A DNA stretch of 64,000 nt from Nitrospirota bacterium (GCA_039715075.1 JBDLIC010000005.1:202-64201); one strand, 5' to 3'. Counted from the first letter of the stretch, positions 1-64,000 are shown. Program-made: numbers and translations. The notes: generated by a model not told the origin, from the letters alone.

Positions 1-150
1 AGGGGGGGATACAGGTTGAGCAGTCAATCAGTTAATCCTTTTTTTTCTTGACAAAGAGACCGCTTTATGATTCAATTGAATCAATTGAATCAACAGGTGC
101 AATTGATTCAATTGAGCAGTATGAATGTCGGATAAAGCAAAGGAGAGTGA

Positions 151-339
151 ATGGCATATCACAGGGATTTAGACGGCAGCTTTGGACCGGAATCTGAACA
201 GTATCTTGAAATCTTCTCGGAATTTGATTTTGACGATTCCGTTGATGGCTGCGACTTCTTCTGCCCGGAATGCAGAGAGATACTGAAGTGCAGGACCTAT
301 GAAGAAATCAAGGACGAATGGGAAACTTTTTATATGTAA
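151..339 (+). CDS. small acidic Cys-rich hypothetical protein (CX3CX2CX5C)
   Basis: 62 aa; AAGGAG RBS upstream; motif CDFFCPECREILKC. Confidence 0.6.
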   Translation: MAYHRDLDGSFGPESEQYLEIFSEFDFDDSVDGCDFFCPECREILKCRTYEEIKDEWETFYM

Positions 340-422
340 TATATGTTTCTCATCCAGTCATCTTCAGCGTACCGGCTGTTTAATTGAAAACAGGTAACTA
401 GCCTGAAAAAGGGGGAGCTGAA

Positions 423-761
423 TTGAGTTTTTTACAAGAGTATCTTGAATTGTCTTTAAACGGGGTATTCCTGCAAACCATTCTTTCGAAATATCCGGAT
501 ACTGAGTATGCAGTGATGCTGATTCCTGCAGCAGTAATATTGATTATGACATGGTTATTCCTGATCCATTTACTGAAAGCAAGAGCGGTTTATACACCTG
601 ATTATGTTATGAAAATGGATAAACCTTTCTACATTAGTAAATCGGGGTGGAACAGTATTCTGGAAAAAGCCCGTTTCCACAAACTGGCCCATGATGAATT
701 TCCCGCTTATATCAGCTATAAAAAGCCATATTATTTTTCTGACAGAAAGATTGATTATTAA
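423..761 (+). CDS. hypothetical membrane protein
   Basis: 112 aa ORF, TTG start after GGGGAG, one hydrophobic stretch; no family recognised. Confidence 0.35.
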   Translation: MSFLQEYLELSLNGVFLQTILSKYPDTEYAVMLIPAAVILIMTWLFLIHLLKARAVYTPDYVMKMDKPFYISKSGWNSILEKARFHKLAHDEFPAYISYKKPYYFSDRKIDY

Positions 762-962
762 AATAGGGAAGTAAGGTTATTGATTTATATTTATAGAAGA
801 TTTTTTCTTTCATTTTTTGATAGTAATATCCTGAATTCAATAAAGAGGGAAATGTTGTGGTAAAAATACAACTGCCAATTATGGACAGTGCAACCAAAGA
901 AAAAATATTGAATGCTCTGATCACTTATTTTGTCGATAATAATTATAAATTGGGGGGATTAA

Positions 963-1169
963 ATGCAATATATAAGCTTTCAAGAAGCTATCGAAAATAT
1001 TGATTGGAATTTATTGGAACAACAGAAAAAGGCCCTTGAGCAACTACTTATTTCGGCGTTCGATTTAAAAATATCGAATATCCCTGAGAAAAGCCTCACA
1101 AGTTTATGGGGACTGATTGAGTTTATAGAGATAATGCAAGATATGCATACTGAGAAGATAAGTTGTTAA
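963..1169 (+). CDS. hypothetical protein
   Basis: 68 aa helical ORF with GGGGGA RBS-like sequence upstream. Confidence 0.4.
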   Translation: MQYISFQEAIENIDWNLLEQQKKALEQLLISAFDLKISNIPEKSLTSLWGLIEFIEIMQDMHTEKISC

Positions 1170-1283
1170 GGACGGGCTTGAAATGGTAAAGAACACACAC
1201 TATGATGACAATATGAGGCATGATGCGGTAAGAGATTGTTCACAGGTTTGACCTTATTCTAAAAAGAAAGGGATAGTCATAAT

Positions 1284-3797
1284 ATGAAATCTGCGCTAAT
1301 GGAAAAATCACGCTCTAATAAAAGAGCATCCAAGAAATCAAAATCCAAAAAAACAAAACCAATCAAACTGCGTGTACCGAGAACGCACAAGCCTGACAGC
1401 CTTGGTCTTGAGGAGTGGCAGCGGATTCTAAGGAAACAGTACGGAATACAGCAGAAATTTAAACTTGAAAACATAGGCGACCATCCCATCTTTTCGGAAT
1501 TTTTACTCTCCAATCCCGAATCGAAGAAGACGTATAAAATAGCCATTCGCGGTGACAACCACGGAAATAATTATTGCTCCTGCCCTGATTATAGGATAAA
1601 TAATCTCGGGACATGCAAGCATATCGAGTTTACCCTGTCCAGGCTGAAGAAGAAAAGGGGAGCAAAAAAGGCATTTAAAGAGGGGCATGTTCTGCCTTAT
1701 TCCGAGGTTTATTTAAGCTACGGCCTGAAAAGGGAAGTCAGGTTTAAGGCGGGGAAGGACGCTCCTGATAAACTGATTTCTCTTGCAAATACTTTTTTTG
1801 ATTCAAAGGGGATACTCAATGAAAAGCATCTTTTAAATTTCCCTCAGTTCCTCAACCGCCTGCCGCGAAATAACGGACATGAGGTTCGTTGTTACGACGA
1901 TGTAATGTCTTATATTGCAGAGCATCAGGATGTCGAGCACCGGCGCAGCATCATCAAAGCCCATATCAAAGACGGGATCAATAGTCCGGTTTTTAAGGAT
2001 ATTTTAAAAACCAAATTATACTCTTATCAGCGGGAAGGCGCCTTGTTTGCTGTGAATGCAGGGCGGTGCCTCATAGGTGATGATATGGGACTGGGAAAGA
2101 CAATCCAGGCCCTTGCAGCGTCCGAGTTGATGGCGAAATTATTTAACATACAGAAGGTATTGATCGTCTCCCCTACATCTCTGAAATACCAGTGGAAGAC
2201 GGAGATAGAAAAGTTCACCGGCAGGACAGTGCAGGTGATTGAGGGCCTCAACCACCAAAGGAAAGAAATATACGGAACAGAGTCCTTTTATAAGCTTGTC
2301 AACTATGAGCTGATCTTCAGGGATATAGATATGATACGGGAGTGGGCGCCTGACCTGATAATCCTCGATGAGGCACAGAGGATAAAAAACTGGAAGACCA
2401 GGACAGCGCAATATGTAAAACAACTGGAATCAACTTTTGCCATGGTGCTGACAGGCACTCCCATAGAAAACAGGATCGAGGAGCTGCATTCTATTGTGGA
2501 ATTTATCGACCGGCGCCATCTCGGCCCTTTATACGGCTTTGTCTATAACCACAGAATTACAGATGACGGTGGCAAGGTGATCGGATACCGGAACCTTCAG
2601 TCCGTCAAGAATTCACTGAAGAATGTTTTGATACGCAGGAAGAAGGACGAGGTACTGAAGCAGCTTCCGGAGCGGATAGATAAAAACTTCTTTGTCCCCA
2701 TGACAAAAGAGCAGAGTGTTATACATGATGAAAATTACGACATCGTGGTGAAATTAGTCGCCAAGTGGCGTCGCTATAAATTCCTCTGCGAGGCGGATCA
2801 ACGGAGGCTGCTGATCGCCCTTAATTATATGCGAATGGCTGCTGATAATACCTACCTGGTAGACAAGAAAACCATTCACGGCCCAAAGATCGAGGAGCTG
2901 GAAGTTGTCCTGAAAGAGTTGATTTTTGAAAGCGGAGAAAAGGTTGTTATCTTCAGCCAGTGGCTCAGGATGACGGAATTAGTAGAGCATGTCCTAAAGA
3001 GGAACAAGATCGGATATGTCCACTTAAACGGCAGTGTCCCTTCAAAACAGAGAAAAGGATTGATGTCGCAATTCAGGGAAGCCCCGGAGTGTAAGGTTTT
3101 CCTCTCCACAGACGCTGGCGGAGTTGGTTTAAACCTGCAAAGCGGATCGGTTGTGATCAATATGGACATCCCCTGGAACCCTGCTGTACTTGAGCAGCGC
3201 ATAGGCCGCGTACATAGGCTCGGCCAGCGCAGGAAAGTCTGCGTCATTAATTTTGTTACGTCATTGTCCATTGAGGAGAGAATTCTGGGCCTGTTGAAAT
3301 TTAAGAAATCAGTGTTTGCAGGCGCAATGGACCGGGACGGTGAAGATGTTGTCATGGTAGGCGAGTCCCAGCTTAAAAAGATTATGAAGACAGTAGAAAC
3401 AGTCACGGATAATCTGGAGAAAACTGATCCCGCACTTGAGAGGCAGCAAGCAAGAGAAGCGGAGCAGGATATTGAAGCAGCCGACAGGAAAGATGTAACA
3501 GAAGGGAAAGGCGTTAAACCGGCATCTAAAGAGAAAGGGAATGGAAACGGGCGGGACGCTCTGAATAATCTTCTCATCAGCGGTGCCCAATTCCTGACAA
3601 ATCTAAGCAAAACCATCTCACAGCCGGAGCAGTCAGCTGAAAATTATATGAACAGCATGATCAGCAGGGATACGGATACAGGAAAGGCATATCTGAAAAT
3701 ACCTCTTCCGGAAACGGACGTTGTGAAAAATATATTCTCAGCATTAGATGAATTGATTTCAAATTCTAAAAGGGGAGACCTAAGTAGTCATGAATGA
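1284..3797 (+). CDS. SNF2-family helicase/ATPase with N-terminal SWIM zinc finger
   Basis: SWIM CSCPD...CKH; Walker A DDMGLGKT; DEAQ; LTGTP; GLNL; QRIGRVHRLGQ. Confidence 0.92.
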   Translation: MKSALMEKSRSNKRASKKSKSKKTKPIKLRVPRTHKPDSLGLEEWQRILRKQYGIQQKFKLENIGDHPIFSEFLLSNPESKKTYKIAIRGDNHGNNYCSCPDYRINNLGTCKHIEFTLSRLKKKRGAKKAFKEGHVLPYSEVYLSYGLKREVRFKAGKDAPDKLISLANTFFDSKGILNEKHLLNFPQFLNRLPRNNGHEVRCYDDVMSYIAEHQDVEHRRSIIKAHIKDGINSPVFKDILKTKLYSYQREGALFAVNAGRCLIGDDMGLGKTIQALAASELMAKLFNIQKVLIVSPTSLKYQWKTEIEKFTGRTVQVIEGLNHQRKEIYGTESFYKLVNYELIFRDIDMIREWAPDLIILDEAQRIKNWKTRTAQYVKQLESTFAMVLTGTPIENRIEELHSIVEFIDRRHLGPLYGFVYNHRITDDGGKVIGYRNLQSVKNSLKNVLIRRKKDEVLKQLPERIDKNFFVPMTKEQSVIHDENYDIVVKLVAKWRRYKFLCEADQRRLLIALNYMRMAADNTYLVDKKTIHGPKIEELEVVLKELIFESGEKVVIFSQWLRMTELVEHVLKRNKIGYVHLNGSVPSKQRKGLMSQFREAPECKVFLSTDAGGVGLNLQSGSVVINMDIPWNPAVLEQRIGRVHRLGQRRKVCVINFVTSLSIEERILGLLKFKKSVFAGAMDRDGEDVVMVGESQLKKIMKTVETVTDNLEKTDPALERQQAREAEQDIEAADRKDVTEGKGVKPASKEKGNGNGRDALNNLLISGAQFLTNLSKTISQPEQSAENYMNSMISRDTDTGKAYLKIPLPETDVVKNIFSALDELISNSKRGDLSSHE

Positions 3798-3847
3798 TGA
3801 ATGTATACATAATGTTCATTACAGTTTTTCAATAATGCATGTGAACT

Positions 3848-4408
3848 ATGACAATCTACAATCTTTATGAAATATTAAAAGAAGAACTGAAAAACGGATC
3901 GAGCGACCTTGTTACGAGGCCGTCAGGGCAGGTTATACGTGAGAGGATTGAGCGTGATGTGGAGCAGGAGAAGGACGGTACGGTCGTGGCCCTTGATTTC
4001 TTAAATATCGGGGTTGTTGATTATTCCTGTGCAGACGAAATTGTGGCAAAGCTTGTGTCCCGGCTCCTGAGCAATGAGTATGGAGATAAATACCTGATGC
4101 TTACAGGACTGAATGAGAATCAGAGGGAGAATATAGAGGTGGCCCTTGAGAGGAAGGACCTGCCTGTCATGGCGGAAATGAGAAATGGTGAAAGGGTCCT
4201 GATTGGCAACCTGAATAATTACCTGAAAGAGACCCTTGAGCTCGTTGAGGAAGAGGACAGTATTACGGCGAAATACCTTTCGGAGGTCAAGAAACTAGGC
4301 GCCAATACAAGCGGTACGAGACTTTTAAATCTTCATAAAAAAAGGCTCGTTATCAGAAATGATGAACAGGGTGAGGGCGGAAGGGTGCTGGTGTATAAAC
4401 GGATATGA
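3848..4408 (+). CDS. STAS-like domain plus C-terminal winged-helix protein
   Basis: LDFLNIGVVDYSCADE resembles the STAS/anti-anti-sigma motif; C-terminal ITAKYLSE...SGTRLLNLHKKRLV resembles wHTH; ATGA overlap with next gene. Confidence 0.6.
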   Translation: MTIYNLYEILKEELKNGSSDLVTRPSGQVIRERIERDVEQEKDGTVVALDFLNIGVVDYSCADEIVAKLVSRLLSNEYGDKYLMLTGLNENQRENIEVALERKDLPVMAEMRNGERVLIGNLNNYLKETLELVEEEDSITAKYLSEVKKLGANTSGTRLLNLHKKRLVIRNDEQGEGGRVLVYKRI

Positions 4409-6276
4409 TAACCGGAACCGGTGATTTGACAGGGGCGTTTGATATCCTTAAAAATGAACTGCCCGGTTACGAAAACAGGCCGCAGCAGATCAGGATGGCA
4501 GAAGAAGTTTTAGCCTCTTTTAAAAGCAGGGACAGGCTTCTTGTTGAGGCGGGGACCGGGGTCGGGAAATCATTTGCCTATCTTGTGCCGGCCATACTGT
4601 CTCATGAAAAGACCGTGATATCTACGGCATCTATTGCTCTTCAGGACCAGCTCGTAAATAAAGACCTCGAATTTCTGAAAAAGGTTCTGGCGGAGAAAAT
4701 CACATTTGATATTCTTAAGGGCAAAAACAATTATCTCTGTCTGAAAAGAGAAAGAGAATTTCAGCCCGACCTCGACGAGTCTTACGAGAGCTTTGTTGAA
4801 TGGGTGTCTGACACTGAAACGGGTGATCGGGATGAACTGCACTTTATACCTGATTTCTGGTCGAGAGTCTGTGGTGATTCGGACGACTGCAGTGCCGGCC
4901 GCTGTCCTTTCTACAACGAATGTTTTTACTATTCTCATTACAAGGCCCTTTTTGAAAAGGACATCATTGTCGTTAACCACCACATTCTCGTGTATGACAT
5001 GCTTTCGGACTATCATCTCCTTCCGTTTCATTCACAGTTGATCGTGGATGAGGCCCAGCAGCTTGAAAATGTAATATCTCACGCTGCCGGCAGCATATTA
5101 AATTATTCCCGCGTTATGTGGCTGCTGTACCGCCTTAAGGGATTCAAGATAGCCGTTGATCACCTATTTGATTCTGTGGAATCCTTTTTCAGGAGAGTGG
5201 ACATTCCGTTACGGTCTGTCAGTCCGGTCCCTGATGCGATTGTCGAGGAGTTGAGTGACCTGGGTGAAAAACTTGCCCTTGAAAAAGTTCTTCAAAGGCT
5301 GAGTTCCAGTAAGGAGTCATTTACGGATGACGAGGCTCAGGACAGGGCTGAAACCACTATTAATTATGTTAAGGCTCTTGATTTTGTAATAAATGATTTT
5401 ATTGATCAGGAAGATGAAGACCGGGTTTATTATGTGACCGGCAGCAGGAAGTTTATGGATCTAAGGAGCAGTCTTGTAGAGTCCCGCTCTCTCTTCAATC
5501 AGATGGCCGGAGCTTATGAAAGCATTGTTATGACATCTGCGACATTGACGTCCGGCGGGGGCTTTGAATTTATAAAGGAGAGGCTGGGCATTGCGGATTT
5601 CAGGGAAGTGGTCGTGGATTCACCATTTGATTTTAAAAAGCAGGCACTCCTGTATATCGACACAGAACTGCCTTCGCCTGTGAGGGAGAACAGCGGGGAC
5701 TTTTATAAAAAGAGCATTAAGGCGATAGAGGGGCTTGTGAATGCTTCGAAGGGAAGGGCGCTTGTACTGTTCACCTCCTACAACCATCTCCGCTTCGTAT
5801 CGGAGAATATGGAGATTGATTATCCATGCAAATCCCAGGGTGATATGCCGCCGTCAAAGATTATAAAATGGTTTAAGAAAACTCCCAATCCGGTATTGCT
5901 GGCAACATCAACATTCTGGCAGGGGATTGATATTAAAGGGGAGAAGCTTAGTATGGTCATTATCGTGAAAATGCCCTTTGGCTCTCCCGGCGATCCGGTT
6001 TATGATGAGAGATGCAGACGGCTCGGTGAGTTATGGTTTTCCGCCCTGGCCCTGCCTTCCGCCATACTTCAGCTCAGGCAGGGATTCGGGAGGCTTATCA
6101 GGGGGACCGATGACCGCGGCGTCATTGCGATCCTGGATACACGTCTTGTCCGGAGTTCATATGGAAGGTCCATTGTCTCTTCCATGCCTAAAATGAATAT
6201 TGTGCATAAGAAAGAGGATGTACAGCAATTTTTTAATGAAATTCAGGAGGATGCCCCTGCAATTAATTATAGATAA
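4405..6276 (+). CDS. DinG/YoaA-family ATP-dependent DNA helicase with Fe-S cluster
   Basis: Q motif ENRPQQ, EAGTGVGKS, Cys cluster (YLC...C...C...CPF...C), DEA, SATL, QGFGRLIR. Confidence 0.92.
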   Translation: MITGTGDLTGAFDILKNELPGYENRPQQIRMAEEVLASFKSRDRLLVEAGTGVGKSFAYLVPAILSHEKTVISTASIALQDQLVNKDLEFLKKVLAEKITFDILKGKNNYLCLKREREFQPDLDESYESFVEWVSDTETGDRDELHFIPDFWSRVCGDSDDCSAGRCPFYNECFYYSHYKALFEKDIIVVNHHILVYDMLSDYHLLPFHSQLIVDEAQQLENVISHAAGSILNYSRVMWLLYRLKGFKIAVDHLFDSVESFFRRVDIPLRSVSPVPDAIVEELSDLGEKLALEKVLQRLSSSKESFTDDEAQDRAETTINYVKALDFVINDFIDQEDEDRVYYVTGSRKFMDLRSSLVESRSLFNQMAGAYESIVMTSATLTSGGGFEFIKERLGIADFREVVVDSPFDFKKQALLYIDTELPSPVRENSGDFYKKSIKAIEGLVNASKGRALVLFTSYNHLRFVSENMEIDYPCKSQGDMPPSKIIKWFKKTPNPVLLATSTFWQGIDIKGEKLSMVIIVKMPFGSPGDPVYDERCRRLGELWFSALALPSAILQLRQGFGRLIRGTDDRGVIAILDTRLVRSSYGRSIVSSMPKMNIVHKKEDVQQFFNEIQEDAPAINYR

Positions 6277-6345
6277 CCATCAAAAAAAAAGTTATAATGT
6301 ATCGCTGAAAAAAAATTAATTACAGGAACTTCAGGAGGATATTAA

Positions 6346-6810
6346 ATGTTTCTTTATCTCATGCAGCACGCGGAAGCTCTTAGTAAAGAGGAAGATCCAT
6401 CACGTAGTTTATCTGAAAAGGGTATTAAGGATGCTAAAAAAATCGCATCTTTTTCGAGGGGTCTGAATATAGCACCTCACCAGATCTTTCACAGCGGAAA
6501 AATGAGGGCCCTCCAGACAGCCCAGCTGATGACAGATCGTGTTAATGCTGATATGGGTGTGCTGGAGTCAGATGGTCTGGCCCCTATGGATGACCCGGAA
6601 ATGTGGTTTGGAAGGCTCAGCAAAATGGATGAGGATATTTTGATTGTGGGACACCTGCCGTATCTGAGCAAACTGGCGTCACTGCTTCTCTGCCGTGATA
6701 AGGAAAGCAGTTTAATAAATTTTGAAATGGGAAGTATCGTCTGTCTTAAGAAGATGGAAGAGTTTAAATGGATGGTAGAATGGATGATGAAACCGGGGAT
6801 GCTTAGGTAA
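6346..6810 (+). CDS. sixA: phosphohistidine phosphatase SixA
   Basis: LYLMQHAEA, RSLSEKG, RALQTA, VGHLPYL. Confidence 0.9.
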   Translation: MFLYLMQHAEALSKEEDPSRSLSEKGIKDAKKIASFSRGLNIAPHQIFHSGKMRALQTAQLMTDRVNADMGVLESDGLAPMDDPEMWFGRLSKMDEDILIVGHLPYLSKLASLLLCRDKESSLINFEMGSIVCLKKMEEFKWMVEWMMKPGMLR

Positions 6811-6812
6811 AC

Positions 6813-8120
6813 ATGGATATGAACGTAGGGTTTCTGATATCGGGACTTTTAATAGGAAGTATACTGTCAGCTTTTACCGTCTACTACATGCTCTCAAAGA
6901 GATCTGCCGCGCTTGAGGGGAGAGCAACGGGTGCGGAGGCGGTTAAGGATGAACTGAGACAGCAGGTTGAACAATTGAAGCAGGAACTGTCCGAGGCTCA
7001 AAGTGACTTCATGAATGAATCCGAAATGAGAGCAGCGGTTGAGGCGAGGTACCATGAAAGTGAAAAAAACCTCCAGTCAATGGAAAAACAGTTAATTGAT
7101 AAATTCAGCACAATATCGTTAGAAGCGCTTTCAAAAAATTCTTCCGAATTCATAAAACTTGCAGAAAAAACATTGAAGTCCCAGACCGTTGAAGGGACAA
7201 AAGAACTTGAAGGCAAGAAAGACCTTATTGAAAAAAGTCTCAGTGAGATGGACAAGACACTGACAGAGGTGAAGCAGAGGGTGGAAGATGTAAGCAAAGG
7301 AAACATAAAGGTCTCCTCCCTTGTAGAGAACCATGAAAAACTCACATCCAGACTCATGGATACAACTGATCATCTTACACAGGCCCTTGCGAGCTCAAAG
7401 AAAAGGGGTGAGTGGGGCGAGCGCATGGCAGAGGACATTATTAATCTTGTCGGGATGATAGAAGGAGTCAATTATGTCAAGCAAAAGACTCTGGAAGGCT
7501 CATCAGGCAGGCCTGATTATACATTTTTAATGCCGAACAATTTAAAGCTGAACATGGACGTGAAGTTCCCGCTTGATAACTACATTAACTACCTGAATGC
7601 AGATTCGGAGAATGACAGGAAACGTTATAAGGATGAACTTCTTAAAAGTACGAGGTCAATGATCAGGGATGTAACCGGCCGGGAGTATATTAACCCTGCA
7701 GACAACACTGTAGATTATGTTCTTGTCTTTATCCCGAATGAACAGGTATACGGTTTTATTAATGAAAGTGATGCAACTATAATGGATGAGGCATTAACGC
7801 GGAAGGTTGTTCTATGTTCGCCTTTTACGCTGTATGCGGTCCTGGCAGTTGTCAGGCAGTCAATAGAGAATTTCAATCTGGATCAGGCCACTGCTGAAAT
7901 GCAGAAACTGCTTGGTAATTTCTACAAACAGTGGGACCTTTACAAGAAAAGCTTCGATAATATGGGCAAAAAACTTGATGAAGCCAAAAGAGAATATGAG
8001 GCGCTTGTTACAACACGCACTAACAAGCTGGAAGTCCCGCTCAGGAAGATTGAAGACTTAAGGAAACAGAAGTCTATAGAATTAAATTCAGATAATAACG
8101 AGACATCTATGCTTGAATAA
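6813..8120 (+). CDS. rmuC: DNA recombination protein RmuC
   Basis: N-terminal TM helix, coiled coil, RGEWGE, RPD, DVKFP, FIPNE. Confidence 0.9.
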   Translation: MDMNVGFLISGLLIGSILSAFTVYYMLSKRSAALEGRATGAEAVKDELRQQVEQLKQELSEAQSDFMNESEMRAAVEARYHESEKNLQSMEKQLIDKFSTISLEALSKNSSEFIKLAEKTLKSQTVEGTKELEGKKDLIEKSLSEMDKTLTEVKQRVEDVSKGNIKVSSLVENHEKLTSRLMDTTDHLTQALASSKKRGEWGERMAEDIINLVGMIEGVNYVKQKTLEGSSGRPDYTFLMPNNLKLNMDVKFPLDNYINYLNADSENDRKRYKDELLKSTRSMIRDVTGREYINPADNTVDYVLVFIPNEQVYGFINESDATIMDEALTRKVVLCSPFTLYAVLAVVRQSIENFNLDQATAEMQKLLGNFYKQWDLYKKSFDNMGKKLDEAKREYEALVTTRTNKLEVPLRKIEDLRKQKSIELNSDNNETSMLE

Positions 8121-8154
8121 CTTTTTTTTAAACTTCTAATTAAAGGAGGACATC

Positions 8155-8436
8155 ATGTCAACAAAATTAAGTCATGAAGAGTTTATAAAAAAGGCGATCG
8201 TCAGTCTCAGGAAGGACAACTACAAGGGGATTCACACTGTGTATTCCGGATTCAATAATGCCTTTAAGAAGTATTATGATGGTGAAAACCCGATCGATGT
8301 TACGAATAAACTTGCCGGAGAAGGAAAGATTGTGATCAGGCCTGTTAAGGGCGGGGTGATGCTTTATCTCCCTGAAGATGCGCCTCAGAGCAAGAATGCA
8401 GGTGACGATGCATTAAAGAAGATGGGCCTGGAGTAA
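8155..8436 (+). CDS. conserved-looking small hypothetical protein
   Basis: 93 aa, AGGAGG RBS, motif KGIHTVYSGFN. Confidence 0.75.
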   Translation: MSTKLSHEEFIKKAIVSLRKDNYKGIHTVYSGFNNAFKKYYDGENPIDVTNKLAGEGKIVIRPVKGGVMLYLPEDAPQSKNAGDDALKKMGLE

Positions 8437-8584
8437 AGGCTTAAAGGGCAGCAGGAAAATTACTTCTGAATTAAAACCTTTTTCCCAGTGCCATATGAAT
8501 GAATAACACATAAGATTTTCGCCGTAATTGAGTTTGTCTATAAATTTGTTAGCCGAATCCGATGGCTGGTTTTAATAATATCCC

Positions 8585-9613
8585 ATGACAATTCGTGAAC
8601 AGACAGAAAAGATCGAAAAGAGCACCTTTCATCCTAATGCATGCTTCAGTTTTAAAAGCAGGGGCAGGCAAAAAAGGGAAAGGCAGGATGAAATAAGGAC
8701 ATGCTTCCAGAGAGACAGGGACAGGGTCATCCATTCAAAGGCCTTCAGACGGCTCAAGCACAAGACGCAGGTCTTTCTTGCGCCCAAGGGGGACCACTAC
8801 AGGACCCGCCTGACCCACACTCTCGAGGTTTCACAGATTGCAAGGACAATTGCAAAAGCACTCAGGCTCAATGAGGACCTGACAGAGGCAATAGCCCTTG
8901 GCCACGATCTTGGCCATACACCCTTCGGTCATGCGGGAGAAGAGGTTCTTCGAGAGATCTATCCCGGTGGTTTTGAACACTACAATCAGAGTCTGAGGGT
9001 TGTGGATAAACTCGAGAAGAGCGGCCGCGGGCTTAATCTTACAGCAGAAGTCAGAGAAGGAATTGTCAAGCATTCAAAGGGGAAAGGGAAGATCTTTTCT
9101 TCAAAAAAGAGGAGTGAAACCCTGGAGGGACAGATAGTCAGGATTTCGGACATTATCGCGTATGTTAATCATGATCTGGATGATGCGATTCGTGCGGGTG
9201 TGCTTAAACGTTCAGAAATTCCCCCGGAGTTTTTTAAAGCCGGTGACAGGCAGTCAAAGAGGATTGATGCAATGGTTAAGAATGTTATATACAGTTCTGC
9301 TTCGTCCGGTCTGGATGAAATCCTGATGAGCAATGAAATGAAAGAAATTACGGCTGCCTTGAGAGACTTCCTTTATAACAACGTATATGAGGGTGCGGTA
9401 TCAAAAAGGGAGTTTAAGAAAGCGAGAAAAATTCTTATAGATCTGTATGATTACTACATGCAGCATCCGGAAAAAGTTTTTAAGGAATTTTCTAAAGATT
9501 CGGGCGATGAAAAAGACAGAATGGTATGTGATTTTATTGCCGGAATGACCGACAGGTTTGCAATAATGATGTACGAGCAGAACTTTCTCCCCCAGCCGTG
9601 GCTGGTGTATTAA
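8585..9613 (+). CDS. dgt: dGTP triphosphohydrolase-like HD-domain protein
   Basis: [41 protein letters not shown]. Confidence 0.93.
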
Positions 9614-9620
9614 ATAAAAA

Positions 9621-9719
9621 AGTTGTCAGTTATCAGTTGTCAGTCATCAGCCAAAGAAGGAATACAGATATCACTCTGATCTTTTCTTCCTGACAACTGC
9701 CCCCTGATAACTGACAACT
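9621..9719. repeat. inverted pair of heptamer tandem arrays (AGTTGTC-type / CTGACAA-type)
   Basis: AGTTGTC AGTTATC AGTTGTC AGTCATC at 9621-9648; CTGACAA CTGCCCC CTGATAA CTGACAA at 9690-9717. Confidence 0.8.
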
Positions 9720-9861
9720 TTAAATAAATTTGATTAACAAGTCTGATTCTATTTGCTTTTCTGAATAATCCATAATTTGCATATATTTTCAGGAATTTAG
9801 CCTGATTTTTGATAAATATACGGTTTTTTCGGGAAAAACAGGTTTTTTTTAATAATTGGTC

Positions 9862-9890
9862 TTGACAACGGGGCTATGTCCTCTTATAAT
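9862..9890 (+). promoter_or_regulatory. sigma70 promoter of ihfA
   Basis: perfect TTGACA-N17-TATAAT. Confidence 0.85.
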
Positions 9891-9916
9891 TTAAAAAAAA
9901 TGATAGGAGGGTAGTT

Positions 9917-10195
9917 ATGACAAAAGCGGACCTGGCTGACAGGCTATATGAGAAAATTGGTCTCCCCAAGAAAGAGGCCACTGCAATTGTAGAGACACTT
10001 TTTGATTCCATGAAAAATATCCTCTCCGAAGGCGAATCAATAAAGATAACCGGATTCGGTACGTTCCTCGTAAGGAAAAAAAGCGCGCGTAAAGGCAGAA
10101 ATCCGAAAACCGGCGATGAGCTGGAGATCGAACAGAGAAGGGTAGTCACTTTCAAGCCTAGTCTGCAATTTAAAGATATTGTTGAGAAGGTATAA
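9917..10195 (+). CDS. ihfA: integration host factor subunit alpha (HU/IHF family)
   Basis: MTKADL...GFGTF...RKGRNPKTG...VTFKPS; canonical ihfA-merR-tRNAPro context. Confidence 0.88.
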   Translation: MTKADLADRLYEKIGLPKKEATAIVETLFDSMKNILSEGESIKITGFGTFLVRKKSARKGRNPKTGDELEIEQRRVVTFKPSLQFKDIVEKV

Positions 10196-10200
10196 ATCCA

Positions 10201-10542
10201 ATGAGGTCTTCACCTCGAAAAAAGGTAAGCTCGGATAGACTCTTTTACCGGATCGGAGAAATAAGCGAAGTCGCAGACATAGAGTCCCATGTTTTGAGGT
10301 ACTGGGAATCTGAATTTCCTTTTCTTAAACCCAGAAAAAACAAAACAGGACAGCGTGTGTATACCAGAAAAGATCTGGAGCTTGTCCTGAAGATAAAAAA
10401 CCTGCTTTATAAGGAAAAATATACAATTGCAGGTGTCAGGAAAAAATTCGGAGGAAATTCTGCAAGTAAAAACACTGTTTCCATCCAGACCATTAAGGGA
10501 GTCAGGAAGAAACTTAAAGAAATACTTAATACCCTGAAATAG
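10201..10542 (+). CDS. MerR-family transcriptional regulator
   Basis: YRIGEISE...HVLRYWESEF...GQRVYT; downstream of ihfA. Confidence 0.9.
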   Translation: MRSSPRKKVSSDRLFYRIGEISEVADIESHVLRYWESEFPFLKPRKNKTGQRVYTRKDLELVLKIKNLLYKEKYTIAGVRKKFGGNSASKNTVSIQTIKGVRKKLKEILNTLK

Positions 10543-10610
10543 AATTCAATAAACAAATCCCAGGCAGCAAATAAATCAAAAATTACAAAAACTTAAGTTC
10601 AAAGCAGATT

Positions 10611-10663
10611 TCCCACTTTGGCAAAGTCGAAGATCCGATTCGGGGGGGGATTAAGGGGGATTT
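10611..10663. repeat. CCCnCTTT..AAAGGGGG..GGGGGATT palindromic repeat copy with a short internal insert
   Basis: related copies at 46228-46262 and 61193-61271. Confidence 0.6.
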
Positions 10664-10745
10664 TATAATTATAACGTTGGTAAACTTAATTATAAAAGTT
10701 CAGGAATTAATGACCAAATAGTGCTATAATTTCATTTCAATAAAT

Positions 10746-10823
10746 CGGGGCGTAGCGCAGTCTGGTTAGCGCACTCGCTTGGGGTGCGAGAGGTCGGCCG
10801 TTCAAATCGGCTCGCCCCGACCA
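10746..10823 (+). tRNA. tRNA-Pro(GGG)
   Basis: acceptor CGGGGCG/CGCCCCG, anticodon arm CTCGC-TTGGGGT-GCGAG, TTCAAAT T-loop, encoded CCA. Confidence 0.97.
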
Positions 10824-10957
10824 TTTGTTTCTTTTAAAAATGGGCAGTTAAAAATACAGACCGTTGTAAATACCCTTTTATGGGACTTTTATGGCGGTTT
10901 CATAAAACATCTATCAGAATTACCCGCGTTAACCCCCAAGTTGATTAGGGTACAAGT

Positions 10958-10992
10958 AAGGCAACGTGCATTAATTTGTGCGTTGCCTTTTT
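10958..10992 (+). terminator. probable intrinsic terminator downstream of tRNA-Pro
   Basis: AAGGCAACG/CGTTGCCTT stem followed by T run. Confidence 0.6.
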
Positions 10993-11033
10993 GTGTTTCC
11001 GGAGTGCTCCCATGAAAGAAATAGGCACATTAA

Positions 11034-12102
11034 TGTGTGGGGTCAAACCTACAATATACATTTTAGAATAAGTTTTTTTGAATTAATTTATCAAATTCAT
11101 TAAACTTATTCAGGGACATGGCACGGCAATTAAGGATAGAGTATGAGGGGGCTTTTTATCATATTACCTCACGGGGCAATCAGAAGGGTAAGGTATTCTG
11201 GGACAAGAAGGATAAAAAACAATTCATAGATATACTGAAAAGAACAAAAGATAGATACGGGTATCTGTTACACGCTTATGTGTTCATGGATAATCATTAT
11301 CATCTGCTTATAGAAACTCCACACGCAAATATTAAGCAAATCATGCAGAACATAAATACAAGTTACACGGTTTATGTAAATATAAGGCACAAAAGGCGTG
11401 GACATCTTTTTCAGGGACGATATAAATCATTTATAGTCGATAAAGAAAGTTATTTGCTGGAATTGGGACGGTATATACATTTAAATCCAGTAAGAGCTGG
11501 GATAGTACAAAAGGCAGATGATTACAGGTGGAGTAGCTATAAAGAATATATTAATGGAAAACGTAAGAACAGAATAACCAATACAGATGATACGCTTTAT
11601 TTATTTTCGGAGATACGATCAGAAGCTATCAATCGATATCGTGAATTTGTATTTGCTGGTATAAAAGAGGAGTCTCCATTAAGTGAAGCAAGTGGTAGTG
11701 TTCTGGGGAATGAATCATTTACTGAAAAGGCACTTAAATATCTCAAAGGCTATCATGATAAAAAAGAAATTCCCGACATAAAAAGAATTGAATCGAAATA
11801 TCAAATAGACGATGTAGTGAGAATCGTAGCTGAGTATTATGGGGTTAAGGAAGAGGACTTATTCACTAGAAAAAGAGCAACAGCAAAACAACGGAAGATG
11901 GCAATTTATCTTTGCAAGATATTGAGCGCCAGAAAGAATGGAGATATTGGAAGAGCTTTTGGAATAGGTATTCAAGCGGTAACAAATGTGATGAGGGAAA
12001 TTGAGCATCTGGAAGAACGCAAGAAAGAAATCGCCTCGGAAATTCTTTCAATTAAAAAAACGATATATAGTTAAATGTATAATGTAGGTTTGACCCCGCA
12101 CA
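11034..12102 (+). mobile_element. RAYT element bounded by about 30-bp terminal inverted repeats
   Basis: TGTGTGGGGTCAAACCTACAATATACATTT (11034-11063) vs reverse complement of 12073-12102, 28/30 identical. Confidence 0.8.
11118..12074 (+). CDS. REP-associated tyrosine transposase (Y1 HUH) with C-terminal DnaA-C-like HTH
   Basis: MARQLRIEYEGAFYHITSRGN, HUH NHYHLL, LFQGRYKS, YIHLNP, YRWSSY. Confidence 0.92.
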   Translation: MARQLRIEYEGAFYHITSRGNQKGKVFWDKKDKKQFIDILKRTKDRYGYLLHAYVFMDNHYHLLIETPHANIKQIMQNINTSYTVYVNIRHKRRGHLFQGRYKSFIVDKESYLLELGRYIHLNPVRAGIVQKADDYRWSSYKEYINGKRKNRITNTDDTLYLFSEIRSEAINRYREFVFAGIKEESPLSEASGSVLGNESFTEKALKYLKGYHDKKEIPDIKRIESKYQIDDVVRIVAEYYGVKEEDLFTRKRATAKQRKMAIYLCKILSARKNGDIGRAFGIGIQAVTNVMREIEHLEERKKEIASEILSIKKTIYS

Positions 12103-12264
12103 CGTAAGGGCCGGACATGGATAAATGTTTTTTGAGAAGAGGAAAGGAGAATGACGGATAGATAAATCACCGGGACTTTTGTGTCTCTTTTTGCCTATAA
12201 TCATACAAAAGCGAATATCGAATCTATTCGCTGCATTCAAAGAAATGCTCAAATATCCACCTAC

Positions 12265-12978
12265 ATGAACATCATTCTTTTTGACAAGGCAGATTATTAT
12301 CAGAATGAAAACTCTATCAGGTTGTCCGACTATAGATTCAATCATATTTCGAGCGTCCTGAAGTCAAAGAAGAACGACATATTAAAAACAGGCCTGATCA
12401 ACGGCAATATGGGGACAGGAAAAGTTCTGGAGATAACCGGCCGTTACATTGATCTTTCCATTACGCTTGATAAAAGGCCTCCTTCACCTCTTCCACTTAC
12501 AATATTACTGGCTATGCCGCGGCCGAAAATCTTAAAAAGGACTCTGAAGCACATTACCGTACTGGGAATAAAATCAATTTACCTGATCAACTCATTCAGA
12601 GTTGAGAAAAGCTACTGGCAGACTCCCGGTCTCAAACATGCAGCAGTAAGAAAAGTCTTTCTAAATGCCCTGGAACAGGCATGTGACACTGTCTTACCTG
12701 AACTGCATATAGAACCTTTATTCAAACCTTTTGTAGAGGACAGGCTGCCGGATATAATACAAAATACAGTTCCAGTTGTTGCCCATCCAAAGAACGGAAA
12801 GAGTAATATTCCTGCTTCCGGGAAGCATGTTACTCTCGCAATCGGTCCGGAAGGCGGGTTTATCCCTTATGAAATAAACAAACTGAAAGAATACGGATTC
12901 GAAGAATTTAAGATTGGAGAAAGAATACTACCTGTGGAAACCGCTGTACCAAGCCTCATTCCCCTGCTGATTCAATAA
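12265..12978 (+). CDS. rsmE: 16S rRNA m3U1498 methyltransferase RsmE family
   Basis: HISSVLK, EQA, IGPEGGF, GERILPVETA; ATG at 12265 preferred over ORF-track GTG at 12181. Confidence 0.88.
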   Translation: MNIILFDKADYYQNENSIRLSDYRFNHISSVLKSKKNDILKTGLINGNMGTGKVLEITGRYIDLSITLDKRPPSPLPLTILLAMPRPKILKRTLKHITVLGIKSIYLINSFRVEKSYWQTPGLKHAAVRKVFLNALEQACDTVLPELHIEPLFKPFVEDRLPDIIQNTVPVVAHPKNGKSNIPASGKHVTLAIGPEGGFIPYEINKLKEYGFEEFKIGERILPVETAVPSLIPLLIQ

Positions 12979-13046
12979 CTAACAAAGACCCCTTCAATCC
13001 AACTCTGCACAAATTTAGAAGCATAATGAAAGCAGTGACATATTCA

Positions 13047-13208
13047 TTATTTAAAAATACAATGCTTTGCATAATCTTTTACTTCATTTGCAGTCCATTC
13101 ACCTTTAGGCTTTTCATCGAGTTTCTTACACCACTTCTCACTACCAACTTCCGGAGAGCATGCACTTAAAAGCCAGCAAGCTGCAATTAGTACCAATATT
13201 TTTTTCAC
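13047..13208 (-). CDS. DUF3012-like small lipoprotein (absent from ORF track, 53 aa)
   Basis: manual translation MKKILVLIAACWLLSACSPEVGSEKWCKKLDEKPKGEWTANEVKDYAKHCIFK; lipobox LSAC; AAGGGG RBS; GTG start. Confidence 0.85.
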   Translation of the reverse strand: MKKILVLIAACWLLSACSPEVGSEKWCKKLDEKPKGEWTANEVKDYAKHCIFK

Positions 13209-13349
13209 AGTATGCCCCTTTCATGATATCTTTTATATATAACATTTAGTAGACGAAACATCTTTTTGCTGGAAAGACTCATTCTGGAAAAGTATATCTG
13301 ATTCAATATTTTATGAGCAAGAGGTTTTTTTATGCCTTCAACCGTTCCT

Positions 13350-13379
13350 TCGTCAATCGTCAATCGCTATTCGTCAATC
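13350..13379. repeat. heptamer tandem repeat (TCGTCAA)
   Basis: TCGTCAA TCGTCAA TCGCTAT TCGTCAA just past the 3' end of the HMT gene. Confidence 0.65.
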
Positions 13380-13393
13380 TCTTTTTATCCTTA

Positions 13394-14359
13394 TTAAGTA
13401 GCTGAAACGGTTTTAGACCGCACCGCACATGACTTGCTGATCTCTTCAATGTGACGATGGTCCGTTCCACAGCATCCGCCAAGCACGTTTAAATGATCAT
13501 GTTTCACTTTTAGCTCCCTGAACTGACGGCCAAGCTCTGCGGGGTTGCCGTCATCAAGATGTTCGGCCTCATCAAGCTCCGCATGACTCTTGGTCGAAGC
13601 ATTCGCCCTTATCCCATGAATTCTCTTTACCCATGACTCTCCGGAAGATAACGCATCCTCAAAATGAGCAGGATGTGCACAGTTGATCATATAATATACC
13701 GGGGCATTATCTGTGGCAGCATCCACCTGTTCAATGGCCTCCTTAAGTGTCTGACCTGACGGCAGCTTCCCGTCTGTCTCAACTGTAAAGGAGATGACCA
13801 CCGGTATGCCTGCTGACCTGGCTGCTCGTGCAAGACCGATCGCTTCTTCTGCATAACTTATGGTAAAAGCAGATACAAGGTCAGCATTCGTGTCGCTGAA
13901 AGTCTTAATCTGCACAGCATGATATCGCTCGGCTTCCTGCTCGTTCATTTTATCATCGGGCTTGTAGCCGTCCCCCCGCGGCCCGATGCAGCCGCTGATC
14001 ACTATCCTGGCTTTTTCGGTTTCATATTCTTTTCTGATATCCTGCAGAAGATCAATGGCCCTGCGGTTCATTCTTGCGAGATCTCTACCTGAATAGCCAA
14101 GTTTTTTGCCCCATTCCGGGTTGGCGCGCCATGTAGGGCTCTCAAGAACAATCCCCACATTGTTTTCCCTGGCAATTGAGGCATAGTCGGAAAAGTATTT
14201 ATAAAGGTGTTTGCGGCCGGCATTATTTTTCAAAAGATCAAAGGCTGCAAAGTCCGGCAGCTCAACACCGTTGTGAAAAATCAGAGTGGTTTCGAGTCCG
14301 CCGTCAGTGAGGAATACATCACCATTTTGCTGCGGTAAGTTCTTTCTGTACTTTGACAT
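13394..14359 (-). CDS. homocysteine S-methyltransferase family protein
   Basis: LTDGGLET, IGPRGDGY, INCAHP, GGCCGT zinc ligands. Confidence 0.92.
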   Translation of the reverse strand: MSKYRKNLPQQNGDVFLTDGGLETTLIFHNGVELPDFAAFDLLKNNAGRKHLYKYFSDYASIARENNVGIVLESPTWRANPEWGKKLGYSGRDLARMNRRAIDLLQDIRKEYETEKARIVISGCIGPRGDGYKPDDKMNEQEAERYHAVQIKTFSDTNADLVSAFTISYAEEAIGLARAARSAGIPVVISFTVETDGKLPSGQTLKEAIEQVDAATDNAPVYYMINCAHPAHFEDALSSGESWVKRIHGIRANASTKSHAELDEAEHLDDGNPAELGRQFRELKVKHDHLNVLGGCCGTDHRHIEEISKSCAVRSKTVSAT

Positions 14360-14716
14360 CATGACCTCCTTGTTCGGCAGTTAACAGATAAACTTATAGA
14401 TAAAGTTACCATCTTATCAGGCAGATGCATATCCCGTATTACAGGTATATGGCACCGGGCAAATCTTTAAATTGACCGGGGTGTATCTTTATCAAAAAAT
14501 TGCAGAAGAACAGCAGGTACGGATCAGCCCCGGAGATGGGACATATATATTTTGAGATACTCCTCAGAAAAACGGGTTTAAAGGTCCCTGTTAAAGTCAG
14601 AAGGATAATAGCGAAAGGCCATGCGTGCCGCGGCATGGGAATTGAGCTGGTAGAAAAGTCGTCAAACTATATAAAACTTGTAGATAATTTCCGCTCTTAA
14701 TCTTTATCTCACTAAT

Positions 14717-15913
14717 TTATTGCATTTCCTGTTCCAATCTCAATTCATAGCCTTCTTCCGCGAGCATGGAAATGATTTCATCCAGATGTTTCTTGCCTCT
14801 TGTCTCAACTGTGAAAACAAGTTTTGCCTGTCCTATTGGAAGGCCTTCTGCAAACCTGTCATGGACAACATTTAGGATATTGCCCCTGTTTGATGCTATT
14901 AATCCTGTGATAGCATGAAGACTGCCGGGTATATCTTTGACAATGACATCAAAGGTCCCGATCCTTCCGCTTGATACAAGTCCTTTATTAATTATCTTGT
15001 CAATAAGCGTAAAATCTATATTGCCGCCGCTCACAACCAGAACAACACGTTTTCCCCTGAACCTGTCCTTATTCTCCTTTAAGGCCGCAAGCGGGACGGC
15101 ACCTGCGCCTTCGACAACAAGCTTGTTCCGTTCGAGAAAAAGCAGTATTGCCCTTGCAATAGCATCCTCACTAACCATGACTATATCGTCTACATATGTA
15201 TTGATGAGTTCCATCGTCCTGCTGCCGACCTGGCCTATTGCTATGCCGTCTGCAAGAGTAGACATCGGAGACCTCCGGGTTATCTTCTTTTCCCTGAAAG
15301 AGAAATAAGCGGATGCCGCGGATTCGGTCTGAACGCCGATAACTTCCGTTTCGGGTGAGAGTGATTTGACTGCCGTTGAAATTCCGGCAATAAGTCCGCC
15401 CCCGCCAACCGGAACAATAACGCAATCTATATCCTCAGCATCCTCCATAATTTCGAGACCGGCTGTTCCCTGGCCTGCAATAATTGCTTCATCATCATAT
15501 GCATGAATAAAGGTATAATCCTTTTGAGATACGGCAAAGTCGAGCGCTTCCTGAAAACTCTGTCCGTGAATCAGGACTTCCGCACCATACCCTTTTGTTG
15601 CCTCCTGTTTTACGATAGGGGCATTTAGCGGCATAACAATCTTCGCAGATTTACCAAGAATTCCGGCAGCAAATGCGACCCCCTGCGCATGGTTTCCCAT
15701 GGAAGCTGCAATTACTTTATCCCCGCTTATATTCATTATCTTATTGAAGGCGCCCCTTACCTTGAATGACCCTGTCTTCTGGAGGTTCTCCGTCTTTATG
15801 TACACATCTGCGCCTGTTAAGCGGGAAAATGAATTTGAATGCATTAAAGGAGTCTGATGAATATAGGGTTTGATTTTTTCGTGGGCATTTCTGATATCTT
15901 CAATGTGTATCAT
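14717..15913 (-). CDS. ilvA: threonine ammonia-lyase with C-terminal ACT domain
   Basis: ENLQKTGSFKVRGA (PLP Lys), SMGNHAQG, PVGGGGL, SGGNID, ACT tail. Confidence 0.92.
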   Translation of the reverse strand: MIHIEDIRNAHEKIKPYIHQTPLMHSNSFSRLTGADVYIKTENLQKTGSFKVRGAFNKIMNISGDKVIAASMGNHAQGVAFAAGILGKSAKIVMPLNAPIVKQEATKGYGAEVLIHGQSFQEALDFAVSQKDYTFIHAYDDEAIIAGQGTAGLEIMEDAEDIDCVIVPVGGGGLIAGISTAVKSLSPETEVIGVQTESAASAYFSFREKKITRRSPMSTLADGIAIGQVGSRTMELINTYVDDIVMVSEDAIARAILLFLERNKLVVEGAGAVPLAALKENKDRFRGKRVVLVVSGGNIDFTLIDKIINKGLVSSGRIGTFDVIVKDIPGSLHAITGLIASNRGNILNVVHDRFAEGLPIGQAKLVFTVETRGKKHLDEIISMLAEEGYELRLEQEMQ

Positions 15914-16154
15914 TGAACAAGTCCTCCTTTAGCCATTCACTTCACGCCATATCTGTGGCTTAAATGTTAATTTACAATGATAGCAGTTCTATTTCAATAA
16001 AAATTTCCGGTGAGAAATCAGAGAGAGGGGTATTCTCTATATTTGCCGCTGGTATAATATTCTGCATTAAGGTATCATGTCATTACCCCGGGCGCTGTTA
16101 AAGTCCGTCATACCGATGAAGGTTACTGGACGTCATGAAATGTAGGCTGAAATT

Positions 16155-17783
16155 ATGACGAGTACTAAAAGCAGATTCAGGTCAAGCACTGGTGTACTCA
16201 TTGCCTCCCTCACAATCTATGCAGTGTTAATAATTTCCTGCTGCCACTACCAGAGGCTGACAGGTGATGCCACACTGTATCTGAGCATTGCAGAGAAATA
16301 CCTCCGGGGTGACTTTGCAAATGCGATCAACGGCTACTGGGGACCTCTGCTTTCCTGGCTGCTTGTTCCGTTTCTGTACGTGGGCGCTACTCATGTGTAT
16401 GCAATTAACACAATGCATCTGTTTTTAGGACTGTTCACGATAACGGGCATCTGGAGGCTGTCTTACAAGTTTGAGATGAGTGAGACAATTAGATGCATCA
16501 TACTGGCTGCTCTTGTGCCGGTCCTTCTGTTCGTATCACTGATAGAACCTATGGATTTCCTGCTCCTGTGCGTGCTTGTTTACTATTTTAATGTTGTATT
16601 CAGCAGGGACTATCCGAAAAAGGTGTTCCATGCAGTGACGTGTGGGATACTTGGCGGGCTGGCATATTATTCAAAGCCTTACGGGTTCCCGTTTTTTATT
16701 TCCCATTTTATGCTTATCAATGTATGCCACTATTTTGCGCAGAGCTCTGCAGGCCACAGGAAGAATGTGATTCGCAATGCTGCGGCAGGTTTTGTTGTGT
16801 TTGTGCTGATCAGCGGTGTCTGGATTGCATTAATCAGCAATAAGTACGACCACCTGACTTTTTCAAATCAGGGCAGGGGCGTATTTGCTTCTCTCGGACC
16901 CGGGTCAGAACATAATACACTGGAAAAGGGTGACCCTATTTTTTTTGAGGGGTTTTTTGCCCCACCTAATGATACGGCGTTTGTTATATACGAGGACCCG
17001 ACTTATGCAAGGAAAAAGACCTGGAATCCTCTTGAGTCCCGGAGTCTGCTGAAGCACTACCTCGGGAATTTATTGCAGAATATCTTTGAGGGGATCAGGA
17101 TATACGAATCTTTTTCCAGGCTTTCAGTTGCAATTATTATTGCATATATACTGCTGATATTCTTTCAGCCCGTCCGCACCCTTTTTGACAGACCCGACCT
17201 TTTATACCCGCTCCTGACAGTTGCTTTGTATACCGGCGGATACATGCCCTTTCACTTTGAGATAAGATATTTGTGGCCTGTTAATATCCTCCTCCTATTG
17301 ATGGGCGGCAGGGTGCTTAATGAATTATTTAAGAGCGTTTTTTTCAGGAGCGATCTTATGAAAAATATATTGATGACCATATTTCTGCTCTCATTTATTG
17401 CAACACCATTGAAGACATCCATTGATATGAGCAGAAACAACCTGAACAGGAGCATGCACGATCTTGGTGAAGAACTGGACCGACGCTATGATTTGGATGG
17501 CAATATTGCTTCAAATGTGCAAAAGGAACAGCACACAGTGTATGACTCATGGCACAGGACATTCCGACTTTCATACTGGTTAAAGGGCCGGTACTTTGGT
17601 CAGCCCCGGGAGAATATCAGCGACAGGGAACTGGAACGTGAATTTGAAAAGTATAATATTGACTATTATTTTTTCTGGGGTGACTCAACAGATACTCCGG
17701 AAGTATTGTCCCGGTATAAAGAGATAACAAACAGGGATATACCGGGCCTCTTCATTTACTCTATAAAAGAGAGAAAAAAGTAG
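16155..17783 (+). CDS. polytopic membrane protein, probable GT-C-fold (ArnT/PMT-like) glycosyltransferase
   Basis: about 11-12 TM segments; D-x3-Y in first loop (GDATLYLSIA); YWGPL; RY motif. Confidence 0.6.
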   Translation: MTSTKSRFRSSTGVLIASLTIYAVLIISCCHYQRLTGDATLYLSIAEKYLRGDFANAINGYWGPLLSWLLVPFLYVGATHVYAINTMHLFLGLFTITGIWRLSYKFEMSETIRCIILAALVPVLLFVSLIEPMDFLLLCVLVYYFNVVFSRDYPKKVFHAVTCGILGGLAYYSKPYGFPFFISHFMLINVCHYFAQSSAGHRKNVIRNAAAGFVVFVLISGVWIALISNKYDHLTFSNQGRGVFASLGPGSEHNTLEKGDPIFFEGFFAPPNDTAFVIYEDPTYARKKTWNPLESRSLLKHYLGNLLQNIFEGIRIYESFSRLSVAIIIAYILLIFFQPVRTLFDRPDLLYPLLTVALYTGGYMPFHFEIRYLWPVNILLLLMGGRVLNELFKSVFFRSDLMKNILMTIFLLSFIATPLKTSIDMSRNNLNRSMHDLGEELDRRYDLDGNIASNVQKEQHTVYDSWHRTFRLSYWLKGRYFGQPRENISDRELEREFEKYNIDYYFFWGDSTDTPEVLSRYKEITNRDIPGLFIYSIKERKK

Positions 17784-17798
17784 ACACTTTGAAAAAAA

Positions 17799-18356
17799 TC
17801 AATCACAAACCTGCTGAATAAGCATTGCCTCTTTAATCTGTTTTGCCTTCTCTTTTCCCGCAAATTTTTCAACAATGGCCAGCCCGAAACATAATGCTGT
17901 TCCCGGTCCCCTGCTGGTCAGTATGTTGCCGTCCTCTACAACGGTTTTTTCCTCATAGACTGCTGAACCGAGTTTGTCCCTGAAGGATGGATAGGATGTT
18001 GCGCGTTTGCCGTCCAGAATGCCGGCATTGGCAAGGACATACGGTGCGGCACATATCGCTCCTGTTATTTTTCCTTTAGTGTTGAAATCCTTTATGAGGT
18101 TTATTACCCTTTCATCAGCATTCAGATTATCAGAACCGGGAATGCCTCCAGGCAGGACAAGCATATCAAAATCATCCGATGAAATCGTATCAATTACCGT
18201 ATCGGGTATAACGTTAACATTACGGGCACTCGATACAGGCCCTTCATTAAGACCCGCTGACACAATCTCTATCTCCGCCCTTCGCAGCACATCAATAATG
18301 GCCACTGCTTCAAGCTCTTCGAAACCATCGGCCAGTAAGATTACAACTTTTGCCAT
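17799..18356 (-). CDS. DJ-1/PfpI (ThiJ/YajL) family protein
   Basis: GFEELE, LPGG, AICAAP nucleophile Cys, TSRGPGT. Confidence 0.93.
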   Translation of the reverse strand: MAKVVILLADGFEELEAVAIIDVLRRAEIEIVSAGLNEGPVSSARNVNVIPDTVIDTISSDDFDMLVLPGGIPGSDNLNADERVINLIKDFNTKGKITGAICAAPYVLANAGILDGKRATSYPSFRDKLGSAVYEEKTVVEDGNILTSRGPGTALCFGLAIVEKFAGKEKAKQIKEAMLIQQVCD

Positions 18357-18399
18357 AGTGGACCTCCCTGATTATCTAATTTCGGATATTATACAATAA

Positions 18400-18428
18400 C
18401 GCAGGGGCATGACGCGCCATGCCCTTAC
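18400..18428. repeat. REP-like palindrome
   Basis: GGGCATGACGCGCCATGCCC hairpin with GTAA foot on the minus strand. Confidence 0.5.
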
Positions 18429-18916
18429 CCGGTTTGCAATAGTCGCACAAATACGGCAACCCTGTCTGCCGTCAGGGAGGCACGGAAGGATTGCTCCGGT
18501 GATAACAAATTGATATTTTCAGGACGCCTGTATATTGATAATATGTAATAATCCATATCCAGGTTCGACATGTGTTGAAAGTTATTGAAAAAACAAAGTA
18601 ATCAGGGCTAAATCTGGATCCTGGAGAAAAAGATCGTGAAAACAATAATGATATTAAGATGCTGCCTCATAATCTCAGGAATGATGCTGTTTGCCGCAGG
18701 CTGTAAAAAGGCTGAAACACCTGGAAAATTAAGGAAAAAAACATCTGCAGCATCTCCGGAGAAACCGGCTTTAACCCGGATGAAACAGCACCGGTACCAG
18801 AGGGCACGCCCAAGTACTAATTATATCCCGTGCCCCGGTGCCTCTTGTTTTTTTATCATAAAAATGGTATTCTTTTTCTAGTTTTTTAGAATTAATCATA
18901 CCTTGGCCGTTTATTG

Positions 18917-18947
18917 AAGAGTGGGTTTACCCACTCTTTTGTTTTTT
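18917..18947 (+). promoter_or_regulatory. rimP leader hairpin / attenuator
   Basis: AAGAGTGGGT-TT-ACCCACTCTT followed by T run immediately upstream of rimP ATG; matches the GAGTGGG/CCCACTC leader typical of rimP. Confidence 0.75.
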
Positions 18948-18949
18948 AT

Positions 18950-19420
18950 ATGAAAAAGACTATTAATGAGTTACAAAATGACATTAGTAAAATAATAGAG
19001 CCGGTGATAAATGCCCTCGGTATTGAGCTGGATTATCTTGAATTCAGCATGATGAAGGGGAAGGCTCTTTTAAGGGTCTTTATTGACAGGGAGAACGGAG
19101 TTAATATTGATGATTGTACACAGGTAAGCCGTGAGATTGAGGCTGTCCTTGATGTTGAGGACCCGATTCCATATTCTTACGTTCTGGAAGTGTCATCACC
19201 CGGACTTGACAGGCCGTTAAAGAGCATAAAGGACTTTAAGAGGTACTCAGGCAATATGGTCAGGGTTATTACAAATGATCCCGTGGAAGGGGAGACTTTT
19301 TTTGTCGGTAAACTTGTCGAAGCAGGAGATGATGAGCTGGCTCTTCTCTTGCCTAAGGACATGAGGATTAATATACGTTATGACAATATCTCGAGGGCAA
19401 GACTGGAGGTGGAAGTATAA
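18950..19420 (+). CDS. rimP: ribosome maturation factor RimP
   Basis: LRVFID, IDDC, YVLEVSSPGLDRPL; start placed after the leader hairpin. Confidence 0.95.
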   Translation: MKKTINELQNDISKIIEPVINALGIELDYLEFSMMKGKALLRVFIDRENGVNIDDCTQVSREIEAVLDVEDPIPYSYVLEVSSPGLDRPLKSIKDFKRYSGNMVRVITNDPVEGETFFVGKLVEAGDDELALLLPKDMRINIRYDNISRARLEVEV

Positions 19421-20557
19421 ATGAATCGTGAACTTATTCATATTATTGAACAAATGAGTAAAGAGAGAGGGATACCCAAGGAATCCATTATCGGGACCCT
19501 TGAATCAGCCCTTTTATCTGCAGTGAGAAAAAAATATGGCCTTCAGGTTGAGATAAATATTGCGATTGACCATGAGTCCGGTGAAATTAAGATGAATGCA
19601 TTGAAAATGGTTGTTGCAAAGGTCGAAAACTCCAATGAGGAGATATCGCTGAAGGATGCGAAAAAAATTGATTCTTCCAAAAAAGTTGACGATACGGTCG
19701 AGTCTCCCATATCCCTTGAGAACTTCGGCAGGATTGCGGCCCAGACTGCAAAACAGGTCCTGTTTCAGCGGGTAAGAGAGGCTGAGAAAGAGGCTATTTT
19801 TGAGGAGTATAAAGACAGGGCCGGAGAGATTGTAAGCGGTGTGGTAATCAGGAAGGAAAAGGGTAGCTATTTTGTTGCTCTGGGAAGGGCTGAAGCTGTT
19901 CTGCCGATAAAATCTACTCTGCCTACAGAGAACCTGAAAAGAGGAGAGACGGTCAGGACGTATATCGAAGAAGTTAAGGTGACAGCAAAGGGTCCGGTAA
20001 TCCTTCTTTCAAGGTCACACCCGAACTTTGTTGCCGAGCTTTTCAAGATGGAGATACCTGAAATTTATGAAGGCCTTGTTACCATAAAGGAGATCGTGAG
20101 GGAGGCTGGTGAGAGGACAAAACTCACAGTATCCTCAGCGAACCAGATGGTTGACCCCGTGGGCGCATGTGTGGGCATGAAAGGTACACGTGTACAGTCC
20201 ATAGTAAGGGAGTTAAGGGGTGAAAGGATAGATATCATACCCTGGATAGATGACCCGCGTGTGCTGATAGCCAAGGCATTGAGTCCTGCGGTTGTTGAGA
20301 GTATCGGGATTAATGAAGAAGAAAAATCCGCGATGGTGGTCGTGAGTGATCAGCAGCTTTCTATTGCAATCGGGAAAAAGGGACAGAACGTGCGACTGGC
20401 GATGAAGCTTACGGGCTGGGACATCGATATAATAAGTGATACAGAGTATAACAAGATGAGAAGGGGAGAGATCGAAACGCAGCTCAGTGATGAGCTCCAG
20501 AGTGAAGCTCAAACGGACGAAGAGGACCAACACTCTGAGGATGAACAGGAGGACTAA
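19421..20557 (+). CDS. nusA: transcription termination/antitermination factor NusA
   Basis: FGRIAAQTAKQV, S1 and KH domains, DPVGACVG, AIGKKGQNVRLA. Confidence 0.97.
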   Translation: MNRELIHIIEQMSKERGIPKESIIGTLESALLSAVRKKYGLQVEINIAIDHESGEIKMNALKMVVAKVENSNEEISLKDAKKIDSSKKVDDTVESPISLENFGRIAAQTAKQVLFQRVREAEKEAIFEEYKDRAGEIVSGVVIRKEKGSYFVALGRAEAVLPIKSTLPTENLKRGETVRTYIEEVKVTAKGPVILLSRSHPNFVAELFKMEIPEIYEGLVTIKEIVREAGERTKLTVSSANQMVDPVGACVGMKGTRVQSIVRELRGERIDIIPWIDDPRVLIAKALSPAVVESIGINEEEKSAMVVVSDQQLSIAIGKKGQNVRLAMKLTGWDIDIISDTEYNKMRRGEIETQLSDELQSEAQTDEEDQHSEDEQED

Positions 20558-22673
20558 TAAAGTTACTGCTGGAGGTACTCCGGATTCTGGTGCGCAGATA
20601 TCAAAGGATACCCCTGTCCAGTATGTAAAAGGAGTTGGACCTGCCCGCGCCAAAATTCTGGGACGTCTTGGTATTCATACCATTGAAGACATCCTTTCCC
20701 ACTTCCCCTGGCGCTATGAAGACAGAAAAAACCTGAAAAAAATATGCAGCCTCGGTTACGGTAATCACGAGACTACGCTCTGTGAGGTGGAATCGGTAAA
20801 TATTATTACGACTCCCAGAAAGCGGATGAAGATCTTTGAGCTTACGGTTACTGACGGGTCAGGTTTTCTGAAAGCCAAATGGTTCAACCAGCCCTTTCTG
20901 AAAAGGTACTTCTCAAAGGGACAGAAGGTCATTTTGAGCGGTATGGTAAAAGGCAATCCATATACCGGAATCGGCCTCGAAATGGAGAACCCCGACTTTG
21001 AGCTCTTCGGAACAGAAGACAAACTTGTCCATACATCAAGAATTGTCCCTGTTTATAAGGCGACTGAAGGGATATCCCCAAAACAGCTCAGGACGCTCCT
21101 GTTCAATACAATAGATGCATATTCCTTTATAATTGAGGATTATCTGCCTGAAGAGATTCTCAGTAAAAATGACCTCCCTTCACTAAAATGGTCGGTGAAG
21201 GAGGCCCACTTCCCTGATGAGTTTACTGATGTGAGCAAACTGAACAAAGGCATGAGTCCTGCACACAGGCGTCTGATCTTTGATGAGTTTTTTCTCCTGG
21301 AGCTGGGACTTGCGCTGCTGAAAAAAAGGGAGACTCAGGAAAAGGGGATAAGTTTTAAGAACAATAATAAGTTGATCAATACCTTTCTGGAAAAACTTCC
21401 CTTCAAACTTACGGTTGCGCAAAAACGGGTCCTCGAACAGATAAGAGAGGACATGCAGAGACCACTGCCGATGAACAGGCTGATGCATGGCGATGTGGGT
21501 TGCGGCAAGACAGTGGTTGCTCTCGTATCAATGCTCAATGCTGTCGGGAACGGTTATCAGGCGTGCCTTATGGCGCCTACCGAACTGCTCGCGGAGCAGC
21601 ACTTTATAAATATTCATAAGATGGTAGAGGAGCTCGGCCTGAAGGTTGTGCTGCTGACCTCAAGCACTAAAAAGAAACCTGTTGATGAGATAGCAGAGGG
21701 TCAAGCGCAGATTATTATTGGAACGCATGCGCTAATACAGGAGTATGTGAAATTCAGTAAACTCGGTCTGGCGATAATTGACGAGCAGCACAGGTTCGGT
21801 GTGGTCCAGAGGGCAAGTCTCAGGAGTAAGGGATTTAATCCGGACATCCTGATCATGACCGCGACCCCGATACCGAGGACACTGGCAATGACACTGTATG
21901 GAGACCTTGATATATCGATAATAGATGAATTGCCCGCAGGCAGGAGGCCAATTATTACAAACGTGTTTTTTCCGTCTCAAAAGGACAGGGTACTTTCGAT
22001 GATTAAGGGAGAACTTTCAAAGGGCAGGCAGGTATATATTGTATATCCACTGATCGAAGAATCAGAGAAGCTTGATCTTAAATCCGCTATAGACGGTGCA
22101 GAGGCATTTAAAAATATTTTCCCTGAAAGGAAAATTGGTCTGGTTCATGGTAAAATGCACCATGATGACAGAGAATCCGTGATGACCGAGTTTAAATCGG
22201 GCAATATCGAGATGCTTGTATCGACTACGGTTATCGAAGTCGGCATAGATGTTCCGAACGCTTCTCTGATGCTCATAGTGCATGCCGAAAGATTCGGTCT
22301 GTCGCAGCTGCACCAGCTGAGGGGAAGGATAGGGAGGGGCGGGTATGACTCGCACTGTCTGCTTATGGCGTACCCCCCTTTCAGCGAGGAGGCAAAGAGA
22401 CGGTTGAAGGCAATGGAATCCACGGGAGACGGGTTTAAAATAGCTGAGGAGGACCTTGCAATAAGGGGTCCGGGAGATTTTTTCGGTACCCGTCAATCAG
22501 GTATGCCTGATCTGAAAGTAGCAAATGTAATAAGGGACATAGGAGTGCTCGAGTCGGCAAGAAAAGATGCGTTTGATCTGATAGATACAGAACCTGATTT
22601 AAAAGGCCATCCACTGCTTAAAGAAGTACTTGAGGAGAAATGGATGGGAAGGCTGGAATTGATAAAAAGCTGA
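20541..22673 (+). CDS. recG: ATP-dependent DNA helicase RecG
   Basis: KGVGP, wedge domain, GDVGCGKT, DEQHRFG, TATPIPRTL, QLRGRIGRG, RGPGDFFGTRQSG; start uncertain (20487 or 20541). Confidence 0.95.
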   Translation: MNRRTNKVTAGGTPDSGAQISKDTPVQYVKGVGPARAKILGRLGIHTIEDILSHFPWRYEDRKNLKKICSLGYGNHETTLCEVESVNIITTPRKRMKIFELTVTDGSGFLKAKWFNQPFLKRYFSKGQKVILSGMVKGNPYTGIGLEMENPDFELFGTEDKLVHTSRIVPVYKATEGISPKQLRTLLFNTIDAYSFIIEDYLPEEILSKNDLPSLKWSVKEAHFPDEFTDVSKLNKGMSPAHRRLIFDEFFLLELGLALLKKRETQEKGISFKNNNKLINTFLEKLPFKLTVAQKRVLEQIREDMQRPLPMNRLMHGDVGCGKTVVALVSMLNAVGNGYQACLMAPTELLAEQHFINIHKMVEELGLKVVLLTSSTKKKPVDEIAEGQAQIIIGTHALIQEYVKFSKLGLAIIDEQHRFGVVQRASLRSKGFNPDILIMTATPIPRTLAMTLYGDLDISIIDELPAGRRPIITNVFFPSQKDRVLSMIKGELSKGRQVYIVYPLIEESEKLDLKSAIDGAEAFKNIFPERKIGLVHGKMHHDDRESVMTEFKSGNIEMLVSTTVIEVGIDVPNASLMLIVHAERFGLSQLHQLRGRIGRGGYDSHCLLMAYPPFSEEAKRRLKAMESTGDGFKIAEEDLAIRGPGDFFGTRQSGMPDLKVANVIRDIGVLESARKDAFDLIDTEPDLKGHPLLKEVLEEKWMGRLELIKS

Positions 22674-22678
22674 AACGA

Positions 22679-22748
22679 CAATTATCAATTACGAATTACG
22701 AATCAACAGCAATACAAGTTTTTTCTTTTTTTTCGTAATTCGTAATTG
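22679..22748. repeat. inverted pair of heptamer arrays (GAATTAC / TTCGTAA)
   Basis: CAATTAT CAATTAC GAATTAC GAAT ... TTCGTAA TTCGTAA TTG. Confidence 0.7.
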
Positions 22749-22764
22749 AAAGAAAGGGGTTTTT

Positions 22765-23088
22765 ATGAAAGAAAATGTTAGAAAAAGCCTGGCCACGGGC
22801 CTGAACCGTATTAAGTGGATTGCAACTTTTGTTGCGGAGAGGACGAGGGCTGAGACGTCTGTTGTAAAGCTTCTCTATGCAAGCGGTAAACTTGAAGATA
22901 AAATTGACGGCTTGTACGGTGACATCGGCAAGAGAGTTATTGAGTTGAAGGGAAAGCCCGGGGATGCAAAGAAAGATGTGTTCCAGGATTTTATTGTGCA
23001 GCAGGCCATCGATGAAATAAGGAACCTGCAGGAAGCAAAGGCAGATTATAAGGACCGGGCCAGGAGCATTAATAAGATTCCGGAATAA
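22765..23088 (+). CDS. hypothetical coiled-coil protein
   Basis: 107 aa, RBS AAGGGG, TAATG coupling to pilD. Confidence 0.75.
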   Translation: MKENVRKSLATGLNRIKWIATFVAERTRAETSVVKLLYASGKLEDKIDGLYGDIGKRVIELKGKPGDAKKDVFQDFIVQQAIDEIRNLQEAKADYKDRARSINKIPE

Positions 23089-23870
23089 TGATATATATAC
23101 TGGTCTTTGTTTTTGGTCTCATAATAGGGTCGTTCCTGAACGTATGTATATATCGGATACCTGAAGGGTTGTCCGTTGTCAGTCCGTCTTCACGGTGTAC
23201 TTCGTGCGGGACTCCTATTAAATTTTATGATAATATTCCGATACTGAGTTACATTATTCTGATGGGCAGGTGCAGGTCGTGCGGTACTAAACTCTCGGTT
23301 AAATATCTCCTGATAGAATTTATTAATGCTGTGTTGTACGTCGTGGTGTTGTACAGAGTCGGCTACGGTTCTCCATGGGTCCTTCTATCCTACCTGGTTT
23401 TTGTATCCTCGCTTGTCGTGATATTTCTTATTGATCTGGAGCATCAGATAATTCCTAACAGCATAACCCTGCCTGGGATTCCTATCGCTATTGTCCTGGG
23501 TTCTACCATATTGCCTGACCCCCTGTTACCAGGAAACCTTTTAGGAATTAAAGCGTCTGTAGCTGGCTGCCTGGCCGGCGGAGGTTCTTTCTATCTCATT
23601 GCAGTGCTTGGAAAGGCTGTCTTTAAAAAGGATGCGATGGGGGGAGGAGATATAAAGATGATGGCCATGGCCGGGGGGCTTTTAGGCTGGAAAGGTATAT
23701 TGCTTACTGCTTTTCTCGCAAGTCTTTTTGGTTCGATCATAGGAATATCGCTTATTTTGATAAAGGGGAAAGAGTGGGGGGCACGAATTCCCTTCGGGCC
23801 ATATCTTGCGCTGGGTGCTTTTATAAGCCTTTTCTGGGGATATGATATTCTCAGGTGGTACCTCTTGTAA
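23088..23870 (+). CDS. pilD: prepilin peptidase PilD
   Basis: GSFLNVCIYRIP, two CxxC, IDLEH, MGGGD, IPFGPYL. Confidence 0.95.
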   Translation: MIYILVFVFGLIIGSFLNVCIYRIPEGLSVVSPSSRCTSCGTPIKFYDNIPILSYIILMGRCRSCGTKLSVKYLLIEFINAVLYVVVLYRVGYGSPWVLLSYLVFVSSLVVIFLIDLEHQIIPNSITLPGIPIAIVLGSTILPDPLLPGNLLGIKASVAGCLAGGGSFYLIAVLGKAVFKKDAMGGGDIKMMAMAGGLLGWKGILLTAFLASLFGSIIGISLILIKGKEWGARIPFGPYLALGAFISLFWGYDILRWYLL

Positions 23871-24287
23871 TTTTTTTCCTGCCTTCCTTAAATAAACCTA
23901 AAGTTTTTTTCTGAAAGAATCGATATACATTTATATTGACGGCTTAAAACTTTTTTCAAAAAGTGTAAAGCTTCAGTTTTTAACATTGTCAGGCAGCAGT
24001 GAACGGAATACTGTTTTTGCTCCGGAGCGGATAAGTATGACGGTGGACTGACTGCAGAAATATGTTAGGACATGGATTTGTGACATATTAAAGACAGCCT
24101 TGTTACGTGCTGCTAATGTAGTTCTGAAGTGGGACGGTAATGGGGAAAAGCCAGGGCTTTATATTATTAAAACTTATTGGGCCCGGGGACATTTTCAGTA
24201 TTTTATAAAAGGGCTGAATATCTCTGTCTTTAAGCAGGTTGAAATTTATTGAAAATAATACATCCTGTATTAGCAGGTGGAAAATGC

Positions 24288-24349
24288 AAAGGAGTTTGAA
24301 TATGAATATAAGAGTAAAAAGGAGTTTGAATATGAATATAAGAGTAAAA
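24288..24349 (+). repeat. perfect 30-bp tandem duplication spanning RBS and start codon
   Basis: AAAGGAGTTTGAATATGAATATAAGAGTAA x2. Confidence 0.9.
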
Positions 24350-25834
24350 CTGATGAGGGTTGTCACACTGTTTGTTTTTACATTGATTGCAGTAGGCGTC
24401 GCAGGAAGTTACGTCATTTACCGGGCTGGAGTTGCAGGAGGAAGCGAAGTGTCTTTTCTGTGGCAGAATCCTCTCTCCGTCTTTCTGTTTGCGGCAGCCG
24501 CTTTGACATTATTGGGCGGAGGAATCGGCTTTCTTATTATCAGAAAAATATCCGGTTCACTTAATGATCTGATGAACGGAATCATAGCGGTCGGCAGCGG
24601 TGAAACAAATGCTATCTCTGTTAATTCATCCGATGAATTCGGAGAGATATCCACTATTTTTAACAAAACTATGGAGAAAATTAATGCATACACGCGGATT
24701 GAAGAAGAGAATGCAAAGAACCAGGAGAATGTTATCAACTTTCTGGAGGTAGTGAGTACTGCATCAGATGGTGATTTTACCAAGAAGGCACCTGTTACTA
24801 CAGATGTTTTCGGCTCAATAGCTGATGCATTCAATATGATGACAGAAGAGCTTTCGATGCTCATAACAGATGTAAGGTCTACTGCCAGGGAATTCGAAGA
24901 GGACAGTTCTAACACACTAGATCTGTTGAAGAATATGGCGGACGGTTCAGAGACACAGATGGTTCAGCTGAGAAATGCTACGGAAGCGGTTGATGAGACT
25001 GCCCATGCTACGTTGGAGATCTCGGAAAAGACCCAGGATGCCACTGGATTATCGATTAAGGCGGTTGATGCCGCACAAAAAGGGGGAGAGCTGGTCACAA
25101 AGAGTATTGAGGGTATGCAGCTCATAAGGGCCACAGTGCAGCAGATCAACAAAAAGATGAAAATGTTTTCAGAGAGGATTATTGAGATCGGCACTATCTC
25201 CGGTATGATCGGAGATATTTCATCCAGGACGAACCTTCTTTCGATGAATGCATCTATTGAAGCATCAAGAGCAGGAGAAGCGGGTAAAGGCTTTGTGGTT
25301 ATTGCAGAGGAGATCAGAAACCTTGCGGACCGTTCAGCAGAGGCCACCAGGGACATCACGAGCATTATTCATTCAATACAGACAGAGGCGGGTGAGATAA
25401 CCAGCTCGCTTGAAGAAGAAACGGAAATAGTTGAAAAGCAGTCGGACCTTGCTTCAGAGGCTAAATCCTCCTTTAGCGAAATTACGGATGCTGTAGAGAA
25501 ATCCAGAGAAATTGTTTCAGAGATTCTGCCTCTTTCACAGACACAGAGAAAAATGACCAGCGATGTCGTTCTTTCAATGGAGAATGTTAACCGTATTTCA
25601 CTTGATCTGCTCAGGCTTGTGCAGGATTCTGAAAGCATATCAGGAAAGCTCTCCGGCTCTTCCAAGGAACTGCTTTCATCGGTTGATAAGTTCAGGCTGC
25701 TGGAAGCCGGTGAATCGGAAACAGAGGAGCAGGTAAATCATGAGCCGGAAATTGAGGAGCATGAGACTGAGGTACTGTCATCTGAGGAAATTTCCACCGA
25801 AGAGATGACAACCGGCAAGGAGGTGACTGCATAA
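24302..25834 (+). CDS. methyl-accepting chemotaxis protein, PilJ-like
   Basis: 2 TM with tiny periplasmic loop, HAMP, PilJ-like [22 protein letters not shown] domain [22 protein letters not shown]. Confidence 0.9.
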
Positions 25835-26421
25835 TGCCAGCAGAATGTTTATTTACAAGACTCGTAAGAGAGAAGAAGAATGATATTAAAAAGATCCTGG
25901 AATCGGATTCAGATATTGTTGAGAAGGTTGTCATGCTGAGAAGGTTTGCCAGGGAAATCGCGAGGGAGTATTTCAACATCATCAATTACGAAAACATAGA
26001 ATCCTTTTACAGCGACTATGAAAATGGAAAATCTCCGCTGGTCGAGCTTGAGGGTACCGGCTTTAGGGAAAAGGACCTGATAATATTGAATGAGTGCCCG
26101 TCCGTACCACTCTTCCCGGAATTTCAAACAGACGGGGAATTTCCGGACTATTGGTCCAGGATACCCCAGGAGTATATGGATAAATTCAAGAATGAGGCAA
26201 TACTTCATCCTCTATGTATTGTTCATCAGACATTCAGGGACCTTCTTGCCTCACAGATACCAAAAGGCAGGGGTGTTGTACATTCCATCGGGGTTGCCTG
26301 CCGTTCAGGCGCTACAGGAAAGGTTGTATATTCTGATTTTGGGCTTTCTTCAACAGTTGCAACAAAAGAAGACATAGAGAAAGTGATCGATGGATTTGCC
26401 TGTGCGTTTCATTTGATTTAA
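25834..26421 (+). CDS. hypothetical Cys-containing protein, V4R/MetOD1-like (tentative)
   Basis: ECP...HPLCIVH...ACRS...CAF pattern; TAATG coupling to the MCP gene. Confidence 0.65.
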   Translation: MPAECLFTRLVREKKNDIKKILESDSDIVEKVVMLRRFAREIAREYFNIINYENIESFYSDYENGKSPLVELEGTGFREKDLIILNECPSVPLFPEFQTDGEFPDYWSRIPQEYMDKFKNEAILHPLCIVHQTFRDLLASQIPKGRGVVHSIGVACRSGATGKVVYSDFGLSSTVATKEDIEKVIDGFACAFHLI

Positions 26422-26445
26422 GGGCCGTTAGTACTCCCACATAAC

Positions 26446-26482
26446 GGGGAAGCCCTTAATTTAGGGGATTGAGGGCTTCTCC
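26446..26482. terminator. hairpin between convergent genes
   Basis: GGGGAAGCCCTT ... GAGGGCTTCTCC. Confidence 0.5.
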
Positions 26483-26519
26483 GGCAGTACTTCTATTTTG
26501 AGTAAATCAATTATTCCAG

Positions 26520-27461
26520 TTAAGTGGCGCTTGTTGTCTGGTCAAAAAACTGAGTGACCTTATTTTTTTTATCCGACTCCATATGTGCCATTGCAGTACG
26601 CGGATGCTGGTTCATTGTCCCGGTTATCATGTAAGGGATATAATATCCCCAATCGATTTTTTCCTGCCATGGAAGGATCTCGGCTTCAATTGCCTCGATA
26701 AGCGGTCGCACTTTGAACTTGGGATTTTTCAGGAAAGATATGAGCAGTTCAAGGCAGCAGTTTCCCGCTCCGCGTCCAATTCCGTATAGGCTGGCATCGA
26801 GATAATTGACGCCGGAAATGATTGCTGATATTGTGTTTGCAAAAGCCAGTTGCTGATTGTTGTGACAATGGATTCCGATAGTCTTTCCGGGCAGCCGTTC
26901 CATGTATTTTTTTGCGAGTGACTCAATGTCTTCTGAATAGAAAGCACCGAAGCTGTCCACGACATAAATAATCGGGACCTTGCTTTTTGCAAGATCGTCA
27001 AGCGCTTCATCCAGCTCTCGGAGGCCCACGGTCGAAACTGCCATGAGATTAATGGTCGTCTCATATCCTTTGTCAATACAGTGGTGTACCAGATCAACTG
27101 CAGCATCTGTCTGGTGTGCATAACATGCAACCCGTATCATATCCAGGGAACTCTCGGATTTAGGCGGGATGTCGTCATACTCAATCCGGCCGATGTCGGC
27201 CATTGCAGAAAGCTTGATCTTCTTTTCGCTTTTACCGATAACGCGCTGAATATCTTCTTCAGCACAAAATTTCCAGGGCCCTACCTCATCCCGTGAAAAC
27301 GCGGACTCCGAACTCAGATACCCGATCTCCATATAATCAATACCTGCTTCGGACAGTGCTGTATACACTTTCGTAACAAAATTATCGTCGAATTGCCACT
27401 TATTCATTAAGCCGCCGTCACGTACTGTACAATCTATAACTTTGATTTCCGGTCTGAACAT
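26520..27461 (-). CDS. HMGL-like/DRE-TIM aldolase (4-hydroxy-2-oxovalerate aldolase-like)
   Basis: DCTVRDGG, VDSFG, GIHCHNN, GRGAGN. Confidence 0.85.
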   Translation of the reverse strand: MFRPEIKVIDCTVRDGGLMNKWQFDDNFVTKVYTALSEAGIDYMEIGYLSSESAFSRDEVGPWKFCAEEDIQRVIGKSEKKIKLSAMADIGRIEYDDIPPKSESSLDMIRVACYAHQTDAAVDLVHHCIDKGYETTINLMAVSTVGLRELDEALDDLAKSKVPIIYVVDSFGAFYSEDIESLAKKYMERLPGKTIGIHCHNNQQLAFANTISAIISGVNYLDASLYGIGRGAGNCCLELLISFLKNPKFKVRPLIEAIEAEILPWQEKIDWGYYIPYMITGTMNQHPRTAMAHMESDKKNKVTQFFDQTTSAT

Positions 27462-27515
27462 TTTATATCTCCTTTAATAATTGGTAAATTCTTATTTTGA
27501 AGTAAGTATTATAGT

Positions 27516-28136
27516 TTATTTTTTCCCATCAGGGCAAAGGTTAAGAAATTTTTTAACATTCTGCGCGATTTCACCGATGTCCTTTTCCTTCAGTGCATTG
27601 CTGCCGAAAAGTGAAGAACTTACTCCGACAGCTCTGGCCCCGGCTTCAAAATACTCCTTAACGTTGTCAATATTTACGCCGCCCACCGCGACTAAAGGGA
27701 TCTGATCATAAGGACCGAAGAGTTCTCTGATGTACTGTGGACCGAATGTCCGGCATGGAAAGACCTTTATCATTTCAGCCCCGGCAGACCAGGCAGTGTA
27801 TACCTCTGTCGGAGAGAGTGCTCCGGATATCACGGGGACGGACCGGGAACGGGCATACTTAATTACTTCTGTGTCCGTATTCGGGGTGACCAGAAACATG
27901 GCGCCGGCACCCACGGCCTTTTTTGCTTCATTGAGATTCCTGATGGTTCCTATTCCCAGGAGTTTTCCGGGAGCAATGGATGACCTGTTTTCAGATACTG
28001 TTTTCAGGGCATGCTCAGTATTCATTGTGATTTCGATTGCTTGCAGGCCTGAAGCGAACGAGGCATCCATTACGCTTCGGAAAAAAGCGGAGTCCACGCC
28101 TCTCAGGATCCCTATTACCGGAATGTCCAGTTTCAT
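27516..28136 (-). CDS. eda: KDPG/KHG aldolase
   Basis: ILRG, EIT, GIGT, PTE, KVFP, VGGV. Confidence 0.88.
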   Translation of the reverse strand: MKLDIPVIGILRGVDSAFFRSVMDASFASGLQAIEITMNTEHALKTVSENRSSIAPGKLLGIGTIRNLNEAKKAVGAGAMFLVTPNTDTEVIKYARSRSVPVISGALSPTEVYTAWSAGAEMIKVFPCRTFGPQYIRELFGPYDQIPLVAVGGVNIDNVKEYFEAGARAVGVSSSLFGSNALKEKDIGEIAQNVKKFLNLCPDGKK

Positions 28137-28476
28137 CAATAAGGTACCGTACTTGTTGGATGCTGCGTTAAGTTTTTATCTGCTCCAGCAAGGAGCGGTA
28201 CGATAATTTTTATATGCTTTATATTTTGCATTTTGCAAAAATGCCGATCCTGTAAAAATATACTGAAATTACTATTATCTATCAGAAGGATACAAAATTA
28301 CGAGATTATTGACAAGTATCTTTATTGCCTGCCTTATTTGTTTAATCTTATCTGCTTTCTCATGCCGTTCGGAAAAACTGGCTTATAAAACCGGGACAGA
28401 CATGAATTTAAGAATACAAAGCTGAAATCCGATATTAATATCAGGGTGAATTTCAGTTAATACTAATGGAGGTAAG

Positions 28477-28920
28477 ATGGATTCAAAACTTTTATGGAAA
28501 GATGAATACTGCCTTGGGCATAATGCAATTGACTTTGAGCACAAAAAGCTTTTTGATATTGCCAATCAGATATTTGCTATAGGCAATCCCCGGATAAATT
28601 CGGAGAGGATCAAGGGACTGGTGCAGGAACTGTATGATTATATGACACATCACTTTGAGCATGAAGAAAAGTTTATGGCTGAAATATCATATGCTGAAGC
28701 GTCTGAGCATAAGCAGAAACATCAGAAAATTCTTGAAGAGATGGATAAGGTGCTGAGTATCGGTGAAGGATTTAATGTTCTCGAAATGAACCTTGAATAT
28801 ATAATGCAGGAATGGTTTGCAGGACATATTCTTAATGAAGACAAGAAGATCATGGGAAAAATAGAATCCTATGAACTGAAACTGTATTACCGTTACTGCA
28901 GGCCGGGACTGCATAGCTAG
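28477..28920 (+). CDS. bacteriohemerythrin
   Basis: IDFEH, HFEHEE, EHKQKH, HILNED di-iron ligands. Confidence 0.9.
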   Translation: MDSKLLWKDEYCLGHNAIDFEHKKLFDIANQIFAIGNPRINSERIKGLVQELYDYMTHHFEHEEKFMAEISYAEASEHKQKHQKILEEMDKVLSIGEGFNVLEMNLEYIMQEWFAGHILNEDKKIMGKIESYELKLYYRYCRPGLHS

Positions 28921-28994
28921 GTTTAATTATTACGCAGCATAGTGTTCACCCAGACCGGGCATGAGAGAATAATACTGGCTGTTTAATTTTGTCA

Positions 28995-31727
28995 TTAGTC
29001 CGGCTTTGTCTCATGTCTGGGCAGTGTAAAGATGAACTTTGCACCCATGTCCATGCTGCTTTTGACCCAGATTTTTCCGCCGTGATATTTTATTATGTGC
29101 TGGCAGATTGAAAGTCCAAGGCCGCTTCCCATCGGTTTTCCCTTTGTCCTGTCTTTTATCTGGTGAAATTTATCAAAGATCTTTTCCTGTTCTAAAGCAG
29201 GTATGCCCGGACCATTATCGGTCACTTCTACTCTTGCGGTACTGTCTTCTGTCTGCATTTTTATATTTACCAGGCCGCTTCCTTTTTCACAGAACTTAAC
29301 TGCATTGGACAGCAGGTTGATGACTACCTGTACCAGTCTGTCGCGGTTTACCATAACAGGGACCGGTTCTGTCGGGAGTTCTTTTTTCAGGGTGACGGAC
29401 TTTTCAATGAAAAGATGGTCGGTTGTGACAAGCCCTTCTTCAATAAGCTCTCTCAGGTCTACCTGCTCCAGTGCCCATTCAGCTGTGCCTGCTTCGATCT
29501 TGGCAACATCCAGCACCTGGTTTATAAGGCGTGAAAGCCTTTCGGACTCCTTGACCACATTTCCCAGAAACTGCTGGCGTTTTACCCTGTCCAGTTCAGG
29601 ATTGTTATGAAGTATTTCTGTTAGTGCCCGGATAGCGGTCAGGGGTGTCCGTAGTTCATGACTTACAATAGAGACAAATTCGTCCTTCATGCGGTCAAGT
29701 TCTTTAAGGCGCTCATTGGCCTCCTGCAGTTCTTTTGACGCGTCTTCCAGTTCGCGCGATTTTTGCTCCAGTTTATGGCTGTATTCTATAACGTGTGATG
29801 CTTCATCGAGTATCTTCATTACCCCTTCCATGCTAAGGGCCTCTCCCTGAACTACGGATGAGACCATGACCCGTGCAGAAGCAGAGCCTATTGCACCGGA
29901 CAGCTCGCGTTCAGCAAAGTCCACAAGGTTTGCGTCTGCCTGGGCATTTATATCCAGTGTGATGCCGCGTTTTCTTTCGTATTCGGTAAATGACCTTTCT
30001 GCACGTATATGCCCGACGAGGCGCGCCACAAGGTCCTTTATTTCCGCAACGGTTGATGTGCCGCTCCAGAGACGTGTTTCTCCTGCATCAATATTCTGCC
30101 TGAAGACGTCGACAAAGAGCGTGGCCTGGAGCTGTTCGAAAGCATTCTGCCGGCTGAATAAAGAAACGCTGATCAGCAATCCTATGTTAAAAAGCATGCT
30201 CCAGAAAACTGAATGCGTCAGAGGATCGAACATATCAAGACCAAATAATGCGTACGGTGCAAGCAGTTTGATCCTGAAAGGTCCCTCTGATAGAAACGAT
30301 GCGGATATCCATCCTGACTTTGCGAATGAAGGGAGCAGGAGGGTGTAGATCCACATCAGAAACCCACCAAGAAGACCGGTCATTGCTCCAATCTTGCTTG
30401 CTCCTTTCCAGTAAATACCGATCAGAATCGGGGGGGCAAATTGTGCTGCTGCTGCAAACGACATAAGGCCGATGGTGACCAGTGCGTATGATTCACCGAT
30501 AAAATGAAAAAACAGATAGCCGAGAAGCAGTACCCCTATAATGCTGCCGCGCCGGATCGCGATCAGTACACGGCTCAGGTCTTCTGACTGAAGTGTCCTG
30601 ACACGCAAGAGAACAGGCATTACGAGATCATTGCATATCATTGTTGACAGGGCAATAGTTGCGACGATTACCATGCCAGTTGCAGCTGACAGACCGCCAA
30701 GAAATACAAACAGCGCCAGTAATTCCTGATTGTGAGCGAGCGGCAGAGTAAGCACAAAAGTATCCGGATTGACCGGACTGCCGTGAAAATGCAGCAGTCC
30801 TGAAAAGGATATGGGAAGGACAAAAATATTTATCGCAAGCAGGTAAAGAGGGAAGAGCCAGAGCGCCTTTTTAAGATGGGCCTCATTCACATTTTCTACT
30901 GCCAGTATATGGAACTGCCGCGGGAGAAACATGATCGCACTCATGGACAGGAATGTAAGTGTCAGCCAGGAAGTATATCCACCTGACATGGCTTCTATAC
31001 TGAACAGTTTTTTAAGCTCAACATGCTGCATGGCACTTTTGAACAGCTCCCCCGGTCCGCTGAAAAGAATAAATGTCACAAAAATACCGACTGATGTGAA
31101 AGCTAGAAGTTTCACCACAGATTCAAATGCAATGGCTGCAACCAGCCCTTCGTGTCTTTCCGTTGCATCTATATGCCGGGTACCGAACAGAATGGAAAAA
31201 ATTGCCATTATCATTGCTACATACAGGCCGGTATCCTTCCATAGTGGTGCGTCACTTAATGTGGAGGATGCGGATTCCGGATAGAGGTGAAGGACGTTGA
31301 AGCTTGTTGAAACAGCATTGAGCTGAAGGGAAATATACGGCATGATGCCGACTACGGCAATAATGGTAACGAGTCCGCCCATCAGGGAGCTTTTACCATA
31401 TCTGGAAGCAATAAAGTCGGCAATCGTGGTTATACGGTGGACCTTCGTAATCCTGACTATCTTTCGCAGCATAGAACACCATAGGGCTGCAATGAGAGTA
31501 GGCCCCAGATATATCGGCAGGAACCCGACTCCTGTCTGTGCCGCACGGCCGACACTTCCGTAGAAAGTCCATGCTGTGCAGTAAACGGCGATGGACAGTG
31601 TATAGATATACGGGTTACTGATTATTGAACGCCCGGCATCTGCACGCTTATCTCCATAGTAAGCGATAGCAAACAGGAGCGAGAGATAAGCAAAAGCGAT
31701 GATCAGAATGAACCATTCATGTAACAT
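28995..31727 (-). CDS. sodium:solute symporter-domain sensor histidine kinase (CrbS/CbrA-like)
   Basis: N-terminal multi-TM SSS domain (YCTAWTFYGSVG, LPRQFH), STAC-like GAIGSASARV, SHELRTPL, NLLSNAVKF, DNGPGI, GSGLGL. Confidence 0.92.
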   Translation of the reverse strand: MLHEWFILIIAFAYLSLLFAIAYYGDKRADAGRSIISNPYIYTLSIAVYCTAWTFYGSVGRAAQTGVGFLPIYLGPTLIAALWCSMLRKIVRITKVHRITTIADFIASRYGKSSLMGGLVTIIAVVGIMPYISLQLNAVSTSFNVLHLYPESASSTLSDAPLWKDTGLYVAMIMAIFSILFGTRHIDATERHEGLVAAIAFESVVKLLAFTSVGIFVTFILFSGPGELFKSAMQHVELKKLFSIEAMSGGYTSWLTLTFLSMSAIMFLPRQFHILAVENVNEAHLKKALWLFPLYLLAINIFVLPISFSGLLHFHGSPVNPDTFVLTLPLAHNQELLALFVFLGGLSAATGMVIVATIALSTMICNDLVMPVLLRVRTLQSEDLSRVLIAIRRGSIIGVLLLGYLFFHFIGESYALVTIGLMSFAAAAQFAPPILIGIYWKGASKIGAMTGLLGGFLMWIYTLLLPSFAKSGWISASFLSEGPFRIKLLAPYALFGLDMFDPLTHSVFWSMLFNIGLLISVSLFSRQNAFEQLQATLFVDVFRQNIDAGETRLWSGTSTVAEIKDLVARLVGHIRAERSFTEYERKRGITLDINAQADANLVDFAERELSGAIGSASARVMVSSVVQGEALSMEGVMKILDEASHVIEYSHKLEQKSRELEDASKELQEANERLKELDRMKDEFVSIVSHELRTPLTAIRALTEILHNNPELDRVKRQQFLGNVVKESERLSRLINQVLDVAKIEAGTAEWALEQVDLRELIEEGLVTTDHLFIEKSVTLKKELPTEPVPVMVNRDRLVQVVINLLSNAVKFCEKGSGLVNIKMQTEDSTARVEVTDNGPGIPALEQEKIFDKFHQIKDRTKGKPMGSGLGLSICQHIIKYHGGKIWVKSSMDMGAKFIFTLPRHETKPD

Positions 31728-31728
31728 G

Positions 31729-31971
31729 TCAGACGGAATCTCCGGTTCCCTTATGTTTGGAATTGGATTCAGACGGTTCGCGTTTTTCCATTATAGCAGC
31801 GGCCAGCCCGATGAACACGGCCCAGAATACGAAAAGGTATAAATAGAGAGCCGGTATGCCGAACCATAAAACGGTTTTACTGAACAGGGCCATCAATGGA
31901 TAATTTATGGCTATGAGCCCTAACAGCAGGAGGCCTGCTAATCGTTCACGCTGACGTTTTGTTACTGACAT
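31729..31971 (-). CDS. small two-TM membrane protein accompanying the SSS kinase
   Basis: 80 aa, NYP...WFGIPALYLYLF; 1 nt upstream of kinase start. Confidence 0.8.
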   Translation of the reverse strand: MSVTKRQRERLAGLLLLGLIAINYPLMALFSKTVLWFGIPALYLYLFVFWAVFIGLAAAIMEKREPSESNSKHKGTGDSV

Positions 31972-32037
31972 GGTTACTTCTCCATCTGTTACTCTCAGGC
32001 CGTCCCTGATGATAAAGGTACTGCAATAAATAGAATG

Positions 32038-34137
32038 TTAAAATTGCGCCTGTTGTTTTCGTATTTCAAACATTTTTCTAGATGCATCAAGGGCTTCCCC
32101 CAGTGTTGTTATGCCGCGCTCATTCAAAAGGTCCAGCAACTTCACAAATATCTGTGCAGTGACAAGAGAATCTCCCAGTGCTGTATGACGTCCTATAACA
32201 TCTACCCCGAGCCTGACGGCTATTGCGTTTAGTGTGTGATCATTAGCATGGTCGTGCACGAAGACTGACAGCAGAAGGGTATCAAGTACCGGGTTATCAA
32301 ACTTTACTCTGCACTCCCTTTCCTTGAGTCTGATAAATTTCATATCAAAGGCCGCGTTATGCGCAACAAGAACAGCATCTCCTGCAAATGTCTTGAACTG
32401 GGGCAGTACTCTCTGTATCGTCGGTTTATCTTTGACCATTTCATCGGTAATTCCGTGAAAGCGGAGAGAACTCTCTGGAATATGACGGCGGGGATTAACC
32501 ATACGCTCAAAGGTTTCTCCGGTTACAATTCTTCGATTTACAATACTGACGCCTGCTATGGATATGATTTCATCTCCCTGTGAAGGGAGTAACCCTGTTG
32601 TTTCTGTATCAAAGACAATATATGTCAGAGTGGAAAGAGGCAGGTCGATTATACTGCCAATGTCCATTTGTTCTTCAATCAGCTCAAAATCGTAAAATTC
32701 AGGCCGCTCCGGCAGCTTATCTTCCGGCCTTTCCCACTGTCTTTTGGAATTGGGTAATGGCATACGAAGTGCGGCAAACCCTTCCCGTCTATGCTTCATG
32801 CTCCAGATATCACTGTCATGGCGGTTGAGTACATCCTTTACCCGTACCGATCCGATACTCTCGGGAAGGACCTGGTTGATCCATTCGGTAATTTCCGGAT
32901 GCGGCACCGGGTTCCCATGCCATATGAAATCGAGATATACCCGGCGGTCGCCTATTAACGCTTCAATTTCGATTTCCGGGACCCCGTATAGAGCTTGAAT
33001 ACGAAGCGCCAGGAATTCCATTACAAGCATTATTGAATGACTGTCAACACGAAGCCAGAGCGGAGCACCGGTTATTTTTGTCACGGGGCCCCTGCTTTTT
33101 TTCAGCCGCATGGACATGCCGTTGATGAGATCGGCAGAATACACATCGGTCAATATCCATTGGCTTATATAAAGGGAGCGGCATTCTTTAGTGATGTATT
33201 CAAAGCGGTTGGTCAGTATAATGCTTTGCTGCACTATGATGTTTTCAAAAGCGCTGCGCATCTCCGGGACCATCCTCGGGTATTCCTGCAGGTTTTCAGC
33301 CGCAGCACGAAGGCTGGCAAGCGGGGCCCTTAAATGATCAACCGCAGAACGGAGAAGATTATCTCTGCGCTTGACAATATCAACCTGATAGGTCACATCA
33401 TCAAATGTCATGATAAAAACTGGCTTGACTTTGTCTTTTGCTGTTAAGAGGCTCATACGGCAATGGAGGAGTGTTCCGTCAGCTACCGTGGCGCAAACAA
33501 ACTGGGCTTCAATCTCTTTCTTTTCGAGAGAGTGACGGTGAAGGAGCATTTCCAGAGTGTGTTCAATGGGGGCCCTGGTGCATATACTGTAAAGTGACCG
33601 TCTCAAGCCCAGGGCCTCACTGTTTTTAAAGAGCCGCTGTGCTGCAGGATTATAGAGTGAAATCCTGCCGTCCATGTCACACACGACAACTCCCTCCTGT
33701 ATCTTCTTGAGGATGATCTCGAGCCATGCCTTCTTTTGTTCCATTTCTGCTGCGCCTGATGCCAACGCTATCGCAATTTCATGTTTTGCCTTGTCCAGTG
33801 CTTTTCCCAGCTTATGAAGCTTTTCTGGTATATCTCCAAGCATATGAGATTCGGGCAACTCAAGCTTATGGGCAGGATTTGTGGTTGTTATGATTTCAGA
33901 TCCCCGGGAGAGAGTATCAAGGGGCTTAAAGAGGTCTCTGTCAAGAATTGCCCAGAATATTGCGAGTGCTACTGTAAGGAGGAGTATCCCGCCGCCGACG
34001 TACAATATCATCCGGGATGTGAGGAAGGGATTGTCTTTTGATAATATAGTGATGTTCCATATGCTGCCGGCAAAGAGCAGTACTTCAAGGACTACTATGC
34101 TTGCAAAAAGGCTCCAGAATTTTACTCTGTTATTCAT
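32038..34137 (-). CDS. membrane HAMP-PAS-degenerate kinase-DEDDh 3'-5' exonuclease fusion
   Basis: 2 TM; [22 protein letters not shown]; HisKA-like VDHLRAPL; exonuclease motifs FDTETTG, AHNAAFD, HTALGD. Confidence 0.88.
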
Positions 34138-34169
34138 AAATACAGGACTTTGAGGTCACTTTACCTCAG

Positions 34170-34209
34170 GGACCGGGTCAAAAACACCTGATTGTTTTTG
34201 CCCCGGTCC
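34170..34209. other. intra-operon 17-bp hairpin
   Basis: GGACCGGGTCAAAAACA-CCTGAT-TGTTTTTGCCCCGGTCC, 16/17 matched. Confidence 0.6.
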
Positions 34210-34583
34210 TAAGAGGAACTTTCAAGGATCATGTTTACTTTTTTAATCAGTTCCTGGGTTGCAAATGGTTTTGTAATATAATCGTCAGCACCAAGCGCAA
34301 GCCCTTTTTCCCGATCAACTTCTCGTCCTTTTGCTGTCAGTAGTATGATTTTAGTTTCTTTCCATTCAGGGTTGGCCCGGATTGTCTGGCATACCTCGAA
34401 GCCATCGCGTTTTGGCATCATTATGTCCAAAAGTATAAGATCAGGCAATGTTTCACGTACAGACTGCAATGCCTCATCGCCGTCGGTTGCAGTGTGCACA
34501 TCATATCCCTCCTGCTCCATCAGAAATTCCAGAGAGAGCAGTATGCTTGGCTCGTCATCAACAAGAAGAATTTTTTTTGACAT
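34209..34583 (-). CDS. single-domain response regulator (receiver only)
   Basis: LLVDDE, LLDIMMP, LTAK, YITKPF. Confidence 0.93.
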   Translation of the reverse strand: MSKKILLVDDEPSILLSLEFLMEQEGYDVHTATDGDEALQSVRETLPDLILLDIMMPKRDGFEVCQTIRANPEWKETKIILLTAKGREVDREKGLALGADDYITKPFATQELIKKVNMILESSS

Positions 34584-34865
34584 TGATCTCTTTTACCTTC
34601 TGGTTAGATTAGTAATAAACATTCTTATCCCGATAGTTAGTACATTAATTCTATAAACTAGTCTATCATATTCACCACCTAAGGGCGAGAAATTTGTATA
34701 AGAACTGTGAGGGAAATAAGAGGGCCGCAGCACCGGGCTGCTTTCTTATCTGTTTTTTCAATGGGTCCTTTTCGTTCTGTGTGATTTGAATTACAGTTTT
34801 TCTGACAAATTGGTAATACAATGAAAGTAAGCATGGAAAATAAATGGGAAATCAATGGAGGCTAA

Positions 34866-35252
34866 ATGGTAATTCAAAGAATGGTATTAAGATTAAAGAA
34901 CAAGTCGTTGCTGAAAGGAACAACCAGAAATTTTTCTCCCACTAAGACATCTTTTCACCTGACCCTTTTGACTGGTAAGATGGTAACAGTTGATCTCGAA
35001 AATTTAAAGGCCGCTTTCTTCGTTAAGAATTTTAAGGGTGACAAGGATTACAAATATACTTATAGAGACTATATCCCCTGGGGTGGAAATAAGGTCAAGG
35101 TACAGTTTATCGACGGGGAAGTTATGATTGGTTATACGTCGCACTATCCTTATGGTGACCAGGGCTTCTTTATTAAGCCGGCTGATTTGCAGGGTAATAA
35201 CGAGCGGGTTTATGTGGTAGCTTCTTCAGCAGAAAATATAACTTTCTTATAA
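34866..35252 (+). CDS. hypothetical protein (DUF6982-like two-repeat beta protein)
   Basis: LKGTT.NF, LKAAFFVKNF.G, V.F.DGE...G, GFF..PAD..GNN. Confidence 0.7.
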   Translation: MVIQRMVLRLKNKSLLKGTTRNFSPTKTSFHLTLLTGKMVTVDLENLKAAFFVKNFKGDKDYKYTYRDYIPWGGNKVKVQFIDGEVMIGYTSHYPYGDQGFFIKPADLQGNNERVYVVASSAENITFL

Positions 35253-35369
35253 TTTTCCGCAAAAATACTGAAAACCCGGCTGTTTGAACTGCTCCTCACA
35301 AAACTAATATATATTCAGTGAATTACATTTGTGTTTACATTTTAAGACAAAATCTGCTTTTTTCTTAAT

Positions 35370-35398
35370 TAGACAATTTACAGGTATGTACTTATAAT
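35370..35398 (+). promoter_or_regulatory. sigma70 promoter of FKBP gene
   Basis: TAGACA-N17-TATAAT. Confidence 0.6.
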
Positions 35399-35441
35399 AC
35401 ATTTTTACTAAACAGAACCTATTGAAAAGAATGGAGGATAA

Positions 35442-36128
35442 ATGAGATTAATTGCAGTTGTATTTGGGGTGTTGTTTTTAGCAGGGACCATTTATGCTGA
35501 AGGAGATTCAGTTTTAAAGACTGAACGGGACAGGGTCAGCTATACTATCGGCCTGGATATCGGGAACAACCTGAAGGGCCAATCAATAGATGTTGATCCC
35601 GATATTTTTTCCAGGGGAGTAAAGGATGCGCTTACCGGGAGTAATCCGATGTTAACAGAGAAGGAAATCCAGGAAACAATGGCGAACTTCAAGAAGGAAA
35701 TGCAGATAAAACAGGCAACCCGCATGAAGGAGCTGGGAGAAAAGAAAAAGAAAGAAGGAGAGGCCTTTCTGACAAAGAATGGGAAGAAGAAAGGGGTAAC
35801 TACTCTGAAGAGCGGACTGCAATATGAGGTCATTAAAGAGGGCAACGGCAAGACTCCTGAATCCGCAGATACGGTTTCTGTACATTACCGCGGTACTCTG
35901 ATTGACGGGAATGAATTTGACAGTTCCTTTAAACGTGGCCAGCCTGCATCATTCCAGGTTGGAGGAGTGATTAAGGGGTGGACCGAGGCCCTGCAGCTTA
36001 TGAAGACAGGAGCAAAGTGGAAGCTTTTTATCCCTTCTGACCTTGCATATGGAGAGCGGGGAGCAGGCAGGAGTATAGGTCCTAATGAAACGCTGATTTT
36101 TGAAGTGGAGCTTCTTGCAATAAAATAA
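35442..36128 (+). CDS. FKBP-type peptidyl-prolyl isomerase (FkpA/Mip family), exported
   Basis: signal peptide, SYTIG, SGLQY, VHYRGTL, FDSS, VIKGWTEAL, LAYG. Confidence 0.95.
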   Translation: MRLIAVVFGVLFLAGTIYAEGDSVLKTERDRVSYTIGLDIGNNLKGQSIDVDPDIFSRGVKDALTGSNPMLTEKEIQETMANFKKEMQIKQATRMKELGEKKKKEGEAFLTKNGKKKGVTTLKSGLQYEVIKEGNGKTPESADTVSVHYRGTLIDGNEFDSSFKRGQPASFQVGGVIKGWTEALQLMKTGAKWKLFIPSDLAYGERGAGRSIGPNETLIFEVELLAIK

Positions 36129-36816
36129 GAATGTAAGGCCATAACTGTAGATTACCCGGGCAGGCTACGTCTGCCCGAAGCTCAAACAAGCAACAAATTA
36201 TATCTTCCTGGAAAATATCCCTGCTTATTGTAGGAGCCCCCTGATATACTGCCTATATTTGTTATAACAATGGAATATTAAGACAGGTAGAAATCTGCGA
36301 TAAATAACTTGATCTTAAATGCCCAAAGAAAGAATCGAGAAACTGTAAAAAGTAATTACAGTAAAGTAGGCGTTTAGGTAACCATCTGACAAATCCCCTG
36401 ATCTGCTTATTGACTTTAACGAGATTTAACAGGATGTCACGGGAGACTGCAATCGGAGAGAAGCTCCTACTGAAATATTTGAATATAAGCTGAAAAAATG
36501 AATGGTTGACCTTATTGTAGATTCATCGCTTGTTACAGGTGTCTTATTGTCTGATTTCAAAATTTATATGGCCCTAACCGTTGCTTAGTGTGTTGGATTT
36601 CAGATGCTGATATGGAGAGGGAAGTGTTAAGAAAGTTGACATATTCCCTTTTCTCCTCAAAAATTCATCCTTATCCCAAGAGTCAATGCTGCTGCCAAAT
36701 CAAATAGAAAAATAGAAATAGAAGATGAATTGTGTGAAAACGCTCACTATATGTGTTATTTAAAGCAACCAAATGGATCGTATGAATAAAAAGTCTTTAT
36801 TTTTAATGGCTTTAAG

Positions 36817-36833
36817 TTGGTATGCTATTTGCT
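36817..36833 (+). promoter_or_regulatory. candidate sigma54 promoter
   Basis: TTGGTATGCTATTTGCT = GG-N10-GC, about 90 bp upstream of the NHL gene after a long AT-rich intergenic region. Confidence 0.6.
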
Positions 36834-36922
36834 ATTTAAAATGCAGTTGAAAAGCAACCTGACAGTTTTGACTTTTAAATATTAGTAAATGAGTATATGT
36901 ATTTTGCTGTGTGAGGGAAAAA

Positions 36923-39169
36923 ATGAAACTAGCTAGAATTACACACATTTTTATCGTAACTCTGCTTACCTTGTCATTTTTTTTGTTCGCTTCCCCAAAC
37001 ATTCTCAATGCAGTTATGCCTCAACATGAGAAACTCAGTTCAATAACAGAAAATCTGTCAAAACCACAAAAAGTAGCGCTTGATAATAATGAAAATATTT
37101 TTGTTACTGTACCTAAAGACAATAAAATCCTGCTATATAATGCAATCGGTGAATACAAAAAGGCTTTCTTCGGTTTCCAGACACCGATCAGCATTGCTGT
37201 AGATAATACCAACAGAATATTTGTAGGAAATGAAGCATCAGGAAATGTTGTGGCTTATAGCTTGGATAATAATGGAGATCTTGTACAACTTTTTGAACTC
37301 GGAACTGGTGCCGGTGAGTTTTCCAAGCCGAGCTCTATAGCAATAGACGGTATCAGCGGAAATATTTATGTGGCAGATATGGTTGAGGATGTTGTTAAGA
37401 TTTATTCCAGTAGCGGTGTATCTTCTGGATCATTCGGGACTTCAGGCAGTGGAAACGGACAGTTCAATAAGCCGGTTTCTATTGCAATAGATGAAATTAT
37501 GGGTGAGATCATGGTTCTGGACCGTGGACTGGTCGTGGATATGTTCGGAGCTGAGTCTGAGGGAGCAGAGATTCAGGTTTTTAATATGAGTGGTGTATTT
37601 CAGAGAACCTTTGGAACGTACGGTTGGGATGAGGGACAGATGAAGAGACCTCAGGGCATAGAAATAGATGAATCGAGCAGAGTATATATTATTGACTCCT
37701 TATTTCAGTTTATTTATATTTTTGACAACAACGGCGTTTACGAAGGTAAAATTTCAGATGTTATTGAACCGATAAGATCTCCAATGGGTATTGTAATCGG
37801 CGGAAGTGAAAGAGTATTCATTACATCAATTACCCGTGATAAATATGACATATACAGAGTTTCAGACGCAGACAGTGCGTATATTGAAGCAAGTCCCAGG
37901 ACAGATGATTTTGCTATCGTTGATGTTAACAGTGTTTCAGCAGCCAGGACTGTGGAAGTGTTTAACCTGGGTAACCTGGGTTTCACATTAGGATCAAGCA
38001 CAATAACCGGAGCAGATGCATCTGACTTTTCTATTCAGAGCAGCAATTGTTCAGGTACTTTGGGTGCTTCATCAGCATGTACTATTAACGTGATATTTGC
38101 CCCTACAGTAATGGGTGCCAAGAATGCATCTCTTGAAATTCCAAACGATGCACCGAACGAAGGTACTATTGTTATCCCTTTAACAGGAACAGCCAATGAC
38201 CTTCCTGTTGCTGTTATAGGCGGTTCATCGTCCGGCGTAGAAGGGCAGGAGATAGTTTTTGGCGGCTCAGGATCAACAGATAGCGAAGGGAGTATTACCA
38301 GGTATGAGTGGGACGTTGATGGTGACGGTACATATGAATATGAGTCTGCTACGGCAACACAGAGCCATACTTATTCCGCTAATGCCTCCTATACAGTTGG
38401 GTTAAGGGTTACTGATGAGAATAATGCAACGAATGTAGAGACAACAATAATTGATATTTCCGATACTGCTCCGACAGCGGCTTTTTCAGCAGATACTACA
38501 ACTGGAGAAATACCGCTCACAGTTACTTTCTCTAATACCTCCTCCGGTTATGATGCACCTTTAACATATGAATGGGATTTTAATAATGACGGGACTGTTG
38601 ATTCTACCATTGAGAATCCGGTGATTAACTATGAAATTGAAGGAACCTATACAGTATCTCTGAAAGTCAGGGATTCAGATAATACTACACACACTGAGAC
38701 AAAAAATGATTTCATAATTGCCTTAACAGCAGATTCAGACGGTGATGGAATCATGGATGACGGTGATGGCAGCGGTACTGCAGGGGACAATACATGTACA
38801 GGGGGCAATACTGTGAACTGTGATGACAACTGTGTAAGTACTCCAAATGCTGACCAGGCTGACGCGGACAGTGACGGAGTTGGCGATATGTGTGAAAGTT
38901 GTGATCCTCCTGTGAAAATTGGGAGTAATTATTATTACTCAATTCAGTCCGCATATGATGCTGCGGCAGATGGAAGCACTATTCTCGTTCAGAGTGCGGT
39001 CTATATTGACGATATTGTTTTTGATGATGAAATAGGTCAAAAATCAGTTACCATAAGCGGCGGTTATGACTGTACCTATGAGAGCAGTGCCGGCATGAGT
39101 ACGTTGACTGGGATAAATATGTCAATAAACTTCGGAACAGTTTCCCTCGAAAACATTATTCTGGAATAG
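36923..39169 (+). CDS. secreted NHL beta-propeller protein with Ig-like (ASH), 2x PKD, thrombospondin type-3 and C-terminal domains
   Basis: signal peptide; NHL repeats (GEFSKPSSIAID, GQFNKPVSIAID, GQMKRPQGIEID); PKD YEWDVDGDG and YEWDFNNDG; DNCVSTPNADQADADSDGVGD; GAGGG RBS before ATG 36923. Confidence 0.9.
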   Translation: MKLARITHIFIVTLLTLSFFLFASPNILNAVMPQHEKLSSITENLSKPQKVALDNNENIFVTVPKDNKILLYNAIGEYKKAFFGFQTPISIAVDNTNRIFVGNEASGNVVAYSLDNNGDLVQLFELGTGAGEFSKPSSIAIDGISGNIYVADMVEDVVKIYSSSGVSSGSFGTSGSGNGQFNKPVSIAIDEIMGEIMVLDRGLVVDMFGAESEGAEIQVFNMSGVFQRTFGTYGWDEGQMKRPQGIEIDESSRVYIIDSLFQFIYIFDNNGVYEGKISDVIEPIRSPMGIVIGGSERVFITSITRDKYDIYRVSDADSAYIEASPRTDDFAIVDVNSVSAARTVEVFNLGNLGFTLGSSTITGADASDFSIQSSNCSGTLGASSACTINVIFAPTVMGAKNASLEIPNDAPNEGTIVIPLTGTANDLPVAVIGGSSSGVEGQEIVFGGSGSTDSEGSITRYEWDVDGDGTYEYESATATQSHTYSANASYTVGLRVTDENNATNVETTIIDISDTAPTAAFSADTTTGEIPLTVTFSNTSSGYDAPLTYEWDFNNDGTVDSTIENPVINYEIEGTYTVSLKVRDSDNTTHTETKNDFIIALTADSDGDGIMDDGDGSGTAGDNTCTGGNTVNCDDNCVSTPNADQADADSDGVGDMCESCDPPVKIGSNYYYSIQSAYDAAADGSTILVQSAVYIDDIVFDDEIGQKSVTISGGYDCTYESSAGMSTLTGINMSINFGTVSLENIILE

Positions 39170-39208
39170 CGATATACTGAAGACCTGTTGTAAATGTTTT
39201 GGTTGAAT

Positions 39209-39242
39209 AAAAGAGCGTGGATAATCTGCGCCTCTTTTTTTT
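39209..39242 (+). terminator. probable intrinsic terminator
   Basis: imperfect AAGAGCGTGGA/TCTGCGCCTCTT stem plus T tract. Confidence 0.5.
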
Positions 39243-39492
39243 ATTAATAAGAATGTTGTTGACAACATAAGCATACATCCTGCTTCACAGAAACCCCTCT
39301 ATATGGGGATAAGACAGATAATGTCATAGAAATCAGTGAACCAGGACATCTAAAAACAATACTTTAACAGGATTTTTAAGAACCAATTGATAGTGCAGAC
39401 ATTATTTTCTGTTGCTGCTTTTGAAAATAATTCTGTTAAGAGGTGATAACGGGTATTTAGTGAATTAAATGCATAAATAAGGGGAGTAATGA

Positions 39493-39552
39493 ATTTCAGG
39501 AAAACCCTATTTTGTTATTAACTTTATCCTTAGTCGATTTCAGGAAAACCCT
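39493..39552 (+). promoter_or_regulatory. 16-bp perfect direct repeat upstream of cytochrome gene
   Basis: ATTTCAGGAAAACCCT at 39493-39508 and 39537-39552 (44-bp period). Confidence 0.6.
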
Positions 39553-39657
39553 TATTTAGAAAGATATCAGAAATACGATATAGTATAAAAGCATACCTTA
39601 TTTAATGATTCTAATAAATAAAGCAGACTTTTTTACCTGAGCATTAGAATATTAGCC

Positions 39658-42600
39658 ATGACCAAAATAACAGCAATTAGAATATTTATCTTATCTTTCC
39701 TGTTTTGCCTGATTGCTGTTCAGGCCGACACTCTAGACTATCCGCATAACAGCGCTAACAATATAACATGTGAATCCTGCCATTTTGTCTATGGAGGCGA
39801 TGAAGTTCTTTTAATACTTCCTGAGTGGGTAAACCATGTTCCGGAGACAATTGATGACACGCAGTTTAATACACTCTGCTGGAGCTGCCATACCGAAACA
39901 CTGAGCGGCCCTCTATTTATGGAGACGCATTCCAGCCGTGTACTGGACAATGGCTACGGAGACTGGGCAGTGGAATGCAGGGTCTGCCACAATCCCCACA
40001 AGCAGCAGTTCAGGTCTGCCAATCATGGGAGTGAAGCATATATTCTGCAGGGGACGGTAGCGGGTGTCGGCACTGACACACTGACTGCAAGCGGAGTAAA
40101 CTGGGGCACAGATGAATATGCGGGATATGTAGTAGTGCCCAACATAGCGGAGAACAAGTATAACTATCAAGTATTAAGTAATGACAGCGATACGCTGACG
40201 GTAAAGGGAACAATAGACCAGTCAAGGGTAATAGCGACCGACACATTCGGCATATCCTACGGGAAGCTGGTCTATGACACAATACATCTGGACAAAATAA
40301 TAGACGATACCTCCGGCGGCCCGCCTGTAACGAGGACCGGTACGAAAACAGTAAAGTTTTTTAATAATGAAGGTGCGAATTCCTTTGCAGACGGAGATCT
40401 GACACTGGACGGGATATGTGAAGCGTGCCATCAGCAGACGAACCATTTCAGGAACTATAACCCCGTTACCGGAGAGTCGCTGTATGACAGGCTTCATGCA
40501 AACATGAACTATCCGGCAGGAACTGACTGCACGTTCTGTCATAAGCATGAGAACGGATTCATAGGTATGGGAGACGGGGCCCACACAACGCATGTGATTG
40601 ATGATAACGGGCCGAAACTCTGGTGCGGTGACTGCCATGGAGAAAACACACCGCCTGTGCTGGCAGACGGACTGGACCTGGCAAGTACGACTGTATGTGA
40701 TAATTGTCATTCATCAGACGGAATAGCAGATGCAAAAACCAACTGGCATGAAGACCCGGGCACATGGGTATCAACAGCCGGAGAGGAAAGCTTCTGCGGG
40801 AGCTGTCATGACCTGACACCCGGAAACAGCCGTCAGGAAGGCACAGGTTTTAATGCGCCAGGTGTGGCAGGGGATAAGACAAACTATGGTTTTTTTGAGA
40901 CAGGGCATGGAAGGCCGACAGCATCGGGCAACTTTGAAAATCTCTCGTGGCAGGAGACGACAGCCGGAAACGGAAATCCCGCGGCAAACAGGAGCTGCAG
41001 TGATTGTCATGACCTGACAAGCCAGCATTTTAATAAATCTATGATCAAAAGTGTCTACGGGACAGCTGGAGGCAATCAGCTGACAATAACCTTCAGAGGA
41101 CCTGTTTATACAGAGTCGACACCTTCAGGAAATCTTGTTGACACTGATTTCGATTATGTTGATGCCAGTGGTGACGGTGCCGCATCGATTGTCTCTGTTC
41201 TGCACTCAGCCGGAAGTTCTACTGCTGTCATAACATTAAATGCTAATTTGATCGCAAATGACATAGGCAATGATACGCTTGCTGCAAATAGCGATGAAGT
41301 ATTTGACGGATTGGGTGATCCATCTGATACAGGCTCATTAACAGTATCAGATATAGATGTGCCTTCGATGAGACTGAGGTCCGGTTTTGAAAACGATGCA
41401 AACAACAGCAACTGCCGGCAGTGTCATTATTCGGGCGGCCTGGCCTATAACGGTCCCGAGTGGTATACGTCATATACGGGCTATTCCTCTTCAGCCCATG
41501 GGACGGCAATTGGCAGCCTGAAATGCACTGACTGCCATGATGTGCATGGCGCTGCGGCGGGACAGTCTGCCTCAGTTCAATATCCCGGAATGACAACGGC
41601 CAATCAGGAGACATTATGTTATCAGTGTCATAAAGACCAGGCATCAGGCGGTATTCAGAACTTTGCGGTTACCGGGTTCAGGGGTACACATGATGGTGCT
41701 GATGATCAGCTCACAGTGCTTACAGACAGCACGGCAAAATATGCCGGAATACTTATAAATGTTCTGTCGGGCTGGACTGTGTATAACCTTACCGACGGCA
41801 GCAAAGGAACAATTACTGACCATAATCTGACACAGATAACAACTTCCGGTTTTCTGTCCGGTGGAATTGAGAATGACTGGGATAATGGAGATGCATACCA
41901 TATTGCCATGATTGATGACATTCAGCAGGCATTTAATTTATCAAGCAGTCATAACCTCGGTACAGGATTTGATTTAGGAAGCAATAATTATACACTTGAG
42001 TGTGTATCCTGTCACAATGTGCATCTTGTAACAGGCAAGCACTGGGACGCTGATCAGGGCAAGAGCCCTGTAACGAGGTTTGCCAGCAACCTCGATGTAT
42101 GGGGTGACGAGTCCGGAGAAAAGATGCAGGACTTTGCCTTCGGTACTGCAAACGGATATTATCAGCCCCCGGAGGGAGATCATTTTACAGGAACGGAACT
42201 GCCCGACTATGTCACGTTCTGTACTGATTGCCACAGTCAGCTGGTGCTTGGTGTGGTCGGACAGGACGGAACAGGCCATGGTATTAACTGGGGACAGGCC
42301 GGTATATTTGGCCCTTATGTGATTACAGATAAACACGGCCTTCCTTTGTCCGGTCAATCAGCGGCAGGTGGATGTCCGGACACATACTATTGTGACAAGA
42401 CCAATAACTACCCGAGAACAACATACAATGGATGGCCTTCTTCACCTCCCTGGCCCATGTATATGGCAGGCCGCGGGCGTGCGAACTGGACACTTATGCC
42501 CTATGATACGGCTGAAAGGTTTGCCGGAGTTAAAAATTATGTATTGAGCTGTACCGACTGTCACGAGGCCCACGGTTCAGCAACGGTCAGGCGGATGGGA

Positions 42601-45600
42601 AGGGCAATAACGAATGGCGCTACTGCCTCGATAAATGTCATGGGAAATTTCTGCTCGAATTGCCACTTTATGAACGGCGGGCACCATAATATACCACAGG
42701 GCGGCTGCGGCAACGGCGGCTGTCACGGCTCATGGTCACCCACAACAAATGACTCACTCCATAATATGAACCATGATTCTGGAAGTCCCGGGGCGGGTGC
42801 GTTATACAACTATGATTTAGTGCTGGATATGAGGTTTGAAAACAATTTAAATGACTCAGGCGCATGGAACCAGCACGGTCAGTGGGCGGCAGACGGCGAT
42901 GGCGCCGGTGCGTTTTCAGCCAGTCATGACGGCGGAGGAAATGCTTTGCTTATAGAGACGCAGCCCTATACAAATCCGGGCACCGGAAATCCGACCTCCG
43001 GCATAGGCGCTTTTGTTGAGCCCGGTTCAACGAATGGGGGATGGTCAACGGACGGCACTCACAGAGCGGACAGGTTCTTCTCATTCAAATACAGTCTGTC
43101 CTTTGAGTCCTGGATCTATCCAACAGATTACCCTGCATTGGATAATGGGGACGGAGTAACCAATCCTACACCTAACCGTTTTATTATTTCAAAGGCTACA
43201 TACGGGAATTATGCTGACTACGCCATGCTGCTGAGATATATTGATAGTGATTACAGACTGTATTTTCGTGGAAATGTGAACGCTAATGCTAATGGAGCAT
43301 CAGACGATTACGGATGGAGAGGGGCATACAGCTCTGTCGCAATACCTCTTAATCAATGGACACATGTTGCTGTGACCTATGACGCTTCCGAGCTGACAGA
43401 AGATCATGATGCAAATGACCTTGCAAAAGGCAGGATAAGGATTTATGTAAATGGCGAAGATGTCACAACAAACCAGGTGCCGAGCACAAACAACTATGAC
43501 CGCACCCAGCCCCTTGACGGTGAAGGTGAGGGTGCAAACCCTGACACGGGAAATGGGCTTAATCCGTGCATAGATAACGGTCAGTGCCAGTGGAGAATGG
43601 TGATAGGTTCTCTTCCATATGATAAGACGCTTGTCCATTTCATTGGGAAGATAGATGATGTAAAGATGTGGAATGTTACAAAGGATGCGAATTATTTTGA
43701 TGTCCAGGTGCCGCCATTGATAACATTGGTGGAGGGAATAAGCGGAAATGATAAATTATATGTGACATTCTCTGAATCTGTTTATGGTTCAGGTGTTTCA
43801 AATGAGCTGATAACTACTGATTTTGTTCTCAATGATGTAAGCGGCAACGGGGCGCTTGGTATCTCGACTGTGTCCCATACAGCGGGAGATACAACGGCTG
43901 TTCTGACACTGAGCGGCAACCTGGCAATCGAGGATATAGACACTGATACACTTGAGCCGGCTGCAAGTTCCATCTATGACGAATACGGAAGTATTGCAGC
44001 CTTTACAGATGGCTTGGCAATAATTGCGAAAGTTAATGCCCCTACGCTTGATATGGTAAATGGTACGGATGGTCATAACAGGATTGTTATAAGATTTTCC
44101 GAATCCATATACACAAATTCTAATGGTACAGGAACCCTTCAGCCCACTGATTTTGCATACTCAGATGTAAGCGGAAACAGTATTACATCGGTAGAGCATA
44201 CACTGGACAGACTTGAGGCAACACTTGTGCTTGATGGTGATGTAAATGCCGTTGATATAGATGCAGCCACGCTTACTCCTTTAGCGGGAGCTGTTTTTGA
44301 TGTCACAGGCTATCCTGTAAATATAACTCCTGTGACCCTGACACAAGGCCTTGTTTCTTCTATTTCAGCGATTGAGGGTGTTGAAAACAGTAATGTGCTT
44401 AAGGTGACTTTTGAGAGCCAGGTTTACTCGGCTGTTAATGAGACAGGTTCACTGGATGCTTCGGATTTCGTATACGTCGATACTAATGGAGAACATACCA
44501 GTCAGTTTATTTCATCTGTCACCCACTCTGGGGGCAGCCCGGTTGCCATCATTACGATGAACGAAAATATGATCCCGGCCGACTTTGGTGCGGACACACT
44601 TGCAGCGGTCGCTGATTCCATCTTTGGTCCGGGTGATGTCAGTTTTCCTCTGGATGCTGCTGACACTGTGACAATAACGGCACAGACAGCTCCAACGCTT
44701 ACAAGAGTTGAAGGCGCAGATGGTTACGACAAGTTATTTGTAGCATTTAGTGAGGGTGTATATACAGGTGCCGGACAAGCCGGTGCCCTTACAACGGCCG
44801 ACTTTGTTGACAGTGACGCTGTGTGGGACATAAGCGGGGTGCAGCACATCGCGGGGCAGGCAAATGCAATACTTACCCTGACTGCTGCTCTCGATGCAGG
44901 TGACATCGGGACCGAAACAATTGACGTAGCCGGTAGTACATCAGTATATAACAATACCGACAACCCGGTTGCAACAGGATCTGCTGTCACTATAGCTGGA
45001 TACGACTGTCCAACATGGGGAAGCACCTTTGACTTTAATGATGGCACAGGAAGTTCTACTGTGACGGACGATACAACTTTGCTTGAAGGCACTGTAGGTA
45101 ACCCCTTGGTCAGCATGTTGGGTGATAATTTATACACCGGTGATGAAACCGAGGCAGAAGCCACCTATATTGATATAAACAGCGGTGCCAATTATGACAA
45201 ATGCCTCCAGACAGGCAGGGCATACACTATTGAGACGAGGTTCTACGCAGGTGATGTGGATATGGACTATGTGGATGTTGACCCGGTAAACGGTCTTGAT
45301 GATGACTATGATGTTTATAACACTCCAAATGACCAGGATGGAGACGGGAGAACAGGTACATACAGCAGGATTATGGAGAGACAGAATTCATACTTCGTGA
45401 CCCTGATGAGAGCGGGATATGCAGGGGACTATATGTCAAAAAGGGCGGGGAAGGCCAGGATTGAGTTTAAATACCGCAGGGACGATGCATCACTTCACAC
45501 CTGTCCGCATCCTCAATGGCCTGAGGACCAGACATACACCGGTGACAGCTCCGGGCAGCACCAGATCAGCTCCGATATTGGTCAATGGCCGATTATTGAT

Positions 45601-45957
45601 AATCACTGGTACCGGATAAGGGTCGTCTTCAACTCTGACAAAATAAATATAGCTGGATCGAACGGCAATCCTGTAGATATCTTTTTTGATGACCAGGGTG
45701 AGACAGGACTTGATGATGCCACAGAACAATGGTCAGGATTGATTAACGTATCAAAGGCCATTAATGACAGTTCATCCTGCAGATGGGGCGCCCTCCCCGG
45801 AGACTATATGCGAATAATCGACAGGTTTACCTACATTGGCGACAACTCTGTTCATACGGATATCCCGAACGACGTCTGGAATTTAATGCTCAAAGGGAAG
45901 CTGGACTGGCTGAGCTGGAAGCCCTATGCGGATTATACTGGAGTAACACCTAAATGA
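39658..45957 (+). CDS. giant secreted multiheme c-type cytochrome (16 CXXCH + 1 CX4CH) with Ig-like repeats and LamG-like domains
   Basis: Sec signal; heme motifs counted by eye from CESCH (39769) to CGNGGCH (42726); LamG motifs WTHVAVTYD, IYVNG, FIGKIDDVKMW; five about 100-aa repeats. Confidence 0.93.
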   Translation: MTKITAIRIFILSFLFCLIAVQADTLDYPHNSANNITCESCHFVYGGDEVLLILPEWVNHVPETIDDTQFNTLCWSCHTETLSGPLFMETHSSRVLDNGYGDWAVECRVCHNPHKQQFRSANHGSEAYILQGTVAGVGTDTLTASGVNWGTDEYAGYVVVPNIAENKYNYQVLSNDSDTLTVKGTIDQSRVIATDTFGISYGKLVYDTIHLDKIIDDTSGGPPVTRTGTKTVKFFNNEGANSFADGDLTLDGICEACHQQTNHFRNYNPVTGESLYDRLHANMNYPAGTDCTFCHKHENGFIGMGDGAHTTHVIDDNGPKLWCGDCHGENTPPVLADGLDLASTTVCDNCHSSDGIADAKTNWHEDPGTWVSTAGEESFCGSCHDLTPGNSRQEGTGFNAPGVAGDKTNYGFFETGHGRPTASGNFENLSWQETTAGNGNPAANRSCSDCHDLTSQHFNKSMIKSVYGTAGGNQLTITFRGPVYTESTPSGNLVDTDFDYVDASGDGAASIVSVLHSAGSSTAVITLNANLIANDIGNDTLAANSDEVFDGLGDPSDTGSLTVSDIDVPSMRLRSGFENDANNSNCRQCHYSGGLAYNGPEWYTSYTGYSSSAHGTAIGSLKCTDCHDVHGAAAGQSASVQYPGMTTANQETLCYQCHKDQASGGIQNFAVTGFRGTHDGADDQLTVLTDSTAKYAGILINVLSGWTVYNLTDGSKGTITDHNLTQITTSGFLSGGIENDWDNGDAYHIAMIDDIQQAFNLSSSHNLGTGFDLGSNNYTLECVSCHNVHLVTGKHWDADQGKSPVTRFASNLDVWGDESGEKMQDFAFGTANGYYQPPEGDHFTGTELPDYVTFCTDCHSQLVLGVVGQDGTGHGINWGQAGIFGPYVITDKHGLPLSGQSAAGGCPDTYYCDKTNNYPRTTYNGWPSSPPWPMYMAGRGRANWTLMPYDTAERFAGVKNYVLSCTDCHEAHGSATVRRMGRAITNGATASINVMGNFCSNCHFMNGGHHNIPQGGCGNGGCHGSWSPTTNDSLHNMNHDSGSPGAGALYNYDLVLDMRFENNLNDSGAWNQHGQWAADGDGAGAFSASHDGGGNALLIETQPYTNPGTGNPTSGIGAFVEPGSTNGGWSTDGTHRADRFFSFKYSLSFESWIYPTDYPALDNGDGVTNPTPNRFIISKATYGNYADYAMLLRYIDSDYRLYFRGNVNANANGASDDYGWRGAYSSVAIPLNQWTHVAVTYDASELTEDHDANDLAKGRIRIYVNGEDVTTNQVPSTNNYDRTQPLDGEGEGANPDTGNGLNPCIDNGQCQWRMVIGSLPYDKTLVHFIGKIDDVKMWNVTKDANYFDVQVPPLITLVEGISGNDKLYVTFSESVYGSGVSNELITTDFVLNDVSGNGALGISTVSHTAGDTTAVLTLSGNLAIEDIDTDTLEPAASSIYDEYGSIAAFTDGLAIIAKVNAPTLDMVNGTDGHNRIVIRFSESIYTNSNGTGTLQPTDFAYSDVSGNSITSVEHTLDRLEATLVLDGDVNAVDIDAATLTPLAGAVFDVTGYPVNITPVTLTQGLVSSISAIEGVENSNVLKVTFESQVYSAVNETGSLDASDFVYVDTNGEHTSQFISSVTHSGGSPVAIITMNENMIPADFGADTLAAVADSIFGPGDVSFPLDAADTVTITAQTAPTLTRVEGADGYDKLFVAFSEGVYTGAGQAGALTTADFVDSDAVWDISGVQHIAGQANAILTLTAALDAGDIGTETIDVAGSTSVYNNTDNPVATGSAVTIAGYDCPTWGSTFDFNDGTGSSTVTDDTTLLEGTVGNPLVSMLGDNLYTGDETEAEATYIDINSGANYDKCLQTGRAYTIETRFYAGDVDMDYVDVDPVNGLDDDYDVYNTPNDQDGDGRTGTYSRIMERQNSYFVTLMRAGYAGDYMSKRAGKARIEFKYRRDDASLHTCPHPQWPEDQTYTGDSSGQHQISSDIGQWPIIDNHWYRIRVVFNSDKINIAGSNGNPVDIFFDDQGETGLDDATEQWSGLINVSKAINDSSSCRWGALPGDYMRIIDRFTYIGDNSVHTDIPNDVWNLMLKGKLDWLSWKPYADYTGVTPK

Positions 45958-46000
45958 TGAAATACAGTTTATAACAGGTTTTTAACTGTCATAAATTACT

Positions 46001-46033
46001 AAATCGGTCTATTTTAACAGACCGATTTTTTTT
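46001..46033 (+). terminator. intrinsic terminator after cytochrome gene
   Basis: AAATCGGTCT-N8-AGACCGATTT plus T run. Confidence 0.8.
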
Positions 46034-46191
46034 GCTGAACCACTGTAATGTATCCTGATCTTCTTCATTTGCTGCTTTAACTATAAAGTTTAAAGAACCG
46101 CATTTTTGTTGCCGTATTGTGTGAAAAAACCTCAAAACATTAAAACAAGGTTTACTATAACTGGTAACCCTCTCTCTTTATTAAGTTTTTA

Positions 46192-46326
46192 ATACCCTGC
46201 AGTCTCTGCTGTGGGGTTTCCTCTTAATCCCCACTTTGGAAAAGGGGGGCGAGGGGGGATTTTTTAAATTAATATTTTTTTTTACCTAACGATACCCCGC
46301 TGTCTCTGCGGCGGGGAGTCTTCATT
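46192..46326. repeat. cluster of short palindromic repeats
   Basis: two ATACCC(C/T)GC..TCTCTGC..(T/C)GGGG copies (46192-46216, 46292-46316) flanking a CCCACTTT/AAAGGGGG element (46228-46262). Confidence 0.65.
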
Positions 46327-46418
46327 ATTTTCTGGTAGCATTGAGGAATTGACGAATCAATAGCAGGAGCAATGACAGTCCAGCGACCTATCTCTGGAAT
46401 CAGGTGATTGCGGTTTCC

Positions 46419-46631
46419 TTACTTTTTTGTTACCTGACACCGCTCCTCGGGCACCCCGAGTTTTTTGAGAATTAAACCCATAGGGCAAACCTTTGAGAAT
46501 CCAAACTGAAAAAGGTTTGCGCCGACAAATGCGGTAAAGAGATACCACCACGGACTTACCCATGTTCCAAGGGCAAGGCTCCCGAGAATAAAGATTCCTG
46601 CTATTACATGTATCCAGTCATTAACAGACAT
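46419..46631 (-). CDS. DUF2892 (YgaP-like) membrane protein
   Basis: IAG.F.L.SL.L, FVGANLFQ, CPM..ILKKLG. Confidence 0.88.
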   Translation of the reverse strand: MSVNDWIHVIAGIFILGSLALGTWVSPWWYLFTAFVGANLFQFGFSKVCPMGLILKKLGVPEERCQVTKK

Positions 46632-46723
46632 ATTTTGTCTCCTTTTTATCTTTATATGTTTAAAGTAACATTTATGTTTATATTTTTTGTGAAGAGAATT
46701 TTAGAATAAATATTTTAGTCAAT

Positions 46724-48007
46724 TTAAAAACTGTAACGTGTCCCTGCATAGGCGTTGGTATTGTCTTCAAACTGGCCGAAAAACGTATGGTCATTGTTTC
46801 CATAAAAAATATTGCCTCCGGCTTCGACCGCCCATCTGTCAGACACCTTGTAGTGTGCCTTTGGGCGGAAATATGCGTCCTCATCCGAAGGGGAATAATA
46901 AGTAAAGAGAGACAGTCTCAGGTTCTGGTTCATCATCAATTTAGTCAGCCTGAGTGTCAGGAGATGCCGGTACTCATCCTTCTGTGCTGACCCTGGAGGC
47001 AGGGATGATTCGTATTCAGAGTAATCCATCATCCATTCGAGGTAATACTGTATACCCCCGGTAAGGTCCCGGCCGAGTTCTCTTTCATACCCTCCCATGA
47101 AACGGACCTCGCTGTTGCGGATAAAGGGATCGTTCCCTGTGCTGTCCTGATATGAATCATAATAACCTGTTTCGATATTTCCAATCCCGCCCAGGACAGG
47201 AGCCCGTAGACTTCCGCCCACAGAGCGGAGCCGTGGGTATATCCCTTTGCCGGTGCCCCGGTCTATTCCCTCCGGTGTCTGCCAGAATCCGTCATATCCG
47301 TACAGCGCTGTCTCTATACCGTTTAATGTCTTTGACAGGCGCAGTGATATTTCATCGTCACTAAAAAAAGTGTTCCGTTCATGGTCATTAAATATGCTCT
47401 CCTCCCCTGTAATCCTGGTTTCGTTCCAGTATGACAGCCGTGACCCGTCAATATACACAGACCCGTTGAAAACAGGACTGTAGGAAATATCCATGTTAAC
47501 AAGATCAAAATACAGGCTTGCCCGCAGACTGTCTGAAGGCGCTTTCAGGTATTCATTGTCGCGTCCGATGAAAAAGGATTCCCAGTCCTTTGGGAAAAGG
47601 TCGTTGATGAAGAGCAGGTCGCCCGTGCCCCATGTCTGGATCTGACGGCCAGCTTTGACGTCCATGTAATCAACCGGAGAAAATGAAAAATTCAGCTCCC
47701 GAAGTTCACCCCGTACTTCTTCAAGGACCCTGTCCCCGACCAGATCACCTTTGAATTTGCCGGTTCCCCATTTAAATTCCTTTGACAGATCGAGCTGAGT
47801 GCGGACTTCAGATATGGACTCATCTTTTTCAAACCGGTCATTCTGCAGACGCCATCCCTGCCGCGCTTCTGCAAAACCGAACAGCTCGGTCTCATACCGG
47901 TCATAAAGCCAGTCCCTGATTTCCGAAGCTGATGCATTATAGATTAAAGTCAGTAAGAGCGTTACAAGTACGGATGCTGTGAGAATAATTTTATTAATAA
48001 ATTTCAT
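46724..48007 (-). CDS. outer-membrane beta-barrel protein (DUF1302-like)
   Basis: signal peptide, ELRE, KAGRQIQTWG, FFGQF, C-terminal YSF; operon context. Confidence 0.75.
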   Translation of the reverse strand: MKFINKIILTASVLVTLLLTLIYNASASEIRDWLYDRYETELFGFAEARQGWRLQNDRFEKDESISEVRTQLDLSKEFKWGTGKFKGDLVGDRVLEEVRGELRELNFSFSPVDYMDVKAGRQIQTWGTGDLLFINDLFPKDWESFFIGRDNEYLKAPSDSLRASLYFDLVNMDISYSPVFNGSVYIDGSRLSYWNETRITGEESIFNDHERNTFFSDDEISLRLSKTLNGIETALYGYDGFWQTPEGIDRGTGKGIYPRLRSVGGSLRAPVLGGIGNIETGYYDSYQDSTGNDPFIRNSEVRFMGGYERELGRDLTGGIQYYLEWMMDYSEYESSLPPGSAQKDEYRHLLTLRLTKLMMNQNLRLSLFTYYSPSDEDAYFRPKAHYKVSDRWAVEAGGNIFYGNNDHTFFGQFEDNTNAYAGTRYSF

Positions 48008-48023
48008 CCTGTAATAGATTATT

Positions 48024-48165
48024 TAGAGTCTCTGTATAAACTCAATGTCTCTGTCCGTCATTCCCGAAGTTCTTAATCGGGAATCCAGTCTTTTCAGCAA
48101 GTTCTGGATGCCCGATTACTGACTTCGGGCATGACAAAAAAACGGCAGTTTATACACAGACTCTA
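48024..48165. mobile_element. MITE-like element with 19-bp TIRs (TA ends) enclosing a GTCATTCCCG...CGGGCATGAC palindrome
   Basis: TAGAGTCTCTGTATAAACT (48024-48042) vs reverse complement of AGTTTATACACAGACTCTA (48147-48165), 18/19. Confidence 0.8.
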
Positions 48166-48960
48166 TTTACGGGCTTCTTTCGGGGCCCTGCGCAAATACC
48201 TTTCGGTAAATATATCACTCAAACCTATATCATATCTGACATCTGTGAAAACAGATACTGTATTGCCTCCGTTCAGAAGATCCTGTACCCGCGATTTGAT
48301 CACAGTAGGGTGTCCCTGAATGTCTTTTATTTCAAGAGATTCAACCGTCCGGTACATACGGCCCTCCCTGTCGGTATATTCTGCTTTTCTGGGCAGGAAG
48401 GACCTGCGGTCAATCCAGATCTTGTAGGAGGAGAATTCAACACTGGAAGGGTCTTTTGGTACGCTGTTGAGGATGAAAAATTCATCATTCGCGTCCAGCA
48501 GGAGATGTTTGTCCTCAAAGATTGAACGGCCCGAAACATCTTCATATAGAAAGTGAGAGCCTACAAAGCTCGTGCGCTTGTCAGCGGCAGCGATCCTTTT
48601 GACAAGGTCCAGGGCCGGCAGATAAAGCCACCTGTCATCATCAGCCCCGATCTTTTTGTGGACCATGAACACCATTTTGCGCACGTCACCCGGTTTTCTG
48701 AAGTAGACGTAAAACTTCTGCTCTCCGCCTTCGCTGACATCTTTTCTCAGGATAATGAACTCCCTTTTCCTGACCCGGCCCTGTGCATCGGTAATCGTCA
48801 TGGATACCTTTGCCGTTCCGTCATTGCCTGCGTAATATGCGGCCTTATTTGCACGATCGACTATTTCATCTACTCCCGGAATTTCTTCGGCAGACTCAGC
48901 AGGTGTACATAAAACTGTTATTAGTATTAAGAACACATTTAATATGGATAGCTTTTTCAT
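48163..48960 (-). CDS. outer-membrane lipoprotein-sorting (LolA-like) protein
   Basis: signal peptide; F.KP.DV, DDRWLYLPALDLVKRI, SFVGSHFLYED. Confidence 0.88.
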   Translation of the reverse strand: MKKLSILNVFLILITVLCTPAESAEEIPGVDEIVDRANKAAYYAGNDGTAKVSMTITDAQGRVRKREFIILRKDVSEGGEQKFYVYFRKPGDVRKMVFMVHKKIGADDDRWLYLPALDLVKRIAAADKRTSFVGSHFLYEDVSGRSIFEDKHLLLDANDEFFILNSVPKDPSSVEFSSYKIWIDRRSFLPRKAEYTDREGRMYRTVESLEIKDIQGHPTVIKSRVQDLLNGGNTVSVFTDVRYDIGLSDIFTERYLRRAPKEARK

Positions 48961-48964
48961 TACG

Positions 48965-51568
48965 TTACTCCTTTTTCAATTTTCTGAACAGCTGTCTTTC
49001 CATTATCTTTATCAGGGACGGAAGAATATACATTGTCGCCATTCCGGATATGGCCATGATGCTTGCCAGGAAAATACCGACCGTATTGTAGGGTACCAGC
49101 GATGCTGCCAGAAGAGGTGTGAAACCGATGGCAATAACTATGACATTTCTTGTAATGGCCCTTGCCGGTTCCTCAAACATTTCAACGATTACCTTTTCCC
49201 ATGAACCATATTTTTTATAGAGCATCCGTGACCGTTCAAGAAAGTGGATGGCAAAATCAACGGCCAGTCCCAGGGTCAATGACGACAGCACAGCAACAGG
49301 CATGTCATAATCTTTTCCTGCAACCCCGATAATTCCATAAATAAGGGCAATAGTTACGGAAAGCGGTATCATTGCGAGAATTCCCCAGAATGGTGAACGG
49401 AACAGTATTGTCATCATTATAAATACAACAGCGAAGCTGCTCAGGAATGATTTGAGCATACCCCAAACCATCTTGTCCTGCCAGACAATATTCAGATATG
49501 TGAGGCCTGCCCAGTCTGCCTTCAGAGGCACAGGCGCCGGGTTCTTATCAAGGTACTTGTCTATTGTCTGCACGACCCTTTCCATGTCCCTGTTGTCACC
49601 GCTTTTTAACTGCAGCCATATATTGGCTTTTTTATAATCAGGTGTGACAAGATGCCATAAATCGTCAGGTTTGTGGCTGTTCTGAAAAGATATAAGAGTC
49701 TGGGCCACAGCCGGGACAGTTTCAGGAATTTTATAATTGCGCGGATCGCCTTCAAACAGTTCCTGATACACCTTTTTAACAAGATCGGCAACCGAATTGC
49801 TTTTACCGACAACATCAGAGTTAAGGAGATGTTCCTGAATGCCCGAAACGTATTCCAGTACATCCGGCCGCTTGAATATCTGGCCGCGGTTTTTCACTGC
49901 CTCAATCCGGTCAAGCGTATCTGCCCAGAAATCATAGGATGCATCATCTGCATTATCCAGCTTTTTATTCCAGCGGTCAATCAGCTGCTCCCAAAATTCC
50001 TCTATGCCTGATACACTGGAAGACGACCACTGAATGAGCGCAGCAGCCTGACCGTAAAGGTCGGGATTTTCTTTGGCTTCTATTCCCGCTTTTACCTCAT
50101 TGAGTACCAGCTCTGTGATGCCGGACAATGTCTCTTTTTTTGGCATCTCCTGCAGTATAAGATATGCCTCATACGTACCGCCGAAATGATGGTTCAGGAC
50201 TTTGTCCGCCAGACGTATAGGATGCGATTTTTTGAACCATTTGACCGGGTTGTCATTGATCTGAATTTTGTTAATGCCGTATATCGCTATAATGAGCGTT
50301 AAGGCTGTTACAGCAAGTACCAGTTTGGAACGTGCATGGGTGACATTGCCTACCCATTTGAGATGCCTTGATAATAGCGTTTCTTTTTCCCCGCCGCTAT
50401 GACCCAGGCCGGCCAGTTGTTTTTCGCTCAGCATCATTATATATGCTGGAATGAAGAGGATGGTGAGCAGCCAGGCAAGAATGATACCGAATGCCACAAA
50501 TATGCCGAAGACCCGGACCGGGGGAATGGGTGTCAGGGCAAGAGAGGCGAATCCCGCAGCCGATGTGAGTGAGGTATACATCATCGGCATAAACAGTTCT
50601 TCCATGACCCCCTCGATCGTCTTTCTGCGGTTGCTGGTCTGCCGGTAGGTATCAAAAAATTCGCTGAGAATATGTATGCCGTCCACCACGGCAATCGGCA
50701 TCAGAAATATCGGTATCATCGAACTCATGATATGAAGAGTGTTGCCTGTTACGATCAAGAGGCCCATTGTGCATATGACCGAAACCATGGCCACAATTAT
50801 GGGGGAAATAATAAGTCCCGGTTTCCTGAAAAAGATAAGCATAAGAATAAAAATGGCGAGCATGGCAAGCGGTGCGGACAGGGCCATCTGGACAAACATT
50901 TCCACACCGAATGTATCTTCTGCAACCGGAAGGCCTGTAATGTGATACTGATCATCAGAACTGCCTTCAAATGATCCGATTTTCTCAAGAAGTCTTTCGC
51001 GTACAAAATAGGCAAAGTCTTTTGAGGTAATCGGGATATAAATTCCCAGCGCCTTCCCGTCCTCTGAAACCAGCGTGCCCTTGAGGAGTGGATTGCTCAT
51101 GGCGTTGTCACGGACCTTTAATGCCTGTTCCCTGGTTTCCGGAGGCTGTTTCATAAGCCATTTGAAACGTATCTGTCCCGGACCTGCCTGCTCGATAATG
51201 TCTACATTACCGGGTGCCATAAGGTCACTTGTGACAACCTGCCATTCCGGTCTGTCCGGTTTCTGCAGTCCCCTGATGAATCCGGTCAGTTCGTGAACGC
51301 GCCCGAGGGTTTCAATATTAAATACACCGTCAGGATGAGTTTCATTAACAACTCCGAGAATGACCACATCATGCAGATTGAAGTCTTTCTTCGCCTGATC
51401 GTGAAATACTCGTACCGGCTCATGGTCAGCCAGCATATTTTCCGGATCAGTATCAACCTGTACAAGGCTGATCATTGCACCGAGCATGATTGTGATCACA
51501 ACCATTACAATTGTGATGGTCCCGGGTCTGTTGATGGAATATTGGACTATGTTGCCTGCAAGTTTCAT
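48965..51568 (-). CDS. MMPL/RND-family transporter
   Basis: two TM bundles with large periplasmic domains; IAVVDGIH, TSLTSAAGF, GLAVDFAIH. Confidence 0.92.
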   Translation of the reverse strand: MKLAGNIVQYSINRPGTITIVMVVITIMLGAMISLVQVDTDPENMLADHEPVRVFHDQAKKDFNLHDVVILGVVNETHPDGVFNIETLGRVHELTGFIRGLQKPDRPEWQVVTSDLMAPGNVDIIEQAGPGQIRFKWLMKQPPETREQALKVRDNAMSNPLLKGTLVSEDGKALGIYIPITSKDFAYFVRERLLEKIGSFEGSSDDQYHITGLPVAEDTFGVEMFVQMALSAPLAMLAIFILMLIFFRKPGLIISPIIVAMVSVICTMGLLIVTGNTLHIMSSMIPIFLMPIAVVDGIHILSEFFDTYRQTSNRRKTIEGVMEELFMPMMYTSLTSAAGFASLALTPIPPVRVFGIFVAFGIILAWLLTILFIPAYIMMLSEKQLAGLGHSGGEKETLLSRHLKWVGNVTHARSKLVLAVTALTLIIAIYGINKIQINDNPVKWFKKSHPIRLADKVLNHHFGGTYEAYLILQEMPKKETLSGITELVLNEVKAGIEAKENPDLYGQAAALIQWSSSSVSGIEEFWEQLIDRWNKKLDNADDASYDFWADTLDRIEAVKNRGQIFKRPDVLEYVSGIQEHLLNSDVVGKSNSVADLVKKVYQELFEGDPRNYKIPETVPAVAQTLISFQNSHKPDDLWHLVTPDYKKANIWLQLKSGDNRDMERVVQTIDKYLDKNPAPVPLKADWAGLTYLNIVWQDKMVWGMLKSFLSSFAVVFIMMTILFRSPFWGILAMIPLSVTIALIYGIIGVAGKDYDMPVAVLSSLTLGLAVDFAIHFLERSRMLYKKYGSWEKVIVEMFEEPARAITRNVIVIAIGFTPLLAASLVPYNTVGIFLASIMAISGMATMYILPSLIKIMERQLFRKLKKE

Positions 51569-51751
51569 TTTCTATATATTTATGGAATGTTTTTCTTTAA
51601 TTAATTAATAAATAAAGATATTACTTATTAATAGTAATTCTACTATGTTTTAGATAAAAGGGGAATATCAGTGATTTCCTTCCATAATGGGCACATCGGG
51701 TGAAAGTCTGAAAGTGAATGATTTGAAAAAGAAATCTACCGGCAGTATGGC

Positions 51752-51804
51752 AGGGTCAGATTTAACAGTTGATATTAATATTTCAATATTTACAGGCTGA
51801 CCCC
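51752..51804. repeat. orphan GGGTCAG...CTGACCCC inverted pair (RAYT-end-like miniature)
   Basis: GGGTCAGATTTAACAGTTGATATT...AATATTTCAATATTTACAGGCTGACCCC. Confidence 0.55.
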
Positions 51805-52051
51805 ACCGTTGAGTCAGTCCGAATTCCGTTGAATGCTGCTATTATCAACACCCTTAAATCTTACTTCCAAAAATATTATTACGAAGCGAATCAACAAAGC
51901 ATAATTCGGCAAATAGATAATGTGCGCAACTATTAAGTGGCATTATTTCCAGATTAAATCATTTAAGTAGATAGACGTAGTTTATCGTAGTAAATTATAA
52001 TATAGAGAACAAGTATACAGAATAAAGATTCTTATAAGACAAGAGGTAAAT

Positions 52052-52378
52052 ATGACTAAAAAATTAAACTGCTGGGAGTTTGAAAAGTGTGGCAGAGAAC
52101 CAGGGGGGGCAAAAGTAACTGAGCATGGTGTATGTCCCGCAGCAACTGAAACTGCTGCCAATGGAATAAATGAAGGCAAAAATGGAGGTCGGATATGTTG
52201 GGCCATTGCGGGGACGTTTTGTAAAGAGAAAGTTAAGGGGAAATTTGCTAAAGAGAAATTTTCCTGTATGAGTTGTGATTTTTTTAAATTGGTAGATGAG
52301 GAAGAAAATATTAATGATTACGAAATATTAACACCAGTTCAGTTAAAAGAGTTTCTCGCGAATCGCAAAAAGCGGTGA
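52052..52378 (+). CDS. two-CW domain Cys-rich protein
   Basis: LNCWEFEKCGRE, CPA, GRICWAIAGTFC, CMSCDFF; GAGG RBS. Confidence 0.85.
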   Translation: MTKKLNCWEFEKCGREPGGAKVTEHGVCPAATETAANGINEGKNGGRICWAIAGTFCKEKVKGKFAKEKFSCMSCDFFKLVDEEENINDYEILTPVQLKEFLANRKKR

Positions 52379-52865
52379 GTCATTAAAGCAATAACTGAGA
52401 GACTGTATTTCAGAGCAACACGCTATTATTGAAGTAATATTTTTACAGATTTTCAACCGTTAATCTTCAATTTTAACGTTACAATAGAATATTGATACCA
52501 TGATGTTACAACCAAAATATGAGCGATCTCAATTTTATTCATAACCAGGTAGAACCTTCAAGTCTGACAGGAGCATAATCCAACGATAACCGTTTCAAAT
52601 CTACACTAATAAAAACCAATAAAGAAGTGCAGACTTTAGTCTACAATGTTAATTTTGATTCAGCTTATTAAAAAGGGAGACTTCAATCCATAATACTCAT
52701 GTTTTTGTTCTTAAGATTAATACTGTATGTTATTATGCTTCCGGAATTATATATTTGTACTTTATAGGTGTTTTAACATATAATTTTTGAGAAAGTTATC
52801 TGCAGGAGATAATGGGGTTATACTGTGTTAATGCTTATAATTTCTAATATATAAAGGAGAATACA

Positions 52866-53159
52866 ATGGCTTCAGATGTGAGTGAATTAACGATCAATTT
52901 TAAGGAAGATGATGTGCTGCTGGTCAAGGAAATCGACAAAGAGGTCCTTTCCAAGGGCGCATGGGCTACAATTCTGTACAGATACCAGCAGCTGGACCGG
53001 AAGACTAATGAGTACGGCAAAGAGCAGTATTCCATACGCCGCTACCAAAAGAGGAGCGGGACGTACAACCAGAAATCCAAATTCAATATCTCCAGCCAGG
53101 ACCAGGCAAAGAAGATCATCGAGGTGCTCCAGAGATGGATGGCTGAGTCTGAGGCATAG
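52866..53159 (+). CDS. conserved hypothetical protein (possibly PC4-like fold)
   Basis: 97 aa, AAGGAG RBS; KGAWATI, YSIRRYQKR, SKFNISS. Confidence 0.8.
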   Translation: MASDVSELTINFKEDDVLLVKEIDKEVLSKGAWATILYRYQQLDRKTNEYGKEQYSIRRYQKRSGTYNQKSKFNISSQDQAKKIIEVLQRWMAESEA

Positions 53160-53165
53160 CAGGCT

Positions 53166-55655
<2,490 letters not shown>

Positions 55656-55793
55656 CCTCTTGATTCCAAACTAAAATAAAGCTTACCTTTAATTAAAGAA
55701 CAAATTCAAATATCTTTCAGATTACTACTTAAGTTAAATGTGATTTTTGCCGATATTAACTACTATCGACAGCTTAATAAAAAGGGATGAGAT

Positions 55794-57413
55794 TTGCTTA
55801 ATTTACTTCTGAAGAATATTGCGCAGAGAAATGACTTTTGCGTCCAGGGCGTGACCTCTCTGAAAGATTTAATTGAAATAATGAACATCAATCAGAAGGG
55901 TGTTGTTGTGGTGCTCGAAGATAGCTGTCCTGTCGGAATTATCACTGAAAGGGACATTGTCGAAATTCTGTACAAAGGAATTTCACTCGAAGACAGGGTG
56001 GAGAAACATGCAAAAAAAGAGCTGGTTAAGACCGAAGGAGAGAGGAACATAGGGTATGCCCTGAATTTGATGATAGATAACAGGATCCGGAGGCTGATAA
56101 TTACGGACGAGGAAGATCAGTTTGAGGGAATAGTTACTCATCAGGACCTGCTTAAATACCTTGAAGAAGATTTCTACCGGCTCTCAATCAAGATCAAACA
56201 TATATTGAAAATGCCGGAACATATTATAAGTGTTTCCCGCAATGATACACTGGACAGTGTGCTCGAGACAATGGTCGGCAACAGAATCAGCGCTGTTCCT
56301 GTAATTGAGGATAGGAAGGCTGTCGGGATAATTACAGAAAAAGACATACTGAAGCTGGCTGTCGGCAGGGTCTCTGTTGACTGTAAAGCAGAGGAATATA
56401 TGTCCAGCCCGGTCAATACCGCTACTCTTGATACACCGGTTGTCGAGGTTGTTGAGGTAATGAATTTCAGAAACATTCGGAGAATGGTCATTGTAGACGG
56501 GGAAGGTTATGCCATCAACATAGTTACGGTAAGGGACGTTATTGAGAACCTTGAAGGCGACTACAGCAAGTTTCTCGAGAGGAAACTCAATAATGCGAAG
56601 GAGATCCTTAACCTGCTCCCCGAGATGCTTCTTGAGGTTCTTGATACCGGAAATGAGCAGGTGATCATATGGGCAAATGATAAAATCATCGATTGGTTCG
56701 GAAGGGACATCCTGGGTAAACCGATCAGCGAGTTTCTCCCCCTGGAACACTGGGACATTATTTATACGACACTTCGCAAATTAAAGAAGATTGAGAACCT
56801 GAAGCTGAAAAAGGACAACAGGATTTATGAACTCTCAGGGTTCTTCATTGACACAGAAGGGCTGATGGAAAAAGGAAGGTTTCAATTGATTATGAGGGAC
56901 ATCACCGAGGAGGTAAGGCTGTCCACTATCGATCATCTTACTAATATCTATAACAAAAGATTTATCAACGGGTTTCTCCTTAAAGAGATAGAGAGAAGCC
57001 GAAGGCTTAATAAGCAGTTTTCGATCGTAATATGTGACATGGACGATTTCAAAAGAATTAATGACACGTATGGCCATATGTCCGGGGACATGGTGATCAA
57101 ATCTTTTTCACAGATCCTGAATAAATCCATCAGGAACCTGGATGTTACCGGAAGATATGGAGGAGATGAGTTCGTGATTATTTTACCGGAGACCTCCAGT
57201 GAAGATGCCTACGGAATTATTGACAGATTGAGAATTGAGATTGAAGGGACTGAATTTCGTGTGATGAACGAAGAGAAGATCAGCATAACGGCCAGCTTCG
57301 GGATCGCAACTTTCCCGCAGGACGGCATGTCATCGGATGATCTTATAATTGCGAGTGATGAAAGGTTGTATAAGGCCAAGAATCTCGGTAAGAACAGTAT
57401 TTCCTGTTGTTAA
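55794..57413 (+). CDS. diguanylate cyclase with four CBS domains and PAS-like region
   Basis: GIITERD, GIVTHQD, GIITEKD, NIVTVRD; RNLD I-site; GGDEF. Confidence 0.92.
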   Translation: MLNLLLKNIAQRNDFCVQGVTSLKDLIEIMNINQKGVVVVLEDSCPVGIITERDIVEILYKGISLEDRVEKHAKKELVKTEGERNIGYALNLMIDNRIRRLIITDEEDQFEGIVTHQDLLKYLEEDFYRLSIKIKHILKMPEHIISVSRNDTLDSVLETMVGNRISAVPVIEDRKAVGIITEKDILKLAVGRVSVDCKAEEYMSSPVNTATLDTPVVEVVEVMNFRNIRRMVIVDGEGYAINIVTVRDVIENLEGDYSKFLERKLNNAKEILNLLPEMLLEVLDTGNEQVIIWANDKIIDWFGRDILGKPISEFLPLEHWDIIYTTLRKLKKIENLKLKKDNRIYELSGFFIDTEGLMEKGRFQLIMRDITEEVRLSTIDHLTNIYNKRFINGFLLKEIERSRRLNKQFSIVICDMDDFKRINDTYGHMSGDMVIKSFSQILNKSIRNLDVTGRYGGDEFVIILPETSSEDAYGIIDRLRIEIEGTEFRVMNEEKISITASFGIATFPQDGMSSDDLIIASDERLYKAKNLGKNSISCC

Positions 57414-57688
57414 TAGCTGACAGCCATCATATAGACTTACAGATATTAAGAAGTTGCTTCGAAGCTTATATCCATACCATTCAGTTTTGTCTTCAGGAAT
57501 AATTCTGCCTTTTTGATTTTGAACAGTTTTTTATTTGAAAATGTTTTTCTGCATGTTACAATTCTACAGACCCGCAGCTCTTAGTTTGACTATTGTTAGC
57601 CCACATGACGAATAGATTGCCGGGAAGCAGAAATAGTGCACGATTTCCTTAACAGTCATAAAAAATGATTTAAGAACTGGAGAAATAC

Positions 57689-58288
57689 ATGGCAAAGGCC
57701 AAAAAGAACAACAACACCGAAGAGCCGATTGAAAAACAGCTTTGGAAAGCAGCCGATAAACTCAGGAAAAATATTGATGCCGCTGAATACAAGCACATTG
57801 TTCTGGGATTAATATTTCTGAAGTATATTTCTGATGCTTTTGAAGAATTGTTTGACAAACTGAAAAAAGGTGAAGGCGAATATGCTGGTGCTGACCCGGA
57901 AGACAAAGACGAATACAAGGCAGAGAACGTGTTCTTTGTGCCACCTTCTGCGCGGTGGAGTTTCTTAAGAACCCATGCCAAACAGCCTACTATCGGCAAA
58001 ACTGTTGATGAGGCAATGGATGCCATAGAACGGGAAAACGCATCTCTTAGGGATGTATTACCCAAAGTATTTGCCCGTGGCAACCTTGACCCGACAAATC
58101 TTGGCGGTCTTATTGACCTGATAAGTAATATTGCGTTGGGTGATGCCAAAGCCCGAAGCGCCGATGTGCTGGGGCATGTGTTTGAATATTTCCTGGGTGA
58201 ATTTGCTCTGGCGGAGGGGAAAAAGGGCGATCAGTTCTATACCCCGCGGAGTGTTGTTGAATTGCTGGTAGAAATTGCGAGTGTTTAA
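57689..58288 (+). pseudogene. hsdM: truncated type I restriction-modification methyltransferase (N-terminal part only)
   Basis: [27 protein letters not shown], then ends before the DPACG and NPPF motifs; no hsdS/hsdR nearby. Confidence 0.85.
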
Positions 58289-58497
58289 TAAAGATGTAGT
58301 ATTGGCGATATGGAGTAATGGTGAGTGTGGTCTGATCTTTATCCGTGACAATGTTGAGGATTACATCACAACAGATTAGGATAGATAATAAATTAAATGG
58401 GTGACTCCTCTGCTTGTTGGCTGAAAAGCAGAAAAACTGTCACAGGTAAAAATGCGACTATACTGAGAAATTATTTTAGAAAGGGACAGTATAAGAA

Positions 58498-59178
58498 ATG
58501 GGAAAAAAGCAATCAAAAGGAGCATGTTTACTTTGCAATTCTATGTTTGGTAAGGCGGGGATGACAAAGCATTTACAGTCATGCATACAAAAAAACGTCA
58601 TTTCTGAAAAAGCATCAGGGGAGCGGAAACCTGAACAAGACAAAAAGTTTTTCCACATCTTAGTTGAGGGATATAATTATCCTGAGTATTGGATACATCT
58701 CAAAGCATTAACAAACGCAAAGCTTAAAGATTTAGATCATTTCCTTCGTGATATTTGGTTGGAGTGTTGTGGACACTTGAGTGCATTCGAAATTCAAGGA
58801 ACGAGATACACATCATCACCAATGGCAGAATATAATGAAAAAGGAATGAACAAAAAATTGGGAGATATTCTTGGTCAAGATATAAAGTTTTTCCATGAGT
58901 ACGACTTTGGGACTACTACTGCGCTTACCCTGAGAGTTGTATCAGAGGGAGAAGCCGAAACAGGAAGTAAATCTTTTCAAATTTTAGCAAGGAATGACCC
59001 GCCATCAATAACGTGCAGTAACTGTAAAAATTCAGCTACACATATATGTGCTGAGTGTATCTATTCCGGAGAGGGATGGCTTTGTGATAAATGTGCTCAT
59101 GAGCACGATTGCGGTGAAGATATGTTGCTGCCAGTGGTGAATTCACCACGAGTTGGAATGTGTGGATACACAGGATAG
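58498..59178 (+). CDS. pRiA4b ORF-3-like (IS1096 passenger-type) protein with Zn-finger ends
   Basis: CLLC...HL..C, LRDIWLECCGHLSAF, EYDFGTTT, PVVNSPRVGMCGYTG. Confidence 0.8.
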   Translation: MGKKQSKGACLLCNSMFGKAGMTKHLQSCIQKNVISEKASGERKPEQDKKFFHILVEGYNYPEYWIHLKALTNAKLKDLDHFLRDIWLECCGHLSAFEIQGTRYTSSPMAEYNEKGMNKKLGDILGQDIKFFHEYDFGTTTALTLRVVSEGEAETGSKSFQILARNDPPSITCSNCKNSATHICAECIYSGEGWLCDKCAHEHDCGEDMLLPVVNSPRVGMCGYTG

Positions 59179-59329
59179 CTGCAGAGAAAAAAACAAGTCC
59201 ATGCGGAGGGACAAGAATTAGCGATATCGTTTTGGTTTTTAATCTTATTTTATTGTTAAACAAATTTTCAGTCTGTTAATATCATTCAGGGTTCTTGACC
59301 CTGATGTCTGCGTTATATAGGAATAAATC

Positions 59330-59653
59330 ATGAAAATAAAATACATTCATAAAATGGTCAATAACTTTAAGGCACTGGATTTATTGAAACTCATCGAATA
59401 TGATGAAAGTGACCTGCCGGATAATATTATTCAGATTATTAGCACACATAAAGATTTTTCGAAATCAAATAAATTTGGAGAAAAAGATTTAGGAGATCCG
59501 CAAGAGTATGAAAAATTAATCATAGAAGATTCGTCCAGTACTAAAGAGTTTGAGTATTACAATAAAGGCATATATTTTATGATGAAGGGCGGTGAAGAGG
59601 ATCGTCCGGTTTTTCAGGTTTTTGCTCATCTAATGTCAATAGAAAGAAAATAA
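59330..59653 (+). CDS. hypothetical protein
   Basis: 107 aa AT-rich ORF with AGGA RBS. Confidence 0.6.
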   Translation: MKIKYIHKMVNNFKALDLLKLIEYDESDLPDNIIQIISTHKDFSKSNKFGEKDLGDPQEYEKLIIEDSSSTKEFEYYNKGIYFMMKGGEEDRPVFQVFAHLMSIERK

Positions 59654-59689
59654 ATGAATCATAATCTGAAAAATCAGAGAGGTATAAAG

Positions 59690-59911
59690 ATGACAACATA
59701 TACTTTTTCAGAAGCACGTCAAAAATTATCATCTGTTCTTGAGCAGGCAAGAGATCAGGGAGAAGTGCTAATCAAAAGAAAAGATGGTTCGTTATTTGTA
59801 GTTAAACCTGTTTCTTCAAAGCAATCACCTCTGGATGTTTCTGGTGTGAATGTTAATATCAAAGCAGAAGAAATTGTAGATATAATTCGTGAAGTTCGTG
59901 AAAGAAACTGA
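59690..59911 (+). CDS. Phd/YefM-family antitoxin (apparently orphan)
   Basis: YTFSEARQKLSSVLE...EVLIKRKDG; GAGG RBS before ATG 59690. Confidence 0.85.
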   Translation: MTTYTFSEARQKLSSVLEQARDQGEVLIKRKDGSLFVVKPVSSKQSPLDVSGVNVNIKAEEIVDIIREVRERN

Positions 59912-60008
59912 TTAATAAAAGATCAGACAGGCATTGGACATTGAATGCGATCTAGCGGTGACTGTTTCGCTGTCATTGTTTTTATATATTTTACAAATTT
60001 AATTCAAA

Positions 60009-61064
60009 CTATTTCGGCCCAAACAGGTTGGGGATTACAAAGGTCTCATACTTTGTCAGCAGGCTTTTAATATTCATGTACTCCAGGTCTTTGGATTTTT
60101 TTTCATCGAAACCGAGTTTTCTGAAATCCAGCATACCGTTTGGAGAGTGGCATTCATCACAGGCTGAGCTTATCTCTTTGCGGGCTATTTCCCTGTGAAA
60201 ATATTCCAGTTCTTTTTCTTTCTCCGCATTGCTCAGACTTTTTTCCCTGTCCAGGAAATCCTTTGCCTTATCGTTGTCTTTTGTGTTCATCAGAAGTTTT
60301 TTATTATGAAATACTGCGATTCTGGATATCAGATATTCAATTTTTGTTTCTCCATCCTGACCGTTCTCCTCTTCAGAGAATATCTTAAGCATCTTTGATA
60401 TCACACCATTACTTTCTTTGGCCTCTTTTTTCTCCTGCTTTTCATGGGTGCCGTAAGGTTCACCGATGAACTCAAAGAGGTCCGGTTTTTTCCAATCATA
60501 GGTAAGTTTTTTTGAAGGTTCTTTTTTGAGGTGGCAAACTTCACAGAGCAAAAAACCTGTATGCATATTTGCCAGCGCCCTTACTTTTTTGTTATTGCTG
60601 TGAGGATAAAGCGGATGACAGACCCTGCAGGATGATTTGTCCTCTAAACGTGTAATGGCAAAGATCTCGTCTTTATGATATTCGCTAAGTGCCGAGGCGT
60701 CCGTGGCATCAATTTTTTCCCTGTCTTCAAAGTGGCAGGTCTTTGTGCATTCGACTTTTGTCTTGCCTGTATGCGGGATTTCGACTACCTCTGCATGGCA
60801 CTTTTTGCAGTTAACTTTTCCGTGGGCAGATGCAAGATGCTTTTCCTCATCAATATGCAGCATTTTGAAATCACCGTTCTCCTCCAGTCGTACAAGGCCG
60901 GGATACTGGTGGCAGGTAAGACACCCGCCTTTGTCAACCGCGAAACTGATATTGAACGTACTCAGTAAGATATATACAGCTGATAAAAGCAGAATAGAAT
61001 TAATTGTTTTTCTCAATTTGATTTTAGTATCCTGGTTTATTGACGGCAGTTTCCAGCAAAACAT
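60009..61064 (-). CDS. periplasmic multiheme cytochrome c (5 CXXCH + 1 CX3CH)
   Basis: CLTCH, CKKCH, CTKTCH, CRVCH, CEVCH, CDECH; signal-like hydrophobic stretch; start may be a downstream TTG. Confidence 0.88.
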   Translation of the reverse strand: MFCWKLPSINQDTKIKLRKTINSILLLSAVYILLSTFNISFAVDKGGCLTCHQYPGLVRLEENGDFKMLHIDEEKHLASAHGKVNCKKCHAEVVEIPHTGKTKVECTKTCHFEDREKIDATDASALSEYHKDEIFAITRLEDKSSCRVCHPLYPHSNNKKVRALANMHTGFLLCEVCHLKKEPSKKLTYDWKKPDLFEFIGEPYGTHEKQEKKEAKESNGVISKMLKIFSEEENGQDGETKIEYLISRIAVFHNKKLLMNTKDNDKAKDFLDREKSLSNAEKEKELEYFHREIARKEISSACDECHSPNGMLDFRKLGFDEKKSKDLEYMNIKSLLTKYETFVIPNLFGPK

Positions 61065-61192
61065 AATTGTCTGCGGCTTGATAATTTTAATAAATTATCA
61101 ATGTTATAAGCAATATTAGAAGATTTATTGTTCTTATAGTTGTATTTGTGAAAGTGCTGAGGGATAAATTTGAAGAAAAAACAATAATTAAA

Positions 61193-61271
61193 AAATCTCC
61201 CCTGACCCCTCTTTGCTAAAGAGGGGGACTTATGCTCTCCCCCTTTTTAAAAAGGGGGATGTAGGGGGATT
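61193..61271. repeat. full double-hairpin CCCCTCTTT/AAAGAGGGG ... CCCCCTTT/AAAGGGGG element
   Basis: two hairpins enclosed by AATCTCCC / GGGGGATT ends. Confidence 0.7.
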
Positions 61272-61365
61272 ACTAATGAATATCTTCATTATTTTATTTA
61301 GGTTGATAATACTTTGTGCCTGCATTAAACTAATCATTCATTAAATTTAACGGGAGGTTAAGGGA

Positions 61366-61860
61366 ATGGCAGATCATTCATTTGATATTGTAAGCAAGGT
61401 TGATATGCAGGAAGTCATAAACTCTATCCAGCAGGCCATGAAGGAAATCAGCCAGAGGTTTGATTTCAGGGGGAGTAAAAGTGATATAAGCCTGGACAAG
61501 GGAAAGAATGAGATCAGTATTGTTTCTGATGATGATTACAAGTTGAAGAGCGTTATTGATATCCTCGAGGGCAAGTTCGTAAAAAGGAAGGTGCCTCTGA
61601 AGGCATTGAATTTCGGGAAAGTTGAGGCAGCACTCTCCGGAACAGTAAAGCAGATTGTGACCCTTCAGGAGGGTATCCCGACCGAAAAGAGCAAAGAGAT
61701 TGTGAAGATGATAAAAAATACAAAGCTGAAGGTCCAGTCGGAGATCCAGAAAGACCAGCTTCGTGTAAGGGCAAAAAAGATTGATGATCTGCAATCGGTA
61801 ATGCAGTTTTTAAAGGAAAAGGACCTCGGGATTCATGTGGATTTTATGAATTACAGGTAA
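61366..61860 (+). CDS. yajQ: YajQ-family nucleotide-binding protein
   Basis: SFDIVSKVD.QEV.N, RFDFRGS, KKIDDLQ, NYR end. Confidence 0.95.
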   Translation: MADHSFDIVSKVDMQEVINSIQQAMKEISQRFDFRGSKSDISLDKGKNEISIVSDDDYKLKSVIDILEGKFVKRKVPLKALNFGKVEAALSGTVKQIVTLQEGIPTEKSKEIVKMIKNTKLKVQSEIQKDQLRVRAKKIDDLQSVMQFLKEKDLGIHVDFMNYR

Positions 61861-61865
61861 ACAAA

Positions 61866-61950
61866 AAGGGTCCAAGGGGTCCAGGGTTTAAGTGGTCAAG
61901 GGTAGAAACTTTTCACTTGAACCCTCGAAACCTTGAATCCTCGAACCCTT
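61866..61950. repeat. inverted pair of degenerate octamer arrays (AGGGTCCA-like / ACCCTCGA-like)
   Basis: left arm 61866-61903, right arm 61915-61950. Confidence 0.7.
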
Positions 61951-61972
61951 TCTTTATTGTATAATACGGACT

Positions 61973-64000
61973 ATGGGATTCCTGGATGACATAAGGCATG
62001 ATTTTAAAACGGTTTTCGAAATGGATCCGGCTGCCAGGAACAGATTTGAAGTGGCCCTTTCATATTCCGGGTTTCATGCGATTTTTTTCTACAGGCTGAA
62101 TAATTTAATATTGAAAGCCGGTGTCCCCTTTTTCCCCCGTTTTCTATCCCAGATCGCCAAAGTGATAACAGGGATAGAGATCCATCCAGGCGCAAAAATA
62201 GGCAAGGGATTATTTATTGACCACGGGATGGGTGTAGTGATTGGCGAGACTTCCGAGATCGGGGAAAATGTGCTTATCTATCAGGGCGTTACACTTGGAG
62301 GGACCGGAAAGGAAAAAGGGAAAAGACATCCTACCCTTGGGAACAATGTAGTTGTTGGTGCAGGTTCGAAGGTTCTGGGAGCTATTACCATAGGTGATAA
62401 TGTTAAAATTGGCGCTAACTCGGTTGTACTTCATGATGTGCCGAAGAATTCCATTGTCGTTGGTGTCCCGGGAAGGGTCATAAAAAAGAGGGTTGTAAAA
62501 ATATTTGAAGACGGGCCTGTCGAGATGCTCGATCATGTGCACATACCTGACCCGCTTGAGGAAAAATTCGAGGAATTTAAGACACATATAAATGAACTTG
62601 AAAGGAGAATAAGCAGCTTGGAAGGCAAGGGTGAAACGATAAAGGTTTATAACACGATGAGCGGGAAAAAGGAGGAGTTTATTCCTGTTGAGAGCGGAAA
62701 AGTAAAGATGTATGTCTGCGGGATAACTGCTTATGATGTATGCCATCTCGGGCATGCGCGCAGTGCAATAGTTTTTGACATTATTAAAAGATACTTCAGG
62801 TACAGGGGTTTTGAAGTGACCCATGTGAGGAATATTACTGATATTGATGACAAGATCATAGCCCGTGCTGCCAAAGAAAATATTTCAACGGAAGAAGTAG
62901 CAAAAAAATATACCGAAGATTATTACAGTGACATGGAGCTTCTAGGGGTAAGCAGTGCGGACATTGAGCCTGATGCTACCCATCATATCAAAGAGATGAT
63001 AGATACCATTCAGGTCCTGATTGACAAGGGATATGCCTATCCTGTTGACGGTGATGTTTATTATGAGGTCAGTAAGTTTGCCGAATACGGAAAGCTCTCG
63101 AAAAAGAATGTGAAAGATCTGATATCCGGCGCAAGGGTAGATGTTGATGAAAGGAAAAAGAGCCCTCTTGATTTTGCCCTCTGGAAATCTTCAAAAGAGG
63201 GGGAGCCTTTCTGGGAGAGCCCATGGGGCAACGGAAGGCCGGGGTGGCATATAGAGTGCACGGCAATGTCGTCAAAATACCTCGGCAACAGCTTTGATAT
63301 CCACGGAGGAGGGGCGGACCTTATTTTCCCTCACCACGAAAACGAGATAGCACAGAGCGAAGCGCAGTCGGGGGAACAGTTTGTAAAGTACTGGATGCAT
63401 AACGGGTTCATAACTGTTGACAAGGAGAAGATGTCCAAGTCCCTCGGGAACTTTTTTACGATCAAGGAGATTCTAAATAAATACGAGCCTGAGGTGGTGA
63501 GATATTTTCTGCTTTCAGCCCATTACAGAAGCCCCATAGAATTTTCTGATGTTCATCTGAATGAGGCCGAACTTTCGATTGACAGGTATTATACGACGGT
63601 CATCAGAATCGATGATTTCCTTGACACCACGGGGAAAAAGGAGAAGATTGATTCATCCGAATAGCTTGAAAAACTGCTTGCATTATTGAAAGATAAATTT
63701 CACGCTGCAATGGATGACGACTTTAACACAGCTCTGGCACTGGGGCATATTTTTGAGATTATCCGCGAAGTAAACAGGTTTCTTGATTCAAAACCCTCAG
63801 GGCAAAAGGCAAAGGAACTGGTGGTCCGGACGAATGAAATGCTTGCTGAAATAGGCGGTGTTCTCAATATCTTCAACAAGACCCCCGGAGAGTGGTACAG
63901 CGCCCTCATGAAGGTGAAAAAGATAGATCTTACGGAAGATGACCTCCAGAAAAAGATCGTCGAGCGACAGGAAGCCCGCGAAGCAAAGGACTGGGGTGCT
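61973..64000 (+). CDS. cysS: fused serine O-acetyltransferase (CysE) / cysteine-tRNA ligase (CysRS); in-frame TAG at 63662-63664; runs off the window end
   Basis: CysE: [26 protein letters not shown]; CysRS: [31 protein letters not shown]; frame stays open 112 codons after TAG with AMDDDFNT and ERQEAR.AKDW. Confidence 0.9.

Follow-up and report, generated by a model that had tools for sequence, protein, structure and literature searches.

The cytochrome gene analyzed here lies within a window of 64,000 nt, the whole stretch of DNA under study, which belongs to a dsrAB-carrying, Thermodesulfovibrionia-like Nitrospirota genome from a marine metagenome. The gene is the sole long frame at its locus, and its features and neighbors are listed in Table 1. 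Applying a Kyte–Doolittle threshold of >1.6 over 19 aa, we found that aa 1–27 form the sole hydrophobic stretch of the 2099-aa protein. Signal cleavage is predicted by eye after Ala23, and a conserved DYPH motif follows just past the mature N-terminus. No lipobox is present at Cys17 as judged by reading the sequence, since the preceding residues are Phe-Leu-Phe, and no C-terminal sorting signal or domain was recognized in the protein. These observations agree with a preliminary description of this DNA, which had proposed a Sec-type signal peptide with neither lipobox nor C-terminal transmembrane anchor. Terminator-like sites flank the gene on both sides, so that it looks monocistronic, and the hairpin upstream suggests a transcript of its own. 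The promoter match has to be regarded as tentative because the region contains neither more nor fewer such sites than expected from shuffling. No RNA run containing the cytochrome gene was listed.

Table 1. Features at the cytochrome locus (positions counted from the first nucleotide of the window)
Feature	Position	Strand	Basis or remark
FKBP peptidyl-prolyl isomerase gene	35442-36128		Pfam scan of neighbors
Gene for exported NHL beta-propeller/choice-of-anchor-D/2x PKD/Asp-rich repeat protein, 752 aa	36911..39169	+	Pfam, NCBIfam
Terminator-like hairpin and T-run after NHL/PKD gene	39215..39231	+	Pattern scan, consensus match only
Weak sigma-70-like promoter match	39555..39584	+	9/12 positions, 74 nt upstream of start codon
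Cytochrome gene	39658..45957	+	2099 aa, ATG start, intact
Predicted Sec-type signal peptide, aa 1–23	39658..39726	+	Sole hydrophobic segment; homologs with equivalent N-terminus
N heme cassette, hemes 1–9, aa 24–458	39727..41031	+	CXXCH motifs
Insert 1 (hemes 3/4)	40000..40407	+	Small beta-barrel, confident core about aa 124–200
Junction Ig-like domain, aa 459–572	41032..41373	+	Between N and C heme cassettes (hemes 9/10)
C heme cassette, hemes 10–17, aa 573–1040	41374..42777	+	CXXCH/CX4CH motifs, Pfam
Insert 2 (hemes 12/13)	41638..41994	+	Small beta-barrel, core about aa 670–755
LamG/ConA-like domain 1, aa 1041–1349	42778..43704	+	Pfam PF13385
Four tandem Ig-like repeats, ~107 aa each, aa 1350–1784	43705..45009	+	Pairwise similarity
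C-terminal Asp-rich ConA/LamG-type jelly roll, aa 1785–2099	45010..45954	+	AlphaFold2 fold
Strong two-way hairpin terminator	46001..46028	.	44 nt past stop; 10–12-bp stem, T-run on both strands

All heme motifs are confined to the first 1023 of the 2099 aa (aa 38–1023). Nine CXXCH motifs at aa 38, 74, 107, 254, 291, 323, 347, 380 and 447 define hemes 1–9, while seven at aa 586, 623, 654, 782, 855, 965 and 999 together with a CX4CH at aa 1017–1023 define hemes 10–17, the same 16 plus one that had been counted before within the first ~1020 aa. From the composition (43 Cys and 65 His in 2099 aa) only ~0.03 CXXCH are expected by chance, and 34 of the 36 Cys across aa 24–1040 belong to heme motifs. 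Pfam Cytochrome_C7, Paired_CXXCH_1 and the MtrC/MtrF II–IV domain match aa 580–666; the scores were 48.5 bits for PF14522 (cut-off 24.8), 37.4 bits for PF14537 (25) and 32.8 bits for PF09699 (20.6), and PF22113, the MtrC/MtrF domain II/IV model, reached 43.8 bits against a cut-off of 30, matching aa 580–666 only (profile positions 78–171 of 176). By its motifs and these cut-offs the protein is a predicted multiheme c-type cytochrome of the c3/c7 type. For the heme region AlphaFold2 gave a poor, unreliable model (mean pLDDT 54). In an alignment of 47 homologs the N-cassette motifs are kept at at least 90% and the C-cassette motifs at at least 88%, and 18 His and 2 Met are conserved besides the heme motifs. 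These residues are enough for six-coordinate ligation of all 17 hemes, and heme loading and bis-His ligation would be expected. The two cassettes are separate modules that also occur apart in many other proteins: the N cassette was found alone or with other tails (query positions 2–437; aa 5–310), and part of the C cassette (aa 750–1003) recurs in proteins of 430–500 aa with 7–8 hemes.

The most conserved stretch of the protein lies around hemes 13–17 and includes the invariant non-heme residues P804, G894 and R982. Such conservation, as well as the recurrence of the C-cassette module in compact 7–8-heme proteins, would fit an extracellular or periplasmic redox enzyme in which catalysis takes place at one C-cassette heme and an insoluble or polymeric substrate is bound by the LamG/ConA-like domains, with sulfur/polysulfide, humics or a metal-oxide coating as candidates. 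The dsrAB of the host makes sulfur chemistry relevant, and enzymes are the typical fusion partners of carbohydrate-binding-type modules; the best fold match of the C-terminal domain (see below) comes from a GH43 arabinanase. However, we regard an enzyme as unlikely, given that the conserved His and Met suffice to ligate all 17 hemes and that no conserved catalytic-type residue was found (no CXXCK, conserved lone Cys or Sec). An extra pair of Cys is limited to 31 of the 63 homologs having the anchor motif, and its occurrence as pairs suggests disulfides. Moreover, NrfA, NrfB and other solved multiheme enzymes resemble the protein weakly and locally at best, and no NCBIfam enzyme family reached its cut-off.

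Three non-heme domains lie within the heme region. Two of them, inserts 1 and 2, are additions to the earlier reading, which had named an Ig copy among the hemes. Insert 1 stands out from the otherwise poor model with a pLDDT of 83–96 and resembles beta-barrel domains from the tail-tip and baseplate proteins of phages (VIA-align Z 8.2–9.5); it has no match to a Pfam family and is present in 49 of 68 aligned homologs. Insert 2 (pLDDT 80–88) is similar to a phage tailspike C-terminal domain (Z 8.5) and occurs in just 8 of the 68, and other phyla have the same domain in giant surface-type proteins without hemes (L005–L008). By BLASTP, the junction Ig-like domain (here aa 461–576) is similar to all four tail copies (here aa 1350–1787; E 1e-18 to 3e-12, 36–43% identity), which bears out the earlier claim of five Ig-like copies with one between hemes 9 and 10. 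It is missing from all 68 aligned homologs, and outside this protein it is matched best by tail Ig repeats, at no more than 48% identity. A 16-kb Logan contig of run X1 crosses this copy with 0 differences.

No heme motifs were found in the tail, which consists of LamG domain 1, four Ig repeats and a C-terminal jelly roll. The LamG-like domain that had been noticed ahead of the Ig repeats was recovered as Laminin_G_3 (PF13385) at aa 1145–1286, with 39 bits in the whole protein and 46 bits for the piece alone (cut-off 27.6), and is present in 45 of the 68 aligned homologs. The tandem Ig repeats are similar to each other at pairwise E-values of 1e-17 to 5e-9; four copies occur in 14 of the 68 homologs and one copy in 50. 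The model of repeat 4 aligns with the Ig domain of the S-layer protein SbsC (2ra1; Z 11.4, rmsd 2.2 Å, 92 aa, 18% identity) and has a similar match to 4uj6, and we extend this SbsC-type fold to the other Ig copies because they are homologous to repeat 4. None of the copies reached the Pfam Big_5 cut-off: repeat 1 came closest (E=0.05, 14.8 bits versus 23.6), and the other four copies gave no Big_5 match. For the C-terminal 315 aa there was no Pfam match at E≤10. Their AlphaFold2 model is confident (pLDDT 85.8, pTM 0.87) and forms a jelly roll containing 13% Asp, with a disordered Asp-rich loop at aa 1871–1895, so that the Asp-rich, LamG-like C-terminal domain of the preliminary description stands. 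The top match is the sugar-binding domain 4 of AbnA, the GH43 arabinanase (VIA-align Z 15.6, rmsd 3.0 Å, 183 aa), followed by CBM40, pentraxin, LamG and neurotoxin HCN jelly rolls (Z 12–15) and the LG domains of laminin, agrin and neurexin (Z 10.6–11.2). Foldseek concurs with a jelly roll, the nearest ESM Atlas clusters being Laminin_G_3 (score 0.97), and 55 of the 68 aligned homologs contain the domain. Judging from these folds the tail domains may bind glycan, LamG and Ig folds by themselves being no proof of it.

We found 74 other proteins matching the cytochrome at E≤1e-3, most of which share the heme core together with the LamG, Ig and C-terminal domains, so the homolog search that the preliminary description had suggested shows the architecture to be shared. 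By this similarity the cytochrome is assigned to a widespread uncharacterized family of ~1400–2100-aa MAG proteins in Nitrospirota and several other phyla. Searches for a solved or curated relative returned none; PDB sequence and profile searches gave weak local heme-motif matches only and no NCBIfam model reached its cut-off, in line with the earlier failure to recognize a characterized protein. No description of a multiheme–LamG fusion was found in the literature searched. The closest full-length relative (54–55% identity) is from a MAG labeled as gammaproteobacterial Sedimenticola, from which it appears that the gene crosses phyla, and further relatives are found in bins labeled Methanosarcinales (L015) and Coriobacteriales (L012), although the taxonomy assigned to MAG bins may be erroneous. 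At its C-terminus, a related 16-heme protein from a bin labeled Ca. Syntrophoarchaeum has a hydrophobic anchor. Members or cassettes in such archaeal bins as well as in sulfate-reducer-type lineages, the Sedimenticola-labeled relative and the marine origin of the sample would be compatible with an interspecies conduit, in which the C-terminal lectin-like domain recognizes a partner glycan and the cassettes exchange electrons with partner cytochromes. We consider this very unlikely, as a common habitat and gene transfer could by themselves account for the distribution, the bin labels of the relatives may be wrong and the host gives no sign of consortium life.

With respect to its location, the cytochrome would be exported as a c-type protein, a reading favored by the signal peptide together with ResB-type (System II) cytochrome maturation genes above cut-off at three places in the host genome and four secretin genes. 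No outer-membrane route was identified (no lipobox, sorting signal or MtrB-type porin), and the MtrB/PioB-type porin model (PF11854) has no match in the host genome, which is rated 100% complete. These negative results, and the fact that a Sec signal and heme attachment alone suffice only for a periplasmic location, speak for a cytochrome of the periplasm that never leaves the cell and serves to store or relay electrons, its Ig and LamG domains binding peptidoglycan or periplasmic partners. However, the length of 2099 aa and the nine or more non-heme domains of the surface-protein kind make this quite improbable. Relatives labeled as archaea and monoderms also argue against it, since in such cells an extracytoplasmic place can only be the surface, and type II-like export could make use of the four secretins. 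Surface placement is further favored because the tail folds are typical of surface proteins (SbsC-like Ig, sugar-binding jelly rolls) and because insert 2 recurs in the giant non-heme surface-type proteins. From the domain types, the neighbors and the relatives we infer an extracellular location.

A neighbor that bears on this point is the 752-aa NHL/PKD protein encoded upstream, which has an N-terminal hydrophobic signal as seen in its translation. By eye, its Asp-rich repeats resemble thrombospondin-type repeats. As a partner-type protein with PKD domains and such repeats, it speaks against a purely periplasmic cytochrome. Among the five related loci with upstream DNA available, an NHL gene lies directly upstream of the family member at three (L013, L014 and L018) and not at two (L011 and L019), and in one homolog (P0014) NHL domains are fused to the N-terminus of the cytochrome. 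The NHL/PKD protein is thus a likely docking partner by genomic context; as the cytochrome gene looks monocistronic, the tie between the two genes rests on conserved neighborhood only. NHL proteins are also part of known or proposed extracellular electron-transfer clusters, described for Ca. Tenderia (Uet), for D. ferrophilus and for Gallionella, and the adjoining NHL gene at our locus favors extracellular electron transfer. An electron-transfer reading is likewise favored by the host, which carries dsrAB and 64 frames with at least three CXXCH and up to 26 hemes each.

Taken together, we lean, at somewhat better than even chance, toward a cytochrome that transfers electrons outside the cell and is self-anchored by lectin-like modules. 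A non-lipidated c-type cytochrome with roughly 17 hemes would pass the cytoplasmic membrane by Sec export and would work as an electron-transfer protein at the cell surface or in the extracellular matrix, probably docked to the exported NHL-propeller/PKD protein. Its electron-carrying part would consist of two densely packed cassettes (hemes 1–9 and 10–17), and the heme-free tail would tie it to a glycan or polymer, be it on its own cell (envelope or exopolysaccharide), on a partner cell or on a mineral with a coating, making the cytochrome ‘self-anchoring’. The preliminary description, which we find partly supported, had pictured a heme wire held out on an Ig stalk; as drawn this is doubtful because an Ig stalk does not conduct, and the reverse geometry seems more likely to us, with the heme domain near the redox network of cell or matrix and the lectin arm reaching out or anchoring. 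A ‘secreted conductive adhesin’ as a whole is what we infer, as did that description. In a far-reaching version, which we hold to be improbable, the family would comprise previously unrecognized ‘self-anchoring’ extracellular cytochromes in which two autonomous heme cassettes were shuffled with lectin-type and Ig-type surface modules and spread across phyla including archaea, the junction Ig would split the wire into 9-heme and 8-heme units with different partners and the ConA-like domain would select a glycan on the own matrix or on a partner cell.

Finally, we compared the cytochrome to known systems. MtrC, OmcA and MtrF of Shewanella are lipoproteins of about 650–750 aa with 10 hemes which dock on the MtrAB porin complex. 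Like them, our protein is a predicted exported multiheme c-type cytochrome with non-heme beta-barrels interleaved with heme domains. The match of the MtrC/MtrF domain II/IV model spans just ~90 aa (aa 580–666). In contrast to MtrC, OmcA and MtrF, our protein has no lipobox, 17 hemes, 2099 aa and a long LamG/Ig tail, and its genome has no MtrB match. In Geobacter, OmcZ is held by the Xap exopolysaccharide, OmcS, OmcE and OmcZ form nanowires, and the cytochromes are small with 4–8 hemes. Here too a polymer, or polymerization, would position a multiheme cytochrome extracellularly, but in Geobacter a separate polysaccharide network provides the anchor, whereas lectin-type domains are fused to our cytochrome; the matches in the PDB profile search were weak and local (9yuq_N, E 3e-4; OmcE 7tfs_A, E 0.016), and the sequence similarity to OmcE is negligible. 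Giant archaeal multiheme cytochromes fused to S-layer-type domains exist in ANME/Methanoperedens, and the very large size, the surface-layer-type domains (here the SbsC-like Ig fold) and the Methanosarcinales-labeled relatives are common ground, while those giants would differ in heme cassettes and tail domains. PSCyt (‘Planctomycete-specific’) domains bind a single heme and have been discussed with carbohydrate metabolism. The fusion of PSCyt cytochrome c proteins to Laminin_G_3 and further carbohydrate-binding modules was the sole published cytochrome–Laminin_G_3 combination found in the literature searched (PMC5615132), and differs from our protein with its 17 heme motifs of c3/c7 type. The Uet cluster is described as comprising NHL-repeat proteins, the peptidyl-prolyl isomerase UetB, the porin UetC, triheme c7 proteins and the undecaheme UetJ. 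Our cytochrome would belong to a different family and carries its own adhesin-type tail, and no porin, triheme c7 or undecaheme UetJ-type gene was recognized beside it in the Pfam scan of neighbors. What the locus has in common with Uet (Ca. Tenderia/Gallionella) and with DFE_0451/DFE_0463 of Desulfovibrio ferrophilus is an exported NHL gene adjoining a large multiheme cytochrome gene, and with Uet it also shares a nearby peptidyl-prolyl isomerase gene, FKBP here and UetB there.

The cytochrome is encoded by one long frame (see the table), and rival frames at the locus reach at most 162 aa on both strands. A script counted 16 CXXCH motifs between aa 38 and 999 plus a single CX4CH motif at aa 1017-1023, the same numbers as in the preliminary description, whose coordinates for the features of the protein were accurate. 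A scan by script for CX3CH or longer heme-motif variants found none in the cytochrome. From the composition of the 2099-aa protein (43 Cys and 65 His) about 0.03 CXXCH motifs are expected by chance, and the heme motifs take up 34 of the 36 Cys of aa 24-1040. Pfam places cytochrome c7, c3 and paired-CXXCH models in this region. The proposed Sec-type signal without lipobox was borne out: aa 1-27 form the sole hydrophobic stretch of this strongly acidic protein, and by reading the sequence we found no lipobox before Cys17 and an Ala-X-Ala-like site before Asp24, followed directly by a DYPH motif that is kept in homologs.

We modeled the heme region (aa 24-1040) as apo-protein with AlphaFold2 from a 48-row alignment. 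The model was poor (pLDDT 54, pTM 0.44), as is expected of an apo-model of a heme-packed fold, and we drew no heme geometry from it. The likeness of the model to MtrA (VIA-align Z 6.0, rmsd 5.5 Å) was disregarded because it stems from low-confidence parts, and ESM Atlas gave no usable match with the heme region as query. Confidence was high in two islands of the model (aa 124-200 and 670-755), each a small beta-barrel. VIA-align matched them to phage beta-barrel domains from tail-tip, baseplate and tailspike proteins at Z 8.2-9.5; as these values are middling, we took the fold class alone from the match. The beta-barrel domain between hemes 12 and 13 (insert 2), for which Pfam holds no model, was also observed in giant non-heme proteins from MAGs labeled Dehalococcoidia, Gemmatimonadota and Eisenbacteria.

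In the 48-row alignment all 17 heme motifs are kept at 88% or more, and 18 His and 2 Met are conserved outside them, sufficient as sixth ligand for every heme. As far as sequence can tell, this supply argues for electron transfer over catalysis. Between hemes 14 and 15, 31 of 63 homologs carry an additional Cys pair, mostly with a second pair; such patchy, paired Cys look like disulfides and not like conserved active-site Cys. Taken together with the ligand supply, this makes a substrate-binding redox enzyme, in which the tail would hold the substrate for the hemes, unlikely in our view. A relation to the pentaheme polysulfide reductase MccSep, as far as the accessible part of its description allows a comparison, was dropped, as PDB searches gave no sequence relationship and the extra Cys pair is limited to those 31 homologs.

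Downstream of the hemes, the LamG domain that had been reported ahead of the Ig repeats was recovered by Pfam as Laminin_G_3. The end of the protein (aa 1676-2099), modeled with AlphaFold2 from a 33-row alignment, gave a confident structure (pLDDT 85.8, pTM 0.87). Ig repeat 4, which makes up the first about 105 residues of this model, aligned over 92 residues with the Ig-like domains of SbsC, an S-layer protein (Z 11.4, rmsd 2.2 Å). The final about 315 residues are predicted to fold as a ConA/LamG-type jelly roll with the arabinanase AbnA (sugar-binding domain 4) as top match (Z 15.6), followed by CBM40 modules, pentraxins, LG domains of laminin, agrin and neurexin, and the lectin-like half of clostridial neurotoxin binding domains. 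The ESM Atlas clusters nearest to this domain are Laminin_G_3 (score 0.97); the Pfam scan left both the jelly roll and the Ig repeats unmatched, with Big_5 reaching E=0.05 at best. With Asp at 13% and a disordered loop rich in this residue, the domain agrees with the LamG-like, Asp-rich C-terminus described before. A His at the equivalent place of all five Ig-like copies is nearly invariant (at least 90%) across the 69 rows of the family alignment and kept without exception in the 33 rows of the tail alignment; this residue could be structural, metal-binding or heme-contacting.

The most economical reading, which we favor with modest confidence, is an extracellular or surface cytochrome whose heme region would transfer electrons outside the cell or at its surface and whose non-heme tail would bind a polymer and thereby anchor or target the protein; here we infer location, heme loading, ligand binding and partner. 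A surface setting is supported by the occurrence of insert 2 and of the tail modules in giant non-heme proteins of surface type. A carrier working within the periplasm appears still less probable than the enzyme. The preliminary description had envisaged a secreted conductive adhesin with a heme wire held out on an Ig stalk. This geometry is doubtful, since a stalk of this kind would insulate the hemes from the cell if no further cytochromes linked the two; the opposite orientation, or a place within a matrix rich in cytochromes, seems more plausible. A conduit dedicated to electron transfer from cell to cell is the least likely of the readings weighed here.

For the family of this cytochrome, a search among 5.8 billion proteins gave 75 rows at E<=1e-3 (query included), of which 69 entered the family alignment (P0024 and P0071-P0075 omitted), and domain presence was scored in the 68 homologs at a coverage of at least 60% of the query columns. 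The search for a conserved architecture that had been suggested at the outset showed the heme core, LamG, Ig and jelly roll recurring among these homologs. The nearest full-length relative, P0002, shares 54-55% identity; according to one label, its cluster includes a member from a Sedimenticola MAG. When 1.84 billion representatives were searched with the heme region by HMMER, we obtained 1141, 537 and 224 proteins at E<=1e-3, 1e-10 and 1e-30, the last number counting clusters of a 50%-identity representative library. The matches split into two blocks (query about 2-437 and about 547/727-1015) within proteins of 175 to 3956 aa, which indicates that the heme region consists of two independently reused cassettes. 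Stand-alone N cassettes exist, and tail modules occur without hemes in P0024 and P0146. Among 40 genomes of relatives searched, matches across both cassettes were found only in G015 (two loci) and G036; many others carry just about 300 N-terminal residues, fused to other proteins. Three marine metagenome runs of a second study (X2-X4) cover, at 90-95% identity and high depth, only 39658 to about 40460 (the first 700-800 nt), after which their contigs are unlike the gene. A relative thus has the N-terminal heme module in common with the gene and continues differently, which fits natural cassette shuffling.

The family occurs in Nitrospirota, Thermodesulfobacteriota, Myxococcota, Planctomycetota and bins labeled archaea, and members or cassettes come from MAGs labeled Phycisphaerae, Myxococcales, Gammaproteobacteria, Coriobacteriales, Methanosarcinales and Ca. 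Syntrophoarchaeum, the protein from the last of these having a hydrophobic C-terminal anchor. Locus searches with the single protein returned four loci, all through the insert-2 domain, and an alignment query was required to find family loci. For related cytochromes of 430-700 aa, NCBIfam and PDB searches gave only generic doubled-CXXCH models above the cut-off and no solved relative.

The Ig copy between hemes 9 and 10 sits exactly where the two cassettes join. It is homologous to the four tandem copies, as had been noted from the sequence (E 1e-18 to 3e-12 against each of them). Among the Ig repeats compared, the closest to it come from the tails of other family members, at 48% identity or less, and an origin as a recent duplicate of a tail Ig was therefore dropped. 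In P0080, a record of just 481 aa, the N cassette is likewise followed by an Ig-like stretch (72% identity to the cytochrome by the HMMER listing, 61% across the BLASTP alignment). Repeat-driven misassembly was dismissed as well: the gene contains no DNA repeat longer than 33 nt (64-76% identity), and the site is bridged by a Logan contig of 16 kb from run X1, which matches 39658-43203 with 0 differences, although X1 is probably the source sample and hence not independent. On comparison of the aligned homologs, the Ig spacer at the junction appears unique to this member.

Features of the cytochrome, its window and related loci
Feature	Position	Strand	Description	Homologs with feature (of 68)
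Cytochrome gene	39658-45957	+	2099 codons, uninterrupted, ATG start	
Insert 1	between hemes 3 and 4		small beta-barrel	49
Junction Ig copy	aa 461-576		between hemes 9 and 10	0
Hemes 10-12 and 13-17				67
Insert 2	between hemes 12 and 13		small beta-barrel	8
First LamG	aa 1145-1286		Laminin_G_3	45
Tandem Ig copies	aa 1350-1787		four copies	one or more, 67; one, 50; four, 14
Ig His	aa 1407 (about 43876)		example, repeat 1	
C-terminal jelly roll				55
PAS protein	32038-34137	-	fused to RNase T-type exonuclease	
NHL gene	36911-39169		exported NHL-propeller/choice-of-anchor-D/PKD protein, Asp-rich repeats	
Hairpin element	46192-46328		GC-rich, 37 nt; two copies with a spacing of 100 nt, in the gap of 766 nt after the cytochrome gene; no Rfam family	
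Three genes in a row	46724-51568	-	427-aa protein (signal peptide, C-terminal Phe, predicted outer-membrane beta-barrel, no Pfam match); LolA-like protein; MMPL/RND-type transporter with sterol-sensing-type domain	
Small protein	52052-52378	+	two-CW domain	
Methylase fragment	57689-58288	+	199 aa; HsdM N-terminal domain and first about 42 positions of N6_Mtase; apparently a truncated methylase gene of type I restriction-modification	
Separate cytochrome	60009-61064	-	351 aa, five CXXCH	
CysS	61973-63664	+	cysteinyl-tRNA synthetase with fused N-terminal hexapeptide-repeat transferase domain	
N-module paralog, own genome	G000:C2:7563-8726		388 aa, five hemes, matches aa 3-301	
N-module paralog, own genome	G000:C35:3810-7382		1191-aa frame, 20 CXXCH and 5 CX4CH, matches aa 8-337	
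Adjacent cytochrome genes, own genome	C65:941-7122; C12:10921-20561		examples of clusters	
Giant non-heme proteins	L005:4545-16208; L006; L007; L008:1867-8037		insert-2 domain (about 75 aa), sometimes multicopy	
Nitrospirae MAG locus	L011:14516-22723		family member, 2042-aa paired-CXXCH/right-handed beta-helix/Big_5 protein, beta-helix/Big_5 protein; a further pairing of hemes with surface modules	

Directly upstream of the cytochrome lies the NHL gene. Such a gene is found immediately 5' of the family member at L013, L014 and L018 and not at L011 and L019; three more related loci begin at a contig edge. P0014 combines NHL domains and cytochrome in a single polypeptide. In the accessible parts of a Tenderiales preprint, a D. 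ferrophilus paper and a Gallionellaceae paper, NHL proteins recur in proposed extracellular electron-transfer clusters, and an FKBP isomerase gene 0.8 kb upstream beyond the NHL gene parallels UetB of the Uet cluster as far as that cluster is described there. The NHL gene and the cytochrome gene each end in front of a terminator-like hairpin, which makes co-transcription doubtful. No RNA run was listed as containing the cytochrome gene, and the entire gene was found in the probable source sample only. Rfam gave no match for 34000-48500. The three downstream genes are convergent with the cytochrome gene and seem to form a unit of their own.

The genome (3.64 Mb, rated 100% complete) carries dsrAB, 64 frames with at least three CXXCH motifs (maximum 26 per frame), three ResB-type maturation genes and four secretin genes; a search for an MtrB-type porin found none in it. 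Its heme-rich frames include ones with 26, 25, 22 and 20 motifs, among contigs C65, C120, C165, C35, C73 and C12. CysS of the window shares 84-86% identity with CysS of Nitrospirota/Thermodesulfovibrionia MAGs, and the full-length CysS fusion is matched in Nitrospirota and many Bacillota/Clostridia genomes.

The preliminary description had recognized no characterized protein of this architecture, and indeed no solved structure or curated family (PDB, NCBIfam) covers the cytochrome. Membership in MtrC/OmcA was dropped: in contrast to these proteins the cytochrome has no lipobox and its genome no MtrB, and the likeness amounts to a local Pfam match of 90 aa. Searches of the full-text literature, mostly outside subscription journals and supplements, turned up no multiheme-LamG fusion; an earlier description elsewhere is possible. 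The PSCyt proteins of Verrucomicrobia are the sole cytochrome-Laminin_G_3 combination met there, as far as the accessible text goes (PMC5615132). We place the protein with a known kind, the large extracellular-type multiheme cytochromes with surface modules, as a member of a widespread, uncharacterized family whose function is conjecture. To our knowledge, how extracellular cytochromes are held and aimed is largely unknown outside Shewanella and Geobacter. Sugar-binding-type modules fused to a 17-heme core in a widespread family would offer a concrete, testable anchoring mechanism, the cassette structure may illustrate how such cytochromes evolve, and the defined domain boundaries make the family a target for expression and structural work. 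The cytochrome-rich, dsrAB-bearing Thermodesulfovibrionia-like genome is itself a candidate for extracellular electron transfer.
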